From the NCBI GenBank assembly GCA_965248265.1, contig CBDFJF010000001.1, positions 2,432,001-2,496,000 of the forward strand: DNA of 64,000 bases, given 5' to 3'. Origin of the DNA: Candidatus Latescibacterota bacterium. Lineage in GTDB: Bacteria; Latescibacterota; UBA2968; UBA8231. Below the pieces are notes generated by a model, which saw nothing but the letters and a program-made list of their open reading frames with translations, ran no database searches and was not told the origin of the DNA. How positions within the stretch are numbered: the stretch's first letter is position 1; every line of letters starts with the position of its first letter. Position numbers and translations under genes: made by a program. Shown piece by piece: positions 1-64,000 of this stretch.

Positions 1-765
1 GGGTACGTGGAGTCGCCGCTGGTCGATGGTGAGCGGGTCGTGCTCACTCCGGGTGGAACCAGCGGCGCCGTCGTCGCGCTCGACAGGAGCACGGGAGATT
101 TGCTCTGGCAATCGATGCAGTTCACCGACGCGGCACAGTACTCATCCATCATCGCCGTCGAAAACCACGGGATCAGTCAGTACCTGCAGCGAACCATGGA
201 GAGCGTCGTCGGCCTGAGTCTGAATGGCAAGGTTCTCTGGCACGTTGAATACCCGGGCCGGACCGCCATGATACCGACTCCCATCTACCGTGATGGCCGC
301 GTCTACGTCACGGCCGGCTACGGGGTCGGTTGCATGATGACGCAGATCGACAAGGACCAGAAGGCCAGCCAGGTCTACGCCAACAAGGTGATGAAGAACC
401 ACCACGGCGGTGTCGTCCTCGTTGGCGATCACATTTACGGGTACTCGGACGGCTACGGTTGGACATGCCAGGCCTTCGACAGTGGTGAGCTGGTGTGGAA
501 TGAAAAGGAAGCCCTGGGCAAGGGCTCTGTCTGCTACGCCGACGGCCGGCTGTATTGCCTGGCGGAAAACGGTGATGTCGCCCTGCTCGAGGCCACACCG
601 AAAGGCTACGTCGAGCACGGTCGTTTCCGTCTGAATCCTCAGACGGAGCAGCGTCATCCCAGAGGGGGCATCTGGTCGCATCCGGTCGTTGCCAACGGCA
701 AGCTGTACCTGCGTGACCAGGAATTGATACTCTGTTACGACATCAAAGATGTCCCTCAGAAATAA
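1..765 (+). CDS. PQQ-binding-like beta-propeller repeat protein (BamB-like), 5'-truncated by window edge
   Basis: Frame open from base 1; repeated propeller motifs (ALDRSTGDLLW, SPLVDG, TPIYRDG, WSHPVVANGKLYLRD). Confidence 0.8.
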   Translation, partial: GYVESPLVDGERVVLTPGGTSGAVVALDRSTGDLLWQSMQFTDAAQYSSIIAVENHGISQYLQRTMESVVGLSLNGKVLWHVEYPGRTAMIPTPIYRDGRVYVTAGYGVGCMMTQIDKDQKASQVYANKVMKNHHGGVVLVGDHIYGYSDGYGWTCQAFDSGELVWNEKEALGKGSVCYADGRLYCLAENGDVALLEATPKGYVEHGRFRLNPQTEQRHPRGGIWSHPVVANGKLYLRDQELILCYDIKDVPQK

Positions 766-824
766 CCCGCCAAAGGCGTGAGTTCCAGATGAATGAACTC
801 GGCCTGGCGTGGAGACGACGAACG

Positions 825-1676
825 ATGTCCCGTTTCACCGGGAGCAAAATCTTCGCGGCACTCACGGCGTGTGCCTTTGCCATGGCCTGTGACAGCGATT
901 CCCCGACTGGCTCTGATCAGGACTCGCTTATCCGCCCGCTCGAAGAGGTCTCTGCTTCCGGTCCCCCTGTCGTCACCGATGTCACCGGCTCCGGTGCAAT
1001 ACTCGTTTTCGACTCTTCCGTCCCATTGGTCTGCTCCGTCATCTACGGCAAGACGACGGACTACGGCCTCATCGCCACCGACGACGACATGCTCGGCGGC
1101 GCCCACAGCACACACAGTCCCTTCATGCCCGGATTGGAACCCGACACGGAGTACCATTACCGCGTTCAGGGCACAGCCGCTGACGGGACGCTCTACGTGA
1201 GTGAGGACATGACCTTCCGCACGCCGGCCCAAGACCCGGAACCGGAGGCGAATCTGTTGTCGGCTGCAGCGGGCGCTCGCATTGTCGCCGTCAGCAGTAA
1301 CTTCGGTGCTGCGGCCAATGACGAACGATGGGGCGCCGGCAGCGCCATCGACGAGAGCCCGGGGACCGCCTGGTCCTCAGCCGGCGACGGTGATGAGGCG
1401 TTCATTGAGATCGAGTTGGCCGGACCGGCGCGTCTCCATGCCATCGAGGTGTGGACGCGATCGATGAGCAACAACACAGCGCAGATATTCTCGTTCACGA
1501 TTACCACCGATGTGGACGAGACTATAGGCCCCTTTGACCTTGTGGATGCTTCCCAGGCCTACCGGTTTGAGATCGACACCGTGACGAGTTCCCTTCGCTT
1601 CGACGTCGTGTCCAGCAACGGTGGCAACACCGGATTGGTTGAGTTTGCTGCCTTCGGTACCTTGCTGGACGGGTAA
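825..1676 (+). CDS. Lipoprotein with fibronectin type III-like domain and C-terminal discoidin/F5-8-type-C-like domain
   Basis: ATG 825 preceded by GGAGA; signal peptide ending AMA-C; Fn3 motif GLEPDTEYHYRV; discoidin-like AID..TAWSS..IEIEL. Confidence 0.65.
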   Translation: MSRFTGSKIFAALTACAFAMACDSDSPTGSDQDSLIRPLEEVSASGPPVVTDVTGSGAILVFDSSVPLVCSVIYGKTTDYGLIATDDDMLGGAHSTHSPFMPGLEPDTEYHYRVQGTAADGTLYVSEDMTFRTPAQDPEPEANLLSAAAGARIVAVSSNFGAAANDERWGAGSAIDESPGTAWSSAGDGDEAFIEIELAGPARLHAIEVWTRSMSNNTAQIFSFTITTDVDETIGPFDLVDASQAYRFEIDTVTSSLRFDVVSSNGGNTGLVEFAAFGTLLDG

Positions 1677-1698
1677 AAGGCGCGTTGTCGAAATTGCG

Positions 1699-3981
1699 CT
1701 ACAACTCGAGCTTTCGCAGGCGAAGGGAGTTGACGATCACCGACAGAGAACTGAATGTCATGGCCGCGCTGGCAATCATCGGACTCAGCAGCAACCCGGC
1801 AACAGGGTAAAGCACTCCGGCGGCAATCGGCACACCCAGACAGTTGTAAACGAAAGCGAAGAACAGATTCTGGCGGATATTGCGCATGGTCGCTTGGCTC
1901 AAACGACGAGCTCGCACGATCCCACGCAGGTCCCCCTTCACCAGCGTGATACCCGCACTTTCCATCGCCACGTCGGTACCAGTCCCCATAGCGACACCGA
2001 CGTGAGCCTGAGCCAGTGCGGGCGCGTCGTTGATTCCGTCGCCCGCCATGGCCACGGTGTGCCCCTCGCTCTGGAGTCGCCTTACCACCTCCCCTTTCTG
2101 CGCGGGCAGGACGTCGGCGTGCACGTCATCGATGTCGAGCGCATCCGCCACGGCTTCGGCACTCACGCGGTTGTCCCCGGTGAGCATGACGATCCTGATA
2201 CCAGCCTGGTGCAGTAGGCGAATCGCCTCAGGCGTCGATTCCTTGACAGGGTCCGACACTCCCAATAGACCCGCAGCCTTCCCGTCTACAGCTACGAACA
2301 TGACAGTCTGGCCTTCGCGTTGCAGCGTTGCTGCCTGCAGTGGAAGGGCTCCCACTTCAACATGCCTGTCTAGCAAGAACGCCTTATTGCCGAGACAGAC
2401 CGCGTGTCCGTCGAGGCGCCCCTCCACGCCCTTACCCGTCACGGACACGAAACTCTCCACCTCCTCCGGCGCGATGGCCCGTTCACGAGCGCCTGCTATG
2501 ACGGCTTCCGCCAACGGATGTTCGCTACCGCGCTCGAGGCTAGCTGCCACCCGGAGCAATTCATCCGTCGACCATGCACCAACTGCTTCAACCGATACCA
2601 GCTTCGGTCTGCCCTCGGTCAAGGTGCCAGTCTTGTCTACTACCAGCGTGTCCACCTTCTCCATGATCTCGAGCGCCTCGGCATTCTTGATGAGGACACC
2701 GGCCAGAGCGCCGCGTCCTGTTCCGACCATGATCGACATCGGCGTGGCGAGCCCCAACGCACAGGGACAGGCGATGATGAGAACGGCCACTGCGTTTACC
2801 AGGGCGTAGGTCATCGACGGCTCCGGTCCAATCCAGCTCCAAACGACGAAGGTGATGATGGAGGCGAAAACGACCGCCGGCACAAAGTAGGCGGCAACGA
2901 CATCCGCAAGTCTCTGGATGGGCGCACGAGTGCGTTGAGCCTCGTTGACCATGCGCACGATTTGCGAGAGCAGCGTATCCGCGCCAACGTGTTCAGCCCG
3001 CATCACGAAACCGCCCGTTCCGTTGATCGTGCCGCCTGTCACGCCACTGCCCGACTCCTTTTCGATAGGGACTGGCTCTCCCGTTACCATCGATTCGTCG
3101 ACGGTGCTGCGACCGGTGACCAGCACACCGTCGACGGGCACTCGTTCACCTGGGCGCACGCGGAGAAGGTTCCCGGGCGACACCAGTTCGAGCAGGACCT
3201 CTTCGTCCTCCTCCCCTTCACCGTGCACCAGAATCGCTGTGCTGGGCGTTAGCCCCAACAGTGCTTTGATAGCGCTGCTGGTTCGGCTCCTCGCTCGCAG
3301 CTCCAGCACCTGACCCATGAGAACGAGTGTCGTTATCACGGCAGCCGCCTCGAAATAGACTGCGACCTCTCCTTGCGGACCGCGAAACGAGGCAGGAAAG
3401 ATCCGCGGCGCCAGGGTCGCGACCAGGCTGTACCCATAGGCCGCGCCAACGCCTCCGGCGATGAGAGTGAACATGTTCGGACTCAAGCGCAGCAGCGAAT
3501 TCCATCCGCGCACGAAGAAGGGCCACCCCGCCCACACAACAACCGGTGTCGCCAGGACAAGCTGAATCCACGTCGCCGTGTGGGCATTCAGCAGTCGACC
3601 GAGCGGCTGCCCCGGGATCATCTCACCCATGGCCAGCACGAAGGCCGGCAGGGACAGTACCAGGCTTGTCCAGAAGCGCCGAGTCATGTCGATGAGTTCG
3701 GGGTTGGCGGCCTCATCCACGACCACGGTACGAGGCTCCAGCGCCATACCGCAGATTGGGCAGTCGCCTGGCTGGGACTGCACTACTTTGGGATGCATCG
3801 GGCAGGTGTATTCGATCTGCGTCGCCGGACCCGCCTCGACGAGTGGTTCCAGGGCCATGCCACAATCGGGACAATCTCCCGGACCCGTCTGCCTCACTTC
3901 CGGGTGCATGGGACAGGTGTGTACTGCACCCTCGTCCTCTCCCTCGTTCTCTCCATTGTTACAACAGTGTTCACCACTCAT
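1699..3981 (-). CDS. copA: Cu(I)-translocating P1B-type ATPase with two N-terminal CPMHP heavy-metal-binding domains
   Basis: TGE, CPC, DKTGT, SEHPL, GDGIND, YN and MxxSS motifs; two CPMHP..PGxCPxCGMAL repeats; start set at ATG 3981 (ORF track 4005). Confidence 0.93.
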
Positions 3982-4008
3982 CGGTCTGGAGTCAGCTCCG
4001 GGCAATGG

Positions 4009-7000
4009 TCAGGTCAATTCCTGCGTGCTGCCACTTTCTTCTCGATTCATCTCCCAATCCTTCCACAGAGCGTATATCACCGGTAGCACCAGTAGCGCCA
4101 GCGCGGTGGCCGAGATCATCCCGCCCACCATCGGCGCCGCGATCCGCCTCATGACCTCGGAGCCCGTTCCGTGTCCCCACATGATCGGCAGCAGGCCGCC
4201 GACCGTCGAGCACACCGTCATCATCACCGGTCGCAACCGTAGCTTGGCGCCCTCGATGACCGCCTGGTACAGATCCTCTCGATCCAGCAAGCGTCCCTCC
4301 TGACGCCTTTGGTAGAAAGCCTGGTCCAGGTAGGTCAGCATCACCACGCCGAGCTCGGCACTCACCCCGGCCAGGGCGATGAAACCAACCCCGACGGCAA
4401 TACTCATGTTGTAGTCAAGCAGGTAGATCAACCAGATGCCACCCACCAGCGCGAAGGGCAGCGACATCATGACGATCAGACTCTCGGTGATGTTGCGGAA
4501 GTTGAGGTAGAGGAGCAGGAAAATGATCGCCAGGGTCACCGGCACGACCATCCGCAGCCGTTCCTGCGCCCGCTGCATGTACTCGTACTGACCGCTCCAG
4601 ACCAAACTGTAGCCCGCGGGCACCTCGATCCTTTCCAGCAGCATCTGCTGAGCGCGCTCGACATAGGTGCCGACATCGATGCCACTGATATCGACGTAGA
4701 TCCAGGCGTTGAGACGGGCGTTCTCGCTTTTGATGCCAGGCGGACCTTTGCGAATCCGTATGTCAGCCAGCTGCTCCATCGGGATTTGCGCTCCGGTGGG
4801 GGTCGGCACCAGAACCCGTCTCAGCGCCGGCAGATTGTCTCGCAATTCTCTGCCGTAACGCAGATTCACGGGATAGCGCTCCCGACCCTCCACTGTATGC
4901 GTGATGTTCATGCCGCCCATTGCTGACATGATCACCTGCTGGACATCACCTACCGTCAATCCGTAGCGGGCGGCCTCCTCGCGGCGGATATCGAAGTCGA
5001 GATAGTTACCCCCCACGACCCGCTCCGCATAGACACTCAGCGTCCCTGGAATCTCCCGAACAACTTCCTCAATCTGCTGCCCGAGCCGTTGCAGAGTCTC
5101 CAGATTGTCCCCGGCTACCTTAATCCCAACCGGCGTTTTGATTCCCGTCGACAGCATGTCGATGCGAGTCTTGATCGGCATGGTCCAGGCGTTGGTCAGG
5201 CCCGGAAACTGAATCGCCGCGTTGAGCTCCTCCACCAATTTTTCCGGCGTCATGCCCGGCCGCCACTCCTCTTCCGGCCTGAGTGTTATCGTGGTTTCGA
5301 TCATCGACAGAGGCGCGGGGTCGGTCGCCGTCTCCGCCCGGCCGATCTTGCCGAATACATTATCAACTTCCGGAAAGGTGCGAATGATTTTGTCGGTTTG
5401 CTGCAGCAACTCCCGCGCCTTCGTCACCGATAGCCCTGGCAGCGTCGTCGGCATATAGAGCAGGTCGCCTTCGTACAGAGGCGGCATGAACTCGGAGCCG
5501 ATCCGCTCCAGCGGAAAGATCTCGTCTACCTTGACGAGCGCGCGATAGGACAGGCTGCGCGGATCATCGGCAAAGGACTCGACCACCTGGCTGCGGAAGG
5601 GAAATAACGTCACGAACACGAGTACCCCACCAGCCGCCACAACGATAGCCTTGTGCCGCAATGACCACTCAATCACCGGGCGATACACCCATACCAAAGC
5701 ACGATTGAGCGGGTTCTTACGCTCGGGTAGGACGCGGCCCCGAATCAGGAATCCCATCAGCACCGGCACGATCGTGATCGACAGCAGTGCCGCACCCACC
5801 ATGGCATAGGTCTTGGTGTAAGCGAGGGGCTTGAAGAGGCGTCCTTCCTGGGCTTGCAGCGAGAATACCGGCAAGAACGACAGGGTGACGATCAACAGCG
5901 AATAGAACAGGGCCGGTCCGACTTCAAGGGCGGCTTCACGGATGATTTGCCAATGACCCTTGGTGTCTCTGTCACGCTCGAGATGTTTGTGCGCGTTCTC
6001 GATCATGACAATAGCGGCATCCACCATGACCCCGATGGCGATGGCGATCCCGCCCAGAGACATGATATTGGCATTGATCCCCTGCTGGTGCATGATGATG
6101 AAGGAGATCATGATGCCGACGGGAAGCGTGAATATCGCCACGGCCGCACTGCCCATGTGCAGCAGGAACAGCACGCAGACCAGAGCTACGACGACACTCT
6201 CCTCGATCAGCTTCTCGCTGAGATTGTCTATCGCTCTCAGGATCAAGCCGGAGCGATCGTATGCCGCTGTAACCTGGACACCCTCCGGCAGCCCGGACTT
6301 GAGCGCCTCCAGCTTCTCTTTGACCCGTTCGATGACATCGAGGGCGTTTTCACCGTATCGCATCACCACCACTCCGCCGACGATCTCCCCCTCGCCGTTC
6401 CACTCTGCCAACCCACGCCGCAGCTCCGGTCCCAGCTGCACGGTCGCGATGTCCTGAATCCGGATCGGCGTGCCGTTTGCATCTACGCCAACCGGAATGG
6501 TGCGGATGTCCTCGAGCGATTCGATGTAACCCAACCCCCTCACCATGAACTCGGTCTCGGCCAGTTCGATCAACCGACCTCCGACATCGTTGTTGCTGCG
6601 TTCGATCGCCAGGCGAACCTTGTGCAGTGGAATGTTGAAGGCTGACAGTCGATTCGGATCGACCGTTACTTGGTACTGTTTGACAAAGCCTCCGATGCTG
6701 GCCACTTCGGAAACACCGGGCACGCTCGTCAACTCATACCGCAGATACCAATCCTGAATGGAACGCAACTCCGACAGATCGTGGCGCCCGGTGGTGTCTT
6801 CCAGCACGTACTCGTAGACCCAGCCGACTCCGGTGGCATCCGGTCCCAGTTTGGGCGTCACACCTGTGGGCAGCCTGTCTGTGACAAAATTCAAATACTC
6901 CAGCACCCTGCTGCGTGCCCAATACATATCTGTGCCATCCTCGAAAAGGACGTACACGAACGACAACCCGAAAAAGGAGTAGCCACGGACGACCTTCGCG

Positions 7001-7233
7001 AACGGCACCGCCAGCATGGCCGTGGTCAGCGGATAGGTCACCTGGTCCTCAACTACCTGCGGTGCTTGACCGGGATACTCGGTAAGGAGGATGACCTGCA
7101 CGTCAGACAGATCCGGTATGGCATCAAGCGGCGTGTTCAACATGGCGTAGGTGCCGGCGCCGATGACGAGGACCGTCAGCAGGATGGTCAAGAATTTGTT
7201 GTCGATGCTCGTTTCTATGATCCGGTTCAGCAT
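4009..7233 (-). CDS. cusA: CusA/CzcA heavy-metal efflux RND permease
   Basis: PLDAIPDLSDVQV N-terminus, GPDATGVGWVYEY, Met-containing motifs EGDLLYMP / PAPLSMIET / RIDMLSTG, GVMVDAAIVMIEN. Confidence 0.95.
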   Translation of the reverse strand: MLNRIIETSIDNKFLTILLTVLVIGAGTYAMLNTPLDAIPDLSDVQVILLTEYPGQAPQVVEDQVTYPLTTAMLAVPFAKVVRGYSFFGLSFVYVLFEDGTDMYWARSRVLEYLNFVTDRLPTGVTPKLGPDATGVGWVYEYVLEDTTGRHDLSELRSIQDWYLRYELTSVPGVSEVASIGGFVKQYQVTVDPNRLSAFNIPLHKVRLAIERSNNDVGGRLIELAETEFMVRGLGYIESLEDIRTIPVGVDANGTPIRIQDIATVQLGPELRRGLAEWNGEGEIVGGVVVMRYGENALDVIERVKEKLEALKSGLPEGVQVTAAYDRSGLILRAIDNLSEKLIEESVVVALVCVLFLLHMGSAAVAIFTLPVGIMISFIIMHQQGINANIMSLGGIAIAIGVMVDAAIVMIENAHKHLERDRDTKGHWQIIREAALEVGPALFYSLLIVTLSFLPVFSLQAQEGRLFKPLAYTKTYAMVGAALLSITIVPVLMGFLIRGRVLPERKNPLNRALVWVYRPVIEWSLRHKAIVVAAGGVLVFVTLFPFRSQVVESFADDPRSLSYRALVKVDEIFPLERIGSEFMPPLYEGDLLYMPTTLPGLSVTKARELLQQTDKIIRTFPEVDNVFGKIGRAETATDPAPLSMIETTITLRPEEEWRPGMTPEKLVEELNAAIQFPGLTNAWTMPIKTRIDMLSTGIKTPVGIKVAGDNLETLQRLGQQIEEVVREIPGTLSVYAERVVGGNYLDFDIRREEAARYGLTVGDVQQVIMSAMGGMNITHTVEGRERYPVNLRYGRELRDNLPALRRVLVPTPTGAQIPMEQLADIRIRKGPPGIKSENARLNAWIYVDISGIDVGTYVERAQQMLLERIEVPAGYSLVWSGQYEYMQRAQERLRMVVPVTLAIIFLLLYLNFRNITESLIVMMSLPFALVGGIWLIYLLDYNMSIAVGVGFIALAGVSAELGVVMLTYLDQAFYQRRQEGRLLDREDLYQAVIEGAKLRLRPVMMTVCSTVGGLLPIMWGHGTGSEVMRRIAAPMVGGMISATALALLVLPVIYALWKDWEMNREESGSTQELT

Positions 7234-7250
7234 GGCTTGGCCTTCCCGGC

Positions 7251-8654
7251 TTAGTTGTCCGTTTGGGATGCGTGTGGATCGGGTACCATGCCTTCGGCCT
7301 CCTGTGCAACCATGGCGCGCACGGCCGCCTTCAGGTTGCTCTCTGAGTCGATCAAGAACTGGGCCGAGGTTACGATACGCTCGCCGTCACTCAAACCGTC
7401 GAGCACTTCGTACAACCCATCGGCCTCAACACCGATCGTGATATCTCTGGGCTGAAAGCGCCCGTCTCCCAAGCTGACGACGGCGACACGGCGTTCACCG
7501 GAGTGGATGATAGCCTGTGCCGGTACCACGAGTGCATCCTTGGACACCGGGGAATGAATAGTGACGCTGGCGTACATCTCCGGTTTGAGCTCGAAGTCCG
7601 GATTGGGGAGGCTCAGCCTGACCTTTACCGTCCGCGTTTCAGGCTCCAGGAACGGAAAGATGTGGGTCACGGTCCCTGTGAACTGCTTGCCTGGCAGGTA
7701 AGACAGCTCCACCTGCGCTTCCTGCCCCTCCCGCACCCAGGGCAACTCGTACTCGTACACGTGGGCGTACACCCACACAGGCGAGAGTTCGGCTATTCGA
7801 TAGAGATGCTGACCCGGATGAATGTGTTCACCTTCGTACACGGCTTTGTGGACGACGGCGCCTTCCTGCGGTGAGTACACTGTCATCGTCCGCGTCACTA
7901 CCCCCGTGCTCTCCAGCTGTTGAATCTGCTCCATGGTGACATCCCAGTGGTGGAGTCGATGCCGGGACGCCTGCAGCAGGTCGACTCCACCCATCTTGGC
8001 ATCGGTGTCCGGGCTGGCATCTACACGGCGTTTGTAATCCAGAGCCGTCAGGTGTTCTTCCTGGGCGGCCACGAGTTCTGGACTGTAGATCTCGAGCAGG
8101 GGCTGACCCTTCTCAACCAGCTGTCCGGTGTAGTCGACATGCAGTTTCTCCACCCAGCCGGCGATCTTGGTGTTGACATCCGTCATCCGTGTCTCGTCAT
8201 AATCGACTCTGCCGACCGCGCGCACGCTGCGGTTGAGTCGCTGACGCCGAACGGTTTCCGTCTTGACCCCGATGTTCTGGACGGTGACGGGATCGATTTT
8301 GATTGTTGTACTGACGGCTTCTTCCACATAGACGGGGACCAAATCCATGCCCATGGGCGATTTCCCCGGGGCGTCCGCGGTGTAGCTCGGATCCATGGGT
8401 GCCCGCCAGTAGGCAACTTCCCGTTCACCAGTGGCCTCGCTCGAACTGGACTCCGCAATGTCCTTTGCCATGTCCATGCCGCAGACCGGGCAACTGCCCG
8501 GACGATCCGAAACCACGGTCGGGTGCATTGGGCAGCGATAGGTCTCCGCTTGCTCGTGTTCATGCACATCATAAGTGGGCGATCCGAGCAACCAGGTGCC
8601 TGTGCCGATGCCGACGATCAGGGAGATCGAAATAGTCAGTATGTATTTCATCAT
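7251..8654 (-). CDS. cusB: CusB-type RND periplasmic adaptor with heavy-metal-binding domains
   Basis: YRCPMHP..PGSCPVCGM and YWRAPMDP..PGKSPMGMDLVP domains; IYSPEL, LKPEMY, SAQFLIDSES. Confidence 0.92.
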   Translation of the reverse strand: MMKYILTISISLIVGIGTGTWLLGSPTYDVHEHEQAETYRCPMHPTVVSDRPGSCPVCGMDMAKDIAESSSSEATGEREVAYWRAPMDPSYTADAPGKSPMGMDLVPVYVEEAVSTTIKIDPVTVQNIGVKTETVRRQRLNRSVRAVGRVDYDETRMTDVNTKIAGWVEKLHVDYTGQLVEKGQPLLEIYSPELVAAQEEHLTALDYKRRVDASPDTDAKMGGVDLLQASRHRLHHWDVTMEQIQQLESTGVVTRTMTVYSPQEGAVVHKAVYEGEHIHPGQHLYRIAELSPVWVYAHVYEYELPWVREGQEAQVELSYLPGKQFTGTVTHIFPFLEPETRTVKVRLSLPNPDFELKPEMYASVTIHSPVSKDALVVPAQAIIHSGERRVAVVSLGDGRFQPRDITIGVEADGLYEVLDGLSDGERIVTSAQFLIDSESNLKAAVRAMVAQEAEGMVPDPHASQTDN

Positions 8655-8659
8655 GGGAG

Positions 8660-9967
8660 TTATTTCCTCTGTCCAGGCCGCGAGGCATGGGGCTCGAACA
8701 ATCTGGCGCCAACGACCGCTTCGACCTGCGCCAGGCTCTTCTCAAAGGCCATGCGATGGCGGAAGTAGCCGATCTCGAAGTTCAGCAGGGATACCTGGCT
8801 GTTCAGCAGCGTCAGGAAATCGACTTTGTCGACCTGGTACCCCGCCATTGACGCACTGAGGGATTGTTCCGCCTGGGGAATGATGGCAGTCTTGAACAAG
8901 GCCGTTTGCTCCTGGTGCGCCTCGATGTCCACGGCAAGCTTTTGGATCTCCAGGAAAATCTGTTGCCGACGGGCCTCGAATTCAGCTTCGGCCGCGGTCC
9001 GGCGAGCACTCGTTTCTGCTGAGCGCTGATCCTGCTTGCTGCCTGTGTATAGCGGCAGATTCGCTGCCACGGCAACGGAGATGAAATCGCTGCCCCCGAC
9101 CGGATCGTTGGCGAAGCTGCGCTGACGATAGCTGACGCTCAAGTCGAAGTCGGGGCGGTAGTCGGCGCGCGCCAGATCCTCGGCCGCCTGCCAGTGCGCG
9201 ACTTGCGCGCGCAGCTGTCGCAGTGCAGGCCTGCGCTCCAGCGCCATCTGCTGCAGGTCCTCTGCCTCGTACGTGAAATGCGATACCAGCGGGGTCTCTA
9301 CTTCACCCAAAGGCCGTTGCGGTGATTGATTCAGCACCGTGTTCAACTCGGCCTCAGCGTGTCCGCGACGGCGCCGCAGCTGGATCAAGTCATCCTTCAG
9401 ACTCGATAGCGCGACCTGCGCCTTGAGCACGTCCTGCTGAAGACCGGTGCCGACGGCGTACTTGGTCTGGGCAATGTGTATTAGATCGCGCAGCAGGGCC
9501 TCGTTTTCACCGGTGATTTCGATCGCTCTGTCGAGAAAGGCCAGGGTGAAGTAGCTCTGCTTGACCAGGTTGACGATGACACCCTGTCGGTCCTGGTAAA
9601 TGGCCTCTGTCGCCAATGCCGTGTGCTCGGCCATGCGCTCACGAGCGTCGCGCTTGCCCCAATACGGCAGCCGTTGAGTCAGCATCAACTGGATTCCGCT
9701 CATAGGTGAGCTATCGAAATCGAGCTCGTTCAACGGCACGTTGCTGAAGTCCATGGTCAACATCGGATCTATCAATGCACCCGCTTGGGGAACACGGCGG
9801 CGCGCCGCTTCGACGCGCTCCCGCAATACGGTGAGACTCGGATTGCGCTCCAGTGCCTCCTCAATGAGTCCTTCCAGCGAGAGACGGGGCGTTTGTGCAT
9901 TCACCTGGATGCTCGAGAGCATCAGCGACACGACGGCGCAGATTGTGATGGTGAACTGTTGTGACAC
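8660..9967 (-). CDS. TolC-family outer-membrane efflux protein (CusC-like)
   Basis: GTG start with strong GGAGG RBS; signal peptide; OEP repeats (LTQRLPYWGK, NLPLYTG, YQVDKVDFLTLL); first structural gene of the cus cluster. Confidence 0.88.
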   Translation of the reverse strand: MSQQFTITICAVVSLMLSSIQVNAQTPRLSLEGLIEEALERNPSLTVLRERVEAARRRVPQAGALIDPMLTMDFSNVPLNELDFDSSPMSGIQLMLTQRLPYWGKRDARERMAEHTALATEAIYQDRQGVIVNLVKQSYFTLAFLDRAIEITGENEALLRDLIHIAQTKYAVGTGLQQDVLKAQVALSSLKDDLIQLRRRRGHAEAELNTVLNQSPQRPLGEVETPLVSHFTYEAEDLQQMALERRPALRQLRAQVAHWQAAEDLARADYRPDFDLSVSYRQRSFANDPVGGSDFISVAVAANLPLYTGSKQDQRSAETSARRTAAEAEFEARRQQIFLEIQKLAVDIEAHQEQTALFKTAIIPQAEQSLSASMAGYQVDKVDFLTLLNSQVSLLNFEIGYFRHRMAFEKSLAQVEAVVGARLFEPHASRPGQRK

Positions 9968-10148
9968 GGTGTTCCTCCCTCCTCCTGGCCTCTTTCCACA
10001 TCCTGAGAGTGGGATGGCTCATTGCCTTGCACGCACACCTTCGAGGTGACAGGTACACGCGTACGAATCCCAGTTGGGCGGATTACACGAATCCGGGGCA
10101 TTGTGGCCGCGGATTCCAGATGCAAGGTGTAGTCAGGTGTAATCTGGT

Positions 10149-10171
10149 ATTGCCCTCGAAGAGAGGGCAAT
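10149..10171. promoter_or_regulatory. Perfect 9-bp hairpin immediately after the leader ORF stop
   Basis: ATTGCCCTC-gaaga-GAGGGCAAT; no U-tract. Confidence 0.5.
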
Positions 10172-10174
10172 GGA

Positions 10175-10576
10175 TCAGATCAGAAGGGTGCGGTTGAGAA
10201 TGTGGAGCGGAGGTTTCACGATATCGGGCTCAGAATGCAGGTACCTATAGGCATCTGGTTGCCATCGAACCTCGATGCATTGGCTATGAGCGTACGGAAC
10301 GTCTGGGTCCCCTTTCGACGCCGTCGCTTCCGCGACATCGCCGGTGGCAACCACTTCCATCCCGAGGCATTGCGAGATTTCGGGACAGCAGCAGGGGTTC
10401 TGCAGGCGGACATCGGTTGCGGAGGAAGATCCGCTGTGGCACACTACTGCTGAATCGGACATCGAGCAACCACTTGCCGCATAGCCCAGATTGGCCTGAA
10501 GCGACAGACTCAGAATGAAGAACAGATAGGTCCCAAGTCGGAGAGTTTTGGTGTAATCTGGTCGTATCGCAATCAT
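10175..10576 (-). CDS. Small Cys-rich signal-peptide protein, candidate CutF/CruR/HYC_CC_PP-type leader peptide
   Basis: 133 aa, hydrophobic N-terminus, 7 Cys including CCC, C-terminal PPLHILNRTLLI; lies directly upstream of cusCBA. Confidence 0.6.
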   Translation of the reverse strand: MIAIRPDYTKTLRLGTYLFFILSLSLQANLGYAASGCSMSDSAVVCHSGSSSATDVRLQNPCCCPEISQCLGMEVVATGDVAEATASKGDPDVPYAHSQCIEVRWQPDAYRYLHSEPDIVKPPLHILNRTLLI

Positions 10577-10608
10577 CGTCAGGTTCCCATGAACATACGG
10601 CCGGCGTC

Positions 10609-12012
10609 CTATTTGGCAACCTCGTGCGCATCGATGTGGTATTTTGACAACAGCCGGTGCAGGGATCGCCGATCGATACCGCTGTGCTCGGCGGAACGAG
10701 AGATATTGCCCTTGAAGTTCTTCAGGACATCCGTGATGTAACGTCGCTCAAAGTCCTCGATCAACCGCTCCTTCGCGTCCTTGAAAGGCAGATCCAAGTA
10801 GTACTCCACCTGGGGCTCGGCCTCTCGGTCTCCGCTGCGCTTCACCGCTTCGGGAAGATCATCCACGGAGATGCTGTCGCCGCTGGCCAGGATCAACGCT
10901 CTCTCCAGCACGTTCTGAAGTTCGCGCACATTGCCGCGCCATTCGTGCGCCGTCATCAACTCCATCGCCGAGTCATCGATACCGACTGCCGGCTTTCTGT
11001 TTTTCTCAGCGAACACCTGCAGGTAGTGATTGGCCAATAGTATGATATCGTCACGGCGCTGTTTCAGTGGTGGTAAATGGATGGGAAAGGTGTTGATGCG
11101 GTAAAAGAGATCCTCGCGGAAATCACCTTCCTCGACGGCGAGATCCAGGTTCTGGTTCGTGGCGCAGATGAGGCGAAAGTCCGATTCGCGTTCCTGGTTG
11201 CTGCCCAGGCGCCGGAAGCTGCCGTCCTCCAGAGCGCGCAGAAACTTGACCTGCAACGTGTGCGGCAACTCCCCGATCTCGTCCAAGAAAAAAGTGCCGC
11301 CGTCGGCCTCCTCGAGCAGTCCGGGGCGCGACTTGGCCGCACCGGTAAACGCCCCTTTTTCGTAGCCGAAAATCTCACTCTCCACCAGGTTTTCCGGCAG
11401 CGCCCCGCAGTTGATCGGCACGAACGGCTTGCCGTGGCGGAAGCTGTTGGTGTGAATGCTGCGGGCGATCAGTTCCTTCCCAGTGCCGCTGGCTCCGGTG
11501 ATCAGCACATTGATATTACTGTCGGCGATTTTCTTGATCGACTCGAAGATCTGCACCATCGGAACGCTGCGGCCGATGATGTTGTCGAAACTGTACTCGC
11601 GGCCCAACTGCTCTTTCAGGCTGCGGTTCTCTTTTCGCAGTTCGCTGTCTTCCAGCACCCGCTCAACCACGATGGACAGGTGCTCGGGAGTGAACGGCTT
11701 CGGGATGAAATCGGCAGCTCCCAGTCGCATGGCCTCGACGGCGTCTTCGATGGTGCTGAACGCCGTCATCATCACCACGACGGTTTCCGGGCTCTCGGCC
11801 TTGACCTGCTTGAGCAACTCCATCCCACCCATCCCCGGCATCTTCAGATCGGTGAGAACGAGATCCGATGCATCCTGCCGGACGGTCTCTATGCCCTCCT
11901 CGCCCGAATGGGCCACGGCAGTGCGATACCCGTTGCCGTCGAGAAGCCGCTGACAGCTGGAGGCCAGGTCAGCCTCGTCGTCCACGATCACGATTCTGGG
12001 TGCATTAGCCAT
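10609..12012 (-). CDS. Sigma54-dependent response regulator (NtrC/AtoC/ZraR family)
   Basis: REC domain (VDDE, TDLKMPG, KPF), Walker A GASGTGKE, GAFTGA, FLDEIGE, WRGNVREL, C-terminal Fis-type HTH. Confidence 0.95.
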   Translation of the reverse strand: MANAPRIVIVDDEADLASSCQRLLDGNGYRTAVAHSGEEGIETVRQDASDLVLTDLKMPGMGGMELLKQVKAESPETVVVMMTAFSTIEDAVEAMRLGAADFIPKPFTPEHLSIVVERVLEDSELRKENRSLKEQLGREYSFDNIIGRSVPMVQIFESIKKIADSNINVLITGASGTGKELIARSIHTNSFRHGKPFVPINCGALPENLVESEIFGYEKGAFTGAAKSRPGLLEEADGGTFFLDEIGELPHTLQVKFLRALEDGSFRRLGSNQERESDFRLICATNQNLDLAVEEGDFREDLFYRINTFPIHLPPLKQRRDDIILLANHYLQVFAEKNRKPAVGIDDSAMELMTAHEWRGNVRELQNVLERALILASGDSISVDDLPEAVKRSGDREAEPQVEYYLDLPFKDAKERLIEDFERRYITDVLKNFKGNISRSAEHSGIDRRSLHRLLSKYHIDAHEVAK

Positions 12013-12078
12013 ATAGCTTTCTCCCAGGTGGTGTTGAGGCGAGATTCATGAGTACACCCCTCCTTATGTCTTGCCTTG

Positions 12079-12094
12079 CGCAATCTCTGTGCCG
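12079..12094 (-). promoter_or_regulatory. Sigma54 (-24/-12) promoter for the activator-leader-cus-copA unit
   Basis: Minus strand CGGCAC-AGAGA-TTGCG versus consensus TGGCAC-N5-TTGCW. Confidence 0.75.
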
Positions 12095-12113
12095 ACTGCC
12101 GAACCATGACACC

Positions 12114-12126
12114 TAACCAATTGTTT
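12114..12126. promoter_or_regulatory. IHF-like site
   Basis: Minus strand AAACAATTGGTTA, one mismatch to WATCAANNNNTTR; in an AT-rich patch between the sigma54 promoter and the putative UAS. Confidence 0.55.
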
Positions 12127-12184
12127 TTATTACCTATTTAGTTTGTATGGGCACATCCCAGCCACGCTCGCCACTATCATCAAC

Positions 12185-12222
12185 TGAGACAAGTATAGCC
12201 CAGGTGGGACATTGACGCCTCA
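12185..12222. promoter_or_regulatory. Tandem putative upstream activator sites (TGRGAC-N6-GTCCCA-like)
   Basis: TGAGAC-aagtat-AGCCCA (12185-12202) and TGGGAC-attgac-GCCTCA (12205-12222); the same motif pair occurs at 17181-17217. Confidence 0.55.
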
Positions 12223-12279
12223 CTGCAGTTCGGACTGGGGCCCAAATGATCGACATGTGAGGGACATTCGGGTTGTGCG

Positions 12280-14223
12280 TCAGCGACGTGCCTCCAGCGC
12301 CAGACGCACTTCGCCGAGAAGATCAGCAGGGGCAAACGGCTTTTGCAGCACGCGAAAACCCAGTTCGTTGACACGCTCCCATTCCACCCGTTCGTCCGTG
12401 TACCCGGTTACAAACAAGCAACGCAGGCCCGGTTTTTCCACTAGCAACTCGAAGACGAAGTCCGGACCCCGCCCATCCGGCAACACTATGTCGGTGAGTA
12501 CCAGGTCGAATCCCAACCCTTTGCTGTTCCATACTGCTCGGGCAGCCGCCAAGGAACCACAGGCGCTAACACTGTAACCCGTCTCCGTCAGGATTTTCTC
12601 TGCCCTGATGCGCAGGTCCTCGTTGTCTTCTATCACGAGTATGCGTTCGCCTCTGCCAACGTGATCGGCCATCGCTGCGTTGCCCTGGGAACTCGTTGCT
12701 CTCACCTCGTCATGAATGGCCGGCAGGAAAATGTCGAACTTCGTGCCCTCTCCCAGACGGCTTTTTACTTCTATCCAGCCCTCATGCCCTTCGACGATTC
12801 CGTAGACGACGGAGAGTCCCAGGCCCGTCCCCTTGCCAACCTCCTTCGTGGTGAAGAAGGGCTCAAAGATCCGCGCACTGGTCTCCTCATCCATGCCACA
12901 ACCCGTGTCGGTGATGGTCAAACGGCAGAACTGTCCTGGTGAAGCCTGCGTATGGGTCTGGCAGTGTTCGTCCGTCACTGTCACGTTTCGCGTCAGAACG
13001 GTCAGCTCCCCACCATCGGGCATGGCGTCGCGCGCGTTGACGCACAGGTTAATGACGATCTGGTCCATGTTGCCGGGGTCGGCGTTGATGAGATCCAGGT
13101 CCGCGGCCAGATCGATCGTCACCTCGATATGTTCGCCGAGCAACCGGCTCAGCATCTTCTGCAGCTCCTGGATATGGCCGTTCAAGCTCATCGGCTCGGG
13201 CTCCATGCGCTGCCGGCGACTGAACACGAGTAACTGGCGCGTCAGATCTGATGCCCGCAGCACGACCTTGCGAATTTTTTGCAGGTCTTCCCGCAAGGAG
13301 GTCTCTTCGGCTGCTGCGGCCAGCAGCATATCCACGTCGAACAGGATGATACCGAGTTGATTGTTGAAATCGTGAGCAACCCCGCCGGCCAATTGGCCGA
13401 TCGATTCCATTTTTTGTGCTTGCAGCAACTGACCCTGGAGACGCTTGTAATCGGTCACATCTTGACCGCAGGCAATCAAGCCGATCGGTTCGCCGTGAAT
13501 GCCTGTCAAGCGGTCTGAATTCCACGAAATGACGCGCTCGGTGCCGTCCCGGGTGGTAACCGGGTTTTCATAGGCGCGGGCCGGTCTTCCTGACAGAATC
13601 TGCTGCATCTCGACCTTCACTCGATCTCTCACAGCCGCCGGCAGGAAGCGCCCTACATAGTCGACACCCAGCGCTTCCTCGCGCTGAAATCCGTAGACCC
13701 TCTCCGCCTCGCGATTCCACTCGAGCACCTCGAATTTCGGGGAGAGGACGATGATGACCATGCCCGCGGCCTCGAAGACTGAACGCAGACGCTCTTCGCT
13801 GGTCCGTAGGGCCTCCTCCGCCTTTTTGCGTTCGGAGATATCCCGGATCACTCCCGTGAACTTGCGCCCCCCAGCATCCGCGTACTCACCCACAGCGAGA
13901 TCCATCGGGAAGGTCGTGCCATCTTTGCGCAGTCCGGTGACCTCACGCCCGATACCTATGATTTTTTTTTCACCACCGTCGACGTAGTTGCCGATGTAAC
14001 CGTCGTGTTCTCTTCGATATGGCTCTGGCATCAATACAGAAACGTTGCGGCCGATTACCTCCTTTGCACGATACCCGAAGATCAATTCCGCGGCCGGGTT
14101 GAACGACTCGATCATCCCTTGCTCGTCGATACTGATAATCCCTTCGACCACGTTCTCGACGACAGACCGATAACGGTCTTCCAATGAGCGATCTCCCGCT
14201 CGATCGTCAGGGGCAGTCATCAA
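12280..14223 (-). CDS. Hybrid sensor histidine kinase: FixL-type heme PAS + PAS + HisKA/HATPase + REC
   Basis: LMPEPYRREHDGYIGNY..IIGIGREVTGLRKDGTTFPMDL resembles the FixL heme-PAS; AHDFNN, NARDAM, DTGCG, PFFTTK, GTGLGL; C-terminal receiver; no transmembrane helix seen. Confidence 0.9.
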   Translation of the reverse strand: MMTAPDDRAGDRSLEDRYRSVVENVVEGIISIDEQGMIESFNPAAELIFGYRAKEVIGRNVSVLMPEPYRREHDGYIGNYVDGGEKKIIGIGREVTGLRKDGTTFPMDLAVGEYADAGGRKFTGVIRDISERKKAEEALRTSEERLRSVFEAAGMVIIVLSPKFEVLEWNREAERVYGFQREEALGVDYVGRFLPAAVRDRVKVEMQQILSGRPARAYENPVTTRDGTERVISWNSDRLTGIHGEPIGLIACGQDVTDYKRLQGQLLQAQKMESIGQLAGGVAHDFNNQLGIILFDVDMLLAAAAEETSLREDLQKIRKVVLRASDLTRQLLVFSRRQRMEPEPMSLNGHIQELQKMLSRLLGEHIEVTIDLAADLDLINADPGNMDQIVINLCVNARDAMPDGGELTVLTRNVTVTDEHCQTHTQASPGQFCRLTITDTGCGMDEETSARIFEPFFTTKEVGKGTGLGLSVVYGIVEGHEGWIEVKSRLGEGTKFDIFLPAIHDEVRATSSQGNAAMADHVGRGERILVIEDNEDLRIRAEKILTETGYSVSACGSLAAARAVWNSKGLGFDLVLTDIVLPDGRGPDFVFELLVEKPGLRCLFVTGYTDERVEWERVNELGFRVLQKPFAPADLLGEVRLALEARR

Positions 14224-14376
14224 AGCTTGCTCTGTTGAAAGCCAAAAGGCTCGTCGGAATCAGTCCGGACGAGCCCATATTCAGCCGGTGCTTGCGCATT
14301 GTTCTCACAATCGTCTTCCACGTGCGTGGGTTTAGCAGATCAATCGATCTGAGCTATCCCGACTATCCATAGCGCG

Positions 14377-14392
14377 TACAATTCTCGTGCCG
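14377..14392 (-). promoter_or_regulatory. Possible degenerate sigma54 promoter upstream of the kinase
   Basis: CGGCAC-GAGAA-TTGTA; perfect -24 element but -12 GC changed to GT. Confidence 0.3.
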
Positions 14393-14460
14393 GGCACGGG
14401 AAGCTGTCAAGGCTCCTGAGCCTCGGCGCGTGTAGTTTACGACGCAGCCGTTCAATCGAA

Positions 14461-15099
14461 TCAGGGCGTCAATCCAGGATTAGCCGGTTGCCGTCGTAGA
14501 ATGAGATCGAAGCCGACCATGAGTTCGTCGTGAACTCGTACCAGACCCAGGAAACGGCGGGGCGGATTCACGCCGAAGTTCGACATGCGGATCGGCGTAG
14601 CTCCGCTGGCGTGAATCCGACCGGCCTCGTCGCGGCTTCCCTCTACAACGAAGTCGATGCTGCGACGCTCTCCCGCAACACTCAGGTCGCCCCACACACG
14701 CAGGCGCCGGGATTCGCCGGAGTCTTCCATCTGCCCTGTCACGTTCCGCCCGGCGATGAAATCAAAGAGGATTTGTGGAAACTGTGCCGCATTGAGGGCT
14801 TTCTCGAGATCTCGCTCCATGCGTTCGTTGCCACAGTCGAAACCGTCCACGGGAATCGCGACGTTTACCGTGGCGTGCTCCCAGGTGATGGGTTCATCGA
14901 TTCGTCCGGGCGAGCCGTGCACGATAGCCGTAACGTCGTACCCGGCGGCATCGCAGTCGAAGCGGTTTACGTTAGAGCGCCCTTCGATCCACAGCCGACT
15001 GGCTTCGAGGGTGACGTACCTGTCAGCTTGCGCAGCCTGGCCAAGGCTCGTTATCCAAAGCGCTTGGAGCGTCAGGCACAGGAGGCGTCGTTTCGACAC
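14461..15099 (-). CDS. YceI-family (polyisoprenoid-binding) secreted protein
   Basis: GTG 15099 with GGAG RBS; signal peptide; SRLWIEGRSNVN, FDCGN..M..DL..AL.A.QFPQI.F, GDLSVAG, MSNFGVNPP. Confidence 0.8.
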   Translation of the reverse strand: MSKRRLLCLTLQALWITSLGQAAQADRYVTLEASRLWIEGRSNVNRFDCDAAGYDVTAIVHGSPGRIDEPITWEHATVNVAIPVDGFDCGNERMERDLEKALNAAQFPQILFDFIAGRNVTGQMEDSGESRRLRVWGDLSVAGERRSIDFVVEGSRDEAGRIHASGATPIRMSNFGVNPPRRFLGLVRVHDELMVGFDLILRRQPANPGLTP

Positions 15100-15103
15100 G
15101 GTG

Positions 15104-15691
15104 CTACTCCAGGGCGAGAGTGAAGTGCACGTCAACGATGTCCGCTGCCTTGATCGTGCCGAACATGGCTGTGGGCGGTTTGATGTCGAAGCTCGTCATG
15201 CGTAACGGCGTGCGCCCGGTGACAGTCAGATGCCCGTCGTCATCGAAGTACGCTGCCGCTTCGAGGTTGACTTCGCGCTCCACGCCGGCAGCAGAGACGA
15301 GCCCCTGTGCAGCGATCGTCGCGGTGTCGCCTGCCGCCTCGACGCGCGTTACTTCGGTGAGCTCGAAGGTAATGTCGGGATGCTTCTTCTGGCGCAGATG
15401 CTTGCGAATCCTGCCCGTCAGACCCCGGGTCTTGGAGGAGATCCCCTCTACCGGAAGGCGCATGACGAGACTCTGAAACATGCTTGGTGTCAGCTCGTCG
15501 ACCCGGCCGGCTTGGTATGCCGCAAGATTGAGCTTCACGTCGATTTCCGTGAACTCCGCACCCCAATCGTGGACGTTGGAAGTACCGGTGATGCGCACCA
15601 CGTGCAATTCGGTTTGGGTCAGGATCTCAGCAGTGGCGACGACGGCGAGGAAGACGACGAAAAAGGTGATGGGTGTGACAGATCGTGCCAT
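15104..15691 (-). CDS. YceI-family secreted protein
   Basis: ATG 15691; signal peptide; ITGTSNVHDW, KKHPDITF, LSAAG, MTSFDIKPPTAMFGTIK. Confidence 0.82.
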   Translation of the reverse strand: MARSVTPITFFVVFLAVVATAEILTQTELHVVRITGTSNVHDWGAEFTEIDVKLNLAAYQAGRVDELTPSMFQSLVMRLPVEGISSKTRGLTGRIRKHLRQKKHPDITFELTEVTRVEAAGDTATIAAQGLVSAAGVEREVNLEAAAYFDDDGHLTVTGRTPLRMTSFDIKPPTAMFGTIKAADIVDVHFTLALE

Positions 15692-15702
15692 GATATATGC
15701 CC

Positions 15703-15739
15703 AAAAAAAAACCGGGCGGGCGTTGGGCTCCACCCGGTT
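15703..15739 (-). terminator. Intrinsic terminator/attenuator between the barrel gene and the YceI genes
   Basis: Minus strand AACCGGGTGG-loop-CCGCCCGGTT running into a T tract (A run at 15703-15711 on plus). Confidence 0.65.
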
Positions 15740-15755
15740 GATGAGTGCGGTCGGG

Positions 15756-17030
15756 TCAGAAGGCGACCGTGCTTTCCACCATGAACCCGTCGAAGCTGCC
15801 TCCATGGCGCAGATCCTCAGCGGGGAAATCGTTGTAGCCCTGATCCACGTACTCAGCCTTGATCAGGACGTTGTCCGTCACGAACCATCCGGTTCCCAGC
15901 TGGACGCGATCGATCGAAGCATCGCCGCCTCCCACCAGGTCCCCGGTCACTGTGTTGTAGCGGGCACCGATGTAAACCTTGTCCGCTTCTGTGAAGCGGT
16001 AGAGAATCTCAGCCGCGTACTGATTCCAGGTTCGGTCCGCACTCTCATTGGCGGCGCGGCCGTTGGCACGCTCGATGGTACCGAAGAACTCAAGGCCTCC
16101 TACCTGCACGAAGGGGTTTGCGACCATCGCCGTGACCTTACTGCGAAATCCGGGGTTGAAGCGGCCAGAGGTGAAGTTCGACGACGTTGAGGCATCCTCT
16201 CCTTCGAGCACCAGGTAATAGCGTGAGCCGCCGCGATCGCCGGAGTAGAGCGTGTTGTTCAGGCTCTTGCTCGTGGTGTAGGCAGACCCGGTGAGACGCA
16301 CCCGCAGATCGGGCCGGATCTCCCCGTCATAGCCGACCTTGCCGTAGAAGGAGGGAGCCCGGCCGTCGGGACGATCCACAGACCCCTTGATTTCTCCCCC
16401 CGTAATCGCACCCATGGCCAGCCAGCCGCTGTTGTGGTAGTAGACCTCGGCGCCGATCTCGGTGGTGAAGGCATCCATGATGAGGTTTCCCACCATGGGA
16501 TTGTACATTGCGTTGGCGTTGTCCGACCGGCGAAAGTGGGCGTCCCCGTAGTTGATCTCGAAGTGCCCCGCCTTCAAGGTCAGGTTTTCCATCAACCGGT
16601 CGATGGTTTGGTTGTTCAACACGGTCAGTTTGTCCACCTGCATGTACCCACCCTTGACCCAGGCGTCCGGGTGGTGACGGGACGACAGGTAGGTGATCAG
16701 ATTGACTCGAATCCCGTCGGCAAGCTGAACGTCCGTGTTCAGATTAGCCGTAGCGGTATTGAATCCGGCACCCAGTTCCACCAGTCCACCCGGGGTGTTG
16801 TTGTGATCGACCCCCTGGAACTGCTGGGTGAAAGCGGCGCCCCACTTGACAGTGACACCATCGAAAGGGACGGCGCTTTCGGTGGGAGGCTCGAACACGG
16901 TAATTCCCGTTTTGTCGTAGGGCCGTACGTACTGCACACCCTCGGTGGCCTGACCATGGGATGCGGCTGGGATCGCCACGGCGATCGATATCAGCGCGAC
17001 CTTGCGCAGGGTCGTCATTCGGGAGGACAT
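15756..17030 (-). CDS. Uncharacterised outer-membrane beta-barrel protein
   Basis: ATG 17030 with AGAAAGGAG RBS; signal peptide; alternating amphipathic strands; C-terminal beta-signal GFMVESTVAF; motifs YLSSRHH, GHFEINYGDAHFRRSDN. Confidence 0.75.
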   Translation of the reverse strand: MSSRMTTLRKVALISIAVAIPAASHGQATEGVQYVRPYDKTGITVFEPPTESAVPFDGVTVKWGAAFTQQFQGVDHNNTPGGLVELGAGFNTATANLNTDVQLADGIRVNLITYLSSRHHPDAWVKGGYMQVDKLTVLNNQTIDRLMENLTLKAGHFEINYGDAHFRRSDNANAMYNPMVGNLIMDAFTTEIGAEVYYHNSGWLAMGAITGGEIKGSVDRPDGRAPSFYGKVGYDGEIRPDLRVRLTGSAYTTSKSLNNTLYSGDRGGSRYYLVLEGEDASTSSNFTSGRFNPGFRSKVTAMVANPFVQVGGLEFFGTIERANGRAANESADRTWNQYAAEILYRFTEADKVYIGARYNTVTGDLVGGGDASIDRVQLGTGWFVTDNVLIKAEYVDQGYNDFPAEDLRHGGSFDGFMVESTVAF

Positions 17031-17100
17031 GGCCAACTCCTTTCTGTGAACCCCCCGGTTGACCGAGGGGGATAGGGTTTCTGTCACTCACTCAATCTGT

Positions 17101-17116
17101 TGCAAGAGCTGTGCCT
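17101..17116 (-). promoter_or_regulatory. Sigma54 (-24/-12) promoter of the barrel-YceI-YceI operon
   Basis: Minus strand AGGCAC-AGCTC-TTGCA, about 70 bp upstream of ATG 17030. Confidence 0.78.
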
Positions 17117-17180
17117 GTCGAACAAAACCCAGATCTCAGAGAGTAGTTGCTGCAGAAAGGGCGGGAGTTACTGGTATGAA

Positions 17181-17217
17181 TGGGGGGTTCGTGTCCCACT
17201 GGGACGTACCTGTCCCT
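17181..17217. promoter_or_regulatory. Tandem putative upstream activator sites TGGGAC-N6-GTCCCA
   Basis: TGGGGG-gttcgt-GTCCCA (17181-17198) and TGGGAC-gtacct-GTCCCT (17200-17217). Confidence 0.6.
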
Positions 17218-17302
17218 GCTCGGGCGGGATCCGAGTGTCCGTTATTCCAGTTTACAGCGACGTGGTACGCAGCCGCCGCGCTTCTTTCTTCACCCGAAAG
17301 AC

Positions 17303-17338
17303 AAAAGGCCCGTCCGAGTCGAGCGGACGAGCCTTTTT
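17303..17338. terminator. Rho-independent terminator after moaD (bidirectional form)
   Basis: AAAAGGCCCGTCCG-agtcgag-CGGACGAGCCTTTTT. Confidence 0.8.
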
Positions 17339-17378
17339 CTCAATAAATGCGCTATGGCGTTTACCTACACCATCTCAC

Positions 17379-17654
17379 TCACACCCCTCCCCCACTCATG
17401 GCGGGCAGGAAGTGGAGCTCACTCGACTCGCCCACCTTCTTACGCAGTCCCTCTCGGGTGATCTCTCCATCGACCGCAACGGCGATCACCGTCTTGATCT
17501 TGTCCTCTTCCTCGTCGACGAGGCGCGCCCACATACCGGGATACGATTCCTCCAGCTCGGTGATAATCTCGCGAACTGTGGTTCCCTTGACCTCGATCTG
17601 TTGTTGCCCCTGCGTCAGCTTCTGCATCAGAGGCGGTATCCACACGGTTGGCAT
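17379..17654 (-). CDS. MoaD/ThiS-family ubiquitin-like sulfur carrier
   Basis: MPTVWIP, G.TVRE..ELE..YPG, AVDGE, LPAMSGG(GV). Confidence 0.85.
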   Translation of the reverse strand: MPTVWIPPLMQKLTQGQQQIEVKGTTVREIITELEESYPGMWARLVDEEEDKIKTVIAVAVDGEITREGLRKKVGESSELHFLPAMSGGGV

Positions 17655-17679
17655 GTAGCGACGACCAGAGTCGATCGAT

Positions 17680-20004
17680 TTACGATCCGGCTGCTAACGA
17701 CTGGCTCTCGCCTGATGCCTTTTGCGCCAAGGCCGTGACCACGCGGTCCGGACGCATCGGCAACTCACACAGCTCTATGCCCACGGCGTTGCGGATGGCA
17801 GCACTGATCGCGGCCGGTGGTGGCGCGATGTTCGCCTCTCCAACCCCGCGCACGCCATACGGGTGTCCGGGGTTGGGAACCTCGACGATGACGGTGTCGA
17901 TCATGGGCAGGTCCAGGGACGTCGGAATTCGGTAGTCGAGGTAGGTCGAGTTGGCCATACGCCCCTCATCGGTGTAGAAGTATTCCTCGTTGAGGGCCCA
18001 ACCAATGCCCTGAACGGATCCACCCTGCATCTGGCCTTCCACGTAGCTGGGGTGGATGGCCTTGCCAGCATCCTGGATGGCCGTAAACCGCAGGATATCC
18101 ACCTTGCCGGTTTCGGGATCGACCTCGACATCGACAATGTTGGCGGCGAAGGATCCGCCCACACCGGCGTCCGGATCGACCGTACCCCTGCCGACGACAG
18201 GTCCACCAGTACCATCCAGCTTACCTGCCAGTTCCTTGAAGGATAAACGCTTTGACGAGTCGCCGGTGTGACAATAGGAGCCGTCTTTGTACTCCACCTT
18301 GTCCACCTCTGTTTCCCACACCTTGGCAGCGCGCTCAATCATCTGTCGCTTGACATCCTGTGCCGCCTCGTACGCCGCCCACCCGGTCGCATAGGTCGTA
18401 CGCGAGCCGCCGGTTACGTCGGTGTAACCGATGCCACTGGTATCGGTGACGGTTGGGTTGATGTCTTCGGCCGCCAGTCCAAGCGCTTCGGCAAACTGCA
18501 TGGCGATGGAGGTCCGCGTGCCACCGATGTCGGTCGAGCCTTCGACCAGATGAACCGTGCCATCCGTGTTGACGCTGGCGACGACGCTCGATTTCAGCCC
18601 CACGTTGAACCAGTAGCCAAGGGCGAATCCTCGACCCCGATTGGGACCTTCCAGTGGCGCTGAGTAATGAGCATGCTCCTTGGCGACCTCGAGGGTTTCC
18701 TTGCAACCGATACGCGGGTAGACGACGCCGTCCGTGCGCCTGGTGCCCTCCACGGCGGAATTCTTGAGCCGAAAATCTATCGGGTCCAGGCCGAGCTTTT
18801 CTGCCAACGCATCCATGACCTTCTCGGTAGCGAAGGCAACCTGGGTTGAACCCGGAGCCCTGTAGGCGAAGCTGCGCGGTTTGTTGACGACCACGTCATA
18901 GCAGTCGATGAAGCCGTTGGGAATGTCGTAGCAGGCGAGCACGCACATGGCAGCGGCCCCGACCAGACCGCCGGGATAGGCGCCCGATTCGAAGGCGATA
19001 TAGGCGTCGGCTGCCGTGAGCTTCCCGGAGCTATCGGCGCCCATCTTCACGCGCACGTACGAACCGGGTGTAGGCCCAGTGCTCTCGAACACATCCGCCC
19101 TCGTCATCCCCATTTTAACCGGCTGTGCCGTCTTCTTGGACAACAGCGCTGCTGCGGGCTCGAGGTACACGGGGATCTTGCCACCGAAACCACCGCCGAT
19201 TTCCTGGGGCACGACCTTGACCTTCGATACCGGTATACCCAGGACCGCGGCAGCCTGCTTTTGTGTCGTAAAGGAACCCTGGGTGCTGCACCAGATGGTC
19301 AGCTGGCCGTCGGCCGTCCACATGGCCGTGCCGTTCTGCGGCTCGATGTAGCCCTGATGCACGGTCGCCGTGTCCACTTCGAACTCGGCCACCACGTCGG
19401 CCTCGGCGAAGCCCTTGTCCAGGTCACCCAACTTGTGTTGGAAGTGAGAGGCGATGTTGCTGACTCGGCCTGTGTCTTCGCCAAACTCCTGCGTCGTCAT
19501 GTCCTCGTGCAATTGCGGCGCGCCCTCCTTCATCGCATCGTGCACGTTGACCGCTGGCGGCAGCACTTCGTAATCCACCTGTATCAAGTCGAGCGCTTCT
19601 TCGGCGACGTGAAGACTGGTTGCGGCGACCGCGGCAACCGGGTGCCCTTTGTAGAGCACCTTGTCGGAGGCAAGAACATTGTCGCGCATGAATTTGACGC
19701 GGGCCGGTCCCTCCCCCAGGTCGATGATTTCGTCAGGACGTGTGGCGGGAAAATCCTTGGCCGTCACGACAGCGCGAACGCCCTCCAATGCCTCGGCCTT
19801 GCTGGTGTCGATCGACCGGATTTTGGCGTGGGCGTGTGGACTGCGCAGGACCTGGCCGTAGAGCATTCTCGGAAAGGTCACATCAGCTCCATAGACCGCC
19901 CGACCGGTGACCTTGTCGGTGCCGTCGTGGCGAATCGGACGCGTACCGAGGACCTTGTACTGCCCGTTCCCGAAGTTCTTGATCTGTCCGTGGCTCGATG
20001 ACAT
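17680..20004 (-). CDS. Xanthine dehydrogenase-family molybdopterin-binding large subunit (CoxL/CutL-like, not CO dehydrogenase)
   Basis: KVTGRAVY, RSPHAHA, GGGFGGK, AYRAPG, VEGQMQGG, GVRGVGE. Confidence 0.9.
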   Translation of the reverse strand: MSSSHGQIKNFGNGQYKVLGTRPIRHDGTDKVTGRAVYGADVTFPRMLYGQVLRSPHAHAKIRSIDTSKAEALEGVRAVVTAKDFPATRPDEIIDLGEGPARVKFMRDNVLASDKVLYKGHPVAAVAATSLHVAEEALDLIQVDYEVLPPAVNVHDAMKEGAPQLHEDMTTQEFGEDTGRVSNIASHFQHKLGDLDKGFAEADVVAEFEVDTATVHQGYIEPQNGTAMWTADGQLTIWCSTQGSFTTQKQAAAVLGIPVSKVKVVPQEIGGGFGGKIPVYLEPAAALLSKKTAQPVKMGMTRADVFESTGPTPGSYVRVKMGADSSGKLTAADAYIAFESGAYPGGLVGAAAMCVLACYDIPNGFIDCYDVVVNKPRSFAYRAPGSTQVAFATEKVMDALAEKLGLDPIDFRLKNSAVEGTRRTDGVVYPRIGCKETLEVAKEHAHYSAPLEGPNRGRGFALGYWFNVGLKSSVVASVNTDGTVHLVEGSTDIGGTRTSIAMQFAEALGLAAEDINPTVTDTSGIGYTDVTGGSRTTYATGWAAYEAAQDVKRQMIERAAKVWETEVDKVEYKDGSYCHTGDSSKRLSFKELAGKLDGTGGPVVGRGTVDPDAGVGGSFAANIVDVEVDPETGKVDILRFTAIQDAGKAIHPSYVEGQMQGGSVQGIGWALNEEYFYTDEGRMANSTYLDYRIPTSLDLPMIDTVIVEVPNPGHPYGVRGVGEANIAPPPAAISAAIRNAVGIELCELPMRPDRVVTALAQKASGESQSLAAGS

Positions 20005-20071
20005 GGCTACCCCCTGCTGTTGTTAGCCCTGATATCAGGGCAATCACTGTTTGTGATCTGGGCTGACACCA

Positions 20072-20536
20072 TTAACCTGCGGCGTCCAGTACCGCGCGGA
20101 CAATCTTGTCGTATCCAGTGCAGCGACACAGATTGCCTGCCAGCCAGTGCCTGACTTCATGCTCGCTCGGGTTGGGATTGCGATCGAGCAGGGCCTTGCT
20201 CGCCACCAGGAACCCCGGCGTGCAAATGCCGCACTGCAACCCGGCATGCTCGAGGAACTTCTGCTGCAGCGGATGCAGCTTGTCCGGCTTGGCCAGCCCC
20301 TCGACCGAGGTGATCTCCTTACCCTCGGCCTCCACCGCCATCACCAGACACGAATCCACAAGCACGCCATCCACGATAACGCTGCAGGCCCCGCAGTTGC
20401 CGTCGTTGCACCCCTCCTTGGTCCCCGTAAACCCCAGCTCCTCGCGCAAAACCTCTAGCAGACTCTGCCGCGGCTCACACAAGAAATCCGTCTCTTCACC
20501 ATTAATAACACAACTGACCTGAGTCTTCGCACTCAT
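20072..20536 (-). CDS. (2Fe-2S)-binding small subunit (CoxS/CutS-like)
   Basis: GTKEGCNDGNCGACSV, QCGICTPG, GNLCRCTGY. Confidence 0.92.
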   Translation of the reverse strand: MSAKTQVSCVINGEETDFLCEPRQSLLEVLREELGFTGTKEGCNDGNCGACSVIVDGVLVDSCLVMAVEAEGKEITSVEGLAKPDKLHPLQQKFLEHAGLQCGICTPGFLVASKALLDRNPNPSEHEVRHWLAGNLCRCTGYDKIVRAVLDAAG

Positions 20537-20636
20537 TCTCAATCCACCTTTTCTATATGACTAATCTCAATTTGCAGCAGTTCTCAGCCCTATCGGTTAG
20601 TCTTCACTTATTCGCACATATGGAAGCTCAGCTGGC

Positions 20637-20712
20637 GAAGGAGTTTCGCAGCACTGCGACTACTCCTTCCAAGCGGCTCCACCTCCTCAGGAGTTTCGCA
20701 AAGCGAAACTCC
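20637..20712. repeat. Two related REP-like palindromes in the coxM-coxS spacer
   Basis: GAAGGAGTTTCGCA-gcac-TGCGACTACTCCTTC (20637-20669) and GGAGTTTCGC-aaa-GCGAAACTCC (20690-20712). Confidence 0.6.
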
Positions 20713-20725
20713 GAAAGAGTCGCCC

Positions 20726-21637
20726 TCAGGGCGACTCTTCCACGGCATTGGCCACAAACTCCCCACGAGCTCGCTTCACAGCCCCATGCAGCGCCCGCTT
20801 CGTCAGCACTCCAACCAGGTGGGTGCGAAACTCCGCCGGCCCGCGCATATCGGAAATCGGCTTGGCCGCCGCTTTCGCCGCTTCGGCCGCGGCCTCGATG
20901 TTTTCATCCGAGACCGCCTGCCCCGTCAACATGTCACCCGCTGCCTGGGCGAACACGGGAGTCGGCGCCACAGAGGCCAGACCAATGCGCGCCAACTTGA
21001 AGGTCTGCGACTTGCCGCGGCCGCCCAACTCTACGTATGCGCCGGAGCCTACGACGGCGATATCCATTTCATTTCTGGGGATGAAGCGCAGATAGTGAGC
21101 CCCTGCGTTCTTGCGGTTGGCCGGCAGCTTGATCGATACCAGCAACTCGTCCGCAGCAAGGCAAGTCTGCCCGGGCGCGGTGCAAACGTCCTCGACGGGC
21201 AGTCTGCGCTTGCCATTGGGTCCGACGATCTCACATTGCGCGCTGTAGGCGATCAAGATCGGGATGGTGTCCGCCGAAGGCGCCGCGTTGCACAGATTGC
21301 CGCCTACCGAGGCGCGACCCTGGATCTGGATTCCGCCGATTATGGAGGCCGTGTCGATCAAACCCGGGTAGCGCTCCACGACTTCGGCGTTTTCATACAG
21401 CGTATGGCACGGCACGGCGGCCCCGATGACGAGGCCTCGCCGCGGGCTGAATGACAGCTCGTTGAGCTCGGGGATGTTCTTGATATCCACGACACGTTGA
21501 GGTTGTCGTCTGCCGATGCGCATCTGCACGATCAGGTCCGTGCCACCGGCCAGCACTCTGGCCTCTTTCCCGTTGGCCCCGAGCGCCTTGACTGCCTCGC
21601 GCACCGTTTTTGGGGCAACGTATTCGAAATTTTTCAA
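20726..21637 (-). CDS. FAD-binding medium subunit (CoxM/CutM-like)
   Basis: FEYVAP, LAGGTDL, IQIQGRASVGGNLCNAAPSAD, PISDMRG. Confidence 0.9.
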   Translation of the reverse strand: MKNFEYVAPKTVREAVKALGANGKEARVLAGGTDLIVQMRIGRRQPQRVVDIKNIPELNELSFSPRRGLVIGAAVPCHTLYENAEVVERYPGLIDTASIIGGIQIQGRASVGGNLCNAAPSADTIPILIAYSAQCEIVGPNGKRRLPVEDVCTAPGQTCLAADELLVSIKLPANRKNAGAHYLRFIPRNEMDIAVVGSGAYVELGGRGKSQTFKLARIGLASVAPTPVFAQAAGDMLTGQAVSDENIEAAAEAAKAAAKPISDMRGPAEFRTHLVGVLTKRALHGAVKRARGEFVANAVEESP

Positions 21638-21822
21638 AGAGATTTCCTCGCTTCGATTTGCTCACGTGTTCATGACCCCTGGCGCAGTGATGCTGCCCGG
21701 AGCTGGTCCGCATTGAGCTTGGTTGGAGGCAGGTCGATCGGAGCCATCCCGACCCGTCCACAGAGGACATATTTTCGCCACGGGCCCACCGGGCGTCAAG
21801 GAGGACCTGCCACTCCCGCAAA

Positions 21823-24800
21823 TCAGCTCCCCGGCTGCAACCCCGTGTGCTCAGCATCGGAGTGTCCGATCAGCGGCTGGCGCATGATGCCGAAACGTTG
21901 AAGCGCCAGATCCAACAGCTTCATGGCCGTGGGAACCCCGACCAGGATGATTACAGTGGCGAACAAAATACCGAAGCCGAGGCTCACGGCCATCGGAATC
22001 AGGAATTGCGCCTGCAGGCTCGTCTCCAGCATCATTGGCAACAGGGCGAAGAAAGTGGTCATAGAGGTCAGAAAAATGGGCCGGAAGCGTTGACGGCCGG
22101 CCTCTACCAGGGCTTCATCCACGGGCATGCCGTCGTCTCGCAGCTGGTTATAGAAGGTCAGCAGAATCAACGAGTCGTTGACGACGACGCCGGACAGAGC
22201 GACGATCCCGAACATGCTCAACATCGCCAGATCGAGCCCCATCAAAACGTGGCCCCAAACCGCTCCGATCATGCCGAAGGGAATCGCGCTCATGACGACC
22301 AGAGGCTGCAGGTAGGATCGGAAGGGGATCGCCAGCAACGCGAAAATGACCAACATGGCCACGGCGAAGCCCTTTCCCAGACTGTCGAAGGAGTCGGCGC
22401 GCTCGCGCTGTTCTCCCTCGTAGCTGTAGCGCAATCCGGGATAGTCCTGCAACAGCTGCGGCAGAAATTCATCCGCAAGTGCCCGGTTGATCTCGTCGGC
22501 GTTGGCGACTTTCTCATCGACGTCCGCTTTCACGCTGACCACCCGCTGCCCGTCGGTGCGCGCGATCGAGGCATATCCGTAGCCGATGGAAACCTCCGCC
22601 ACGTGGGAGAAGGCGACCTCGGCCCCGATAGGGGTACGGACTCTCATGCGCTCGATATCGGCGATGCTCTGCCGTTGGGCCTCCGGATAGCGGACCATCA
22701 CTCGCACATCGTCACGGCCTCGCTGCAGACGCAGGGCCTGGGCTCCGTAAAACCCCTCTCGTACCTGGCGGGCGAGATCGGCCATGGTCAGCCCAAGGGT
22801 CCGGGCTTGAGGCTTCAGCTGAAGCTTCATCTCCAGCTTGCCCTCCTGGAAGCTGTCTTGTACGTCCGTGGTTCCGGGATAGCGGGAAATCTCTGTTTTC
22901 ACCCGCTCGACGGCCTGCAAAAGTTGCGGAAAGTCATCCGAGGCCAGTTGTACGTCGATCGGATTGCCCACACTGAAGATGGTGGCGCTGAAGGTGATAG
23001 ACTCGGTACCGGACACCTCGCCGAGCTGTTCGCGTACCCGCGTCGCCATCTCTGTACTGGGGATTCCCCTCTCTTCCGACGGCAGCAACTCGATCGTGAT
23101 CTCGGCCAGGTGAGCCTCGCCGACCCCGCCACCGCTAGATCGAAACTGGCTGTTCCTGCCCATGGGTTGGTCTCCGATGAGGCTGAAGACGTTCCGGTAC
23201 ACGGAAGGTTCGTCTGGCCCGCGCAGCGCGTCGTACTCCTCACGCACCTCAATCGCGGCCGCTTCGATACGCTCGATCACGGACCGGGTCTGATCGACTG
23301 TCGTTCCTTGGGGCATGACGACGGCGATGGTGAGCCAGTCGGAGTCGATGGACGGCATGAACACGAACTTGATGTGGCCCCCAGCAATCCAGCCGAAGGT
23401 GACCAACATCAAGGCGAACGCCGCGGCAACGGAAATGGCAGGGCGCCTCACGGTGGCGCGCGCAACCGGCGTATAATGGTTTTCGATGAATTGTCTGAGA
23501 TAGCTGTTGGCCCGCGCCGCGACGGCTTCATGCAGACGCAGCGGCCAGCCGAATAGCTTGCCCATCAGACCGGCAGCCACCCCGGGAGGCGACGACAGAT
23601 GGGCCGGCAGTATGAACAGCGCTTCGACTAGGGACAGAATCAGAACAGACACCACGATGATGGGTATGACGATCATGAACTTTCCCATCATGCCGTCGAC
23701 GAACGCCAGAGGCATGAAGGCGGCTATCGAGGTCAGGATCGTGAACACGACCGGCTTGCCCACTTCCACGGTGCCGTCGACGGCTGCCCGCACCAGATCC
23801 TTCCCCCGTTCACGGTGCGCGAACACGTTCTCCCCAACAACGATGGCATCGTCGACGACGATACCCAGGGCCACGATGAAGGCGAACAGGGACAACATGT
23901 TGATGGAGACATCGAATGGCTGGATCAGCAGAAAGCTGCCGAGAAACGAAATCGGGATCCCCATCATCACCCAGAAGGCCAGTCGAATATCCAGAAACAG
24001 ACTCAGACCGATGAACACCAGCACCAAACCGAGCCGGGCATTGCGCAACAGCAGATCGAGACGGCTGCGCAGTATGCGCGCATCATCACGCACGTACTCG
24101 ATGCTGATGCCGGCCGGCATGAAATCCTTGGCCTCCCCTTCGACGTAGGCTTTGACCGTATCGGAGATCTCAAGTGAACTCTGGTCTCCCGTGCGAAACA
24201 CCTGGATGACAGCCGCTGGATAGCCATTGAAGCGGCTGATTAAATCGCTGTCCTCGAATCCGTCCACGACATCGGCGATCTCACCGAGCCGCAACGCCGT
24301 ACCATCGGGACGCGTGAGCACGACGATGTCCTCGTACTCGGAGCCGTCATACTTCAATCCCTGTGTGCGTACGAGCACCTCGCCATCGTTGCCCCGCACA
24401 CTGCCGCCGGGAAGGTCCAGGCTGGTCCGGCGCACGGCGTCGGCCACTCCGCCTATCGTGATGCCGTGGCGTCGAAGTGCTTTCTCCGAGACTTCGACTG
24501 CAATCTCGTCGATGCGCACCCCCAGTAACTCTACCTTGGAAATGCCATCCCGTCCGCGCAGGTCGTCCCGCACCTGCTCGGCCGCCGTTTTCAGGGCTGA
24601 TTCAGAAACGTTTCCGAAGACGACCACGTCGACGACGCGATTGGTACGAATGAGTTCCTTGATCACGGGCTTTTCAGTTTCTACCGGAAAAGTCTCGATG
24701 CGATCGATTTCGTTCTTAATGTCATCGACCAGCTTGTCCATCTCCTCGCCGAGCTCCAACTCGACACTTACTACCCCCATCCCCTCACTTGCCGTTGACC

Positions 24801-25044
24801 GAATCTTGCGCACACCTTCCATGCCTTCGAGGCGCTCCTCGATTCGCCGGCAAACCCCCTCCTCCACGTCCTCGGGGCTGGCGCCCAGGTAAGGCACCTG
24901 AATCTGGACTGTGTCGAGCTCGATCTCGGGAAAAGTCTCGATCGTCATGCTGGCGATACCCAATGCACCGGTCATCAGCACGAAGACCATCAGCAGATTG
25001 GCAGCGACGTGATTTCGCGCCATCCAGGCGACTGGTTTCTTCAT
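21823..25044 (-). CDS. AcrB/AcrD/AcrF-family RND efflux permease
   Basis: NHVAANLLM, GIVVDDAIVVGEN, GVVVNDS, RFRPIFLTS, QAQFLIPMA. Confidence 0.93.
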   Translation of the reverse strand: MKKPVAWMARNHVAANLLMVFVLMTGALGIASMTIETFPEIELDTVQIQVPYLGASPEDVEEGVCRRIEERLEGMEGVRKIRSTASEGMGVVSVELELGEEMDKLVDDIKNEIDRIETFPVETEKPVIKELIRTNRVVDVVVFGNVSESALKTAAEQVRDDLRGRDGISKVELLGVRIDEIAVEVSEKALRRHGITIGGVADAVRRTSLDLPGGSVRGNDGEVLVRTQGLKYDGSEYEDIVVLTRPDGTALRLGEIADVVDGFEDSDLISRFNGYPAAVIQVFRTGDQSSLEISDTVKAYVEGEAKDFMPAGISIEYVRDDARILRSRLDLLLRNARLGLVLVFIGLSLFLDIRLAFWVMMGIPISFLGSFLLIQPFDVSINMLSLFAFIVALGIVVDDAIVVGENVFAHRERGKDLVRAAVDGTVEVGKPVVFTILTSIAAFMPLAFVDGMMGKFMIVIPIIVVSVLILSLVEALFILPAHLSSPPGVAAGLMGKLFGWPLRLHEAVAARANSYLRQFIENHYTPVARATVRRPAISVAAAFALMLVTFGWIAGGHIKFVFMPSIDSDWLTIAVVMPQGTTVDQTRSVIERIEAAAIEVREEYDALRGPDEPSVYRNVFSLIGDQPMGRNSQFRSSGGGVGEAHLAEITIELLPSEERGIPSTEMATRVREQLGEVSGTESITFSATIFSVGNPIDVQLASDDFPQLLQAVERVKTEISRYPGTTDVQDSFQEGKLEMKLQLKPQARTLGLTMADLARQVREGFYGAQALRLQRGRDDVRVMVRYPEAQRQSIADIERMRVRTPIGAEVAFSHVAEVSIGYGYASIARTDGQRVVSVKADVDEKVANADEINRALADEFLPQLLQDYPGLRYSYEGEQRERADSFDSLGKGFAVAMLVIFALLAIPFRSYLQPLVVMSAIPFGMIGAVWGHVLMGLDLAMLSMFGIVALSGVVVNDSLILLTFYNQLRDDGMPVDEALVEAGRQRFRPIFLTSMTTFFALLPMMLETSLQAQFLIPMAVSLGFGILFATVIILVGVPTAMKLLDLALQRFGIMRQPLIGHSDAEHTGLQPGS

Positions 25045-26354
25045 CGCTGACTGTCCCTCCCCCGATCTTCCTCAAGACGGACCTTCATGCCATCGGTCGC
25101 TCCCTTCAGTCTGGACACGATGACCCGCTCGTCAGCCTCCTCCAAGTCGACGCGGATCAGGACGTCATCGATTCCCTTGCGTACCACCTCGACCGGGCGC
25201 ACCCGCAGGACACCGTCACCTCCAGACGTCCAAACCACGTCATCCGGACGCAGTGCCACGCGAGGAATCCGACGGATCCCGTCGACTGCGCGACCGCGGA
25301 TGGCGACGTCGACGAAGAGTCCCACCGGCGGCTCCACCGCGGCATCATGTGATTGTCCGCCCACTTCGACGACGAGGTGCGCCATGCGGCTCTGCGGATC
25401 CAGCTCCGCCTCAGCGCGTGCTACCTGACCATTCCATTCGTAATGCTGGCCACCGTACTCGGCGCTCACGATCGCCTGCGATGGTTGATGGGCCGGATGC
25501 GGCGGCCCCTCGGTCCCGCCTCTACCGTGCACGTGCGTCCCCATGCTGTTGGTCCCGGTGTCCACGGCTTCCGGGATGGGCAAGGTGATCCATTGGAGAT
25601 CCTCATCAGGGATCGGGACGACGATCTCTGCTTTGTGAATGCTGTAGAGCCTGGCCACGGGCTGTCCGGCATGCACGTATTGCGCCTCATCCAGGCTGGT
25701 CTGCCTGACCCGACCGTCGAAAGGGGCGTGAAGCTTGGTACGTTCCAGCCGCAAGCCAGCCTCGGCAACACGCGCCCTCGCGGACAACACTCTGGCTTCT
25801 GCCGCCCGTAGCTGAGGTATGTGCAAGACCAAAGGTTCGGGAGACGACCCAGGAGGACGTCCATCCAACGCTGTCCCTTCCTTTGCGGTCACCAGAGCCC
25901 ATTCAGCCTTGGCGACCTTGGCCTCGCCGACGGCGATTTCCATTCCATAGGCCGCCTGCGCGAGTTCGGCTTCGGCGGCCTGTACCGCCAGCTCGTAATC
26001 CCGCGGATCGATCTGCACCAGAAGATCGTCAGCGTTGACGAACCCACCGGACTCCAGATGCGGAGATTTCCATATCACGATTCCAGACACCTGTGGCACC
26101 AGGTCGATCTCCGCCGCCGGCCGGACAGCTCCAAATCCGGTAACCACGACCGGCGTCGAGTGTTCCGGTGCCGCCATCGACTCCACCAGTGGACCCTGGT
26201 AGGGTGTCACGACCTTCTCTGGCGGCTTTTTGGTCATGACCATGGCTGCGAAGACGCCGACCCCGGCAAGAATGATAACAGCCGGAACCAAGAATCTTAG
26301 CACCGCTCCGGCCTTCTTTTCGTCAGGTTGGTCCGATTGAACGGTTTCTGTCAT
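25041..26354 (-). CDS. RND periplasmic adaptor (membrane fusion protein)
   Basis: N-terminal TM anchor, PQVSG, IDPRDY, LERTKLHAPFDG; overlaps permease start. Confidence 0.88.
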   Translation of the reverse strand: MTETVQSDQPDEKKAGAVLRFLVPAVIILAGVGVFAAMVMTKKPPEKVVTPYQGPLVESMAAPEHSTPVVVTGFGAVRPAAEIDLVPQVSGIVIWKSPHLESGGFVNADDLLVQIDPRDYELAVQAAEAELAQAAYGMEIAVGEAKVAKAEWALVTAKEGTALDGRPPGSSPEPLVLHIPQLRAAEARVLSARARVAEAGLRLERTKLHAPFDGRVRQTSLDEAQYVHAGQPVARLYSIHKAEIVVPIPDEDLQWITLPIPEAVDTGTNSMGTHVHGRGGTEGPPHPAHQPSQAIVSAEYGGQHYEWNGQVARAEAELDPQSRMAHLVVEVGGQSHDAAVEPPVGLFVDVAIRGRAVDGIRRIPRVALRPDDVVWTSGGDGVLRVRPVEVVRKGIDDVLIRVDLEEADERVIVSRLKGATDGMKVRLEEDRGRDSQR

Positions 26355-27799
26355 TGCACCTTCGAACCTTGTGAATCGTGTGGTTCCATGTTGCTCGAAA
26401 GGGACTGCTCGAATCCCCCGCCAAGCGCGAGATGAAGATCCAACCTGTTGTCGAGCCGCTGACGACGGACGGCGATGAACCGGCTTTGAGCGTCGAAGGC
26501 ACGGCGCTGGGAATCCAGCATCGTGATCAGATCACTCAGTCCCCGCTGATAGCGATCCTCGGCCAGCCTTCGCGCCGCCAGCGCCTCCTCCGCGGAGATG
26601 GCCAAGGCGGCCTCCTGCAACGCCAGATAGCCTTCTGCAGCCAGCGCCACTTCCACCTCTCCCAGCGCGCGCAGCACGCTTTGGGCGAAAGCGGCTATGG
26701 CTCCGTCGACGTTGGCCTCGGCCATTTCGACACCGCCGCGGAGACGGCCACCCTGAAAAAGTGGCTGGGTCAGATTGGCGGCGAGGTTCCAGACCGAGAA
26801 ATCCCCCTTGAGCAGATCCGCCAGCTCCTCACTGCTGCGGCCGCTGGAGGCTGTGAGGCTGATGCTCGGGTAGAGGGCTCTCCTGGCCTGAACCAGGCGA
26901 GCATCGGCCGCGGCCAGCCGGCGCTCGGCTGCCACCAGATCGGGTCGGCGGCGAATCAACTCAGAGGGCAGACCTACCGGCACTTGCTCGTTCAATTGTG
27001 GGAGTTGAGCACTGGCTCGGAGCGAGGCTCCTGGATATCGGCCCAGGAGAGACTCCAGTTGCCTTCGAGCGAAATCCAGTGTTTGATCCCGCTGATGCAG
27101 CGCCGCTTGTGCGGTGGCCGTCGATGAGCGCCCGAGGCGCAGATCCAGGGACGGCCGCAAACCTCGTTCGTAGCGCTCGCGTATCTGGGCGTAAGCCAAT
27201 CGTTGGTTGTCCAATGTCTCGCGCGCCAGCTCGGCCTGGGTGCGGGCCTCGATCACGGCGAAGTAGCCGCGTGCGGTCTGGGCGGCAAGCGACAAACGGG
27301 CGGCGCGCAGGTCTGCACTCGATGCCATCACCTCGGCGAGAGCTGCTGCCTCCCCCGCTCGCAACCGGCCCCACAGGTCAATCTCCCAGCTCAGATTCAG
27401 ACTGACACCGTTGTTCGTCGTCGTCGATGTTAGGACATCACCCCCGCCGCCTGGAATGGGAAATCCAATGAAATTCTGGCGGCGCCTGGATGTCGTCCCC
27501 GTGGCCTGTAGCTGCGGCCACAGCGGGGCACCGGCGATGCGGGCTTGTGCCGTGGCCGCCGTCATCCTCGAGGCGGCCAACCGCAAGTCCCAGTTGGTGG
27601 TCACGGCTTCGTCAATCAAGGCCAGCAACGTCGAATCGGCCAGATTCGTCCACCACAATGAATCGACCTTTCCGCCTGCATGAACCGTCTGCCAGTTTGA
27701 TGGCAGCTCCCATTCCAGTTGAGGTTCCGTCACCTTTGGGACTGAAGCGCATCCCAGGGCTGCGACGAGGAGAAAGGTGAAGAGCGCGGCTGCGGACAT
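26351..27799 (-). CDS. Efflux outer-membrane lipoprotein (NodT/OprM family)
   Basis: Lipobox ALGC, WW, SWEIDLWGR, GLPSELIRRRPD, LHLALGGG. Confidence 0.9.
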   Translation of the reverse strand: MSAAALFTFLLVAALGCASVPKVTEPQLEWELPSNWQTVHAGGKVDSLWWTNLADSTLLALIDEAVTTNWDLRLAASRMTAATAQARIAGAPLWPQLQATGTTSRRRQNFIGFPIPGGGGDVLTSTTTNNGVSLNLSWEIDLWGRLRAGEAAALAEVMASSADLRAARLSLAAQTARGYFAVIEARTQAELARETLDNQRLAYAQIRERYERGLRPSLDLRLGRSSTATAQAALHQRDQTLDFARRQLESLLGRYPGASLRASAQLPQLNEQVPVGLPSELIRRRPDLVAAERRLAAADARLVQARRALYPSISLTASSGRSSEELADLLKGDFSVWNLAANLTQPLFQGGRLRGGVEMAEANVDGAIAAFAQSVLRALGEVEVALAAEGYLALQEAALAISAEEALAARRLAEDRYQRGLSDLITMLDSQRRAFDAQSRFIAVRRQRLDNRLDLHLALGGGFEQSLSSNMEPHDSQGSKVQ

Positions 27800-27800
27800 C

Positions 27801-28478
27801 TCACGCCTCCGCGACGGCGGCAACCGTATCCACGTCTATGACGCGAGGTGCCCGTAAACCGGCGACGATGAAACAGGTTAGTCGAGTAATCGTCCCCTCG
27901 ACGTCGGAAGGATCGCACAAGCCACCTGAGGCGAGCGCGACGATATCGCTGGCGGAAGCCGTGTGCGCCATGGCCCCGATGGCGAAGTGTTTGCGCCATT
28001 CCAGCTCCTGTTCAGGCAACTGGGGCAGCGAGCGCTTCAGAATTCGCGAGAAACACTCGTTGACCTCCCGAAACTGGTCAATGATGGCGAGCTTGTGCGC
28101 GCTGGTGGGTTCACTGAAGAGCCGGCCCATTAGGCGCATGAAGGCCTCTCCTCCCTGGTTGGGATCGTGGCGTAGGCGCAGTGCCGGCCCGACCAACGCC
28201 CGCACCGCGACCGCCAGGGGATCTCCCGATTGGCTGGGACCAGTCCCGTGCTCACACTCGCGCAGTAGCCGCAACCTCTCTCGGTTGAGTGGTTCCAACC
28301 GACGGGCAAACACCGCCGACACCAGGGCCTCCTTCGAGCCGAAATGATAGTGGACGGAGGCGAGATTCACGTCTGCCTCAACGGTGATGGCCCGCAGTGA
28401 CGTTGCCGCGATTCCGTGATGAGCGAACAAACGTTCGGATGCGTCAAGCAGGCTATTTGTGGTATCTCGAGAGGCCAA
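27801..28478 (-). CDS. TetR-family regulator, PsrA-like
   Basis: LDASERLFA..G...TSLRAIT..ADVNLASVHYHFGSKEAL; start uncertain (TTG 28478; ORF track 28523). Confidence 0.85.
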   Translation of the reverse strand: MASRDTTNSLLDASERLFAHHGIAATSLRAITVEADVNLASVHYHFGSKEALVSAVFARRLEPLNRERLRLLRECEHGTGPSQSGDPLAVAVRALVGPALRLRHDPNQGGEAFMRLMGRLFSEPTSAHKLAIIDQFREVNECFSRILKRSLPQLPEQELEWRKHFAIGAMAHTASASDIVALASGGLCDPSDVEGTITRLTCFIVAGLRAPRVIDVDTVAAVAEA

Positions 28479-28535
28479 TAGTGTGTATCCGTGTACCTGT
28501 ATTGTTGCCCGATTGCCGCCCAAATTGGCGATCTG

Positions 28536-28551
28536 TCAAACGTTTGTTTGA
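28536..28551. promoter_or_regulatory. PsrA-type operator palindrome
   Basis: TCAAAC-gttt-GTTTGA directly upstream of the TetR gene; matches the CAAAC-N4-GTTTG site known for PsrA. Confidence 0.7.
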
Positions 28552-28607
28552 ATTTGATCAAAAGAGCTAAAAACGCAAGCCCTGCCTCAGCCTTGTCTAA
28601 ACCTGCG

Positions 28608-29540
28608 CTATGTCTGGCTGTTTCGGAACCACTGGATGGTTCGGGCGAGACCCGCATCCGGATCCACTTTCGGCTCCCAACCCAGCATCTGTCGTGCCTT
28701 GGTGATGTCGGGAAGCCGGATCTTGGGATCGTCGGCCGGCAGCGGACGATGGACGATCCGGCTACCACTCGCGGTCAAATCGATGATCTTTTCGGCCAGC
28801 TGAACCATCGTCAATTCCACCGGATTGCCGATGTTGACCGGCGTAGTAACTGTTGATTCCATCAGCTTCGAGATTCCCGCCACGAGGTCACTGACATGCC
28901 CGATGCTGCGCGTTTGGGAACCGTCACCGTACACGGTGATCTCGTCGCCTTCGAGAGCTTGTGTTATGAAATTGGGGATAGCACGGCCGTCGTCGCGACG
29001 CATACGCTCACCGTAAGTGTTGAAGATCCTGACGATCCTGGTGTCTATCCCGTGGAGGCGGTTGTAGGCCATCGTCATCGACTCCGCGAAACGTTTGGCC
29101 TCGTCGTAGACGCCTCGGATCCCGATGGGATTGACGTTCCCCCAATAATCTTCGGTCTGGGGATGGATCTGCGGATCGCCATACACCTCGGAAGTCGACG
29201 CCAACAGAAACTTTGCGCCCTTGGCACGGGCTAGACCGAGCGCCTTGTGGGTGCCCAGGGCGCCGACTTTCAAGATCCGGATACCCAGGGCTTCAAAGTC
29301 CGCCGGACTGGCAGGGCTGGCGAAATGAAGAATGAAATCCACCGGTCCGTCCACGGAGATGTACTCGGTGACATCGTGTTCGATGAACTGGAACCGTGCG
29401 TTGCCCTGGTGATGGGCGACGTTTTCCCGGCGGCCCGTCAGCAGGTTATCCATGCAGACGACCTGGTTCCCACTCCCGAGGAAAAGGTCGCACAGATGGG
29501 AGCCAATGAACCCCGCTCCGCCGGTTATCAGAATTCGCAT
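28608..29540 (-). CDS. UDP-glucuronate decarboxylase-family SDR
   Basis: [39 protein letters not shown]. Confidence 0.9.
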
Positions 29541-29576
29541 TGAGATGCTTCCTGCCTGACCGGTGACGCTGCGCCG

Positions 29577-30692
29577 TCAGCGGCGTGAAACGCCGTGTTG
29601 TTGCAGCACATCTACCAACCGTCGTGCGCTGTTGCCGTCCCACAACTCCGGAACGGCTCCCGCCTTACCGCCTTCGTCCAGCACCTTTTCGGCGGCAGCC
29701 ACGATGTCGTCACGATCGCAACCGACGATGGTGTTGGTGCCCTCCGTAACCGTGATCGGCCGTTCGGTGCTCTCCCGTAGCGTCAGACAGGGTACGCCCA
29801 GCACGGTCGTCTCCTCCTGAATGCCACCCGAATCGACAAGCGCCATGCGCGCATCTTTCTGCAGCTTCAAGAAATCGATGTAACCCATCGGGTCCTGGAG
29901 GATGAGTCTGGGCATCGCTGCCACTTCCCTGTCCAACCCGAAACGCTCGAGGCTCTGCCGCGTGCGTGGATGGATCTGAAACACCAGTGGAATGCGCTGC
30001 TGAATCTGCCCGAAAGCTTCCATGATACCCCTCAGCGTCGCCTCATCTTCGACGTTGGATTGGCGATGCAGGGTTGCCACAGCGTATTGTCCGGCCTGCA
30101 ATCCCAGTTGCTCGACGATACCCGACTGCTGGGCCGCCGGCAGCATCTGCACCAGGGCGTCGATCATGACGTTGCCGACGCGAAAAATACTGCCGGCCGG
30201 TACATGCTCAGCCACCAGATTGGCGTCGGCATCGGCTGAATACGTGAACAGCATGTCGGCGAAGGCGTCGGTGGCAATCCGGTAGAGCTCTTCAGGCAAC
30301 CGGCGGTCACCACTGCGCAGTCCGGCTTCGACGTGGGCCAATGGCAGATCCCATAGGGCCGCTGTCGTGGCGCAGGCCAAAGTGGAAGAAACATCGCCGA
30401 CCACCATCACGAGGTCCGGCCTCTCCGTTTCGAGTACCGTGTCGAACTTGCTCATGATGTCGGCAACCTGACTCACCCTCCCGCCATCTACGCTCGCCTC
30501 CAGATAGTGATCAGGGTCTTGCATGCCGAGTTCGTTCAAGAACACGGCCGACATTGTATAGTCGTAGTGCTGTCCCGTGTGAACGATCCGTACGCTGAAT
30601 TCGGCAGGTCGCCGGCGCAGCTCAGCGGCAATCGGCGCGACCTTCATGAAATTGGGTCGCGTCCCGATAACGAGGACGATTTTCAAGGGCAA
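29577..30692 (-). CDS. wecB: UDP-N-acetylglucosamine 2-epimerase (non-hydrolysing)
   Basis: GTRPNFMK, HTGQHYD, VVGDV, HVEAGLRS, TLHR, DSGGIQEET, TERP; start reset to TTG about 30692. Confidence 0.88.
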   Translation of the reverse strand: MPLKIVLVIGTRPNFMKVAPIAAELRRRPAEFSVRIVHTGQHYDYTMSAVFLNELGMQDPDHYLEASVDGGRVSQVADIMSKFDTVLETERPDLVMVVGDVSSTLACATTAALWDLPLAHVEAGLRSGDRRLPEELYRIATDAFADMLFTYSADADANLVAEHVPAGSIFRVGNVMIDALVQMLPAAQQSGIVEQLGLQAGQYAVATLHRQSNVEDEATLRGIMEAFGQIQQRIPLVFQIHPRTRQSLERFGLDREVAAMPRLILQDPMGYIDFLKLQKDARMALVDSGGIQEETTVLGVPCLTLRESTERPITVTEGTNTIVGCDRDDIVAAAEKVLDEGGKAGAVPELWDGNSARRLVDVLQQHGVSRR

Positions 30693-30812
30693 CGTGCCTT
30701 TTGTTGTGGGTGGTAGGGTTCTAAGTATAGCCGCGCCGGCACCGCAGCGGCAACCCGATCGATGCTCCGACCAACCCCGAAGCAGGGGATCGGTTTGTCT
30801 CGAAGACGTCGA

Positions 30813-30841
30813 TTGACCGCACGGAAGCCAGTCGCTACTAT
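30813..30841 (+). promoter_or_regulatory. Sigma70-type promoter upstream of dnaE
   Basis: TTGACC-17 bp-TACTAT. Confidence 0.6.
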
Positions 30842-30992
30842 GTGCCGCTGACTCAGTGTTTCCGAGGCCCCGGTCCTCTCGTCCGGTGCAACCGTCCGGT
30901 GCCTGCGCAGCGCTCGCTCCCGTCCTCCCCTGGTCGCTGCCGGTCACCTCTTGAGCAATCTGTTTCTCCTTCCCCTTGCGAGGTACGACTCC

Positions 30993-33900
30993 GTGGCAAC
31001 TGCCGAGTTCGTTCACCTGCACGGCCACAGCGAATACAGCCTGTTGGATGGCGGCTGCGCCATCGACTCCATGGCCGAACTCGCCGGCGAGTATGAGATG
31101 CCGGCTCTGGCCATCACCGACCACGGCAACCTGTTTGGTGCCGTGTCCCACTACAAGGCCTGCGCCGAAGCGGGGATCAAGCCCATCATCGGCTGTGAGG
31201 TCTACGTCTCCGTCGGATCCCGCCATCTGAGAAAACCAGCGAGAGAGATGCAGCATGCCTCGAATCATCTGGTTTTGCTGGCCAAGAACCTGACTGGCTA
31301 CAAGAACCTCATCAAGCTGGTCTCCAAGGGATACACCGAGGGCTACTACTACAACCCACGAGTGGACAAGGAGCTACTCACGGAGTATTCGGAGGGCTTG
31401 ATCTGCCTGTCAGCCTGCGTCAGCGGTGAGATCGCCCATCTGATCCAACGCGAGGGCTTGACCGCGGCCGAACAAGCCGCCGAGGAGTTCCGCAACATCT
31501 TCGGCGATGATTATTTCCTGGAGATACAACGCCACGGGATCGACATCGAAGAAAAGGTCAACGACGGCCTGCTCCGCCTGCATCAAAAAATGGATATCCC
31601 CCTGGTTGCCACCAACGACTTCCACTTTCTACGCGCCGACGACCACGGCGCACACGACGCCCTGGTCTGCATTCAGACCGGCAAGAACCTGGGCGACAAG
31701 AACCGGATGTGTTATCCGACCGGCCTGTACATGAAGACGGCAGCCGAAATGCAGGCCTTGTTCCGCGACCTGCCAAACACCCTCGAGAGCTCCGTGGAGA
31801 TTGCCGGCCGCTGCGATCTGGAGATGGAGTTCGGGCAGTTGATCCTTCCTGACTTTGAGCTTCCTGAGGAACAGCCCGACGCCTTCGTATACCTCAATGA
31901 GCTTGCGAACGAGGGTCTGCGTCGGCGCTACGGCCGCATCGACGAGGTGTTGCAACAGCGCCTCGACTACGAGCTCGACATCATCCGCGAGACCGGTTTT
32001 GTCGACTACTTCCTCATTGTCTGGGACTATGTTCACTTCGCCCGTAACAGCGGCATGACGGTTGGTCCCGGGCGCGGCTCGGGCGCCGGTAGCCTGGTCG
32101 CCTATAGCTTGCGCATTACCGACACCGACCCCATCGGCCACAACCTGTTGTTCGAGCGCTTTCTCAATCCAGAACGCGTGTCACCGCCCGATTTCGACAT
32201 CGATTTCGCCGATCGCGACAAGATCGTTCAGTACGTCGTCGACAAGTATGGTGAAAGCAATGTCTGCCAGATCATCACCTTCGGGACGATGGGAGCAAAA
32301 GCCGTCATCCGCGACGTCGGCCGAGTGTTGGGAATGCCTTTCGGAGAGGTCGATGCCATCGCCAAGCTGGTGCCGACCGAATTGAAGATGACCCTGGACA
32401 AGGCCATCGAGCGCGTGCCTGAACTCAAGGACATCAGTGTCGCCAAGGACGAGCGCGGCCAGCTCATGGCCCACGCCCGCAAGCTTGAAGGGCTGGCGCG
32501 CCACGCCTCCGTCCACGCTGCCGGTGTCATCATCGCCCCCAGCGACCTGACCGAGTTCGTGCCGCTCTACCGGGCGCCGAAGGATGGCAGGATCCTGACC
32601 CAATGGGACGGTCCCACCTGTGAGGAAGTCGGCTTCTTGAAGATGGACTTCCTCGGACTCAATGAACTCAACCTGATGGACGAGGCCGTGCGCCTGATCC
32701 GTATTCAGGAACCGGAGTTTTCGATCGAATCGATCCCCTGGGACGACCACGCTACGCTCGATCTCTTTGGACGCGGCGAGACCGTTGGGGTGTTCCAGTT
32801 TGAAAGCGGCGGCATGCGGGAGTACCTGTCGCAACTCAAGCCGGACAAGATCAGCGACATCATTGCCATGAACGCGCTGTATCGCCCTGGTCCGATGGAG
32901 AAGATCCCCAACTACATCGCCCGCAAGCACGGTGAGGAGGAGATCACCTATCTGCATCCGGACCTCGAGCCGATCCTGGAGGAGACCTACGGGGTCATCG
33001 TCTACCAGGAGCAGGTCCTGCAGATCGCCCAACGGTTGGCCGGTTTCACCATCGGCAGCGCCGATATCCTGCGCCGCGCCATGGGCAAGAAAAAGGCCGA
33101 AGAGATGGCGGCGCAGGAAAAGGCCTTCATCGAGGGCTGCCTGGCCAACGATGTCGACCGCAGGGTTGCCGATCAGCTATTCGCCGAGATCGACGTGTTC
33201 TCCGGGTACGGCTTCAACAAGTGTCACGCAGCGCCATACGCCGAACTGGCCTACAAGAACGCCTACCTCAAGGCCAACTACCCTGGCGAGTACATGGCAG
33301 CCAGCCTGACCACGTCGATGAGCAACAGCGATAACGTGAAGGTGTTGCTGGATGAATGCCGGCGGATGGATATCCCGGTTCTTCCCCCCAACGTCAACGA
33401 GAGCGCCGGGAACTTCGTCCCCACCCTCGAAGGCATCCGCTTCGGTTTGGCCGCCGTCAAGAATGTGGGCGCCGGCGCCGCGCAGGCCATCGTCGATGAG
33501 CGCGTTCAGGGCGGACGTTACACCGATCTTTTTGATCTGTGTGAACGCATCGACTTGAAAGCCGTTAACCGGCGGGTGGTGGAGAGTCTGATCAGTGCCG
33601 GCGGCCTCGACACGCTGGAGGGACACCGCGCTCAGATGTTGGAGGGACTGGAACTGGCTCTCAAGAGTGCCCAGCAGATCCAACTGCAGCGCGAACGCGG
33701 ACAAATCAGCCTGTTCGACACTCCAGGGGATGACTCGGGCAATTCGGCTGTCGAGCGCCTGAGCTTGCCTGAATTCGAGGAGTGGTCGGAAGGCCAGAAA
33801 CTGGCCCATGAACGCGAACTGCTCGGCTTCTACGTTTCCAGTCACCCGCTGGATCCCTACCAACGGGATCTCGAGTATTTCACCGTTTCACTCGCCGAGG

Positions 33901-34460
33901 TCCAGGAGCAGGAAGAGGGTAGTCTCTTGCGCGTGGGAGGTCTGGTTGGCCGCGTCAGCACCGCCAGCGACCGCAAGGGCAATCCGATGGCCTTCGTCAC
34001 CCTCGAAGACAAGATGGACCAGAGCGACGTGGTCTTTTTCTCCGATGCCTACAGCAAGCACCGCGACCTCATTCACCAGGACCAGCCCCTGCTGGTGGAA
34101 GGCCGGCTGTCCAGGCGCAACGGCACCGGCAACGTTCAGGTTGAATCAGCCATGTTGCTTTCGCAGGCCCGTGAACGGTTGACCCGAGCCCTGCACATCT
34201 CTCTGGTAGCCGACCAGGTCGTCCCGGACATGCTCGAGCAGCTAAAGACCGTGTGCCAGGGATATTCCGGACGCTGCGAGCTGGTGATCCATCTGCGCAA
34301 CGGCGGCGACACAGACACGGTAGTGCGCTCGCGCAGTATCCAGGTCGACCCCTGTGACGAGTTGTTGCGCCAGTTGAGCGAAGTCGTCAAAGGCGGCCGT
34401 TCCTGGCTGGCACCGGAACCGTTGGCCTTTCAGGCCTACCAGCGCAAGCGAAGTTTTTGA
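30993..34460 (+). CDS. dnaE: DNA polymerase III alpha subunit
   Basis: PHP domain HLHGHSEYSLLDG, GRGSGAGS, PDFDIDF, KMDFLGL, YQEQ, GFNKCH, OB fold; GTG 30993 with GAGG RBS. Confidence 0.97.
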   Translation: MATAEFVHLHGHSEYSLLDGGCAIDSMAELAGEYEMPALAITDHGNLFGAVSHYKACAEAGIKPIIGCEVYVSVGSRHLRKPAREMQHASNHLVLLAKNLTGYKNLIKLVSKGYTEGYYYNPRVDKELLTEYSEGLICLSACVSGEIAHLIQREGLTAAEQAAEEFRNIFGDDYFLEIQRHGIDIEEKVNDGLLRLHQKMDIPLVATNDFHFLRADDHGAHDALVCIQTGKNLGDKNRMCYPTGLYMKTAAEMQALFRDLPNTLESSVEIAGRCDLEMEFGQLILPDFELPEEQPDAFVYLNELANEGLRRRYGRIDEVLQQRLDYELDIIRETGFVDYFLIVWDYVHFARNSGMTVGPGRGSGAGSLVAYSLRITDTDPIGHNLLFERFLNPERVSPPDFDIDFADRDKIVQYVVDKYGESNVCQIITFGTMGAKAVIRDVGRVLGMPFGEVDAIAKLVPTELKMTLDKAIERVPELKDISVAKDERGQLMAHARKLEGLARHASVHAAGVIIAPSDLTEFVPLYRAPKDGRILTQWDGPTCEEVGFLKMDFLGLNELNLMDEAVRLIRIQEPEFSIESIPWDDHATLDLFGRGETVGVFQFESGGMREYLSQLKPDKISDIIAMNALYRPGPMEKIPNYIARKHGEEEITYLHPDLEPILEETYGVIVYQEQVLQIAQRLAGFTIGSADILRRAMGKKKAEEMAAQEKAFIEGCLANDVDRRVADQLFAEIDVFSGYGFNKCHAAPYAELAYKNAYLKANYPGEYMAASLTTSMSNSDNVKVLLDECRRMDIPVLPPNVNESAGNFVPTLEGIRFGLAAVKNVGAGAAQAIVDERVQGGRYTDLFDLCERIDLKAVNRRVVESLISAGGLDTLEGHRAQMLEGLELALKSAQQIQLQRERGQISLFDTPGDDSGNSAVERLSLPEFEEWSEGQKLAHERELLGFYVSSHPLDPYQRDLEYFTVSLAEVQEQEEGSLLRVGGLVGRVSTASDRKGNPMAFVTLEDKMDQSDVVFFSDAYSKHRDLIHQDQPLLVEGRLSRRNGTGNVQVESAMLLSQARERLTRALHISLVADQVVPDMLEQLKTVCQGYSGRCELVIHLRNGGDTDTVVRSRSIQVDPCDELLRQLSEVVKGGRSWLAPEPLAFQAYQRKRSF

Positions 34461-34468
34461 AGCAAGGC

Positions 34469-34497
34469 TGAAACCGCCAGGTCGAAGCGCCCGTCTA
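34469..34497 (+). promoter_or_regulatory. Possible ECF-sigma promoter upstream of the TlpA gene
   Basis: TGAAAC-17 bp-CGTCTA. Confidence 0.4.
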
Positions 34498-34544
34498 AAA
34501 GGTCGGCGCTGCGCTCCTGCCGTTAACCCGAGTCCGCTACTAAG

Positions 34545-35108
34545 ATGAAGCTCAACGCAGCGTTATGCTTTCCTGCTCTCCTGGTCGGGCTTGTGGTCGC
34601 GGGTTGCCGCCCCAGCCACGACGCCGATGGCGGTACCGACGAACGTTCGCCGGATACCGAGATTCCGCTGGTTGGCGAATTCGACCTAAAAACCTACAGG
34701 GGCAAGGTTGTCCTCCTCAATTTCTGGGCTACCTGGTGCGGACCCTGTCGGATCGAAATTCCTGCCTTGGTCAAGTTGCGCAAGAGCTTCAAGCCGGAGG
34801 AGGTCGCCATCATCGGCGTTGCTACGGGTGAGCGCGGCGCCCAGCGGCAGGTGCAGAAGCTGCTGAAGACGGTCGCCGCGGAGTACGACATCAATTACGA
34901 GCTCTACTACGACCATGACAACGCCTTGTTCTATGAATGGGCGGAGCGTGCTTCGCTCATGGGTGCACTCCCGTCGACCCTGCTGTTCGACGCCAGCGGC
35001 GAACTCCAGGGTAAACACCTGGGCGTTCCCCGCAACCGGAGAACGGGCAAACTCGATCCCTTCGGTGTTATTGGTGAGGAGATTCAGTCGATCAAGGACG
35101 GCGGTTGA
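34545..35108 (+). CDS. TlpA/ResA-family thiol-disulfide oxidoreductase lipoprotein
   Basis: Lipobox VAGC; GKVVLLNFWATWCGPC..EIP; LPST. Confidence 0.88.
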   Translation: MKLNAALCFPALLVGLVVAGCRPSHDADGGTDERSPDTEIPLVGEFDLKTYRGKVVLLNFWATWCGPCRIEIPALVKLRKSFKPEEVAIIGVATGERGAQRQVQKLLKTVAAEYDINYELYYDHDNALFYEWAERASLMGALPSTLLFDASGELQGKHLGVPRNRRTGKLDPFGVIGEEIQSIKDGG

Positions 35109-35140
35109 GTCTGAGCCAGTCTGTCACGTGATGGTATAGA

Positions 35141-35179
35141 AAAGGGGGACGGTGTCAGACACCGTCCCCCTTCTTTTTT
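35141..35179. terminator. Bidirectional intrinsic terminator between convergent genes
   Basis: AAGGGGGACGGTGT-cag-ACACCGTCCCCCTT followed by CTTTTTT. Confidence 0.88.
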
Positions 35180-35194
35180 AGTCTTGCCGAGCCT

Positions 35195-35479
35195 TCAGCT
35201 GACGTAATTCTTGAGTACCTTTTGTCCATGCCGCTTGACCAGAACCTCCTTGAACTTCACGATCGTCGTGCCGTCACGCAGGTTGTCGATCATCGCCTTC
35301 TTCGACATCACCAGTAGGGTGCCTCTGCGGTAATCCGGAAAGCGGCAAAAGCTGGAGGTGACCTCCTCGCCGGTGATGCAGCAGACATCCTCTACTTCCA
35401 GTTCTTGGTGCTTCCTGGGATCGAAGGAAAAATCGGTCGATTCGTCTTCTTCGGAGCGCGCGTTCGAACGCTCTGTCAT
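35195..35479 (-). CDS. Hypothetical protein (94 aa)
   Basis: ATG with GGAGG RBS; ends at the shared terminator; CCITGE..FC motif. Confidence 0.65.
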   Translation of the reverse strand: MTERSNARSEEDESTDFSFDPRKHQELEVEDVCCITGEEVTSSFCRFPDYRRGTLLVMSKKAMIDNLRDGTTIVKFKEVLVKRHGQKVLKNYVS

Positions 35480-35492
35480 CTTGTATCCTCCA

Positions 35493-35518
35493 TGTGTACT
35501 CCGGTTGTGTACTCCGGT
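35493..35518. repeat. Perfect 13-bp tandem duplication in the leader of the 94-aa gene
   Basis: TGTGTACTCCGGT twice. Confidence 0.85.
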
Positions 35519-35712
35519 AATGCGGGATCTTGAGAGCTATAATAGACGGCCCCGAGCGGTTTAAATTAAATTGTCCCCAGAGCGGTCCGAATTAAATCGC
35601 CCCCCCCCAGCGGGTCGGTGCACTTTTTAAGATAGGCGCTGGAGTGGAGGTCGGGCAAGGGTCGGAGCAGGTAAGGGCTGTGATGAGGGGCCCCTCGCAG
35701 ATCGCCGTGTGC

Positions 35713-36473
35713 TCAGAAGGGTAGATCCTGGAAGCGGGACAGTATGTCGGGGCCGTTGGTAGTGACGGCGACCGTGTGCTCGAACTGGCCGACAACTTGC
35801 CGTCCTGGGTCACCGCGGTCCATTCATCGTCGAGCACGCGGGTGTCAGCAGTGCCCTCGTTCACCATCGGCTCGACAGTGAAAACGATGCCGGCCTCCAA
35901 TCTGCGACCCGTGTCCGGCATGCCGAAGTGCAGTAACTGCGGCTCCTCGTGGAAGGCCCTGCCGATTCCGTGCCCGCAGTACTCGCGCACCACCGAGAAC
36001 CCTTCGGCCTCAGCATGATTTTGTATGGCATGGCCGACGTCACCCAGACGCTGGTCGGCGCGCGAGGCCTGGAGGCCGATCTCCATGGACTCGCGGGTTG
36101 TGTCGAGCAACCGTTGGGCGACGACACTGAGAGCACCGACGCCGACACTCACATTCATGTCGCCATGGTACCCATCTTTGTGAACGGCGATGTCCACGGA
36201 AAGGATATCGCCTTCGACGAGCTTGCGATCACCGGGGATACCATGAACGACTTCCTCGTTCACGGAGATGCAGATGCTCTTCGGATATCCGCGATACCCC
36301 TTGGCGCTGGGGATAGCCCCGCAGCCGCGAATGTAATCGTCTGCCTCCTCGTCCAGCTGAGCGGTGGTAACCCCGGGTGTGATCTGATCCATCACCCGGG
36401 CCATGGCTTCCGCGGCGATGCGGCAGCTGGCGCGGATCTTTTCGACCTCCGCGGGGGACTTCAGGTGGATCAT
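35713..36473 (-). CDS. map: Type I methionine aminopeptidase, with a single-base frameshift near the 3' end
   Basis: CISVNEEVVHGIP, DIA..DGYHGD, GHGIG..FHEEP, TVEPM; at about 35787 GCC-AGT-TCG replaces the expected GCC-CAG-TTC-GAG-CAC-ACG (AQFEHT), and the corrected frame ends at TGA 35713. Confidence 0.9.
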
Positions 36474-36590
36474 TCGGGCCTTTGGTACGGACGTGTTGCG
36501 GTCACCGCCGCGCTGGCTGCTCTTGCCATGCTCCCTGTGGACGTAAATTAGGGTCGCTGCCCGAGTGCGTCGAATACCCTCTTTAGGCCT

Positions 36591-37631
36591 ATGACTGCGA
36601 CCGACTTCATAGCTGAACCCATCATCTCTTTACTGATGCCCGTGTACCAGGCTGCCGCTACCCTGCCGGAAACGCTCGAGAGCCTGCGCTCCCAGTCGCT
36701 GGATCGCTTTGAGATCGTCGCCGTTGACGATGGCTCAACGGACGAGAGCCGAGCCATCCTCGAGGCATGGCGACGGACCGATTCCCGTCTGCGCCCGGAG
36801 TTCCAAGATCACGCCGGCCTTACCCATGCCCTTAACCATGGCCTTCGATCGTGTAAGGCACCCTACATCGCCCGCATGGATGCCGACGACTTGGCCGCGC
36901 CCCAACGGCTGGAAAAGCAGCTGCAGTTTATGGAGCACCATCCCCAGGTGAGCGTCCTCGGCACGCAGATAGAGTGTTTTCCGGCGGACCAGGTGGGGGA
37001 GGGATACCGCGTTTACTGCGAGTGGCAGAACGCCTTGATCGAGCACGAGCAGATTGCGCGGGAGATCTTCGTCGAGAGTCCCCTCACCCATCCTTCTGTC
37101 ATGCTTCGGCGCGACGAGCTGCTCGCCCTCGGAGGCTATCACGATTGTGTCTGGGCGGAGGACTACGACTTGTGGCTGCGTTACTTCTCCGCCGGCAAGC
37201 GCTTCGCCAAGTTGCCCGAAGTCCTGCTGTCATGGCGTCAACATCCGGGACGGTTGACGCGCACGGACTCGCGTTATTCGGTCGAGAATTTCCTGCGGGC
37301 GAAAGCCCACTATCTGCTCGCCGGTCCCCTGCAGGGTCGCGATGCCCTGTTCGTCTGGGGCGCCGGCAAGACGGGGCGCCGGATCTCCAAACACCTCATA
37401 CGCGGCGGCTGCACACCCACCGCATTCATCGACATCGATGACAACAAGATCGGAGGAACCTTGCGGCGGGTCCCCGTTATCGGGATGGGCGACCTGTCAA
37501 AACAGTGGTCGCAGTGGCAGCGCCCATTCCTGCTGGCGGCAGTGGCCTCTCGCGGTGCACGGAAGTTGATCCGGGAGGAATTGGAAAAACTGCAGCTGGC
37601 CGAGGGTGAGGACTTTCTGTGTGCCGCGTGA
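36591..37631 (+). CDS. Family 2 glycosyltransferase
   Basis: SLLMPVY, VDDGSTD, ARMDADD, HPSV, EDYDLW; C-terminal Rossmann-like WGAGKTG. Confidence 0.88.
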
Positions 37632-37728
37632 TGTCACGCAACGGTTGGAAAAATTTGCGGCGCTCTTTGGCCTGATTGTTCGGCCTAAAAACGCTTGCCA
37701 AATTTCCGGACTCTTGCTAACAATGGCT

Positions 37729-38262
37729 ATGCGCGCAGCGACCGAAAGCACACTCGAACGCCTCCAGCTGGTGCTTGGCGATATCACACAGCTGCACGTG
37801 GACGCCATCGTCAATGCCGCCAACGAGTCGCTCTTGGGTGGTGGTGGCGTTGACGGCGCCATCCATCGCGCTGCCGGACCCGAGTTGCTCGTTGAGTGCC
37901 GTACTCTGAATGGCTGCCCGACGGGTGAGGCACGCATGACCGCCGGTTACCGACTGCCGGCCAGCCACATCATCCACACGGTGGGTCCCGTGTACTCGGG
38001 CAGCGCCCGTGACGCTCAACTGTTGAGCGATTGTTACCGCAACAGTCTCCTCCTCGCTGCCGACGCCGGGCTGCAAAGTGTCGCCTTCCCGGCAATAAGT
38101 TGCGGGGTCTACGGCTACCCCATTGAAGAGGCGGCTCCGATCGCCATACATACCTCCTGCCTCCACCTGCGTGACCACGCCTCCCCGTCTGTGGTGATGT
38201 TCGTCCTGTTTAGTGATGCAGATCACCAAACGTACGAACGTCACATGAATTCTCCCTCGTAA
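37729..38262 (+). CDS. Macro-domain protein (YmdB-like O-acetyl-ADP-ribose deacetylase)
   Basis: [48 protein letters not shown]; start ATG 37723 or 37729. Confidence 0.9.
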
Positions 38263-38425
38263 TCAGCATCATTTGTCTAAGCATTTCTCCGCCGCAGTCG
38301 ATCTAGTAGAGTACTAGGGTTTTTGTCCGCGCCGTGAGGAACAACACTTCCGCCGGCGCGTTCGTTTTCTAGCATCAGGGCGGTGCCATCTCCTTCCCCA
38401 GCGAACCGAAGCGAGAGGAGCCTCA

Positions 38426-39172
38426 ATGCAAGACGCCAGCTATCTCAACATCGACACGGGCGAGCGAGAGACCGTTTTCTTTTTTATGCTGAATGCCTAC
38501 CTGCTCTCCCGCATTGACACGGAGCACGAGTCTACGGAAGACGAGGAGGTCAACGTCTACATGGCCGGTTTGCTGCAGTCTCTGGTAGACGGCAGCTTCC
38601 ATGCCGGCCACGGAGAGTGGTTGGCGACGACGCCAACGGACGTGTTTAGCAAGGTCGAGGAAGGTGACTCCAATCGCCATCGGCTGGAAGTCTACCGCTC
38701 CAATGCCGACTACCGCATGATCACCTTTGGCCTGTTTGCAGGATTTGGCGAACGCCACACCGACCGGCGCTCGCTAAGCACTTCAGGGGATGCCAAGCTG
38801 GAGGAAGCCCAGCAGTACTACGGCTGGGCTGCGCTGTTCAGTGCGCGCATGCCTGAGCGCTATCGCGGCTTGAGTGTCACGTTGGAAAAGCTGGCGGAGA
38901 ATTTCAACACTTACGTGGACGTGCTCTCCTACATGGGAGCCAACTACATGAACTTCATCGAGCGCTTTTCCGCCGGTGAGATGTTTCACCTCGAGCACGA
39001 AGCCCACGAGGCCGCCGTACCCAAAATCCGCGAACAGGTTCTCGACCACATGCTGGACGCCTACAACCAGTGGAAGGCGGAGCCGACACCGAGCAATCGC
39101 AAGTCGCTGACCGAGGCCTCGGCGCAGTACGTGCAGCTAGACCCGAAATTCAACCCTGAGATCTTTGCCTAG
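38426..39172 (+). CDS. Hypothetical all-helical protein
   Basis: 248-aa ORF with GAGGAG RBS and host-like codon usage; fills the gap before the convergent gene. Confidence 0.75.
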   Translation: MQDASYLNIDTGERETVFFFMLNAYLLSRIDTEHESTEDEEVNVYMAGLLQSLVDGSFHAGHGEWLATTPTDVFSKVEEGDSNRHRLEVYRSNADYRMITFGLFAGFGERHTDRRSLSTSGDAKLEEAQQYYGWAALFSARMPERYRGLSVTLEKLAENFNTYVDVLSYMGANYMNFIERFSAGEMFHLEHEAHEAAVPKIREQVLDHMLDAYNQWKAEPTPSNRKSLTEASAQYVQLDPKFNPEIFA

Positions 39173-39174
39173 TC

Positions 39175-39666
39175 CTACAGGCCCAGGATATCCCGGGTCA
39201 GCTTGGGGAAGGAATCCAGTTCGCGAACTTCGTAGCGGTTGCCCTCGACATCTTCGATGAGAGCTCGATTTCGCGGCAGGGCCCGGATCTTGTTCCGGTA
39301 CCCACGCACGTAGATGGTGCGGGGCCCGCTCGATGTCACCACGTCCATGTAAATGACGTTGTGCTCCTCGCCGAGATCCCGAAACTCCGTGATGATGGGC
39401 AGGAAGTAGGTCTTCTCCAGTTCGTGATCGAGGACAGCACTGCTCTCCGTGTCGAGTCGGTGTGGATCTTCGAGCAGTCCCAACTCGCTGCCGTCGGCCT
39501 GGATGAATCCGATATAACGATCGGCATGAACCAGTGGAAACGCGCGCCGGACACGGATGTCCTCATACCTCTTGTCAGCAACCTGGACACACAGGGTGCC
39601 GCGATTCGACCGGTAGATTCGCAAATCCTTCGCATTCAGCTGGTTGTTGTTATCCGTCATCCCCAC
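39175..39666 (-). CDS. DUF1854-like protein
   Basis: VRRAFPL..DRYI, ELEKTYFLPII, IEDVEGNRYE; abuts the ABC transporter stop. Confidence 0.75.
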   Translation of the reverse strand: MGMTDNNNQLNAKDLRIYRSNRGTLCVQVADKRYEDIRVRRAFPLVHADRYIGFIQADGSELGLLEDPHRLDTESSAVLDHELEKTYFLPIITEFRDLGEEHNVIYMDVVTSSGPRTIYVRGYRNKIRALPRNRALIEDVEGNRYEVRELDSFPKLTRDILGL

Positions 39667-42051
39667 TCACACCAGTTGCGCAAGCTTTGTCTGGATGTCG
39701 ACCAGACGCTTGTAGGTTCCATCTTCACGCTGCATCAATTCTTTGTGTGGTCCCACCTCGACGATGCGACCCTTGTCCATGACGATCAACCGGTCCGCGT
39801 TCTTGAGTGTCGACAGGCGATGCGCGATCGCGATGGTGGTGCGATTGGCGATGAGGCGGCTCAGCGCCTGTTGTATTTCTGATTCTGTCTCCGTGTCGAC
39901 GGAGCTCGTCGCCTCATCCATAATCAAAATTCGCGGATCCCCGATCAGGGCACGCGCGATCGAGATCCGCTGGCGCTCGCCCCCGGACAAGCGACCACCG
40001 CGCTCTCCGACCTGGGTGTCATAGCCGTCCGGAAAATTGATGAACTGGTGGGCATTCGCGGCCCGCGCCGATTCCATGATCTGCATCGGTGTCGCGTCCG
40101 GTTTGCCGTAGGCGATGTTCTCGGCGATCGTGCCCTGGAACAACAGCGGTTCCTGCAGCACGACCCCGATTTGAGCCCGCACTCTTTGTTGCTGCAGGTC
40201 TTTTATGGGATGGTCGTCGATGAGAATCTCGCCGTCGGTGGCATCGTAGAATCTGGACGCCAGGTTGGCCAGTGTCGACTTGCCGGCGCCGCTGTGGCCG
40301 ACGATGCCGATCATCTCACCCGGTTCGACCGTGAAACTGACGCGATCCAGGATGCGAGCCAGGCCATCGTAGGTGAAGCTGACATCGCGAAACTCGATCT
40401 TGCCCTCGATGACGCCGGGATCGATCGCCTTGGGCTGATCCTCGACGTCCAGCTCGGTATCGAGGACTTCGAACACACGCTCGGCCGAGGTTGCCGCCTC
40501 TTCCAAACTCTCCGACAGCATGCACAGATCGCGCACCGGTTGGTGGAACATCGTCATGTAGGCGATGAACTGCTGCAGCTCTCCCAGCGACATCCTGTCT
40601 CCGAGCACCATGCCACCACCGAAATACCACAGAATCACTGACCCTACGCTGGTCGTGAAGGTGATCGCTGGCATGAACGTGGCCTTCATCTTGACCTGGG
40701 CCATCATCGACTGGCGCAGCTGCGTGTTCTTGTTGTCGAAGCGGCGATTCTCGCGATTCTCCTGGGCAAAGGACTTGACCACCTTGACCCCGGGTATGGT
40801 ATCGGCCAGCTGCGAGTTGAGCTCCGAAATCCGGCGCCATATTCGATGAAAAACCCAGTGCACCCGTGCCCGGTAGAGCAAAGTGCCCGCAACCATGAAC
40901 GGCGTCGGGATCAAGGCCAGCAGCGCCAGCCGCCAGTTCAGGTAGAACAGCGCCCCGCCGATGCCGATCAAGGTCAGGATCGAGATGGCCATGTCCTGAA
41001 AGCCGACGGTGATGAAATTGCGCATGCGATCGGTGTCACCCGTGACACGTGTCATGATGCGACCGGTGCTGACGCGGTTGTAATAATTGAGCGACAGCAG
41101 CTGCAAGTGTCCAAAGACGGCGGTCTGCAAGTCGTAGACGACGCGCTGACCGAGCCATCCGAGGGTGTATTGGCGGGCACTGCCCATCAGCGTGCGCACG
41201 ATGAACATGCCGAGAAGGCCGACAACCAACCATCCAAGAGTCGGTCCGGATTCGGCCGCCAGAGCCAGCGCGTAGTCAGCGGTTGCTAGCGCGACTTCCT
41301 GCGCCTGCAGTCGTGCCGATTCAGTGACAGCCTCGGCAACGGACTGCTCTGCCTCACTCGCCTTTAGGTAGGCCGCCGACACCGGAAACAGCACATCATC
41401 GATGAGGATCCTGTTCAACAACGGGGGCACGAGGCTGAACCCCGTGAGGACCAGAGTCAGCACGAAACCGATGGTCGCAATCCCGCGGTACCGCTTTACA
41501 TAGGTGAACAGGCGCGAAAAGGTTTCGGATTTGCGGATGCAGTTGAGGCAAATTGTGGTGTCGGCGCGCAGCGCGCGACCACACGTCTTGCAGTGTTCGA
41601 CCTTCGGAGGCGCCAGGGCAGGCGGATCGATCTCCGCCTCATGCGACAGCGGATCGGCCAGGGCTGCTTCCACTGCCAACGGAATTCCCGAGAACTTGTA
41701 GTACGCTCCCTGGGAGAAGCGGACGATCTCGCGGGTTTCGCCCGGCAGGTCGACGACGAGGGCTCCGTTGCCAACGTAGTTTTTCGTGTGGATCTTCTGG
41801 ATGTCGCGCAGAAGAATGGCTTCGATCTCGGGCTCGGACCCACCGTTGGGATGGAGGATCATGAGCCGCTCGTCCGTGAGAGCGAGCCAGGAATCGGCGA
41901 AGTTACCCTCCCGGTCGAGATCGGCTGACAACAACACCATCACCAATTCGCCCGGTTGCAGCTCGTGGCGCAGATGCTTCTCAAGCTCCTCTGGGATGGG
42001 CTCGACTAGTTCCACTCGAAACTCACTCGCGAGCGCACTCGCGACGAGCAC
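39667..42051 (-). CDS. ABC exporter (fused TMD+NBD) with N-terminal cytoplasmic domain and CxxC..CxxC motif
   Basis: GHSGAGKST, LSGGERQR, IMDEATSSVD, IAHRLST; CKTCG..CLNC; start uncertain (42051 or 42015). Confidence 0.88.
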   Translation of the reverse strand: MLVASALASEFRVELVEPIPEELEKHLRHELQPGELVMVLLSADLDREGNFADSWLALTDERLMILHPNGGSEPEIEAILLRDIQKIHTKNYVGNGALVVDLPGETREIVRFSQGAYYKFSGIPLAVEAALADPLSHEAEIDPPALAPPKVEHCKTCGRALRADTTICLNCIRKSETFSRLFTYVKRYRGIATIGFVLTLVLTGFSLVPPLLNRILIDDVLFPVSAAYLKASEAEQSVAEAVTESARLQAQEVALATADYALALAAESGPTLGWLVVGLLGMFIVRTLMGSARQYTLGWLGQRVVYDLQTAVFGHLQLLSLNYYNRVSTGRIMTRVTGDTDRMRNFITVGFQDMAISILTLIGIGGALFYLNWRLALLALIPTPFMVAGTLLYRARVHWVFHRIWRRISELNSQLADTIPGVKVVKSFAQENRENRRFDNKNTQLRQSMMAQVKMKATFMPAITFTTSVGSVILWYFGGGMVLGDRMSLGELQQFIAYMTMFHQPVRDLCMLSESLEEAATSAERVFEVLDTELDVEDQPKAIDPGVIEGKIEFRDVSFTYDGLARILDRVSFTVEPGEMIGIVGHSGAGKSTLANLASRFYDATDGEILIDDHPIKDLQQQRVRAQIGVVLQEPLLFQGTIAENIAYGKPDATPMQIMESARAANAHQFINFPDGYDTQVGERGGRLSGGERQRISIARALIGDPRILIMDEATSSVDTETESEIQQALSRLIANRTTIAIAHRLSTLKNADRLIVMDKGRIVEVGPHKELMQREDGTYKRLVDIQTKLAQLV

Positions 42052-42254
42052 CGGTTGTGCTGCCCGTGCTTCGAAGGCCGGAATTTTCGGTATAAGATAT
42101 TGTTTTTTATTATTTTAGAGATTGGATAGCAAGTTGCGCCGGTGACCGCAACTCGATCTGGTAAGTTAGGCAGAGCCGCGCATGCTTGCAACACAACCGC
42201 TTGAAGGGAAGTAGGTTACGACAGAACCCGCTGGGCGGCGAGGTGCGCGAGGTC

Positions 42255-42273
42255 ACGGTTGTTTGACAACCGT
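42255..42273. promoter_or_regulatory. GntR/FadR-type operator palindrome upstream of glcD
   Basis: ACGGTTGT-ttg-ACAACCGT, perfect 8-bp inverted repeat. Confidence 0.55.
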
Positions 42274-42290
42274 CATCGACAGTCGTTGTG

Positions 42291-42334
42291 CGTGACATTG
42301 TTGCTGTATTATCGTGATATTATTGCTGTATTAT
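42291..42334. repeat. 22-bp AT-rich tandem repeat upstream of glcD
   Basis: CGTGACATTGTTGCTGTATTAT / CGTGATATTATTGCTGTATTAT (2 mismatches). Confidence 0.75.
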
Positions 42335-42369
42335 ATTGTTTTTATTGACTTTTTTCAGGGAGTTCCCGT

Positions 42370-43860
42370 TTGGATTTACCACAACCGAATCCGCAGAAAC
42401 TGCAGCTCCGGGATGAGGTCATCCTACAGCTGTCCCGGGCGTTGCTACCTGACCAGGTCATTCACAGGGCTGAGGACCTCATCGTCTATGAGTGCGACGC
42501 CCTTTCAGCTTACCGACAGCTGCCAATGGCTGTCGTCCTGCCATCGTCGACGGACGAGGTCGCCGCCGCCATACGCGTCTGCGCCGGCCTGGAGATTCCG
42601 ATCATTCCGTGGGGAGCCGGCACCGGCCTCTCAGGGGGAGCACTGCCGCGTCAGGACGGGGTCGTCATCAGCCTCGCCCGCATGAACCGGATCCTCGATA
42701 TCGATCTCGACAATGGAACGGCCACGGTGGAGCCTGGCGTCACCAACCTCGCCGTGTCGAACGCCGTTGCGGCGGCTGGTTTTTACTACGCTCCGGACCC
42801 TTCGAGCCAACTCGCCTGCACCATCGGCGGCAATATCGCCGAAAACTCTGGTGGGGTGCATTGTCTCAAGTACGGCACCACGACCAACAATGTCCTGGGA
42901 TTGGAGATCGTGCTCGCCGACGGTACGATCGTCGACGTCGGCGGCAAAGCCATGGAACGCGCCGGTTATGATTTGCTGGCATTGATGACGGGTTCGGAGG
43001 GACTGCTCGGCATCATTACCAAGGCCACACTGCGGTTGCTGCGACGGCCCGAGCTTGCCCGGACGATGATGGCGGTCTACGACAGCGTCGAGACTGCCGC
43101 TCAGGCGGTCGCCGACATCATCGCCGCCGGCATGGTTCCGGCAGGCATGGAAATCATGGACCGTTTGGCGATCGAGGCGGTTGAGGACTTTTTGAGTTGC
43201 GGCTACCCGCGTGGGGTTGAGTCATTGCTGTTGGTCGAGCTTGATGGCTCAACCGCTGAAGTAGAGGCTCACGCAGGACACCTCGAACAGCTGTTGGAGC
43301 AGTCGGGCGCCACCGAGATCCGCCGGGCAAACTCGGAAGAAGAGCGGCAGAACTTTTGGGCCGGACGCAAAGCCGCGTTCCCGGCGATGGGACGGATTAC
43401 ACCCGACTATTACTGCATGGATGGTACCATCCCGCGTGGCCGCCTGGCCGAAGTATTGCGGCAGATCCAGGAGTTGTCTGCGAAGTACAACCTGGCCGTG
43501 GCCAACGTCTTTCACGCCGGTGACGGCAACCTGCATCCGCTGATACTGTACGATGGCAACCAACCCGAACAGTTAGAGAAAGCCGAACGTTTCGGAGCCG
43601 AGATACTGCAGCTGTGCGTCAAGGTCGGAGGCGTCCTCAGCGGCGAACACGGAATCGGCATCGAGAAACGCGATCTGATGCCGTGCATGTTCGGGGACGC
43701 CGATCTCGACTCGCAGGAACGCATAAAATCCGGTTTCGATCCGGCCAACATCCTCAATCCCGGCAAGGTATATCCTATTCTGAGGCGGGGGTGCATCGAG
43801 GGCGGGAAAATGCACGTCCACGGAGGTGACCTGCCATTCCCTGAGTTGGAGCGATTCTGA
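42370..43860 (+). CDS. glcD: Glycolate oxidase subunit GlcD (FAD-linked oxidase)
   Basis: YECDAL, GAGTGLSGG, PDPSSQ.ACTIGGNIAENSGGVHCLKYG, FHAGDGNLHP, GEHGIG, C-terminal LPFPELERF. Confidence 0.9.
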   Translation: MDLPQPNPQKLQLRDEVILQLSRALLPDQVIHRAEDLIVYECDALSAYRQLPMAVVLPSSTDEVAAAIRVCAGLEIPIIPWGAGTGLSGGALPRQDGVVISLARMNRILDIDLDNGTATVEPGVTNLAVSNAVAAAGFYYAPDPSSQLACTIGGNIAENSGGVHCLKYGTTTNNVLGLEIVLADGTIVDVGGKAMERAGYDLLALMTGSEGLLGIITKATLRLLRRPELARTMMAVYDSVETAAQAVADIIAAGMVPAGMEIMDRLAIEAVEDFLSCGYPRGVESLLLVELDGSTAEVEAHAGHLEQLLEQSGATEIRRANSEEERQNFWAGRKAAFPAMGRITPDYYCMDGTIPRGRLAEVLRQIQELSAKYNLAVANVFHAGDGNLHPLILYDGNQPEQLEKAERFGAEILQLCVKVGGVLSGEHGIGIEKRDLMPCMFGDADLDSQERIKSGFDPANILNPGKVYPILRRGCIEGGKMHVHGGDLPFPELERF

Positions 43861-43945
43861 GAATGGCGAAACCTTGCAGACTGGAGCGGATCTCCGGCAA
43901 CCGTCTGCCTGGGATCCAGCCTGCCCTGGTCACCGAGGTTCCTCG

Positions 43946-45112
43946 ATGACGGAGCTCGTGCACCGGCCCACGGATGTCGACGCCCTTCAAGACGCCGTGC
44001 GCACGGCTACTGGCGGCCTGCGGATCGCCGGTGCAGGCACCAAGAGTTCGCTCGGTCGCTCCGTGAACGCCAGTGCCACCATTGATGCCACCGGATTGCG
44101 CGGCATCGTCACCTACGAACCCGCCGAACTCATTCTGGTAGCGCGACCGGGAACTCCGTTGACTGAGGTGGAGGAGTTGTTGGCCGCCGAAGGACAGCAC
44201 CTTGCATTCGAGCCACCGCACTGGGGAGATACGGCAACCCTGGGAGGCACCGTCGCCTGCGGTCTGTCCGGTCCACGCCGCTTCAAAGCCGGTGCACTGC
44301 GAGATTTCATGCTGGGGGCGCAGATCGTCGATGGCGACGGCGAGTGCACACGCTCAGGGGGCCGCGTAGTCAAGAACGTCACCGGTTACGATATACCCCG
44401 CCTCTTGTGCGGGTCATTCGGTACGTTGGGTATCCTCACGGAGGTGTGCCTGAAACTGTGGCCCCGTCCGGAACTTGCGCAGACCCTCATCCTGCATGGG
44501 CAATCGCCGCAGTCGGCGTTGTCCGCTTTGCTGCAGTGGGCCCGATCCCCGTATGAGATAACCGGCCTGGCGTATCAACCCGGCGACGCACATCGTCGAG
44601 CACGCACCCTGTTGCGTCTCGAGGGTGCCGAAGGTGCCGTGGTGCGACAGGCCGCATCCCTCAAAGATGCGATCGCGGCCGACAACGGCGGCAGTGCCGA
44701 ACTAGAAATCGTCGACGCCGACAACTCCGCGGCAATCTGGGCGGAGGTGAAGGAACGACCCGTGCCTGTCGATGGAGATTCACAGCGTTGGCGCTTCGCG
44801 CTACCCCCGGCAAGCGCCAACGAGTTAATCGAAGGGTTGGGAGAGTTGGGGCTGGAGCGCTACCTCGTAGACTGGGCCGGCGGACTGGTGTGGGCTGTCC
44901 TGCCGGCCGCCTCCGACCCCGTGCGCCTGCATTCGCTGGCAACGGACGGCGCCGGAACAGCCTGGCGTTTCGCGGACGGACCCGGGGATGCCAACCAGAA
45001 TGCGTTCTCTCCGTTGGAACCCACCCTGGAGCGCCTCAACCGCACCCTCAAGACCTCCATGGATCCGAGAGGGGTGCTCAATCCCGGGCTCATGCTGCCT
45101 GTGGACGAATGA
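43946..45112 (+). CDS. glcE: Glycolate oxidase FAD-binding subunit GlcE
   Basis: YEPAEL, LAFEPP, TLGGTVACGLSGPRR, GGRVVKNVTGYD, DWAGG, DPRGVLNPG; ATG 43946. Confidence 0.88.
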   Translation: MTELVHRPTDVDALQDAVRTATGGLRIAGAGTKSSLGRSVNASATIDATGLRGIVTYEPAELILVARPGTPLTEVEELLAAEGQHLAFEPPHWGDTATLGGTVACGLSGPRRFKAGALRDFMLGAQIVDGDGECTRSGGRVVKNVTGYDIPRLLCGSFGTLGILTEVCLKLWPRPELAQTLILHGQSPQSALSALLQWARSPYEITGLAYQPGDAHRRARTLLRLEGAEGAVVRQAASLKDAIAADNGGSAELEIVDADNSAAIWAEVKERPVPVDGDSQRWRFALPPASANELIEGLGELGLERYLVDWAGGLVWAVLPAASDPVRLHSLATDGAGTAWRFADGPGDANQNAFSPLEPTLERLNRTLKTSMDPRGVLNPGLMLPVDE

Positions 45113-45160
45113 GTCGATCCAATTGATTTGGCCGATTGAATCTGGCTGGGTGGGTTTGAC

Positions 45161-46345
45161 TCAGTATATCTGGCCAGAGCGATACCCCGGCGGTTTAGTG
45201 GCGTTGCCGCTCAACCACTCCGCCCGCCGGTCTCGGGCGTACACGTACTGGTAGTCGTAAGCGTCATCTGGGGGTGCGATGTTGCCGGTCGACGGGTACT
45301 TGGCGATCGCCTGTTCCACTAGATCAACACCTAGACCGGGCGCCGCGGGTACCGCGATGTGGCTGTCCTCGACCTGCGGCTGGCCGCTCATGACCTCATA
45401 ACGCTGCGGAACATCGTCTTCGAGATGTTCCAGGATGAGGAAGTTGGGCAGGGTCGCCATCAAGTGGACGGCCGCCATCTCCGCAACCGGTCCCAGCGAG
45501 CCATCGTGCGGTGCCACCGTGATGTGATGCGCCTCCGCCATGGCGGCGATCTTCTTCATCTGCATCAGGCCGCCGGCACGACCGGTGTCGGGCTGAACGA
45601 CATCGATGATCTCGCTCTCGATCAGCTCCTGCACTCCCCATATCATCGCGTGACGTTCGCCGGCGCCTATGGGAATGTCGACAGCCTCGGCGACCCTTCG
45701 CAGCGCCTCCACGTGCTCCGGAGCCACCGGATCTTCGTAGAACAGGAGGTTGAACGGCTCCAGCTTCTTGCCCATGGAAATGGCATCGGACGTCGTCATC
45801 CATGGCGGGCCGTGCACGTCCACCATCAGATCGACTTCATCTCCAACAGCGGTGCGAATGGCCTCGAGGTTGGCGAGTAAATTCGGTACACCGCCTGTCT
45901 TCACCGCAGTGTACCCGGCGTCGATTCGCTTCTTAGCCTGATCGGGCGAGTGGGCATGAGCATACACCCGAACCCGGTCACGCATCTTGCCACCGAGCAG
46001 TTCATATACCGGTACATCGAGGGCCTTGCCCTTGATATCCCACAACGCCATCTCGATGCCGGTCATGGCGCCGCTGCCAACGATTCCGGTCATGCCGTGC
46101 CCCATTATCCCACACAACATCTTGTGCCAGATGCGCTCGATGGCGAAAGGTTCTTCCCCGATCACGATGGGGGCCAGATCCTGGATAGCCGTCTCTACGA
46201 CCCTAGGCCAACCACTGGCCTCTCCCACTCCGTAGATGCCACTGTCCGTATGCACCCGGACGAAGAGCCAGTTCCTGGCGTTCCAACCCCCGACCTCAGC
46301 CGGCGCCGCGTGCATCAAGAAGGTCTCTATCTCGGTTATCTTCAT
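45161..46345 (-). CDS. Mandelate racemase/muconate lactonizing enzyme-family dehydratase (galactonate dehydratase-like)
   Basis: WLFVRVHTD.G..GVGE, ALWDIKGK, MVDVH, EDP, GER, QPD, APH. Confidence 0.85.
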   Translation of the reverse strand: MKITEIETFLMHAAPAEVGGWNARNWLFVRVHTDSGIYGVGEASGWPRVVETAIQDLAPIVIGEEPFAIERIWHKMLCGIMGHGMTGIVGSGAMTGIEMALWDIKGKALDVPVYELLGGKMRDRVRVYAHAHSPDQAKKRIDAGYTAVKTGGVPNLLANLEAIRTAVGDEVDLMVDVHGPPWMTTSDAISMGKKLEPFNLLFYEDPVAPEHVEALRRVAEAVDIPIGAGERHAMIWGVQELIESEIIDVVQPDTGRAGGLMQMKKIAAMAEAHHITVAPHDGSLGPVAEMAAVHLMATLPNFLILEHLEDDVPQRYEVMSGQPQVEDSHIAVPAAPGLGVDLVEQAIAKYPSTGNIAPPDDAYDYQYVYARDRRAEWLSGNATKPPGYRSGQIY

Positions 46346-46464
46346 CAGCACTCTCCGCATCGATAGTGTGGTCGATCCCCGCGCTTTTGGCGGCCGCCGA
46401 ATCTAGGTATTCGACCGTCGTTTCTCCAGGGCTCGAAGGCCATGTGGAGGACGACCCTACTCGA

Positions 46465-46492
46465 TTGACAGACGTCGGGTATCCACTATATT
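46465..46492 (+). promoter_or_regulatory. Sigma70-type promoter upstream of the ispB-apbE-secDF unit
   Basis: TTGACA-16 bp-TATATT. Confidence 0.5.
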
Positions 46493-46658
46493 GGGGGGCT
46501 CTATCGTTGTATTTACTGGCAGTTACGACAATGCCCGGCGCAGCCGGCCGGCGGCGTACCGCCCCTACTACAACCCGACGGAAGCGGGTGCCGCTCGCCA
46601 GTTAGGTGGGCGACCTCGTGCCGCCAAAACGGCACACCGCTGTCCTTGCCGAGGTCGC

Positions 46659-47627
46659 ATGGAGCAGCTTCTGGGCCCCATCCAGCACGAGATCGATCTA
46701 TTCGAGCGACGGCTGGATGAGCGCCTCGAATCGGATGTCGAGTTGGTCCATGAAGTGGCTCGCTACATGGCCATGCTGAAGGGCAAGAGGCTGCGGCCAG
46801 CCCTGGTCGTCTTATGTGCCAAGGCGACGGGAAAGTGGGACGATCGCGTCATCGATGCCGGCGTCGGCGTCGAGATGATCCATGCGGCGACCGTTATCCA
46901 TGATGATGTCATCGACGACTCGACCACTCGTCGCGGCCAGGCTTCGGTAAACGAAAAGTGGAATGACCACGTCGCCGTGTTGATGGGCGATTTTCTCCTC
47001 GCCCGGGCGCTTTGCATACTCGTAGACCTGGACAATCTCGAAGCCATGGGTGTGGTGTCTCGCGCCACGGAGCGCCTCAGCCAGGGTGAGATCTACGAAT
47101 TCCAGATAGGACTTCAGTCCGATACTCGTGAAACGTCCTACCTGGCCATGGTTGGGGACAAAACCGCTTCGCTGATCACGGCAGCGTGCAAGATAGGCCC
47201 GCTTATTGTCGGCGCTGAGAAACGCGTCGTGGATGCACTGGCACAATACGGAGAGTACCTCGGCCTGGCCTTCCAGATCGCGGATGATCTGCTCGATTTC
47301 ACCGGCGACGCGCTACGACTGGGCAAGCCGGTCGGCCATGATCTACGTGAGGGCAAGATCACCCTGCCGCTCATCCATGCCCTGGCATCGGCGCCCGAGG
47401 CGGATCGCGCCGAAGTCGAGCGGGTGCTGCGACAGGACACCAAGACGGAAGAGGACTGGGGAAGCGTAGTCCGCTTCGTGGAAGACAACGATGGCTTGGA
47501 CACAGCCGTCGAGCAGGCTCGAGGCTATGCGGCCAAGGCGCAGGAGTGCCTGGAGGAGTTGGAGCCCTCCGTGCCGCGAACCATTCTGGAGACCGCCGTC
47601 CGGCTCGTCGTCGAGCGTGACAACTGA
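46659..47627 (+). CDS. ispB: Long-chain trans-polyprenyl diphosphate synthase (IspB/HepT-like)
   Basis: GKRLRP, IHDDVIDD..RRG, GDFL, KTA, FQIADD, GK..G.DLREGK.TLP; ATG 46659 with GAGG RBS. Confidence 0.85.
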   Translation: MEQLLGPIQHEIDLFERRLDERLESDVELVHEVARYMAMLKGKRLRPALVVLCAKATGKWDDRVIDAGVGVEMIHAATVIHDDVIDDSTTRRGQASVNEKWNDHVAVLMGDFLLARALCILVDLDNLEAMGVVSRATERLSQGEIYEFQIGLQSDTRETSYLAMVGDKTASLITAACKIGPLIVGAEKRVVDALAQYGEYLGLAFQIADDLLDFTGDALRLGKPVGHDLREGKITLPLIHALASAPEADRAEVERVLRQDTKTEEDWGSVVRFVEDNDGLDTAVEQARGYAAKAQECLEELEPSVPRTILETAVRLVVERDN

Positions 47628-47644
47628 ATTCGGGAGCCATCGAC

Positions 47645-48679
47645 TTGGCTGCTCCGAAACGTTCGGTCGGGGTGCGGTTGCTGTTTTCGGCGATCGGCTT
47701 GTTACTGGTCCTGTGGCTGCTTCCTGGCCGCGCCCCGGTGGCACCAGTCGAGAGTTATCATGTGTCCCTCGGTACGCTGGTGAAGTTCGTCCTTTACACG
47801 GACGGGGCGGCGCAAACCGCGACAGAAAGTGCGCTGGCCGAGTTCGCGCTCGTCGACTCGTTGATGAGCAGCTACTCGGCTACCAGCGAGGCCAGCCGTA
47901 TTGGGGCCCAGGCGGGCGATGAAAGAGGAGTCGTCGTCTCGGGATCCGTGATCGAGGTAATCGAACGCTCGGGTTATTTTGCCCGGACAACCGGAGGAGC
48001 CTTTGATCCAACGGTTGGAGCATTGACGGTGTTGTGGGATTTTCCTGACGCGGTAGTACCTCCAGTGGAGGCGTCGATCGATTCGGCCCGGGCACTGATC
48101 GGCTACCAGGACCTGGTGCTGGATGGTGATCGGGTGTACCTGCGTCGTCCCGGCATGCGACTCGATCTGGGTGCAGCCGCCAAAGGATACGCCGTTGACC
48201 GTGCCGTGTCAGCACTTAAAGGCGCGGGGGTCCATGCGGGTTTGGTCGAGGCCGGTGGGGATATTCGTTTCTGGGGCCAGAAACCGGATGGCGAGCCCTG
48301 GCATTTCGGTATCCGCCATCCGCGTTTTGCGGATTGCACCGTGCTGAGCGCCGATGTTGGCTTGGCGTCTCTCGCCACCTCCGGAGACTACGAACAGAGT
48401 TTTGACTATGAGCAGATCAGCTACCACCACATCCTCGACCCAGCGACGGGTTACCCCGCGCGGGGCGCCGTCAGCGTCACGGCCTGGGCGACCAGCGCCC
48501 TCGACGCGGACATTCTGTCGACGGCCCTGTTTGTCATGGGACCCGACGGTATGCGATTGGTGGAGAGTCTCGATGAGGTCGAGGCGCTGATGTTTTACGA
48601 AACAGCAGACCGGCTGGAGTATGTCTACTCACCCGGCTTGAGCGGCAGCTTGCAGTTCCCGGACTGCGCGCGCAACTGA
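47645..48679 (+). CDS. apbE: FAD:protein FMN transferase
   Basis: LGT, GAFDPTVG, DLGAAAKGYAVD, AGGD, ATSGDYE, HHILDP, ADILSTA. Confidence 0.9.
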   Translation: MAAPKRSVGVRLLFSAIGLLLVLWLLPGRAPVAPVESYHVSLGTLVKFVLYTDGAAQTATESALAEFALVDSLMSSYSATSEASRIGAQAGDERGVVVSGSVIEVIERSGYFARTTGGAFDPTVGALTVLWDFPDAVVPPVEASIDSARALIGYQDLVLDGDRVYLRRPGMRLDLGAAAKGYAVDRAVSALKGAGVHAGLVEAGGDIRFWGQKPDGEPWHFGIRHPRFADCTVLSADVGLASLATSGDYEQSFDYEQISYHHILDPATGYPARGAVSVTAWATSALDADILSTALFVMGPDGMRLVESLDEVEALMFYETADRLEYVYSPGLSGSLQFPDCARN

Positions 48680-48714
48680 CACCCCCGAACCATCTCTGAG
48701 GATTTCTCTAACCG

Positions 48715-51396
48715 ATGAAGCAGAACTGGAAGCCCTTACTCGTTTTGCTGCTACTCGTCACAGCCGTGTGGTACCTGATTCCAACAGTCGAGTTTTACGG
48801 CCTGACCGACGAAGAGTTGGCATCCAAACAGCGCAACGCCCCGGCAGAGTACTACGCGCTCCAACGCGGGGCCGTCAATCTCGGGCTCGACCTTCAGGGT
48901 GGAATCCATCTGGTGATGGAAGTCGACCTCGAAGGGCTGACGGACGAGGAGAAGAGGGACGCCGTCGATCGCGCCCAGGAAGTCATCCGCAACCGCGTCG
49001 ATCAGTTCGGTGTGGCCGAGCCGACGATTCAGCGTCAGGGCGAGAACCGCATCATCGTCGAGCTGCCTGGTTTGCAGGACGTCGAGCGCGCCAAAGGCCT
49101 GATCGGGCAGACGGCGCTGCTGGAGTTCCAGCTGTTGGAGCCGGATGAAGACCGCAACAGACTCGTGCAGCGTGTCAGTACCGTCATTGCCGCACGAGGA
49201 CAGGATTCCACCGAGGAGGAGGAGAGTGCGGCGGTCACGGACACGACCGACAGTGAGGCGGAAACTCCGAGTCTGTTCGACACGGAATCGGAGCAGGATG
49301 TCAACTTGTTCGACGAGACCGCGGAGACATCCCAGACGGCTACCCTGGAATCCATGTTGACGTTGTTTGGCAACGACATGCTCATCGAGCAACGCAGGCT
49401 GCCAGCCGTTAAGGCGATGCTGGCCGATCCGGTCGCCGACGGGGCTGTACCCGACGATGTCGAGTTCCTCTTCAGCAGCAAGGCCTACGAGGTGTTCGAA
49501 GGTCGTCTTGTGCGAGCATCGGAGTCCTCTTCCGGCTCGCTCTACTACGTGATGTACTTGGTGCGGAAAAAGCCGGAAATGACCGGTAACCTGGTCGAGA
49601 CCGCCTTCGTGTCTATTGGTCAGAACGTGGAATACCTGGGCCAGCCGATCGTCAATTTCGAGACCACCGATGAAGGCGTGCGGGTGTTTCGTTCAGTGAC
49701 GGGTGGGCACATCGGCGAGCGACTCGGTATCGTCCTCGACGGGGCCGTCTACTCAGCTCCCACCATCCAGACAAAGATCTACAACGGGCGCTCCATCATC
49801 ACCGGCAGTGGCACAGAAGAGGAAGCCAAGGACCTCGGCATCGTCCTGCGCGCCGGCGCTCTTCCCGCCCGCGTGGAGATTATCGAGGACCGCACGGTCG
49901 GTCCTTCGTTGGGCCACGACTCGATCGAGCAAGGCAAGGTGGCCGGCCTCATCAGCATGATCATGATCGCCGTGTTCATGGTCCTCTACTACCGTCTGGC
50001 GGGCGTGATTGCCGATATCGCACTGACCCTCAACATGGTGTTCGTGCTGGCGGTGTTGGCTGGCTTCCACGCCACGCTGACGCTGCCGGGCATAGCCGGC
50101 ATCATCCTGACCATAGGCATGGCCGTCGATGCCAACGTCCTCATCTTCGAGCGCATTCGCGAAGAGCTGCGCGCCGGCAAGACGGTACGCGCCGCCATCG
50201 ACAGCGGTTACAACAATGCCCTGTCCGCCATCGTCGACGCCAATCTGACGACGTTCATCGTCGGCCTCGTGCTCTACGAGTTCGGCACTGGTCCGATCCG
50301 CGGATTCGCCTTGACGCTGTGCATCGGCATCGTTTCCAGTTTGTTCACCGCCTTCATCGTGACCCGATTGATCCTCGAGTTGCTTACCGCGAGGTCACAA
50401 TCCGCGACGCTCAGCATCGGCCCGGTGAACATCCTCGCCAACGTCCGTATCCGCTTCTTGTCCATGCGTAAGGCTGCCTTGGTGGCATCCGGCGGAGTCT
50501 TCGCGATCGGCCTGATATCCGTGATCGGGATCAACCACCTGAAGCCAGGTATCGATTTCGCCGGCGGCACGCTGCTGGAGCTTCATTTCGACCCGCCGGC
50601 AAGCGTCGAGCAAATCCGCGATCTCCTCGATGAGGTCGAACTCGGAGGCGGCACGGCGGACCTGAGTGCGAGTGAAATAAAGAAGTTCGGCTCTGACAAC
50701 GACATCATCATTCGCCTTTCCGAATCCGAGAGCGGCACCGATGTGGCGGACGGGATCAAGCAGGTGTTGAAGTCCGGCCTTGGCGCCAACATTCAGAATG
50801 ACCTTGAATGGGTGCGCCGGCAGGAAAAGGTGGGACCCAAGATCGGCTTCGAACTGCGCGAGAAAGCCCTCCAGGCGGTGTTGACGTCGCTCGTGCTTAT
50901 TCTCGTTTACATGGCCTGGCGGTTCCGGCAGTTCCTTTTCGGTATTGCCGCTGTCGTTGCGCTCTTTCACGACGTCCTGATCACACTGGGATTGCTCTCG
51001 GTGCTGGATATTGAGATCACCCTCGCCGTCGTCGCCGCCCTGCTTGCCATCGTCGGGTATTCACTCAACGATACCATCGTCGTGTTCGACCGCGTGCGCG
51101 AGAACCTGCTGGCGGGGCGCGCAAGAGACGGGTTCGCCGAAGTACTCAATCTCAGCATCAATGAGTGCCTCAGTCGTACTGCCGTGACCTCATTAACCAC
51201 CCTGGTGGCGGTGGTGGTGCTGATGACCTGGGGTGGCGAGGTAATTCGCGATTTCACGATAACCCTGTTCATCGGTATCCTCGTCGGCACCTACTCTTCC
51301 GTCTTCATCGCCAGTCCCGTGCTCTACTACGGACATGTTCGCTCTGAGACCAGCGGCGGCCGGGACGAGGGCCGCAAGAAAGACAAACGGAAGTGA
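48715..51396 (+). CDS. secDF: Fused protein translocase subunit SecDF
   Basis: LGLDLQGG, RVDQFGVAEP, GMAVDANVLIFERIREE, GIDFAGG, GYSLNDTIVVFDRVREN. Confidence 0.95.
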   Translation: MKQNWKPLLVLLLLVTAVWYLIPTVEFYGLTDEELASKQRNAPAEYYALQRGAVNLGLDLQGGIHLVMEVDLEGLTDEEKRDAVDRAQEVIRNRVDQFGVAEPTIQRQGENRIIVELPGLQDVERAKGLIGQTALLEFQLLEPDEDRNRLVQRVSTVIAARGQDSTEEEESAAVTDTTDSEAETPSLFDTESEQDVNLFDETAETSQTATLESMLTLFGNDMLIEQRRLPAVKAMLADPVADGAVPDDVEFLFSSKAYEVFEGRLVRASESSSGSLYYVMYLVRKKPEMTGNLVETAFVSIGQNVEYLGQPIVNFETTDEGVRVFRSVTGGHIGERLGIVLDGAVYSAPTIQTKIYNGRSIITGSGTEEEAKDLGIVLRAGALPARVEIIEDRTVGPSLGHDSIEQGKVAGLISMIMIAVFMVLYYRLAGVIADIALTLNMVFVLAVLAGFHATLTLPGIAGIILTIGMAVDANVLIFERIREELRAGKTVRAAIDSGYNNALSAIVDANLTTFIVGLVLYEFGTGPIRGFALTLCIGIVSSLFTAFIVTRLILELLTARSQSATLSIGPVNILANVRIRFLSMRKAALVASGGVFAIGLISVIGINHLKPGIDFAGGTLLELHFDPPASVEQIRDLLDEVELGGGTADLSASEIKKFGSDNDIIIRLSESESGTDVADGIKQVLKSGLGANIQNDLEWVRRQEKVGPKIGFELREKALQAVLTSLVLILVYMAWRFRQFLFGIAAVVALFHDVLITLGLLSVLDIEITLAVVAALLAIVGYSLNDTIVVFDRVRENLLAGRARDGFAEVLNLSINECLSRTAVTSLTTLVAVVVLMTWGGEVIRDFTITLFIGILVGTYSSVFIASPVLYYGHVRSETSGGRDEGRKKDKRK

Positions 51397-51427
51397 CCGC
51401 GACCTAGGCCGCAGCGCTTTCTTTGGC

Positions 51428-52666
51428 ATGAAGAACCTGGCCGTTTGCGGCATCGTCCTGGCCCTGGCGGCATTAGCGCCTTCGCTGCAAGCAGGATCGT
51501 TCTCCGAAGCGGCCTGGGGGCTCGGCACCCTCTTGTTGCTGGCCTTCGTTGGACAGTACGCCGCGCAGTGGATCGGACTACCGGCGATCACGGGTTGGCT
51601 GGTTGCCGGCTTTGTCGCCGGAGCAGGAGGCCTGGAGTTGGTCGTCCCGCCGGCCAACCAAACCCTGCTGACCCTCCGCACGATGGCTCTGCTGTGGTTG
51701 ACTTTTCAGGTCGGCCTCGGCGCACCGCCTCGCTGGAGTCATTCCCGTCACACCACCCTCCTCGTCGGTGGCACGCTGTTGACGCAGCTGATGGTGACGG
51801 TTGCCCTGATGTTCTCAACCGATTTTCCCCTGGACCAGGCCTTCGTGCTCGGCGCCCTCGCCTGTTTGTGGGGTCCGATCGTTCTCGCCTCTCTGTCTGA
51901 GTCCGATCAGTTGCGGGACTTGTCAGTCAAGGGTGCCGCGATCAGCCTAATAATCGTGGCCTCGACTGTAATCCTGTTGAATGTGCGCGAGGGCGGCGCC
52001 GAAGATGCCTACCACTTCGCCTCCATGCTACTGGTTTCGTGCTTGGCTGGTGCGTTGTCGACCGAACTCTTGTGGCGCTTGGGCATTCTATCGCATCGGC
52101 GCTCGGCGATTCTGGGCATGATCGGTCTGTTCTGTGTCGTGGCCGTGTTGGTGCAACCGTTGGGATTCTACGCTCTGCCCTTCGGCCTGTGCGCCGGGCT
52201 CGTCGTAGCCCATCGACAGGGCGAGGGCCGCTTGGTGTCACGGCTGTTCGACTCAGGTCGTCCGTTCAGCGCGATGGTATTCTTTGGTTTGGCCGCTGCG
52301 TCGTTGGGTGCGCACGGGCATTTGTGGCCGCTGGAAAGGGGCCTGCCGCAATTCGTCGTCATCCAGCTTGTCATCCTCATCGCTTTGCGCGGGGTGGCCC
52401 CGGCGTTGTGGTTTGCGAGTCAGATCGAGTCCGACTACGATCGACGAGACAGCTGGATGCTGATTCCCAAGGGGATATTGCTGTTTGAGCTCGTGCACGG
52501 TTCGGGAGTGCGCCTGCCCCAGTTGGTGGACGAAAGTCTCGCGCGCTTTCTGTACCAGTTGGTTGTCGCCGATCTGCTCGTCTACGCCATCGGCTTCTCC
52601 GTCGTGGCCAGTCTCTTGCAGAGGTTGCTGCCTTTACGCCTGCAGGTAGAGACGACGCCGGACTGA
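51428..52666 (+). CDS. Polytopic membrane protein, distantly cation:proton antiporter-like
   Basis: About 12 hydrophobic segments; GLPAITGWLVAG resembles the CPA2 N-terminus; ATG 51428. Confidence 0.55.
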   Translation: MKNLAVCGIVLALAALAPSLQAGSFSEAAWGLGTLLLLAFVGQYAAQWIGLPAITGWLVAGFVAGAGGLELVVPPANQTLLTLRTMALLWLTFQVGLGAPPRWSHSRHTTLLVGGTLLTQLMVTVALMFSTDFPLDQAFVLGALACLWGPIVLASLSESDQLRDLSVKGAAISLIIVASTVILLNVREGGAEDAYHFASMLLVSCLAGALSTELLWRLGILSHRRSAILGMIGLFCVVAVLVQPLGFYALPFGLCAGLVVAHRQGEGRLVSRLFDSGRPFSAMVFFGLAAASLGAHGHLWPLERGLPQFVVIQLVILIALRGVAPALWFASQIESDYDRRDSWMLIPKGILLFELVHGSGVRLPQLVDESLARFLYQLVVADLLVYAIGFSVVASLLQRLLPLRLQVETTPD

Positions 52667-52831
52667 CCCTCCCTCGAAGAGCTTTTTCATGGGCGGCTGT
52701 CCGGGTGTGGTTGCGATTGTGTGGGCTATGGCTCATTAGTACATTTAGAGATTCTGATGGTTTTTACGGATGACTCTACGATTGGCCTGTTTCGTGGGGT
52801 GCCTGTCCGGTGATGTTTCTCCTATCGCTTC

Positions 52832-53533
52832 ATGGATACGATCGCGGATACGATCGCGCGCAATTGGGCAGCAACGCAGGAGCGAGTCCTTCGGGCTGCT
52901 GAGGTTGCAGGGTGTGATCCGCTTGACATTGCGGTGGTCGCGGTTACCAAAACCCGCGCTGCGCCTGAGATGGAAGCCGTCATTCTCAGCGGAGCCAGCG
53001 CAGTGGGAGAGAACCGGATTCAGGAGGCCGACTCCAAGAAACCGCAAGTGCATGGGCCGGCGGCCTGGCATTTCGTCGGCCACTTGCAGTCGAATAAGGC
53101 CGCCAGAGCCGTGGCGCTTTTCGACCTTGTGCAAAGCGTCGACAGCGCCCGGTTGGCTCGGGCCTTGAGCCGCCACGCAGGCAATGCTGACCGTGTGTTG
53201 GATATCCTGGTACAGGTCAACACCTCGGAGGCACCCGGCCAATCCGGCATGAACATCGACGCGGTGATGCCGATGCTGGAGGAGACTGCTGAGCTCGAGC
53301 ATGTGCGGGTCCGTGGTTTGATGACGATTGGCGCGCATTCGCGCGATGAACAGCTGGTGCGCACGGGCTTCTCAACTCTTAGGACTGTGAGCGAGCGAAT
53401 CGGCCGCGCCGGCATTCCAAACGTGGAAATGCGCTACCTGTCCATGGGCATGAGCGGAGACTTTGAGTGGGCCATCGCCGAGGGAGCAAACATGCTGCGC
53501 CTCGGAACATGCCTTTTCGGCCCACGTTCTTGA
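52832..53533 (+). CDS. yggS: YggS-family PLP homeostasis protein
   Basis: VAVTK, GENRIQE, WHFVGHLQSNK, GLMTI, LSMGMSGD, LRLGT. Confidence 0.93.
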   Translation: MDTIADTIARNWAATQERVLRAAEVAGCDPLDIAVVAVTKTRAAPEMEAVILSGASAVGENRIQEADSKKPQVHGPAAWHFVGHLQSNKAARAVALFDLVQSVDSARLARALSRHAGNADRVLDILVQVNTSEAPGQSGMNIDAVMPMLEETAELEHVRVRGLMTIGAHSRDEQLVRTGFSTLRTVSERIGRAGIPNVEMRYLSMGMSGDFEWAIAEGANMLRLGTCLFGPRS

Positions 53534-53580
53534 GTTCGACAGCAGCAGCAATCTTCACCGAGTGAGGAGACAGACGGACC

Positions 53581-53865
53581 GTGTTCGATCACAGCAATTT
53601 CCTGATGGGTGTCATCGACATATTCAGCTCGCTGGTCAGCTTGTACAAATGGGTCGTCATCGTGCGCGTGCTGATCTCCTGGATCAACCCCGATCCCTAC
53701 AACCCGATCGTGCAGTTCCTTCGGGGCGTCACCGATCCCGCTCTGGACGCCATGCGACGGTTCGTTCCCAACTTCATGTGGTCGACGGGTCTCGATTTCA
53801 CGCCCTTGCTCCTCATCATCATATTGCAGGTGGTGGTGATGGCCCTCGACAGCATCTACATATAA
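53581..53865 (+). CDS. yggT: YggT-family membrane protein
   Basis: RVLISWINPDPYNPIVQFL..TDP, GLDFTP. Confidence 0.9.
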   Translation: MFDHSNFLMGVIDIFSSLVSLYKWVVIVRVLISWINPDPYNPIVQFLRGVTDPALDAMRRFVPNFMWSTGLDFTPLLLIIILQVVVMALDSIYI

Positions 53866-53872
53866 CCGACCG

Positions 53873-56800
53873 ATGCATACGGTAACCTTCGAAGATGTGC
53901 CCACCCAGGTCGAATTTCCGGCGCTGGAGGAACAGATCCTCCAGTACTGGAACAATGGAGATCTCTACGTCCGCTCCGTAGAGGATCGGGGTGCGGAGAA
54001 ACCGTTCATTTTCTACGACGGCCCTCCTTTCGCCAGTGGCCTGCCGCATTACGGCCATCTACTGGCATCTATCATCAAAGATGTCGTGCCGCGCTATTGG
54101 ACGATGCGCGGGTATCGCGTGGAACGCCGCTTTGGTTGGGATTGTCACGGCCTGCCCGTTGAAAACGAAGCCGAGCAGCAGCTGGGCCTGAAAACCCGAA
54201 AGGACATCGTCGAGTACGGTGTTCCTCGCTTCAACGAGTACTGCCGCAGTCTGGTGCTCCGCTACACAGCGGAGTGGGAAAACCTCATCAGACGCGTCGG
54301 CCGCTGGGTCGATTGGTCCGATCAGTACCACACCATGGACGTCGAGTTCATGGAATCGGTGTGGTGGGTGTTCAAGTCGTTATGGGACAAGGGACTGATT
54401 TACGAGGGCTACAAGTCCCTGGCATACTGTCCTCGTTGTGCCACGCCGCTGTCGAACTTCGAGGTGAATCAGGGCTACCGGGAAACACAGGATCCGTCAA
54501 TCACGGTGCGTTTTCGCGTCCGTGATCGAGCTGGTGAAAACCTCTCCATCCTCGCATGGACGACGACCCCGTGGACCCTGCCAAGCAACATGGCACTGGC
54601 TGTCGGACCCGAGATCGACTACGCCCGCGTCCGTCTGCATGGCGGCGAGCAGCTGATCCTGGCCAAGGCACTGATCGAGCAGGTCTTCCGCAAATCCGAT
54701 GCAGAGATCGTCGACGTCGAGGACCAGTCAGTAGATGAGCTTCTCGAGATGCGCTATGAGCCCCTGTTCGACTACTACCAGCACCTGGCTGATGAGGGAG
54801 CCTTCAGGGTGGTGGCAGGGGATTTCGTTTCGACCTCGGACGGAACCGGTGTGGTACATGTCGCACCCGGATTCGGCGAAGACGATTACCTGCTCGGACT
54901 GCGCGAGAAGCTTCCCGTCGTCTGCCCGATCGACAAAGATTGTCGTTTCACGTCCGAGATCGAAGACTACCAAGGTGAGTTCGTCAAAGACGTGGACACA
55001 CCGATAATCCGGCGGTTGCGTGCCGATGGCTCGCTCTTCGGTGAAGGCTCGATCGAGCACTCCTACCCCTACTGCTGGCGCTGCGAATCACCGCTCATCT
55101 ACCGGACCATCTCAACCTGGTTCGTCAAGGTCGAGCAGATCAAGGATCGCATGTTGGCGGCTAACTCGCAGATCTGGTGGATTCCTGAACACATCCGGGA
55201 CGGACGCTTCGGCAAATGGCTGGAAGCTGCCCGTGACTGGTCCATCAGTCGCAACCGCTACTGGGGAACGCCGCTACCCATCTGGCGCAATGAGGAAACG
55301 GGTGAACTGCACTGCATCGGCAGCCGCGCTGAGCTCGAACAATTGTGCGGACACGAGGTGACGGATCTTCACAAGCATTTTATAGACGAAATCGAAATCC
55401 CGTCGCCGACTGGCAAAGGGACCTTGCGGCGCATACCCGAAGTGCTGGATTGCTGGTTCGAGTCGGGCTCCATGCCATATGCCCAGAGCCACTATCCTTT
55501 CGAGAACGCGGACTATTTCGATGCCAATTTCCCAGCGGATTTCATCTCTGAGGGTCTCGATCAGACGCGCGGATGGTTCTACACCCTGACCGTGCTGGCG
55601 GCTGCCTTGTTCGACAAACCCGCCTTCAAGAACTGTGTCGTCTCAGGCATGCTGCTGGCCGAAGACGGCCGCAAAATGAGCAAGCGGCTCAAGAACTACC
55701 CGGAACCGTCCGAGATGGTACATACCTACGGAGCGGATGCTCTAAGGCTGTACCTGCTGAATTCTCCTGCGATCAAAGCGGAGGAGATGCGGTTGACGGA
55801 GAGCGGCATCAAACAGTCGCTGAGAGACGTTATCATACCGTTGTGGAACGCCTACAGCTTCTTCGTCACCTACGCGAAAATCGATGGGTGGACGCCGCAG
55901 GATGTCGAATCGACGCATCGACTCGATCGCTGGATCTTGTCGGAATTGCAGACCCTCGTCCATGTCATCAACACAGAGATGGAGGCCTACAGGTTGTATC
56001 GCACAGTGCCGGCGATGGTATTGTTCGTGGAGAAGCTGACGAATTGGTACATCCGCCGAAGTCGTCGACGTTTCTGGAAATCTGAGGATGACGACGACAA
56101 GAACTCAGCCTACTCGACCCTGTACCGCGTGCTCGTCACCTTCGCCAAGAGCCTGGCCCCGGTGCTGCCGTTCGTCACCGAGGCCATCTACCAGAATCTG
56201 GTTCGCCGATGGGACGCCGAGGCCCCTCAGAGTGTGCATCTGTGCGACATGCCCCAAGCCGACGAGTCGCGACGCGACGCCGGTCTGGAAGGCCAGATGC
56301 AACTGGCGACACGCGCGGTGACGCTGGGGCGTTCGTTGCGCAACAAGCACAAGCTGAAGATCCGTCAACCCCTGAGCCGCCTGTTCCTTCTCCCACCTGA
56401 CAAGAACAGGCTCGGAGAGCTGGAACAGGTAGCCGACTTGATCATGGACGAATTGAACGTCAAGGAAATCGTCATGGTCGAAGATGACACCCAGCTGAGC
56501 GAGGTTTCCTACAAGCCCAACTTCCGCGTGCTTGGACCCCGTTTCGGCAAGCGCATGGGAGAGGTGAACGCCTACCTGCAAAACCTTACTGCCGACGAGG
56601 TCGCACGATTGAATGCGGGTGAGGCACTGGCCGTGGCAGGAGGCGAAATCACCCTTGACGATGTGGAAATTCAACGGCGCGAACGCGACGATGTGTTGGT
56701 CGCCGTCGAGGGTAATCTCGGAGTCGGCCTGGACATACACCTCTCAGAAGAGCTTCTGCTGGAAGGCAGTGCGCGAGAAGTTGTGAACAGGATTCAGAGT

Positions 56801-57022
56801 ATGCGTAAGGAAGCCGAGCTGGCAGTGACCGACAGGATTCGCCTGTGGGTACAGGGTGACGCTGGCGTGACAACGGCGGTCGAGGAGCACCGGGAATACG
56901 TGTGCGCGGAAACCCTGGCGGTGGATCTGGTAACGGACGATCTTCCCGCCCAAGCCCTGTCGCAACAAACATGGGACATCAATGGTCACGAAGCGGTGAT
57001 CGCTTTACAGAAAGCCACTTAA
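53873..57022 (+). CDS. ileS: Isoleucyl-tRNA synthetase, type 2 (archaeal/eukaryote-like)
   Basis: FYDGPPFASGLPHYGH, GWDCHGLPVE, WTTTPWTLPSN, DWSISRNRYWGTPLP, DCWFESGSMP, EGLDQTRGWFY, KMSKR, WYIRRSRRRF; 1049 aa. Confidence 0.95.
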   Translation: MHTVTFEDVPTQVEFPALEEQILQYWNNGDLYVRSVEDRGAEKPFIFYDGPPFASGLPHYGHLLASIIKDVVPRYWTMRGYRVERRFGWDCHGLPVENEAEQQLGLKTRKDIVEYGVPRFNEYCRSLVLRYTAEWENLIRRVGRWVDWSDQYHTMDVEFMESVWWVFKSLWDKGLIYEGYKSLAYCPRCATPLSNFEVNQGYRETQDPSITVRFRVRDRAGENLSILAWTTTPWTLPSNMALAVGPEIDYARVRLHGGEQLILAKALIEQVFRKSDAEIVDVEDQSVDELLEMRYEPLFDYYQHLADEGAFRVVAGDFVSTSDGTGVVHVAPGFGEDDYLLGLREKLPVVCPIDKDCRFTSEIEDYQGEFVKDVDTPIIRRLRADGSLFGEGSIEHSYPYCWRCESPLIYRTISTWFVKVEQIKDRMLAANSQIWWIPEHIRDGRFGKWLEAARDWSISRNRYWGTPLPIWRNEETGELHCIGSRAELEQLCGHEVTDLHKHFIDEIEIPSPTGKGTLRRIPEVLDCWFESGSMPYAQSHYPFENADYFDANFPADFISEGLDQTRGWFYTLTVLAAALFDKPAFKNCVVSGMLLAEDGRKMSKRLKNYPEPSEMVHTYGADALRLYLLNSPAIKAEEMRLTESGIKQSLRDVIIPLWNAYSFFVTYAKIDGWTPQDVESTHRLDRWILSELQTLVHVINTEMEAYRLYRTVPAMVLFVEKLTNWYIRRSRRRFWKSEDDDDKNSAYSTLYRVLVTFAKSLAPVLPFVTEAIYQNLVRRWDAEAPQSVHLCDMPQADESRRDAGLEGQMQLATRAVTLGRSLRNKHKLKIRQPLSRLFLLPPDKNRLGELEQVADLIMDELNVKEIVMVEDDTQLSEVSYKPNFRVLGPRFGKRMGEVNAYLQNLTADEVARLNAGEALAVAGGEITLDDVEIQRRERDDVLVAVEGNLGVGLDIHLSEELLLEGSAREVVNRIQSMRKEAELAVTDRIRLWVQGDAGVTTAVEEHREYVCAETLAVDLVTDDLPAQALSQQTWDINGHEAVIALQKAT

Positions 57023-57023
57023 G

Positions 57024-57410
57024 ATGACAGAAGAAGACCTGACTTTTTTCAAGAACCTCTTGATCGAGAAGAAAGCACAGGCCAATGCCGACTTGGAGGA
57101 CCTCGAGCGCCAATCGCGCCCCGACGATGCCCAGGAATCGTCTGACGATCGCTCCGCCTATTCCCTGCACATGGCAGATCGCGGCACCGACGCGATGGAG
57201 CGCGAAAAGACGATGCTGTTTGCCCAGCGGGAAGGGGCCTACCTGGACTACCTGGATGAGGCGCTGGTGCGGGTAGAGGACGGCACCTACGGCTCCTGCC
57301 GCGTCTGCAACGGAGAGATCGGACGCGCGCGACTGGAAGCGGTTCCGACGGCGACGCAGTGTATCGACTGCAAAAGCAAGGCCGACCAAGAGGCTGCATC
57401 TGGTGAGTGA
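57024..57410 (+). CDS. dksA: TraR/DksA C4-type zinc finger protein
   Basis: HMADRGTD, GTYGSCRVC..I..ARLEAVP.ATQCIDCK. Confidence 0.85.
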   Translation: MTEEDLTFFKNLLIEKKAQANADLEDLERQSRPDDAQESSDDRSAYSLHMADRGTDAMEREKTMLFAQREGAYLDYLDEALVRVEDGTYGSCRVCNGEIGRARLEAVPTATQCIDCKSKADQEAASGE

Positions 57411-57990
57411 TCGGACGGCTCCCGATCCGACCGATCACTTTGGTGGCGATCGCACTGATCGTTTAGGACGGGGCTTGCTTTCTTCTCACCCCCGAGTCCT
57501 CTGGATCGTCCCCGCCATTCTGCTGCTGGACCAGGCATCGAAATACCTCGTCCGCCAGCTCCTGGCCCCGCATCGTCCGTGGCCAGCCGATGCCGAGTAC
57601 TTCCGGCTGACGTATATCCACAATCCCGGGGCGGCTTTCGGTCTCGATCTCGGCAATCTGCACCTTCACACGGTCATATCCGTTGTCGCCCTCGGGTTGC
57701 TGGTTTGGCTGTTCCGGTCGCTGCCCGCCGACGCCCGCCTGGCGCAGCTGGCTCTGGTGATGGTGCTTGGTGGGGCGCTCGGGAACATCGTCGATCGCCT
57801 GATTCACGATGCCGGTGTCGTCGACTTCTTTGATGTTGGGGTGAGCGAGCGCTGGCGCTGGCCGATTTTCAACGTTGCCGATTCGTTCGTAACGATCGGC
57901 ATCGCACTGCTGGCGTTGGGTTATCACCGGCATCAACCTCCGGCACAGGCTTCTCCCGTCGAGAGCGTGGATCATGCGGAGAGCCATTGA
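57403..57990 (+). CDS. lspA: Lipoprotein signal peptidase II
   Basis: DQASK, NPGAAFG, GGALGNIVDR, VVDF, FNVADS. Confidence 0.93.
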   Translation: MSDRTAPDPTDHFGGDRTDRLGRGLLSSHPRVLWIVPAILLLDQASKYLVRQLLAPHRPWPADAEYFRLTYIHNPGAAFGLDLGNLHLHTVISVVALGLLVWLFRSLPADARLAQLALVMVLGGALGNIVDRLIHDAGVVDFFDVGVSERWRWPIFNVADSFVTIGIALLALGYHRHQPPAQASPVESVDHAESH

Positions 57991-58956
57991 TTGACCCAGT
58001 GCGTGCAGATCCGGGTCGCTGAAGACGACGAGGCACAGCGACTGGATCGGTTCCTCGTTAGCCAGTGCCCACAGTTTTCCCGCAGCCGCATTCAATCCCT
58101 GATCGATGAACAGGCCATCAGCGTCAACGGCGCTCCGACTCGGGCCAGCTACCGGGTCCGGGGTGGCGATGACGTCTGCCTTGAACTGCCTCCTGCGGTG
58201 CCACCGATCGCCGTCAAGGCGGAGGACATCCCCCTCGACATTCGCTTCGAAGACCCTCACCTGATCGTCGTCAACAAAGCAGCCGGCATGGTCGTGCATC
58301 CCGCGCCCGGCTCATGGGACGGAACGCTCGTCAACGCCCTGCTCCACCACTGCACTGACCTGTCCGGAATCAACGGCGTGCTCCGCCCCGGAATCGTCCA
58401 CCGCCTGGACCGAGACACGACAGGGTTGCTGATTGTAGCCAAGAGCGACGAAAGTCACCGCAGCCTGGCCGCGCAGCTCGAGGAGCGCAGCCTGCAGCGC
58501 TGTTACACCGCTGTGGCCTGGGGTCATACCGAAGACGGCGGCAGCATCGACCAACCGATCGCTCGACATCCGCGCGAGCGCAAGAAAATGGCCGTGGTCC
58601 CCGGCGGTCGTGCAGCCGTGACGACCTACACGCGAGTGGAGGAACACGCCTTCGCCTCCTTGTTGGACGTACGCCTGCAGACCGGGCGCACCCATCAGAT
58701 CCGTGTGCACCTCCAGCATATCGGTCACCCTGTGTTCGGGGATCCTGTCTACGGTGGACGCGATGGGCATGTTCGCGGCATCATCCCGGAGCACCGGCCC
58801 CAGGCTCGTGCGTTGTTGAAACTACTCGACCGCCAAGCACTTCATGCGCGTTCGCTGACCTTCCGTCATCCGGTGTCAGCCGAGACCGTTTGCGTGGAAG
58901 CACCCTTACCGGCCGACATGGAGTCCGTTGTGGACGGGATCAGAGCACATTCCTAG
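57991..58956 (+). CDS. rluD: RluA-family pseudouridine synthase (RluD-like) with S4 domain
   Basis: RLDRFL, NKAAGMVVHP, RPGIVHRLDRDTTG, TGRTHQIRVH, GDPVYG, QALHA. Confidence 0.9.
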   Translation: MTQCVQIRVAEDDEAQRLDRFLVSQCPQFSRSRIQSLIDEQAISVNGAPTRASYRVRGGDDVCLELPPAVPPIAVKAEDIPLDIRFEDPHLIVVNKAAGMVVHPAPGSWDGTLVNALLHHCTDLSGINGVLRPGIVHRLDRDTTGLLIVAKSDESHRSLAAQLEERSLQRCYTAVAWGHTEDGGSIDQPIARHPRERKKMAVVPGGRAAVTTYTRVEEHAFASLLDVRLQTGRTHQIRVHLQHIGHPVFGDPVYGGRDGHVRGIIPEHRPQARALLKLLDRQALHARSLTFRHPVSAETVCVEAPLPADMESVVDGIRAHS

Positions 58957-59121
58957 GAGCCCGTTGTGAAACCTGCTTTAGAGCTGAGGTCGAGCAATTT
59001 CGGCCGATATCAAGGCGTGCGATCGAGTCGCATCAGTTACGATGCGACGAGTGAGCACAACGCCGAGATCGGACGAAAGGGCCGGCCTCAGGCCGAATGG
59101 GGGTTTTCAACGGGCTCATAG
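58953..59121. mobile_element. Long palindromic MITE/REP-like element (169 bp)
   Basis: Terminal IR CTAgGAGCCCGTTGtgAAACC / GGTTTTCAACGGGCTCaTAG; nested stems CTGAGGTCG/CGGCCTCAG, TTTCGGCCGAT/ATCGGACGAAA, GGCGT/ACGCC, GTCGCATC/GATGCGAC. Confidence 0.7.
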
Positions 59122-59373
59122 GGGTCCATCACGTCAGACATTCCTTGCCACCTCGTGCGAGCGCAGGTAGCTTTGATGATGCGTTGGCCGGCAACCTGGC
59201 TGACCTCCTCCTCCATCGACCATCCCCGTCAAACCCACCGACTCGATTTCCGTGATACTACACCGTTGGTACAGCAGTACCGGCGGGAGCATCCGGCCTC
59301 GTCTTGGCCTGGATGGCGTACCCGCATGGCACCGGTAACGGGGCAAAGGGTGCCTACGCACCCTTCATACTCA

Positions 59374-59889
59374 ATGCTGCTGTTGGCGATTGCGATTACC
59401 GGTTGCGGCAGCATCACACCGGCCCCGCGCTTCACTCCACACGAAAAGCGCGGCGCTCAGGAGGTGGTCCAGGAGCTGGGCTCCCGTCGGCAGGCCTTCC
59501 TGAGTGCGGATTCCAAACGCTTAATGCGCGTCGTAGACGGCTACCTGGGCGTGCCCTACCAGTGGGGTGGCACCTCCAGAAAGGGCATGGACTGCTCGGC
59601 CATGACCCGGGCCATCGTGCGTGAGACCTACGGACTCGAACTCCCGCGCACGTCGGGCCAGATGTACAGACTCGGAACCCCGGTCCGCCGCGGCAACGGC
59701 CTGCGCCCGGGTGATCTCGTGTTCTTCCGCATCGACACCTCGGGTCCGGGCGTTTCACACGTGGGCGTCTACGTGGGAGACGGACGTTTTGCCCATGCCA
59801 GTTCCAGTAGGGGCGGAGTCATCGACGAACTCACCCAACCCTACTTCCAGACGCGATACGTCGGAGGACGCAGAATACTGCCGCAATGA
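59374..59889 (+). CDS. NlpC/P60 (C40) peptidoglycan endopeptidase lipoprotein
   Basis: Lipobox ITGC; GVPYQWGG, GMDCS, LPRTS..M, PGDLVFF, SHVGVY, FAHAS; start uncertain (59326-59374). Confidence 0.88.
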   Translation: MLLLAIAITGCGSITPAPRFTPHEKRGAQEVVQELGSRRQAFLSADSKRLMRVVDGYLGVPYQWGGTSRKGMDCSAMTRAIVRETYGLELPRTSGQMYRLGTPVRRGNGLRPGDLVFFRIDTSGPGVSHVGVYVGDGRFAHASSSRGGVIDELTQPYFQTRYVGGRRILPQ

Positions 59890-61244
59890 GGGGACCGAGG
59901 ATCGAGCCGGTGGTCTCAAGCCGAGCCATGTTGCCCGTCTGCGGCGTGATAATGGAGGCCTGTTTCATCGGCATCGCCCTCGCCGGTGACCTGAGACCTC
60001 AGATCCACCTGCTGTGGGGGCTGGCCTTTCCGGCCTTTGCCTGCTATGCCCTGGCCTGCTGGCGCGCTCTGCGAACCGCTAAAAAGTCAACCCTTCCCCA
60101 GATCATCGGGTTCGCCATCCTCTTTCGGCTGACGCTGTTGTCGGCCACTCCCAGCTTGTCCGATGACATCTACCGTTACATCTGGGACGGGCGCGTACAA
60201 CTGGCAGGCATCAATCCCTATCAACACGCGCCGGAATCTCCTGCCCTGGAAGCGTTGCGTGATGACGTGTACTACCCGGCCATCAATCACAAGCAGATCC
60301 GCACCATCTACCCTCCCGTTGCACAGCTGTTTTTCGCCGCTGTATGCCTGATCGATACCAGTCTTGTGATGATGAAGGTCTGCCTGGTCCTGTGTGAAGT
60401 CGCCATGCTGTTGGTGCTACTGAAGATGCTGAGGCTGCGAGGATTGTCGCACGAGCGCCTGCTGCTCTACGCCTGGAACCCCCTCGCCGTTGTTGAAGTC
60501 GCCGGCAGCGGCCACATGGACGCGCTGGCGATCACCTTGCTGATGTTGGCGACTTGCTTCTTGCTGCTGGGAAGAAAGGTGTCCAGCGTGGTGGCCCTGG
60601 GAGCCGCGGTATTGAGCAAGCTGGTGCCGCTGCTCGCCGTGCCCGTGTTCTGGCGGCACATGGCCTCCGGCACCGGCACCCTGTGTTCGACATGGCTGGT
60701 GCCCAAGGGACGTGTCGCCATGCTCGGGCTTCCGTTGATGCTGATAGGCGGCTACGCCATCTACGCGGGAGCAGGCGCCAGCCACATCTTCGACAGCTTG
60801 ACGGTCTACTTGACGAAGTGGCGCTTCAACGACGGCATCTACACAATCTTGTACGAACTGCTGAGACAGCCTGAGCTGGCCTGGGATGATGTTGCCCTCG
60901 AACGTGCCCGTGTGGTGTGTTCGCTGGCCTTAGTCGCCATCGCCATCATTACGCTCATCCGCGTCCAGGATCCTCTCAAGATCGTCTTCATATTGATGGC
61001 CGCGCATCTGTTGCTGTCGCCGACCGTGCACCCATGGTACCTGCTATGGGTCCTGCCCTTTTTACCCTTTTTCCCCAGCATGGCCTGGATCTATCTCAGT
61101 GGCGCGTCGCTGCTGTCTTACAATGTCCTCGACGGATTCCACACAACTGGAGTGTGGCAGGAGGAGGCCTGGGTCAAGTGGGTGGAGTACCTTCCGTTCG
61201 TCATCCTGACGGCAGTCTCAAGGGTGCGCGAGCGAGCCCGCTAG
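59886..61244 (+). CDS. GT87/DUF2029-type polytopic glycosyltransferase
   Basis: LSDDIYRYIWDG, NPY..P, TIYPP, YAWNPL, GHMD, PTVHPWY. Confidence 0.8.
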   Translation: MRGPRIEPVVSSRAMLPVCGVIMEACFIGIALAGDLRPQIHLLWGLAFPAFACYALACWRALRTAKKSTLPQIIGFAILFRLTLLSATPSLSDDIYRYIWDGRVQLAGINPYQHAPESPALEALRDDVYYPAINHKQIRTIYPPVAQLFFAAVCLIDTSLVMMKVCLVLCEVAMLLVLLKMLRLRGLSHERLLLYAWNPLAVVEVAGSGHMDALAITLLMLATCFLLLGRKVSSVVALGAAVLSKLVPLLAVPVFWRHMASGTGTLCSTWLVPKGRVAMLGLPLMLIGGYAIYAGAGASHIFDSLTVYLTKWRFNDGIYTILYELLRQPELAWDDVALERARVVCSLALVAIAIITLIRVQDPLKIVFILMAAHLLLSPTVHPWYLLWVLPFLPFFPSMAWIYLSGASLLSYNVLDGFHTTGVWQEEAWVKWVEYLPFVILTAVSRVRERAR

Positions 61245-61368
61245 ACCGGTCCCGTCTTTTTTGGATGGAAGCCCACCACGCCTATATTCTAGTTCCGGTG
61301 CGCTGCTCCGAGCGACAATCGCAGAAGTGGCATTCACCCAGCAACTGATTAGCAGATCCTTGAAGTCC

Positions 61369-62061
61369 ATGTGGCGGAAATTTATGGTCCGTTGGCAGCC
61401 AAGATTAGCCCTTCTTATGGTCATTCTATGTATCAGCGGGATATTCTCCTGTATGGAGATGGTACGCCGTGCGGAGCCCAGCAGCGGCAAGCCGGATCCC
61501 TGGTGGGGACAGGGGAACCCATCAGAGCCCGAGAGTGTCAGCAATGAGGAGACGACCTCGAGTGCGGCGGAACCCGCTGTGGCGGTTGAGGGCGGCCCGT
61601 CGATGGAGCTCCCGGTTGAGGTACATCACGTGGCTACGGTGGGCCCGTCCGGCCAATCGCTGGCACAAGCCCACGCCAAACGCGGCCAATCCCGGGAAAA
61701 GAGCACCAGACAGATTAACGAATACGCCTATTGGTGCATCGAAAACAACATGTGGGACGAAGCCCGACTTCATCTGGAGAAGGCAGTGGGGCAGGACAGC
61801 CTGTCGGCCAGCTTATTCAACAACCTCGGTGTGATCTACGAACGGCTGGGCGAGACGGACCAGGCGGACTCCGCCTATGCCCGCGCAACAGCGCTGGTGC
61901 CCCAGGCTCAAGCCTATGCAGCGAATCTGAGACGGTTGCGGGAGCGAGCTGAAGCTGCGGTCCGGGCGTTCGCGGATTCAGCAGCGGTGGAGGAAGCATC
62001 GACGGACGCTGATGTTGGCGGATCGGCCACAGATCTCGCGGCACAGGACGATAGCGAATGA
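61369..62061 (+). CDS. Tetratricopeptide-repeat lipoprotein
   Basis: Hydrophobic signal ending IFSC; TPR pattern A..HLEKA..NNLGVIYE.LG..A..AY.RA. Confidence 0.7.
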   Translation: MWRKFMVRWQPRLALLMVILCISGIFSCMEMVRRAEPSSGKPDPWWGQGNPSEPESVSNEETTSSAAEPAVAVEGGPSMELPVEVHHVATVGPSGQSLAQAHAKRGQSREKSTRQINEYAYWCIENNMWDEARLHLEKAVGQDSLSASLFNNLGVIYERLGETDQADSAYARATALVPQAQAYAANLRRLRERAEAAVRAFADSAAVEEASTDADVGGSATDLAAQDDSE

Positions 62062-62102
62062 GGGCAACCAACCAAACGCAGCCTGTAGGGGGGAGTTTTC
62101 CG

Positions 62103-64000
62103 ATGGCCAGACTGCGCAGGGTAACCCGCGCACTCGCGCTCGCATTTATAGCTTCGCTGGTCCTCCCAAGCCTTGTCGAGGCACAGGATATCGTCTCCTC
62201 GCAGTTGCGCCAGGGGTTTGGCAAGAACAAGGTGCGCTACAAGGATTTCGATTGGCACTATGTAGAGTCCGAACACCTGGAACTGTACTACGAACCTGAG
62301 TTTGAGTACCTGGCGGATCAGGCCGTTCAGATTCTGGAAGAGGCCTACGACCACATCAGCGATATCATGCGCCACGAGCTGTCGGCGAAACCACCGATTA
62401 TAATCTTCAAGTCCCACTACGAATTTCAGCAGACCAATATCATCCACAGTTTTCTGCCGCCAGGAGTGGCCGGATTCGCCGAACCGCTGCGCTACCGGAT
62501 GGTGATTCCATTCGATGGCGATCTGGACGAATTCCGCAACGTGCTGACCCACGAGTTGATGCACATTTTCGAGTACGATGTCGTCAACCGCGGTCCGGTC
62601 AAACGCATCTCCAACCCGATCGCCAGTCCGCCTACTTGGATCATGGAGGGCATGGCCGAGTACGCGACGGAGGGCATGAACACGGTTGATGAAATGGTCC
62701 TGCGGGACGCAGTACTCACGGATGAGCTGTTGCCATTGCGCGTCATGGACTCCAGCTGGAATTACCTCCCCAACCCCTTCCTGGCCTACAAGCAGTCCCA
62801 CAGCTTGATGAATTACATCGCCGACAATTACGGACCGGAAAAAATCGGACGGATCCTGCGGGTGTGGGACGCTCAGACGAGCACGGACAAGCTGTTGGAG
62901 CGGCTCATCGACCTCGACATGCGGACACTCTACGAGCGCTGGTCCGCTCAGATGCGCAAAACATACTGGCCGCTGTTGCAGAGCAGAGATTACCTCTCGG
63001 AGCTGGCAACTCCGGTCGTTCACAGCGAGGACATGCAGGCCGTTCAGATGTCCCCACGGTGGTCCATCAGCGGTGATATGTTGGCCGTGCTGTCGACGGA
63101 TGGCGTCGAGAATCATGTCGACATCATTCGCCTGCGCAATGGCAGCTTGATCGAACGCGTCACCGGCCGCATGCGGACGACCGACTTCGACGATCTAACC
63201 ATGGGGCCGGGCACGGTGTCATGGGCACCGGATGGGCACACCATCGCCTTCGTTGCCAAGGACGGACCCGAGGACATTATCCTGCTGTGGGACCTCTACA
63301 ACAAGGAGCTGGGCAGCAGGTTCAAGTTCGACGGTCTGGAGGTCATCGAGGCGCTTGCCTGGTCACCGGACAGCCGCCGGCTGGCTTTCGCCGGCACCGG
63401 TTTCGGCCAACGCGACATTTACATCGCGGACATTTCCACGGGTGCACTGACTCAGGTGACCGGCACGCCACAGCGCGATGACTACCCGGCCTGGGCACCC
63501 GATGGCAGCGGCATCGCCTTCAGCTCGAAGAGCCACGGCCAGTTCGACATCAAGCTGTATGACCTCGAGTCGAGGCGGACCCGTTCCCTGGTCTCCAGTC
63601 CCACAGATGACCTGTGGCCGATATGGTTGCCGGAGGGCAACAAGATCGTCTTCGTATCCACTCGCGAGCGCATCAACGACCTGTTCGTCTACCACCTCGA
63701 AGAGAACAGGGAGTACCGCCTGACCCGCACCATCAGCGGGGTCATCGATCCGACACTGTCACCGGATGGCTCGCAAATCGTGCTGTCGACCTACTACCAT
63801 GGCAGGCGAGTCATCTACCGCATGGATATGCCCGAATGGCCGGAGGTCAAACACCAGAATGAAATCCTCGCGGCGCGAGCCCGGGATGCTCAACCCAGGT
63901 CGAAGACCAAAGCCGATACCTCCTCCGCTGAACTGGTGACAACGGCTTCACCCTCTGCGCTTGTCGCCATGGCCGAGGAACGCGTGGAGGACGTCGTCGA
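62103..64000 (+). CDS. Secreted peptidase-MA-like (HExxH) + PD40/TolB-propeller protein, probably Omp85-type, 3'-truncated; absent from the ORF track
   Basis: ATG 62103 after GGGGGA; signal peptide; FGKNKVRY.DFDW, EFQQTN, THELMHIF, WIMEGMAEY; repeats WAPDG/WSPDS/WAPDG/WLPEG/LSPDG all in this frame, open at the window end. Confidence 0.8.
   Translation, partial: MARLRRVTRALALAFIASLVLPSLVEAQDIVSSQLRQGFGKNKVRYKDFDWHYVESEHLELYYEPEFEYLADQAVQILEEAYDHISDIMRHELSAKPPIIIFKSHYEFQQTNIIHSFLPPGVAGFAEPLRYRMVIPFDGDLDEFRNVLTHELMHIFEYDVVNRGPVKRISNPIASPPTWIMEGMAEYATEGMNTVDEMVLRDAVLTDELLPLRVMDSSWNYLPNPFLAYKQSHSLMNYIADNYGPEKIGRILRVWDAQTSTDKLLERLIDLDMRTLYERWSAQMRKTYWPLLQSRDYLSELATPVVHSEDMQAVQMSPRWSISGDMLAVLSTDGVENHVDIIRLRNGSLIERVTGRMRTTDFDDLTMGPGTVSWAPDGHTIAFVAKDGPEDIILLWDLYNKELGSRFKFDGLEVIEALAWSPDSRRLAFAGTGFGQRDIYIADISTGALTQVTGTPQRDDYPAWAPDGSGIAFSSKSHGQFDIKLYDLESRRTRSLVSSPTDDLWPIWLPEGNKIVFVSTRERINDLFVYHLEENREYRLTRTISGVIDPTLSPDGSQIVLSTYYHGRRVIYRMDMPEWPEVKHQNEILAARARDAQPRSKTKADTSSAELVTTASPSALVAMAEERVEDVV

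Follow-up and report, generated by a model that had tools for sequence, protein, structure and literature searches.

A putative low-oxygen sigma54 regulon of Latescibacterota with a FixL-type kinase and a conserved paired enhancer motif

Two sigma54 promoters, each preceded by a tandem pair of similar dyads, flank a kinase gene in a 64,000-nucleotide stretch of DNA (the window) from a Candidatus Latescibacterota bacterium. The locus raises the questions whether both promoters belong to one regulon, which protein reads the dyads and to which signal the system responds. Both promoters and both dyad pairs had been proposed from the sequence alone, and both are present:

12079-12094, minus strand: sigma54 -24/-12 promoter P1, CGGCAC-AGAGA-TTGCG; predicted start site near 12068; kept 5' of ortholog operons
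17101-17116, minus strand: sigma54 -24/-12 promoter P2, AGGCAC-AGCTC-TTGCA; predicted start near 17090; orthologous promoters in 6 other genomes
12205..12222, no strand: distal enhancer (UAS) dyad of P1 (motif search and genome scan)
12185..12202, no strand: proximal dyad of P1 (motif search and genome scan)
17200..17217, no strand: distal dyad of P2 (motif search and genome scan)
17181..17198, no strand: proximal dyad of P2 (motif search and genome scan)
12114-12126, minus strand: IHF-like site with one mismatch, not significant alone

The dyads start at 12185, 12205, 17181 and 17200, which gives spacings of 20 and 19 bp, and are located 64-110 bp from the promoters. Only three tandem pairs with at most five total mismatches were revealed by a scan of the 7.32-Mb genome; the pairs of P1 and P2 are the best of their kind and, alone among the three, have a sigma54 site close by. 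Among 1628 sigma54-like sites P1 and P2 rank 1 and 2 (scores 34.0 and 29.8, next 16.7), a ranking that is partly circular because the 32 sites of other genomes from which its matrix was built were picked by likeness to the motif. In line with the sigma54 reading rpoN is encoded in the genome, as are two genes of the HU/IHF family. The IHF-like site that had been proposed 5' of P1 could be located, but such matches are not above chance in the window (20 vs 15.75 expected).

The motif had originally been written as TGGGAC-N6-GTCCCA. It holds as a common enhancer dyad, but the paired form kept across Latescibacterota is better described as TGDGACA-N4-TGTCHCA (18 bp). In relatives the motif and a sigma54 promoter are kept 5' of the activator and barrel operons of this locus. 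The perfect motif occurs in 15/34 genomes with the activator vs 10/134 without it (reversed control: 7 sites), a comparison that is again partly circular because the pattern was picked by likeness to the motif, and in which the genomes are kin and not independent. Inspection of the 15 next-best sites of this genome, most of which are intragenic, revealed none with a pair and a promoter, and a lone motif site in a respiratory cluster (C2:3579322) is without a sigma54 match. No description of the motif was found in a literature search that covered text passages of PMC4641369 and PMC6615313, whose figures or supplements may show a look-alike site; results for the motif string were mostly primers.

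Directly downstream of P1 lies the gene of an activator, and the kinase gene is situated between the two promoters:

10609..12012, minus strand: NtrC-type sigma54 activator, REC-AAA+ with GAFTGA-Fis-type HTH (HTH_8), recognition helix IDRRSLHRLL (domain search and sequence)
12280..14220, minus strand: cytoplasmic hybrid kinase with FixL-type heme-PAS, second PAS, HisKA, HATPase and REC (domain search and PDB profile matches)

The domain search confirms the GAFTGA-containing activator. Its REC, AAA+ and Fis-type HTH domains, together with paired dyads, -24/-12 elements and rpoN, characterize it as an NtrC-type enhancer-binding protein, and among the matches listed it scores below every NCBIfam equivalog cut-off. 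That it drives its own gene, as had been suggested, is supported by its orthologs: a promoter with a motif pair precedes the activator operon in 7/15 ortholog loci vs none of the 28 other activators of this genome (best score 10.8), when a matrix from the four sites of this genome only is applied at a score of at least 20. The same scan finds no such promoter in the remaining 8/15 ortholog loci. Of the top 74 database matches 72 share the helix IDRRSLHRLL, and none of the 46 that follow does; the 28 other activators of this genome all lack it.

The best PDB matches of the kinase PAS domain are FixL PAS domains (E 2.8e-35). H72 and R92, located 20 residues apart, align with 1d06 and 8js5, and we take them to be the proximal heme histidine and the distal arginine. 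The FixL-type heme-PAS kinase of the earlier reading is thus borne out at the level of domains and alignment, and the heme histidine is retained in kinase orthologs co-located with the activator. The FixL equivalog score is 242.7 bits vs a cut-off of 850, and neither domain search nor PDB comparison detected a globin family. FixL kinases are activated in the deoxy state. A heme-PAS gene is found within 3.8 kb of the activator in 11/20 ortholog loci, and in 9/20 there is none nearby. A candidate sigma70 promoter for the kinase (14381-14410) was rejected, as such sites are no more frequent than expected by chance (2 against 2.4).

An oxygen-related role is suggested mainly by the predicted regulon content of relatives. 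The motif with a promoter precedes ccoI-ccoNO operons, i.e. genes of cbb3 oxidase, in G019, G033 and G024, PFOR genes in G058, G025 and G120, and in addition Usp and Crp-like genes. For ccoN and PFOR no tblastn match was obtained in the genome under study. A PF12156 search gave no ccoI match in this genome, but its control was likewise without a match anywhere, so that this negative carries no information.

P2 precedes an operon of three genes:

15756..17030, minus strand: 16-stranded porin-like outer-membrane barrel (model pLDDT 92.9; Foldseek OmpT, OprP, OprO; weak Porin_O_P match)
15717..15736, minus strand: terminator-like hairpin with T run between barrel and first yceI (consensus match only)
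15104..15691, minus strand: YceI-like periplasmic protein 1 (PF04264; family profile matches polyisoprenoid-binding YceI structures)
14461..15099, minus strand: YceI-like periplasmic protein 2 (PF04264)

All seven genomes of the phylum which have this operon carry the motif and a sigma54 promoter 5' of it (7/7), and this agrees with the proposal that the activator would control it. For the suggested lipid/quinone role in the envelope the YceI family membership is the one basis found. The barrel has at least 7987 database relatives, its matching ESM Atlas clusters are either unnamed or labelled as porins, and no description of a barrel-YceI module was found in the literature. In 80 barrel loci of other phyla Crp/Fnr genes occur in 25, PAS kinases in 14 and CcoI in 11. 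There, an Fnr-like box is present in 20/75 upstream regions vs 0.3 in shuffles, whereas the TGDGAC motif is present in 0/75; the presence of a perfect box shows no correlation with that of a Crp gene at up to 6 kb (6/24 vs 14/51). The Bacteroidota module contains the Fnr-like box instead of the dyad motif. We consider it fairly probable that barrel-YceI-YceI is a widespread, undescribed low-oxygen envelope module, which was independently wired to two oxygen sensors, an Fnr-like box in Bacteroidota and FixL-PAS/sigma54 in Latescibacterota. A common hypothetical operon would thereby gain its first physiological context, which is testable in cultured Bacteroidota that have the module, such as Pontibacter or Echinicola.

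On its other side the activator gene adjoins genes for copper efflux:

1699..9967, minus strand: copper efflux operon; adjoins the regulon, probably not a core member
8660-9967, minus strand: TolC/CusC
7251-8654, minus strand: CusB
4009-7233, minus strand: CusA
1699-4005, minus strand: CopA-type ATPase
10175..10576, minus strand: 133-aa leader-like ORF with hydrophobic N-terminus, C..CH..CCC and C-terminal PPLHILNRTLLI
9955..10215, minus strand: structured leader from leader ORF to tolC (fold z -3.1; hairpin 10149-10171)

The efflux operon had been thought to begin 32 bp after the activator; the gene at that distance is the leader-like ORF and not a transporter, and the TolC-like gene follows this ORF at a distance of 208 bp. 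The ORF is without a Pfam or NCBIfam match, its family precedes tolC in 26/32 loci, and DUF2946 (PF11162) was not detected in 15 family members. Pairing predicted in the structured leader masks the ribosome-binding site of tolC, with similar predictions in some relatives; GATTACAC repeats before tolC are not kept in other loci. The ORF is a candidate copper-sensing stalling peptide.

With 29 sigma54 activators encoded in the genome, the dyads might be read by one of the 28 others, the adjacent activator being merely a target. Several genomes that are nearly complete and lack the activator at E<=1e-12 (G047, G066, G098 and G115) indeed carry the motif with a sigma54 promoter, therefore another activator can read similar sites. 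However, the sites co-occur with the activator ortholog across families and cluster around it, and altered recognition helices go together with altered paired sites in G045/G046 and G041; this explanation is very improbable. The motif is, as judged from these comparisons, very probably a conserved common enhancer read by the adjacent activator. Even so, its main input could be something other than oxygen via this kinase, namely a membrane HAMP kinase or heme-based sensing of NO, CO or redox state, in a broader energy-stress regulon. A HAMP-domain kinase lies within the activator operon of G019, G029, G006 and G038, where it may be the direct partner, one relative's having a Tll0287-like sensor; the predicted motif targets also include some without an obvious oxygen link (corrinoid methyltransferases, nuoA, a sigma factor), and hybrid kinases with REC, like the one here, often require a further step. 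We regard this as quite unlikely, since a heme-PAS gene lies directly 5' of the activator on the same strand in G058, G059, G046 and G097, the present locus is without a HAMP kinase, and cbb3, PFOR and Usp are targets in keeping with a low-oxygen signal.

The extent of the P1 transcript leaves more room for doubt. Transcripts might continue past the activator gene to the leader ORF and the efflux genes, so that efflux would depend on low oxygen at the level of transcription and on copper at that of translation. The gap of 32 bp on the same strand is without a terminator-like match. In one study's contigs the final 29 nt of the activator gene run on into leader and tolC, and another allele of the leader segment is flanked identically; moreover, Cu(I) is more toxic without oxygen. 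Copper genes also adjoin the activator in G019, G005 and G033, and in G033 the sigma54 promoter of tolC is accompanied by a motif pair 385 bp upstream. These three adjacent cases are convergent, though, and the copper genes are convergent or unlinked in 20/20 ortholog loci and downstream on the same strand in 0/20. A TolC ortholog occurs in 38/61 genomes, many of them without the activator. A divergently transcribed sigma-factor gene has its promoter just 40 bp from the G033 pair, and in G025 this gene is likewise a motif target; in the other 30 tolC upstream regions the combination of motif and promoter is missing. The idea that the activator drives copper efflux is weak, because what stands 32 bp after the activator is a conserved leader ORF of CutF/CruR-like type and no ortholog locus has the same-strand order. 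Such read-through is possible, though somewhat doubtful; the copper pumps are probably under their own control.

We return to oxygen and the adjacent activator: a low-oxygen two-component regulon of Latescibacterota, consisting of FixL-type kinase, neighbouring activator, conserved motif and sigma54 promoters, is likely on sequence grounds. The cytoplasmic kinase, by homology, would sense falling oxygen and, as gene order suggests, phosphorylate the activator, with its own REC as a possible sink or modulator. The activator would bind the paired sites, as conservation and helix-site covariation suggest, and fire the sigma54 promoters. In this genome the regulon seems to have shrunk to two promoters, P1 for positive feedback on the activator and P2 for barrel-YceI-YceI, and in relatives it would also drive cbb3 oxidase, PFOR, Usp and other low-oxygen genes. 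In the least certain step the barrel would most likely serve as a substrate-selective porin, with the YceI proteins as carriers of hydrophobic ligands in the periplasm that adapt the envelope to low-oxygen respiration. The copper operon would be gated mainly by its leader ORF. The full combination, in which the module has both sensor wirings, the sigma54 switch of this lineage also feeds the copper efflux operon, and copper-sensing leader peptides of a new family gate that operon to give a joint low-oxygen and copper gate, appears unlikely. The uncultured phylum would gain a testable low-oxygen master switch, and the defined motif can read out its low-oxygen genes.

Parts of this arrangement resemble systems described elsewhere. 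In the portion of PMC3707914 considered here, CorSR of Myxococcus xanthus sets a precedent for a sigma54 activator encoded within the copper-tolerance operon that it controls, an operon which includes copA; CorS is a membrane-bound kinase whose sensor lies in the periplasm, whereas here the kinase is a cytoplasmic heme-PAS protein and the copper link is not conserved. The leader ORF resembles CruR/CutF (DUF2946), as presented in parts of PMC9426467 and bioRxiv 10.1101/2025.02.05.636593, in that it is small and Cys-rich, probably encodes an exported product (its export-signal-like N-terminus was judged by eye) and stands first in a copper operon, with a proline motif in the C-terminal region, a long structured spacer and a predicted hidden ribosome-binding site. 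The motifs differ, CXXC and RAPP there and C..CH..CCC and PxLYLLHxSFLI here.

The closest regulatory precedent is NmpRSTU of M. xanthus, described in the text of PMC11841059 as an oxygen-responsive sigma54 regulon. It shares a heme-dependent kinase, an NtrC-type sigma54 activator, paired dyad enhancers and an activator that controls its own operon. Its regulon comprises a CcoI-type ATPase with cbb3 oxidase, Usp and HemN, compared with the own operon and, in relatives, CcoI/cbb3 and Usp here; YceI is not mentioned in the main text of that paper. Given heme-sensor kinase, sigma54 activator and low-oxygen targets, the present system would therefore work like NmpRSTU, but with a FixL-type PAS instead of a protoglobin and with TGDGACA-N4-TGTCHCA (18 bp) instead of GCGCA-N5-TGCGC (15 bp). 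The sequence-only reading had regarded both combination and motif as undescribed; no earlier description of the motif was found in the literature search, but the overall logic is not new because of NmpRSTU. Rhizobial FixLJ(-FixK) is similar in its sensor, as FixL structures are the nearest matches of the PAS domain and its heme histidine and distal arginine align with theirs, and in cbb3 oxidase as output. It differs in that FixL signals to FixJ, whereas the neighbour here is a sigma54 AAA+ activator and the kinase is a PAS-PAS hybrid with REC that scores far below the FixL cut-off. No pair of FixL-PAS and sigma54 activator was found in the literature, and it is this junction of a FixL-type sensor with a sigma54 activator that the system provides.

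The locus reads, entirely on the minus strand, P2, porin-like barrel gene, terminator-like hairpin, two YceI genes, hybrid kinase gene, P1, activator gene, 133-aa ORF, 208-bp spacer and TolC-CusB-CusA-CopA. The main features are:

17181 and 17200, pair of 18-bp dyads (enhancer sites) of P2
17101-17116, minus strand, sigma54 promoter P2, before the barrel-YceI-YceI operon
12280-14220, minus strand, FixL-type heme-PAS hybrid kinase
12185 and 12205, pair of 18-bp dyads of P1
12079-12094, minus strand, sigma54 promoter P1, before the activator
10609-12012, minus strand, NtrC-type sigma54 activator (REC-AAA+-Fis HTH)
10175-10576, minus strand, 133-aa leader ORF, before tolC
1699-9967, minus strand, copper efflux operon TolC-CusB-CusA-CopA

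The two sigma54 elements and four dyads of the sequence-only reading are all present at these positions, and the genome encodes rpoN, which that reading presupposed, together with 29 sigma54 activators. Tandem TGGGAC-N6-GTCCCA pairs (total mismatches up to 5, spacing 18-23) occur three times in the 7.32-Mb genome, and only those at P1 and P2 have a sigma54 site nearby. The proposed IHF-like site exists with one mismatch, but the number of such matches does not exceed chance (20 vs 15.75 expected). The barrel and the activator both have their nearest named relatives in Ca. Latescibacterota. Two similar terminator-like hairpins lie at 14240-14270, just 5' of the kinase start codon, and at 17300-17330. 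Upstream of P2 there are a CoxMSL-like molybdoenzyme operon with a ThiS/MoaD gene (17379-21637) and a second, TetR-linked RND efflux operon (21823-28523).

The shared enhancer motif is kept at activator ortholog loci, where the sites refine it to TGDGACA-N4-TGTCHCA. With a matrix of 32 sites from other genomes P1 and P2 rank first and second among 1628 sigma54-like sites of the genome (34.0 and 29.8, next 16.7), a ranking that is partly circular because the training sites were chosen by likeness to the motif. A cleaner test used a matrix from only the four sites of the genome under study and asked for a promoter and a pair scoring at least 20. Among the ortholog loci, 7 of 15 (five genera, one family) show such an arrangement before the activator operon, in line with the autoregulation proposed earlier; among the 28 other activators of the genome none does (best 10.8; 20 without a sigma54 match). 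The recognition helix IDRRSLHRLL, absent from all these other activators, is found in 72 of the 74 top database matches and in 0 of the next 46. Where the helix is altered (G045/G046 and G041, only two independent cases), the pair of sites preceding the adjacent sigma54 promoter has changed as well. The activator is present in 34 of 168 phylum genomes; 15 of these contain the perfect motif (31 sites) vs 10 of the 134 without activator (13 sites), and a reversed control gave 7 sites. Motif and promoter without an activator ortholog at the search threshold (G047, G066, G098, G115) count against an exclusive pairing. This conserved motif is very probably that of the adjacent activator, which is predicted to bind it. 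In G059 an insertion sequence (L179:5964-7141) separates a perfect site from the operon that this site precedes in G058.

For the first PAS domain of the kinase the closest structures are those of FixL (E 2.8e-35), in agreement with the FixL-type assignment; a histidine and, 20 residues later, an arginine align, which we take to be heme ligand and distal residue. Of 20 activator ortholog loci, 11 have a FixL-like PAS gene at a distance of up to 3.8 kb. The FixL-type kinase would sense oxygen and pass its phosphate to the activator, although in several relatives a HAMP kinase is also found inside the activator operon and may be the direct partner there.

Control of the barrel-YceI-YceI operon by the motif is supported in the phylum: the barrel occurs in 7 of 168 genomes, each time with an upstream sigma54 promoter and motif sites. 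These sites are weak in G130, and the best ones in G131 are 24 and 278 bp away. The predicted barrel (16 strands, pLDDT 92.9) resembles OmpT, OprP and OprO, and the YceI family profile matches polyisoprenoid-binding YceI structures; the functions suggested by these likenesses are putative.

In relatives, motif and promoter precede ccoI followed by ccoNO (COX1+FixO; G019, G033, G024), ccoI (G013), PFOR (G058, G025 with Usp, G120), Crp-like genes, a heme-biosynthesis-type radical SAM gene and, less clearly, corrinoid methyltransferases, nuoA and a sigma factor, some names resting on recognition of N-terminal sequence. This content points to low oxygen. In the genome under study neither ccoN nor PFOR had a match and the 15 next-best motif sites yielded no further member, so that the regulon here seems reduced to two promoters. 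A real and conserved low-oxygen regulon is the likely reading of the sequence features, conservation and co-occurrence, the direction of control within it being predicted from sequence. A HAMP histidine kinase gene (G000:C2:1615903-1617884) has one motif site 210 bp 5' of its sigma54-like promoter and is a marginal candidate member. A lone strong site without sigma54 match (G000:C2:3579322), between divergent genes of a large respiratory cluster that includes two COX1 operons, is either chance or a repressing site.

Outside the phylum we compared 80 barrel loci, chiefly Bacteroidota and Balneolales (neighbours within 6 kb, identified via one representative per cluster). Neighbours were YceI (70), Crp/Fnr (25), PAS kinases (14), CcoI (11), Usp (4) and CcoNO (3). 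The Latescibacterota motif is found in 0 of 75 barrel upstream regions. A perfect RTGAY-N4-RTCAY box, presumably Fnr-like, occurs in 20 of them vs 0.3 in shuffles (39 vs 7.6 with one mismatch), the pattern being derived from the very regions counted; it lies about 80-190 bp 5' of the yceI-barrel operon in the Bacteroidota and related groups (L010-L089). Given this box and the low-oxygen neighbours, other phyla lend independent support: two unrelated regulators seem to place the module under low-oxygen control.

Co-regulation of copper efflux, also proposed earlier, is weakened and we regard it as rather unlikely. A TolC ortholog exists in 38 of 61 relatives. Copper genes lie downstream of the activator on the same strand in 0 of 20 ortholog loci; three adjoin it convergently. 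In G033 tolC has a sigma54 promoter and a motif pair 385 bp off, but this pair lies nearer to a divergent sigma-factor gene, 40 bp from its promoter. The 32-bp gap between activator and leader ORF contains no terminator-like match and contigs of one study, possibly the one behind this genome, join the last 29 nt of the activator to the leader, so read-through from P1 into the copper efflux operon is possible in this genome. A sigma70-family gene is found at L290:6985-7827, L232:3964-4926, L291:5991-6431 and L242:2095-2979. In three genomes, with a broken copy in G027, it and the copper efflux operon are arranged divergently; with motif and sigma54 promoter in G033 and G025, it is possibly a second tier of the low-oxygen response.

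The 133-aa ORF is one of a family of leader ORFs that precede tolC in 26 of 32 loci and are found phylum-wide before heavy-metal efflux operons (L252-L280, L166, L232). The family, without match in Pfam, has a hydrophobic N-terminus, C..CH..CCC and a terminal PxLYLLHxSFLI followed by the stop codon. The leader RNA (fold z -3.1) is predicted to mask the tolC ribosome-binding site, and at several loci a pyrimidine-rich stretch 3' of the ORF is predicted to pair with it. These ORFs are candidates for a new copper-sensing arrest peptide family. Repeated GATTACAC words surround the leader ORF (10085-10150 and 10550-10565), two in tandem with 10-bp spacing; they are not conserved at other tolC loci. 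In one sample, contigs from three runs carry an 873-nt version of the 856-nt leader segment (9751-10608) between the same flanks, which suggests that a strain whose leader allele is divergent occurs alongside.

Literature searches, which covered running text, found no description of the motif, the pair of FixL-PAS and sigma54 activator, or the barrel-YceI module. The leader ORF resembles CruR and CutF (PMC9426467; bioRxiv 10.1101/2025.02.05.636593) but is not DUF2946, and CorSR (PMC3707914) is an earlier case of copper tolerance under sigma54 control. FixLJ shares the sensor type and differs in output. The closest system is NmpRSTU of M. xanthus, which controls a CcoI-type ATPase with cbb3 oxidase as well as Usp and HemN (PMC11841059). 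It shares the heme-type (there heme-dependent) kinase, the sigma54 activator and self-regulation, whereas sensor and binding site are different. The regulon is real and conserved, and of an overall kind already known from NmpRSTU.
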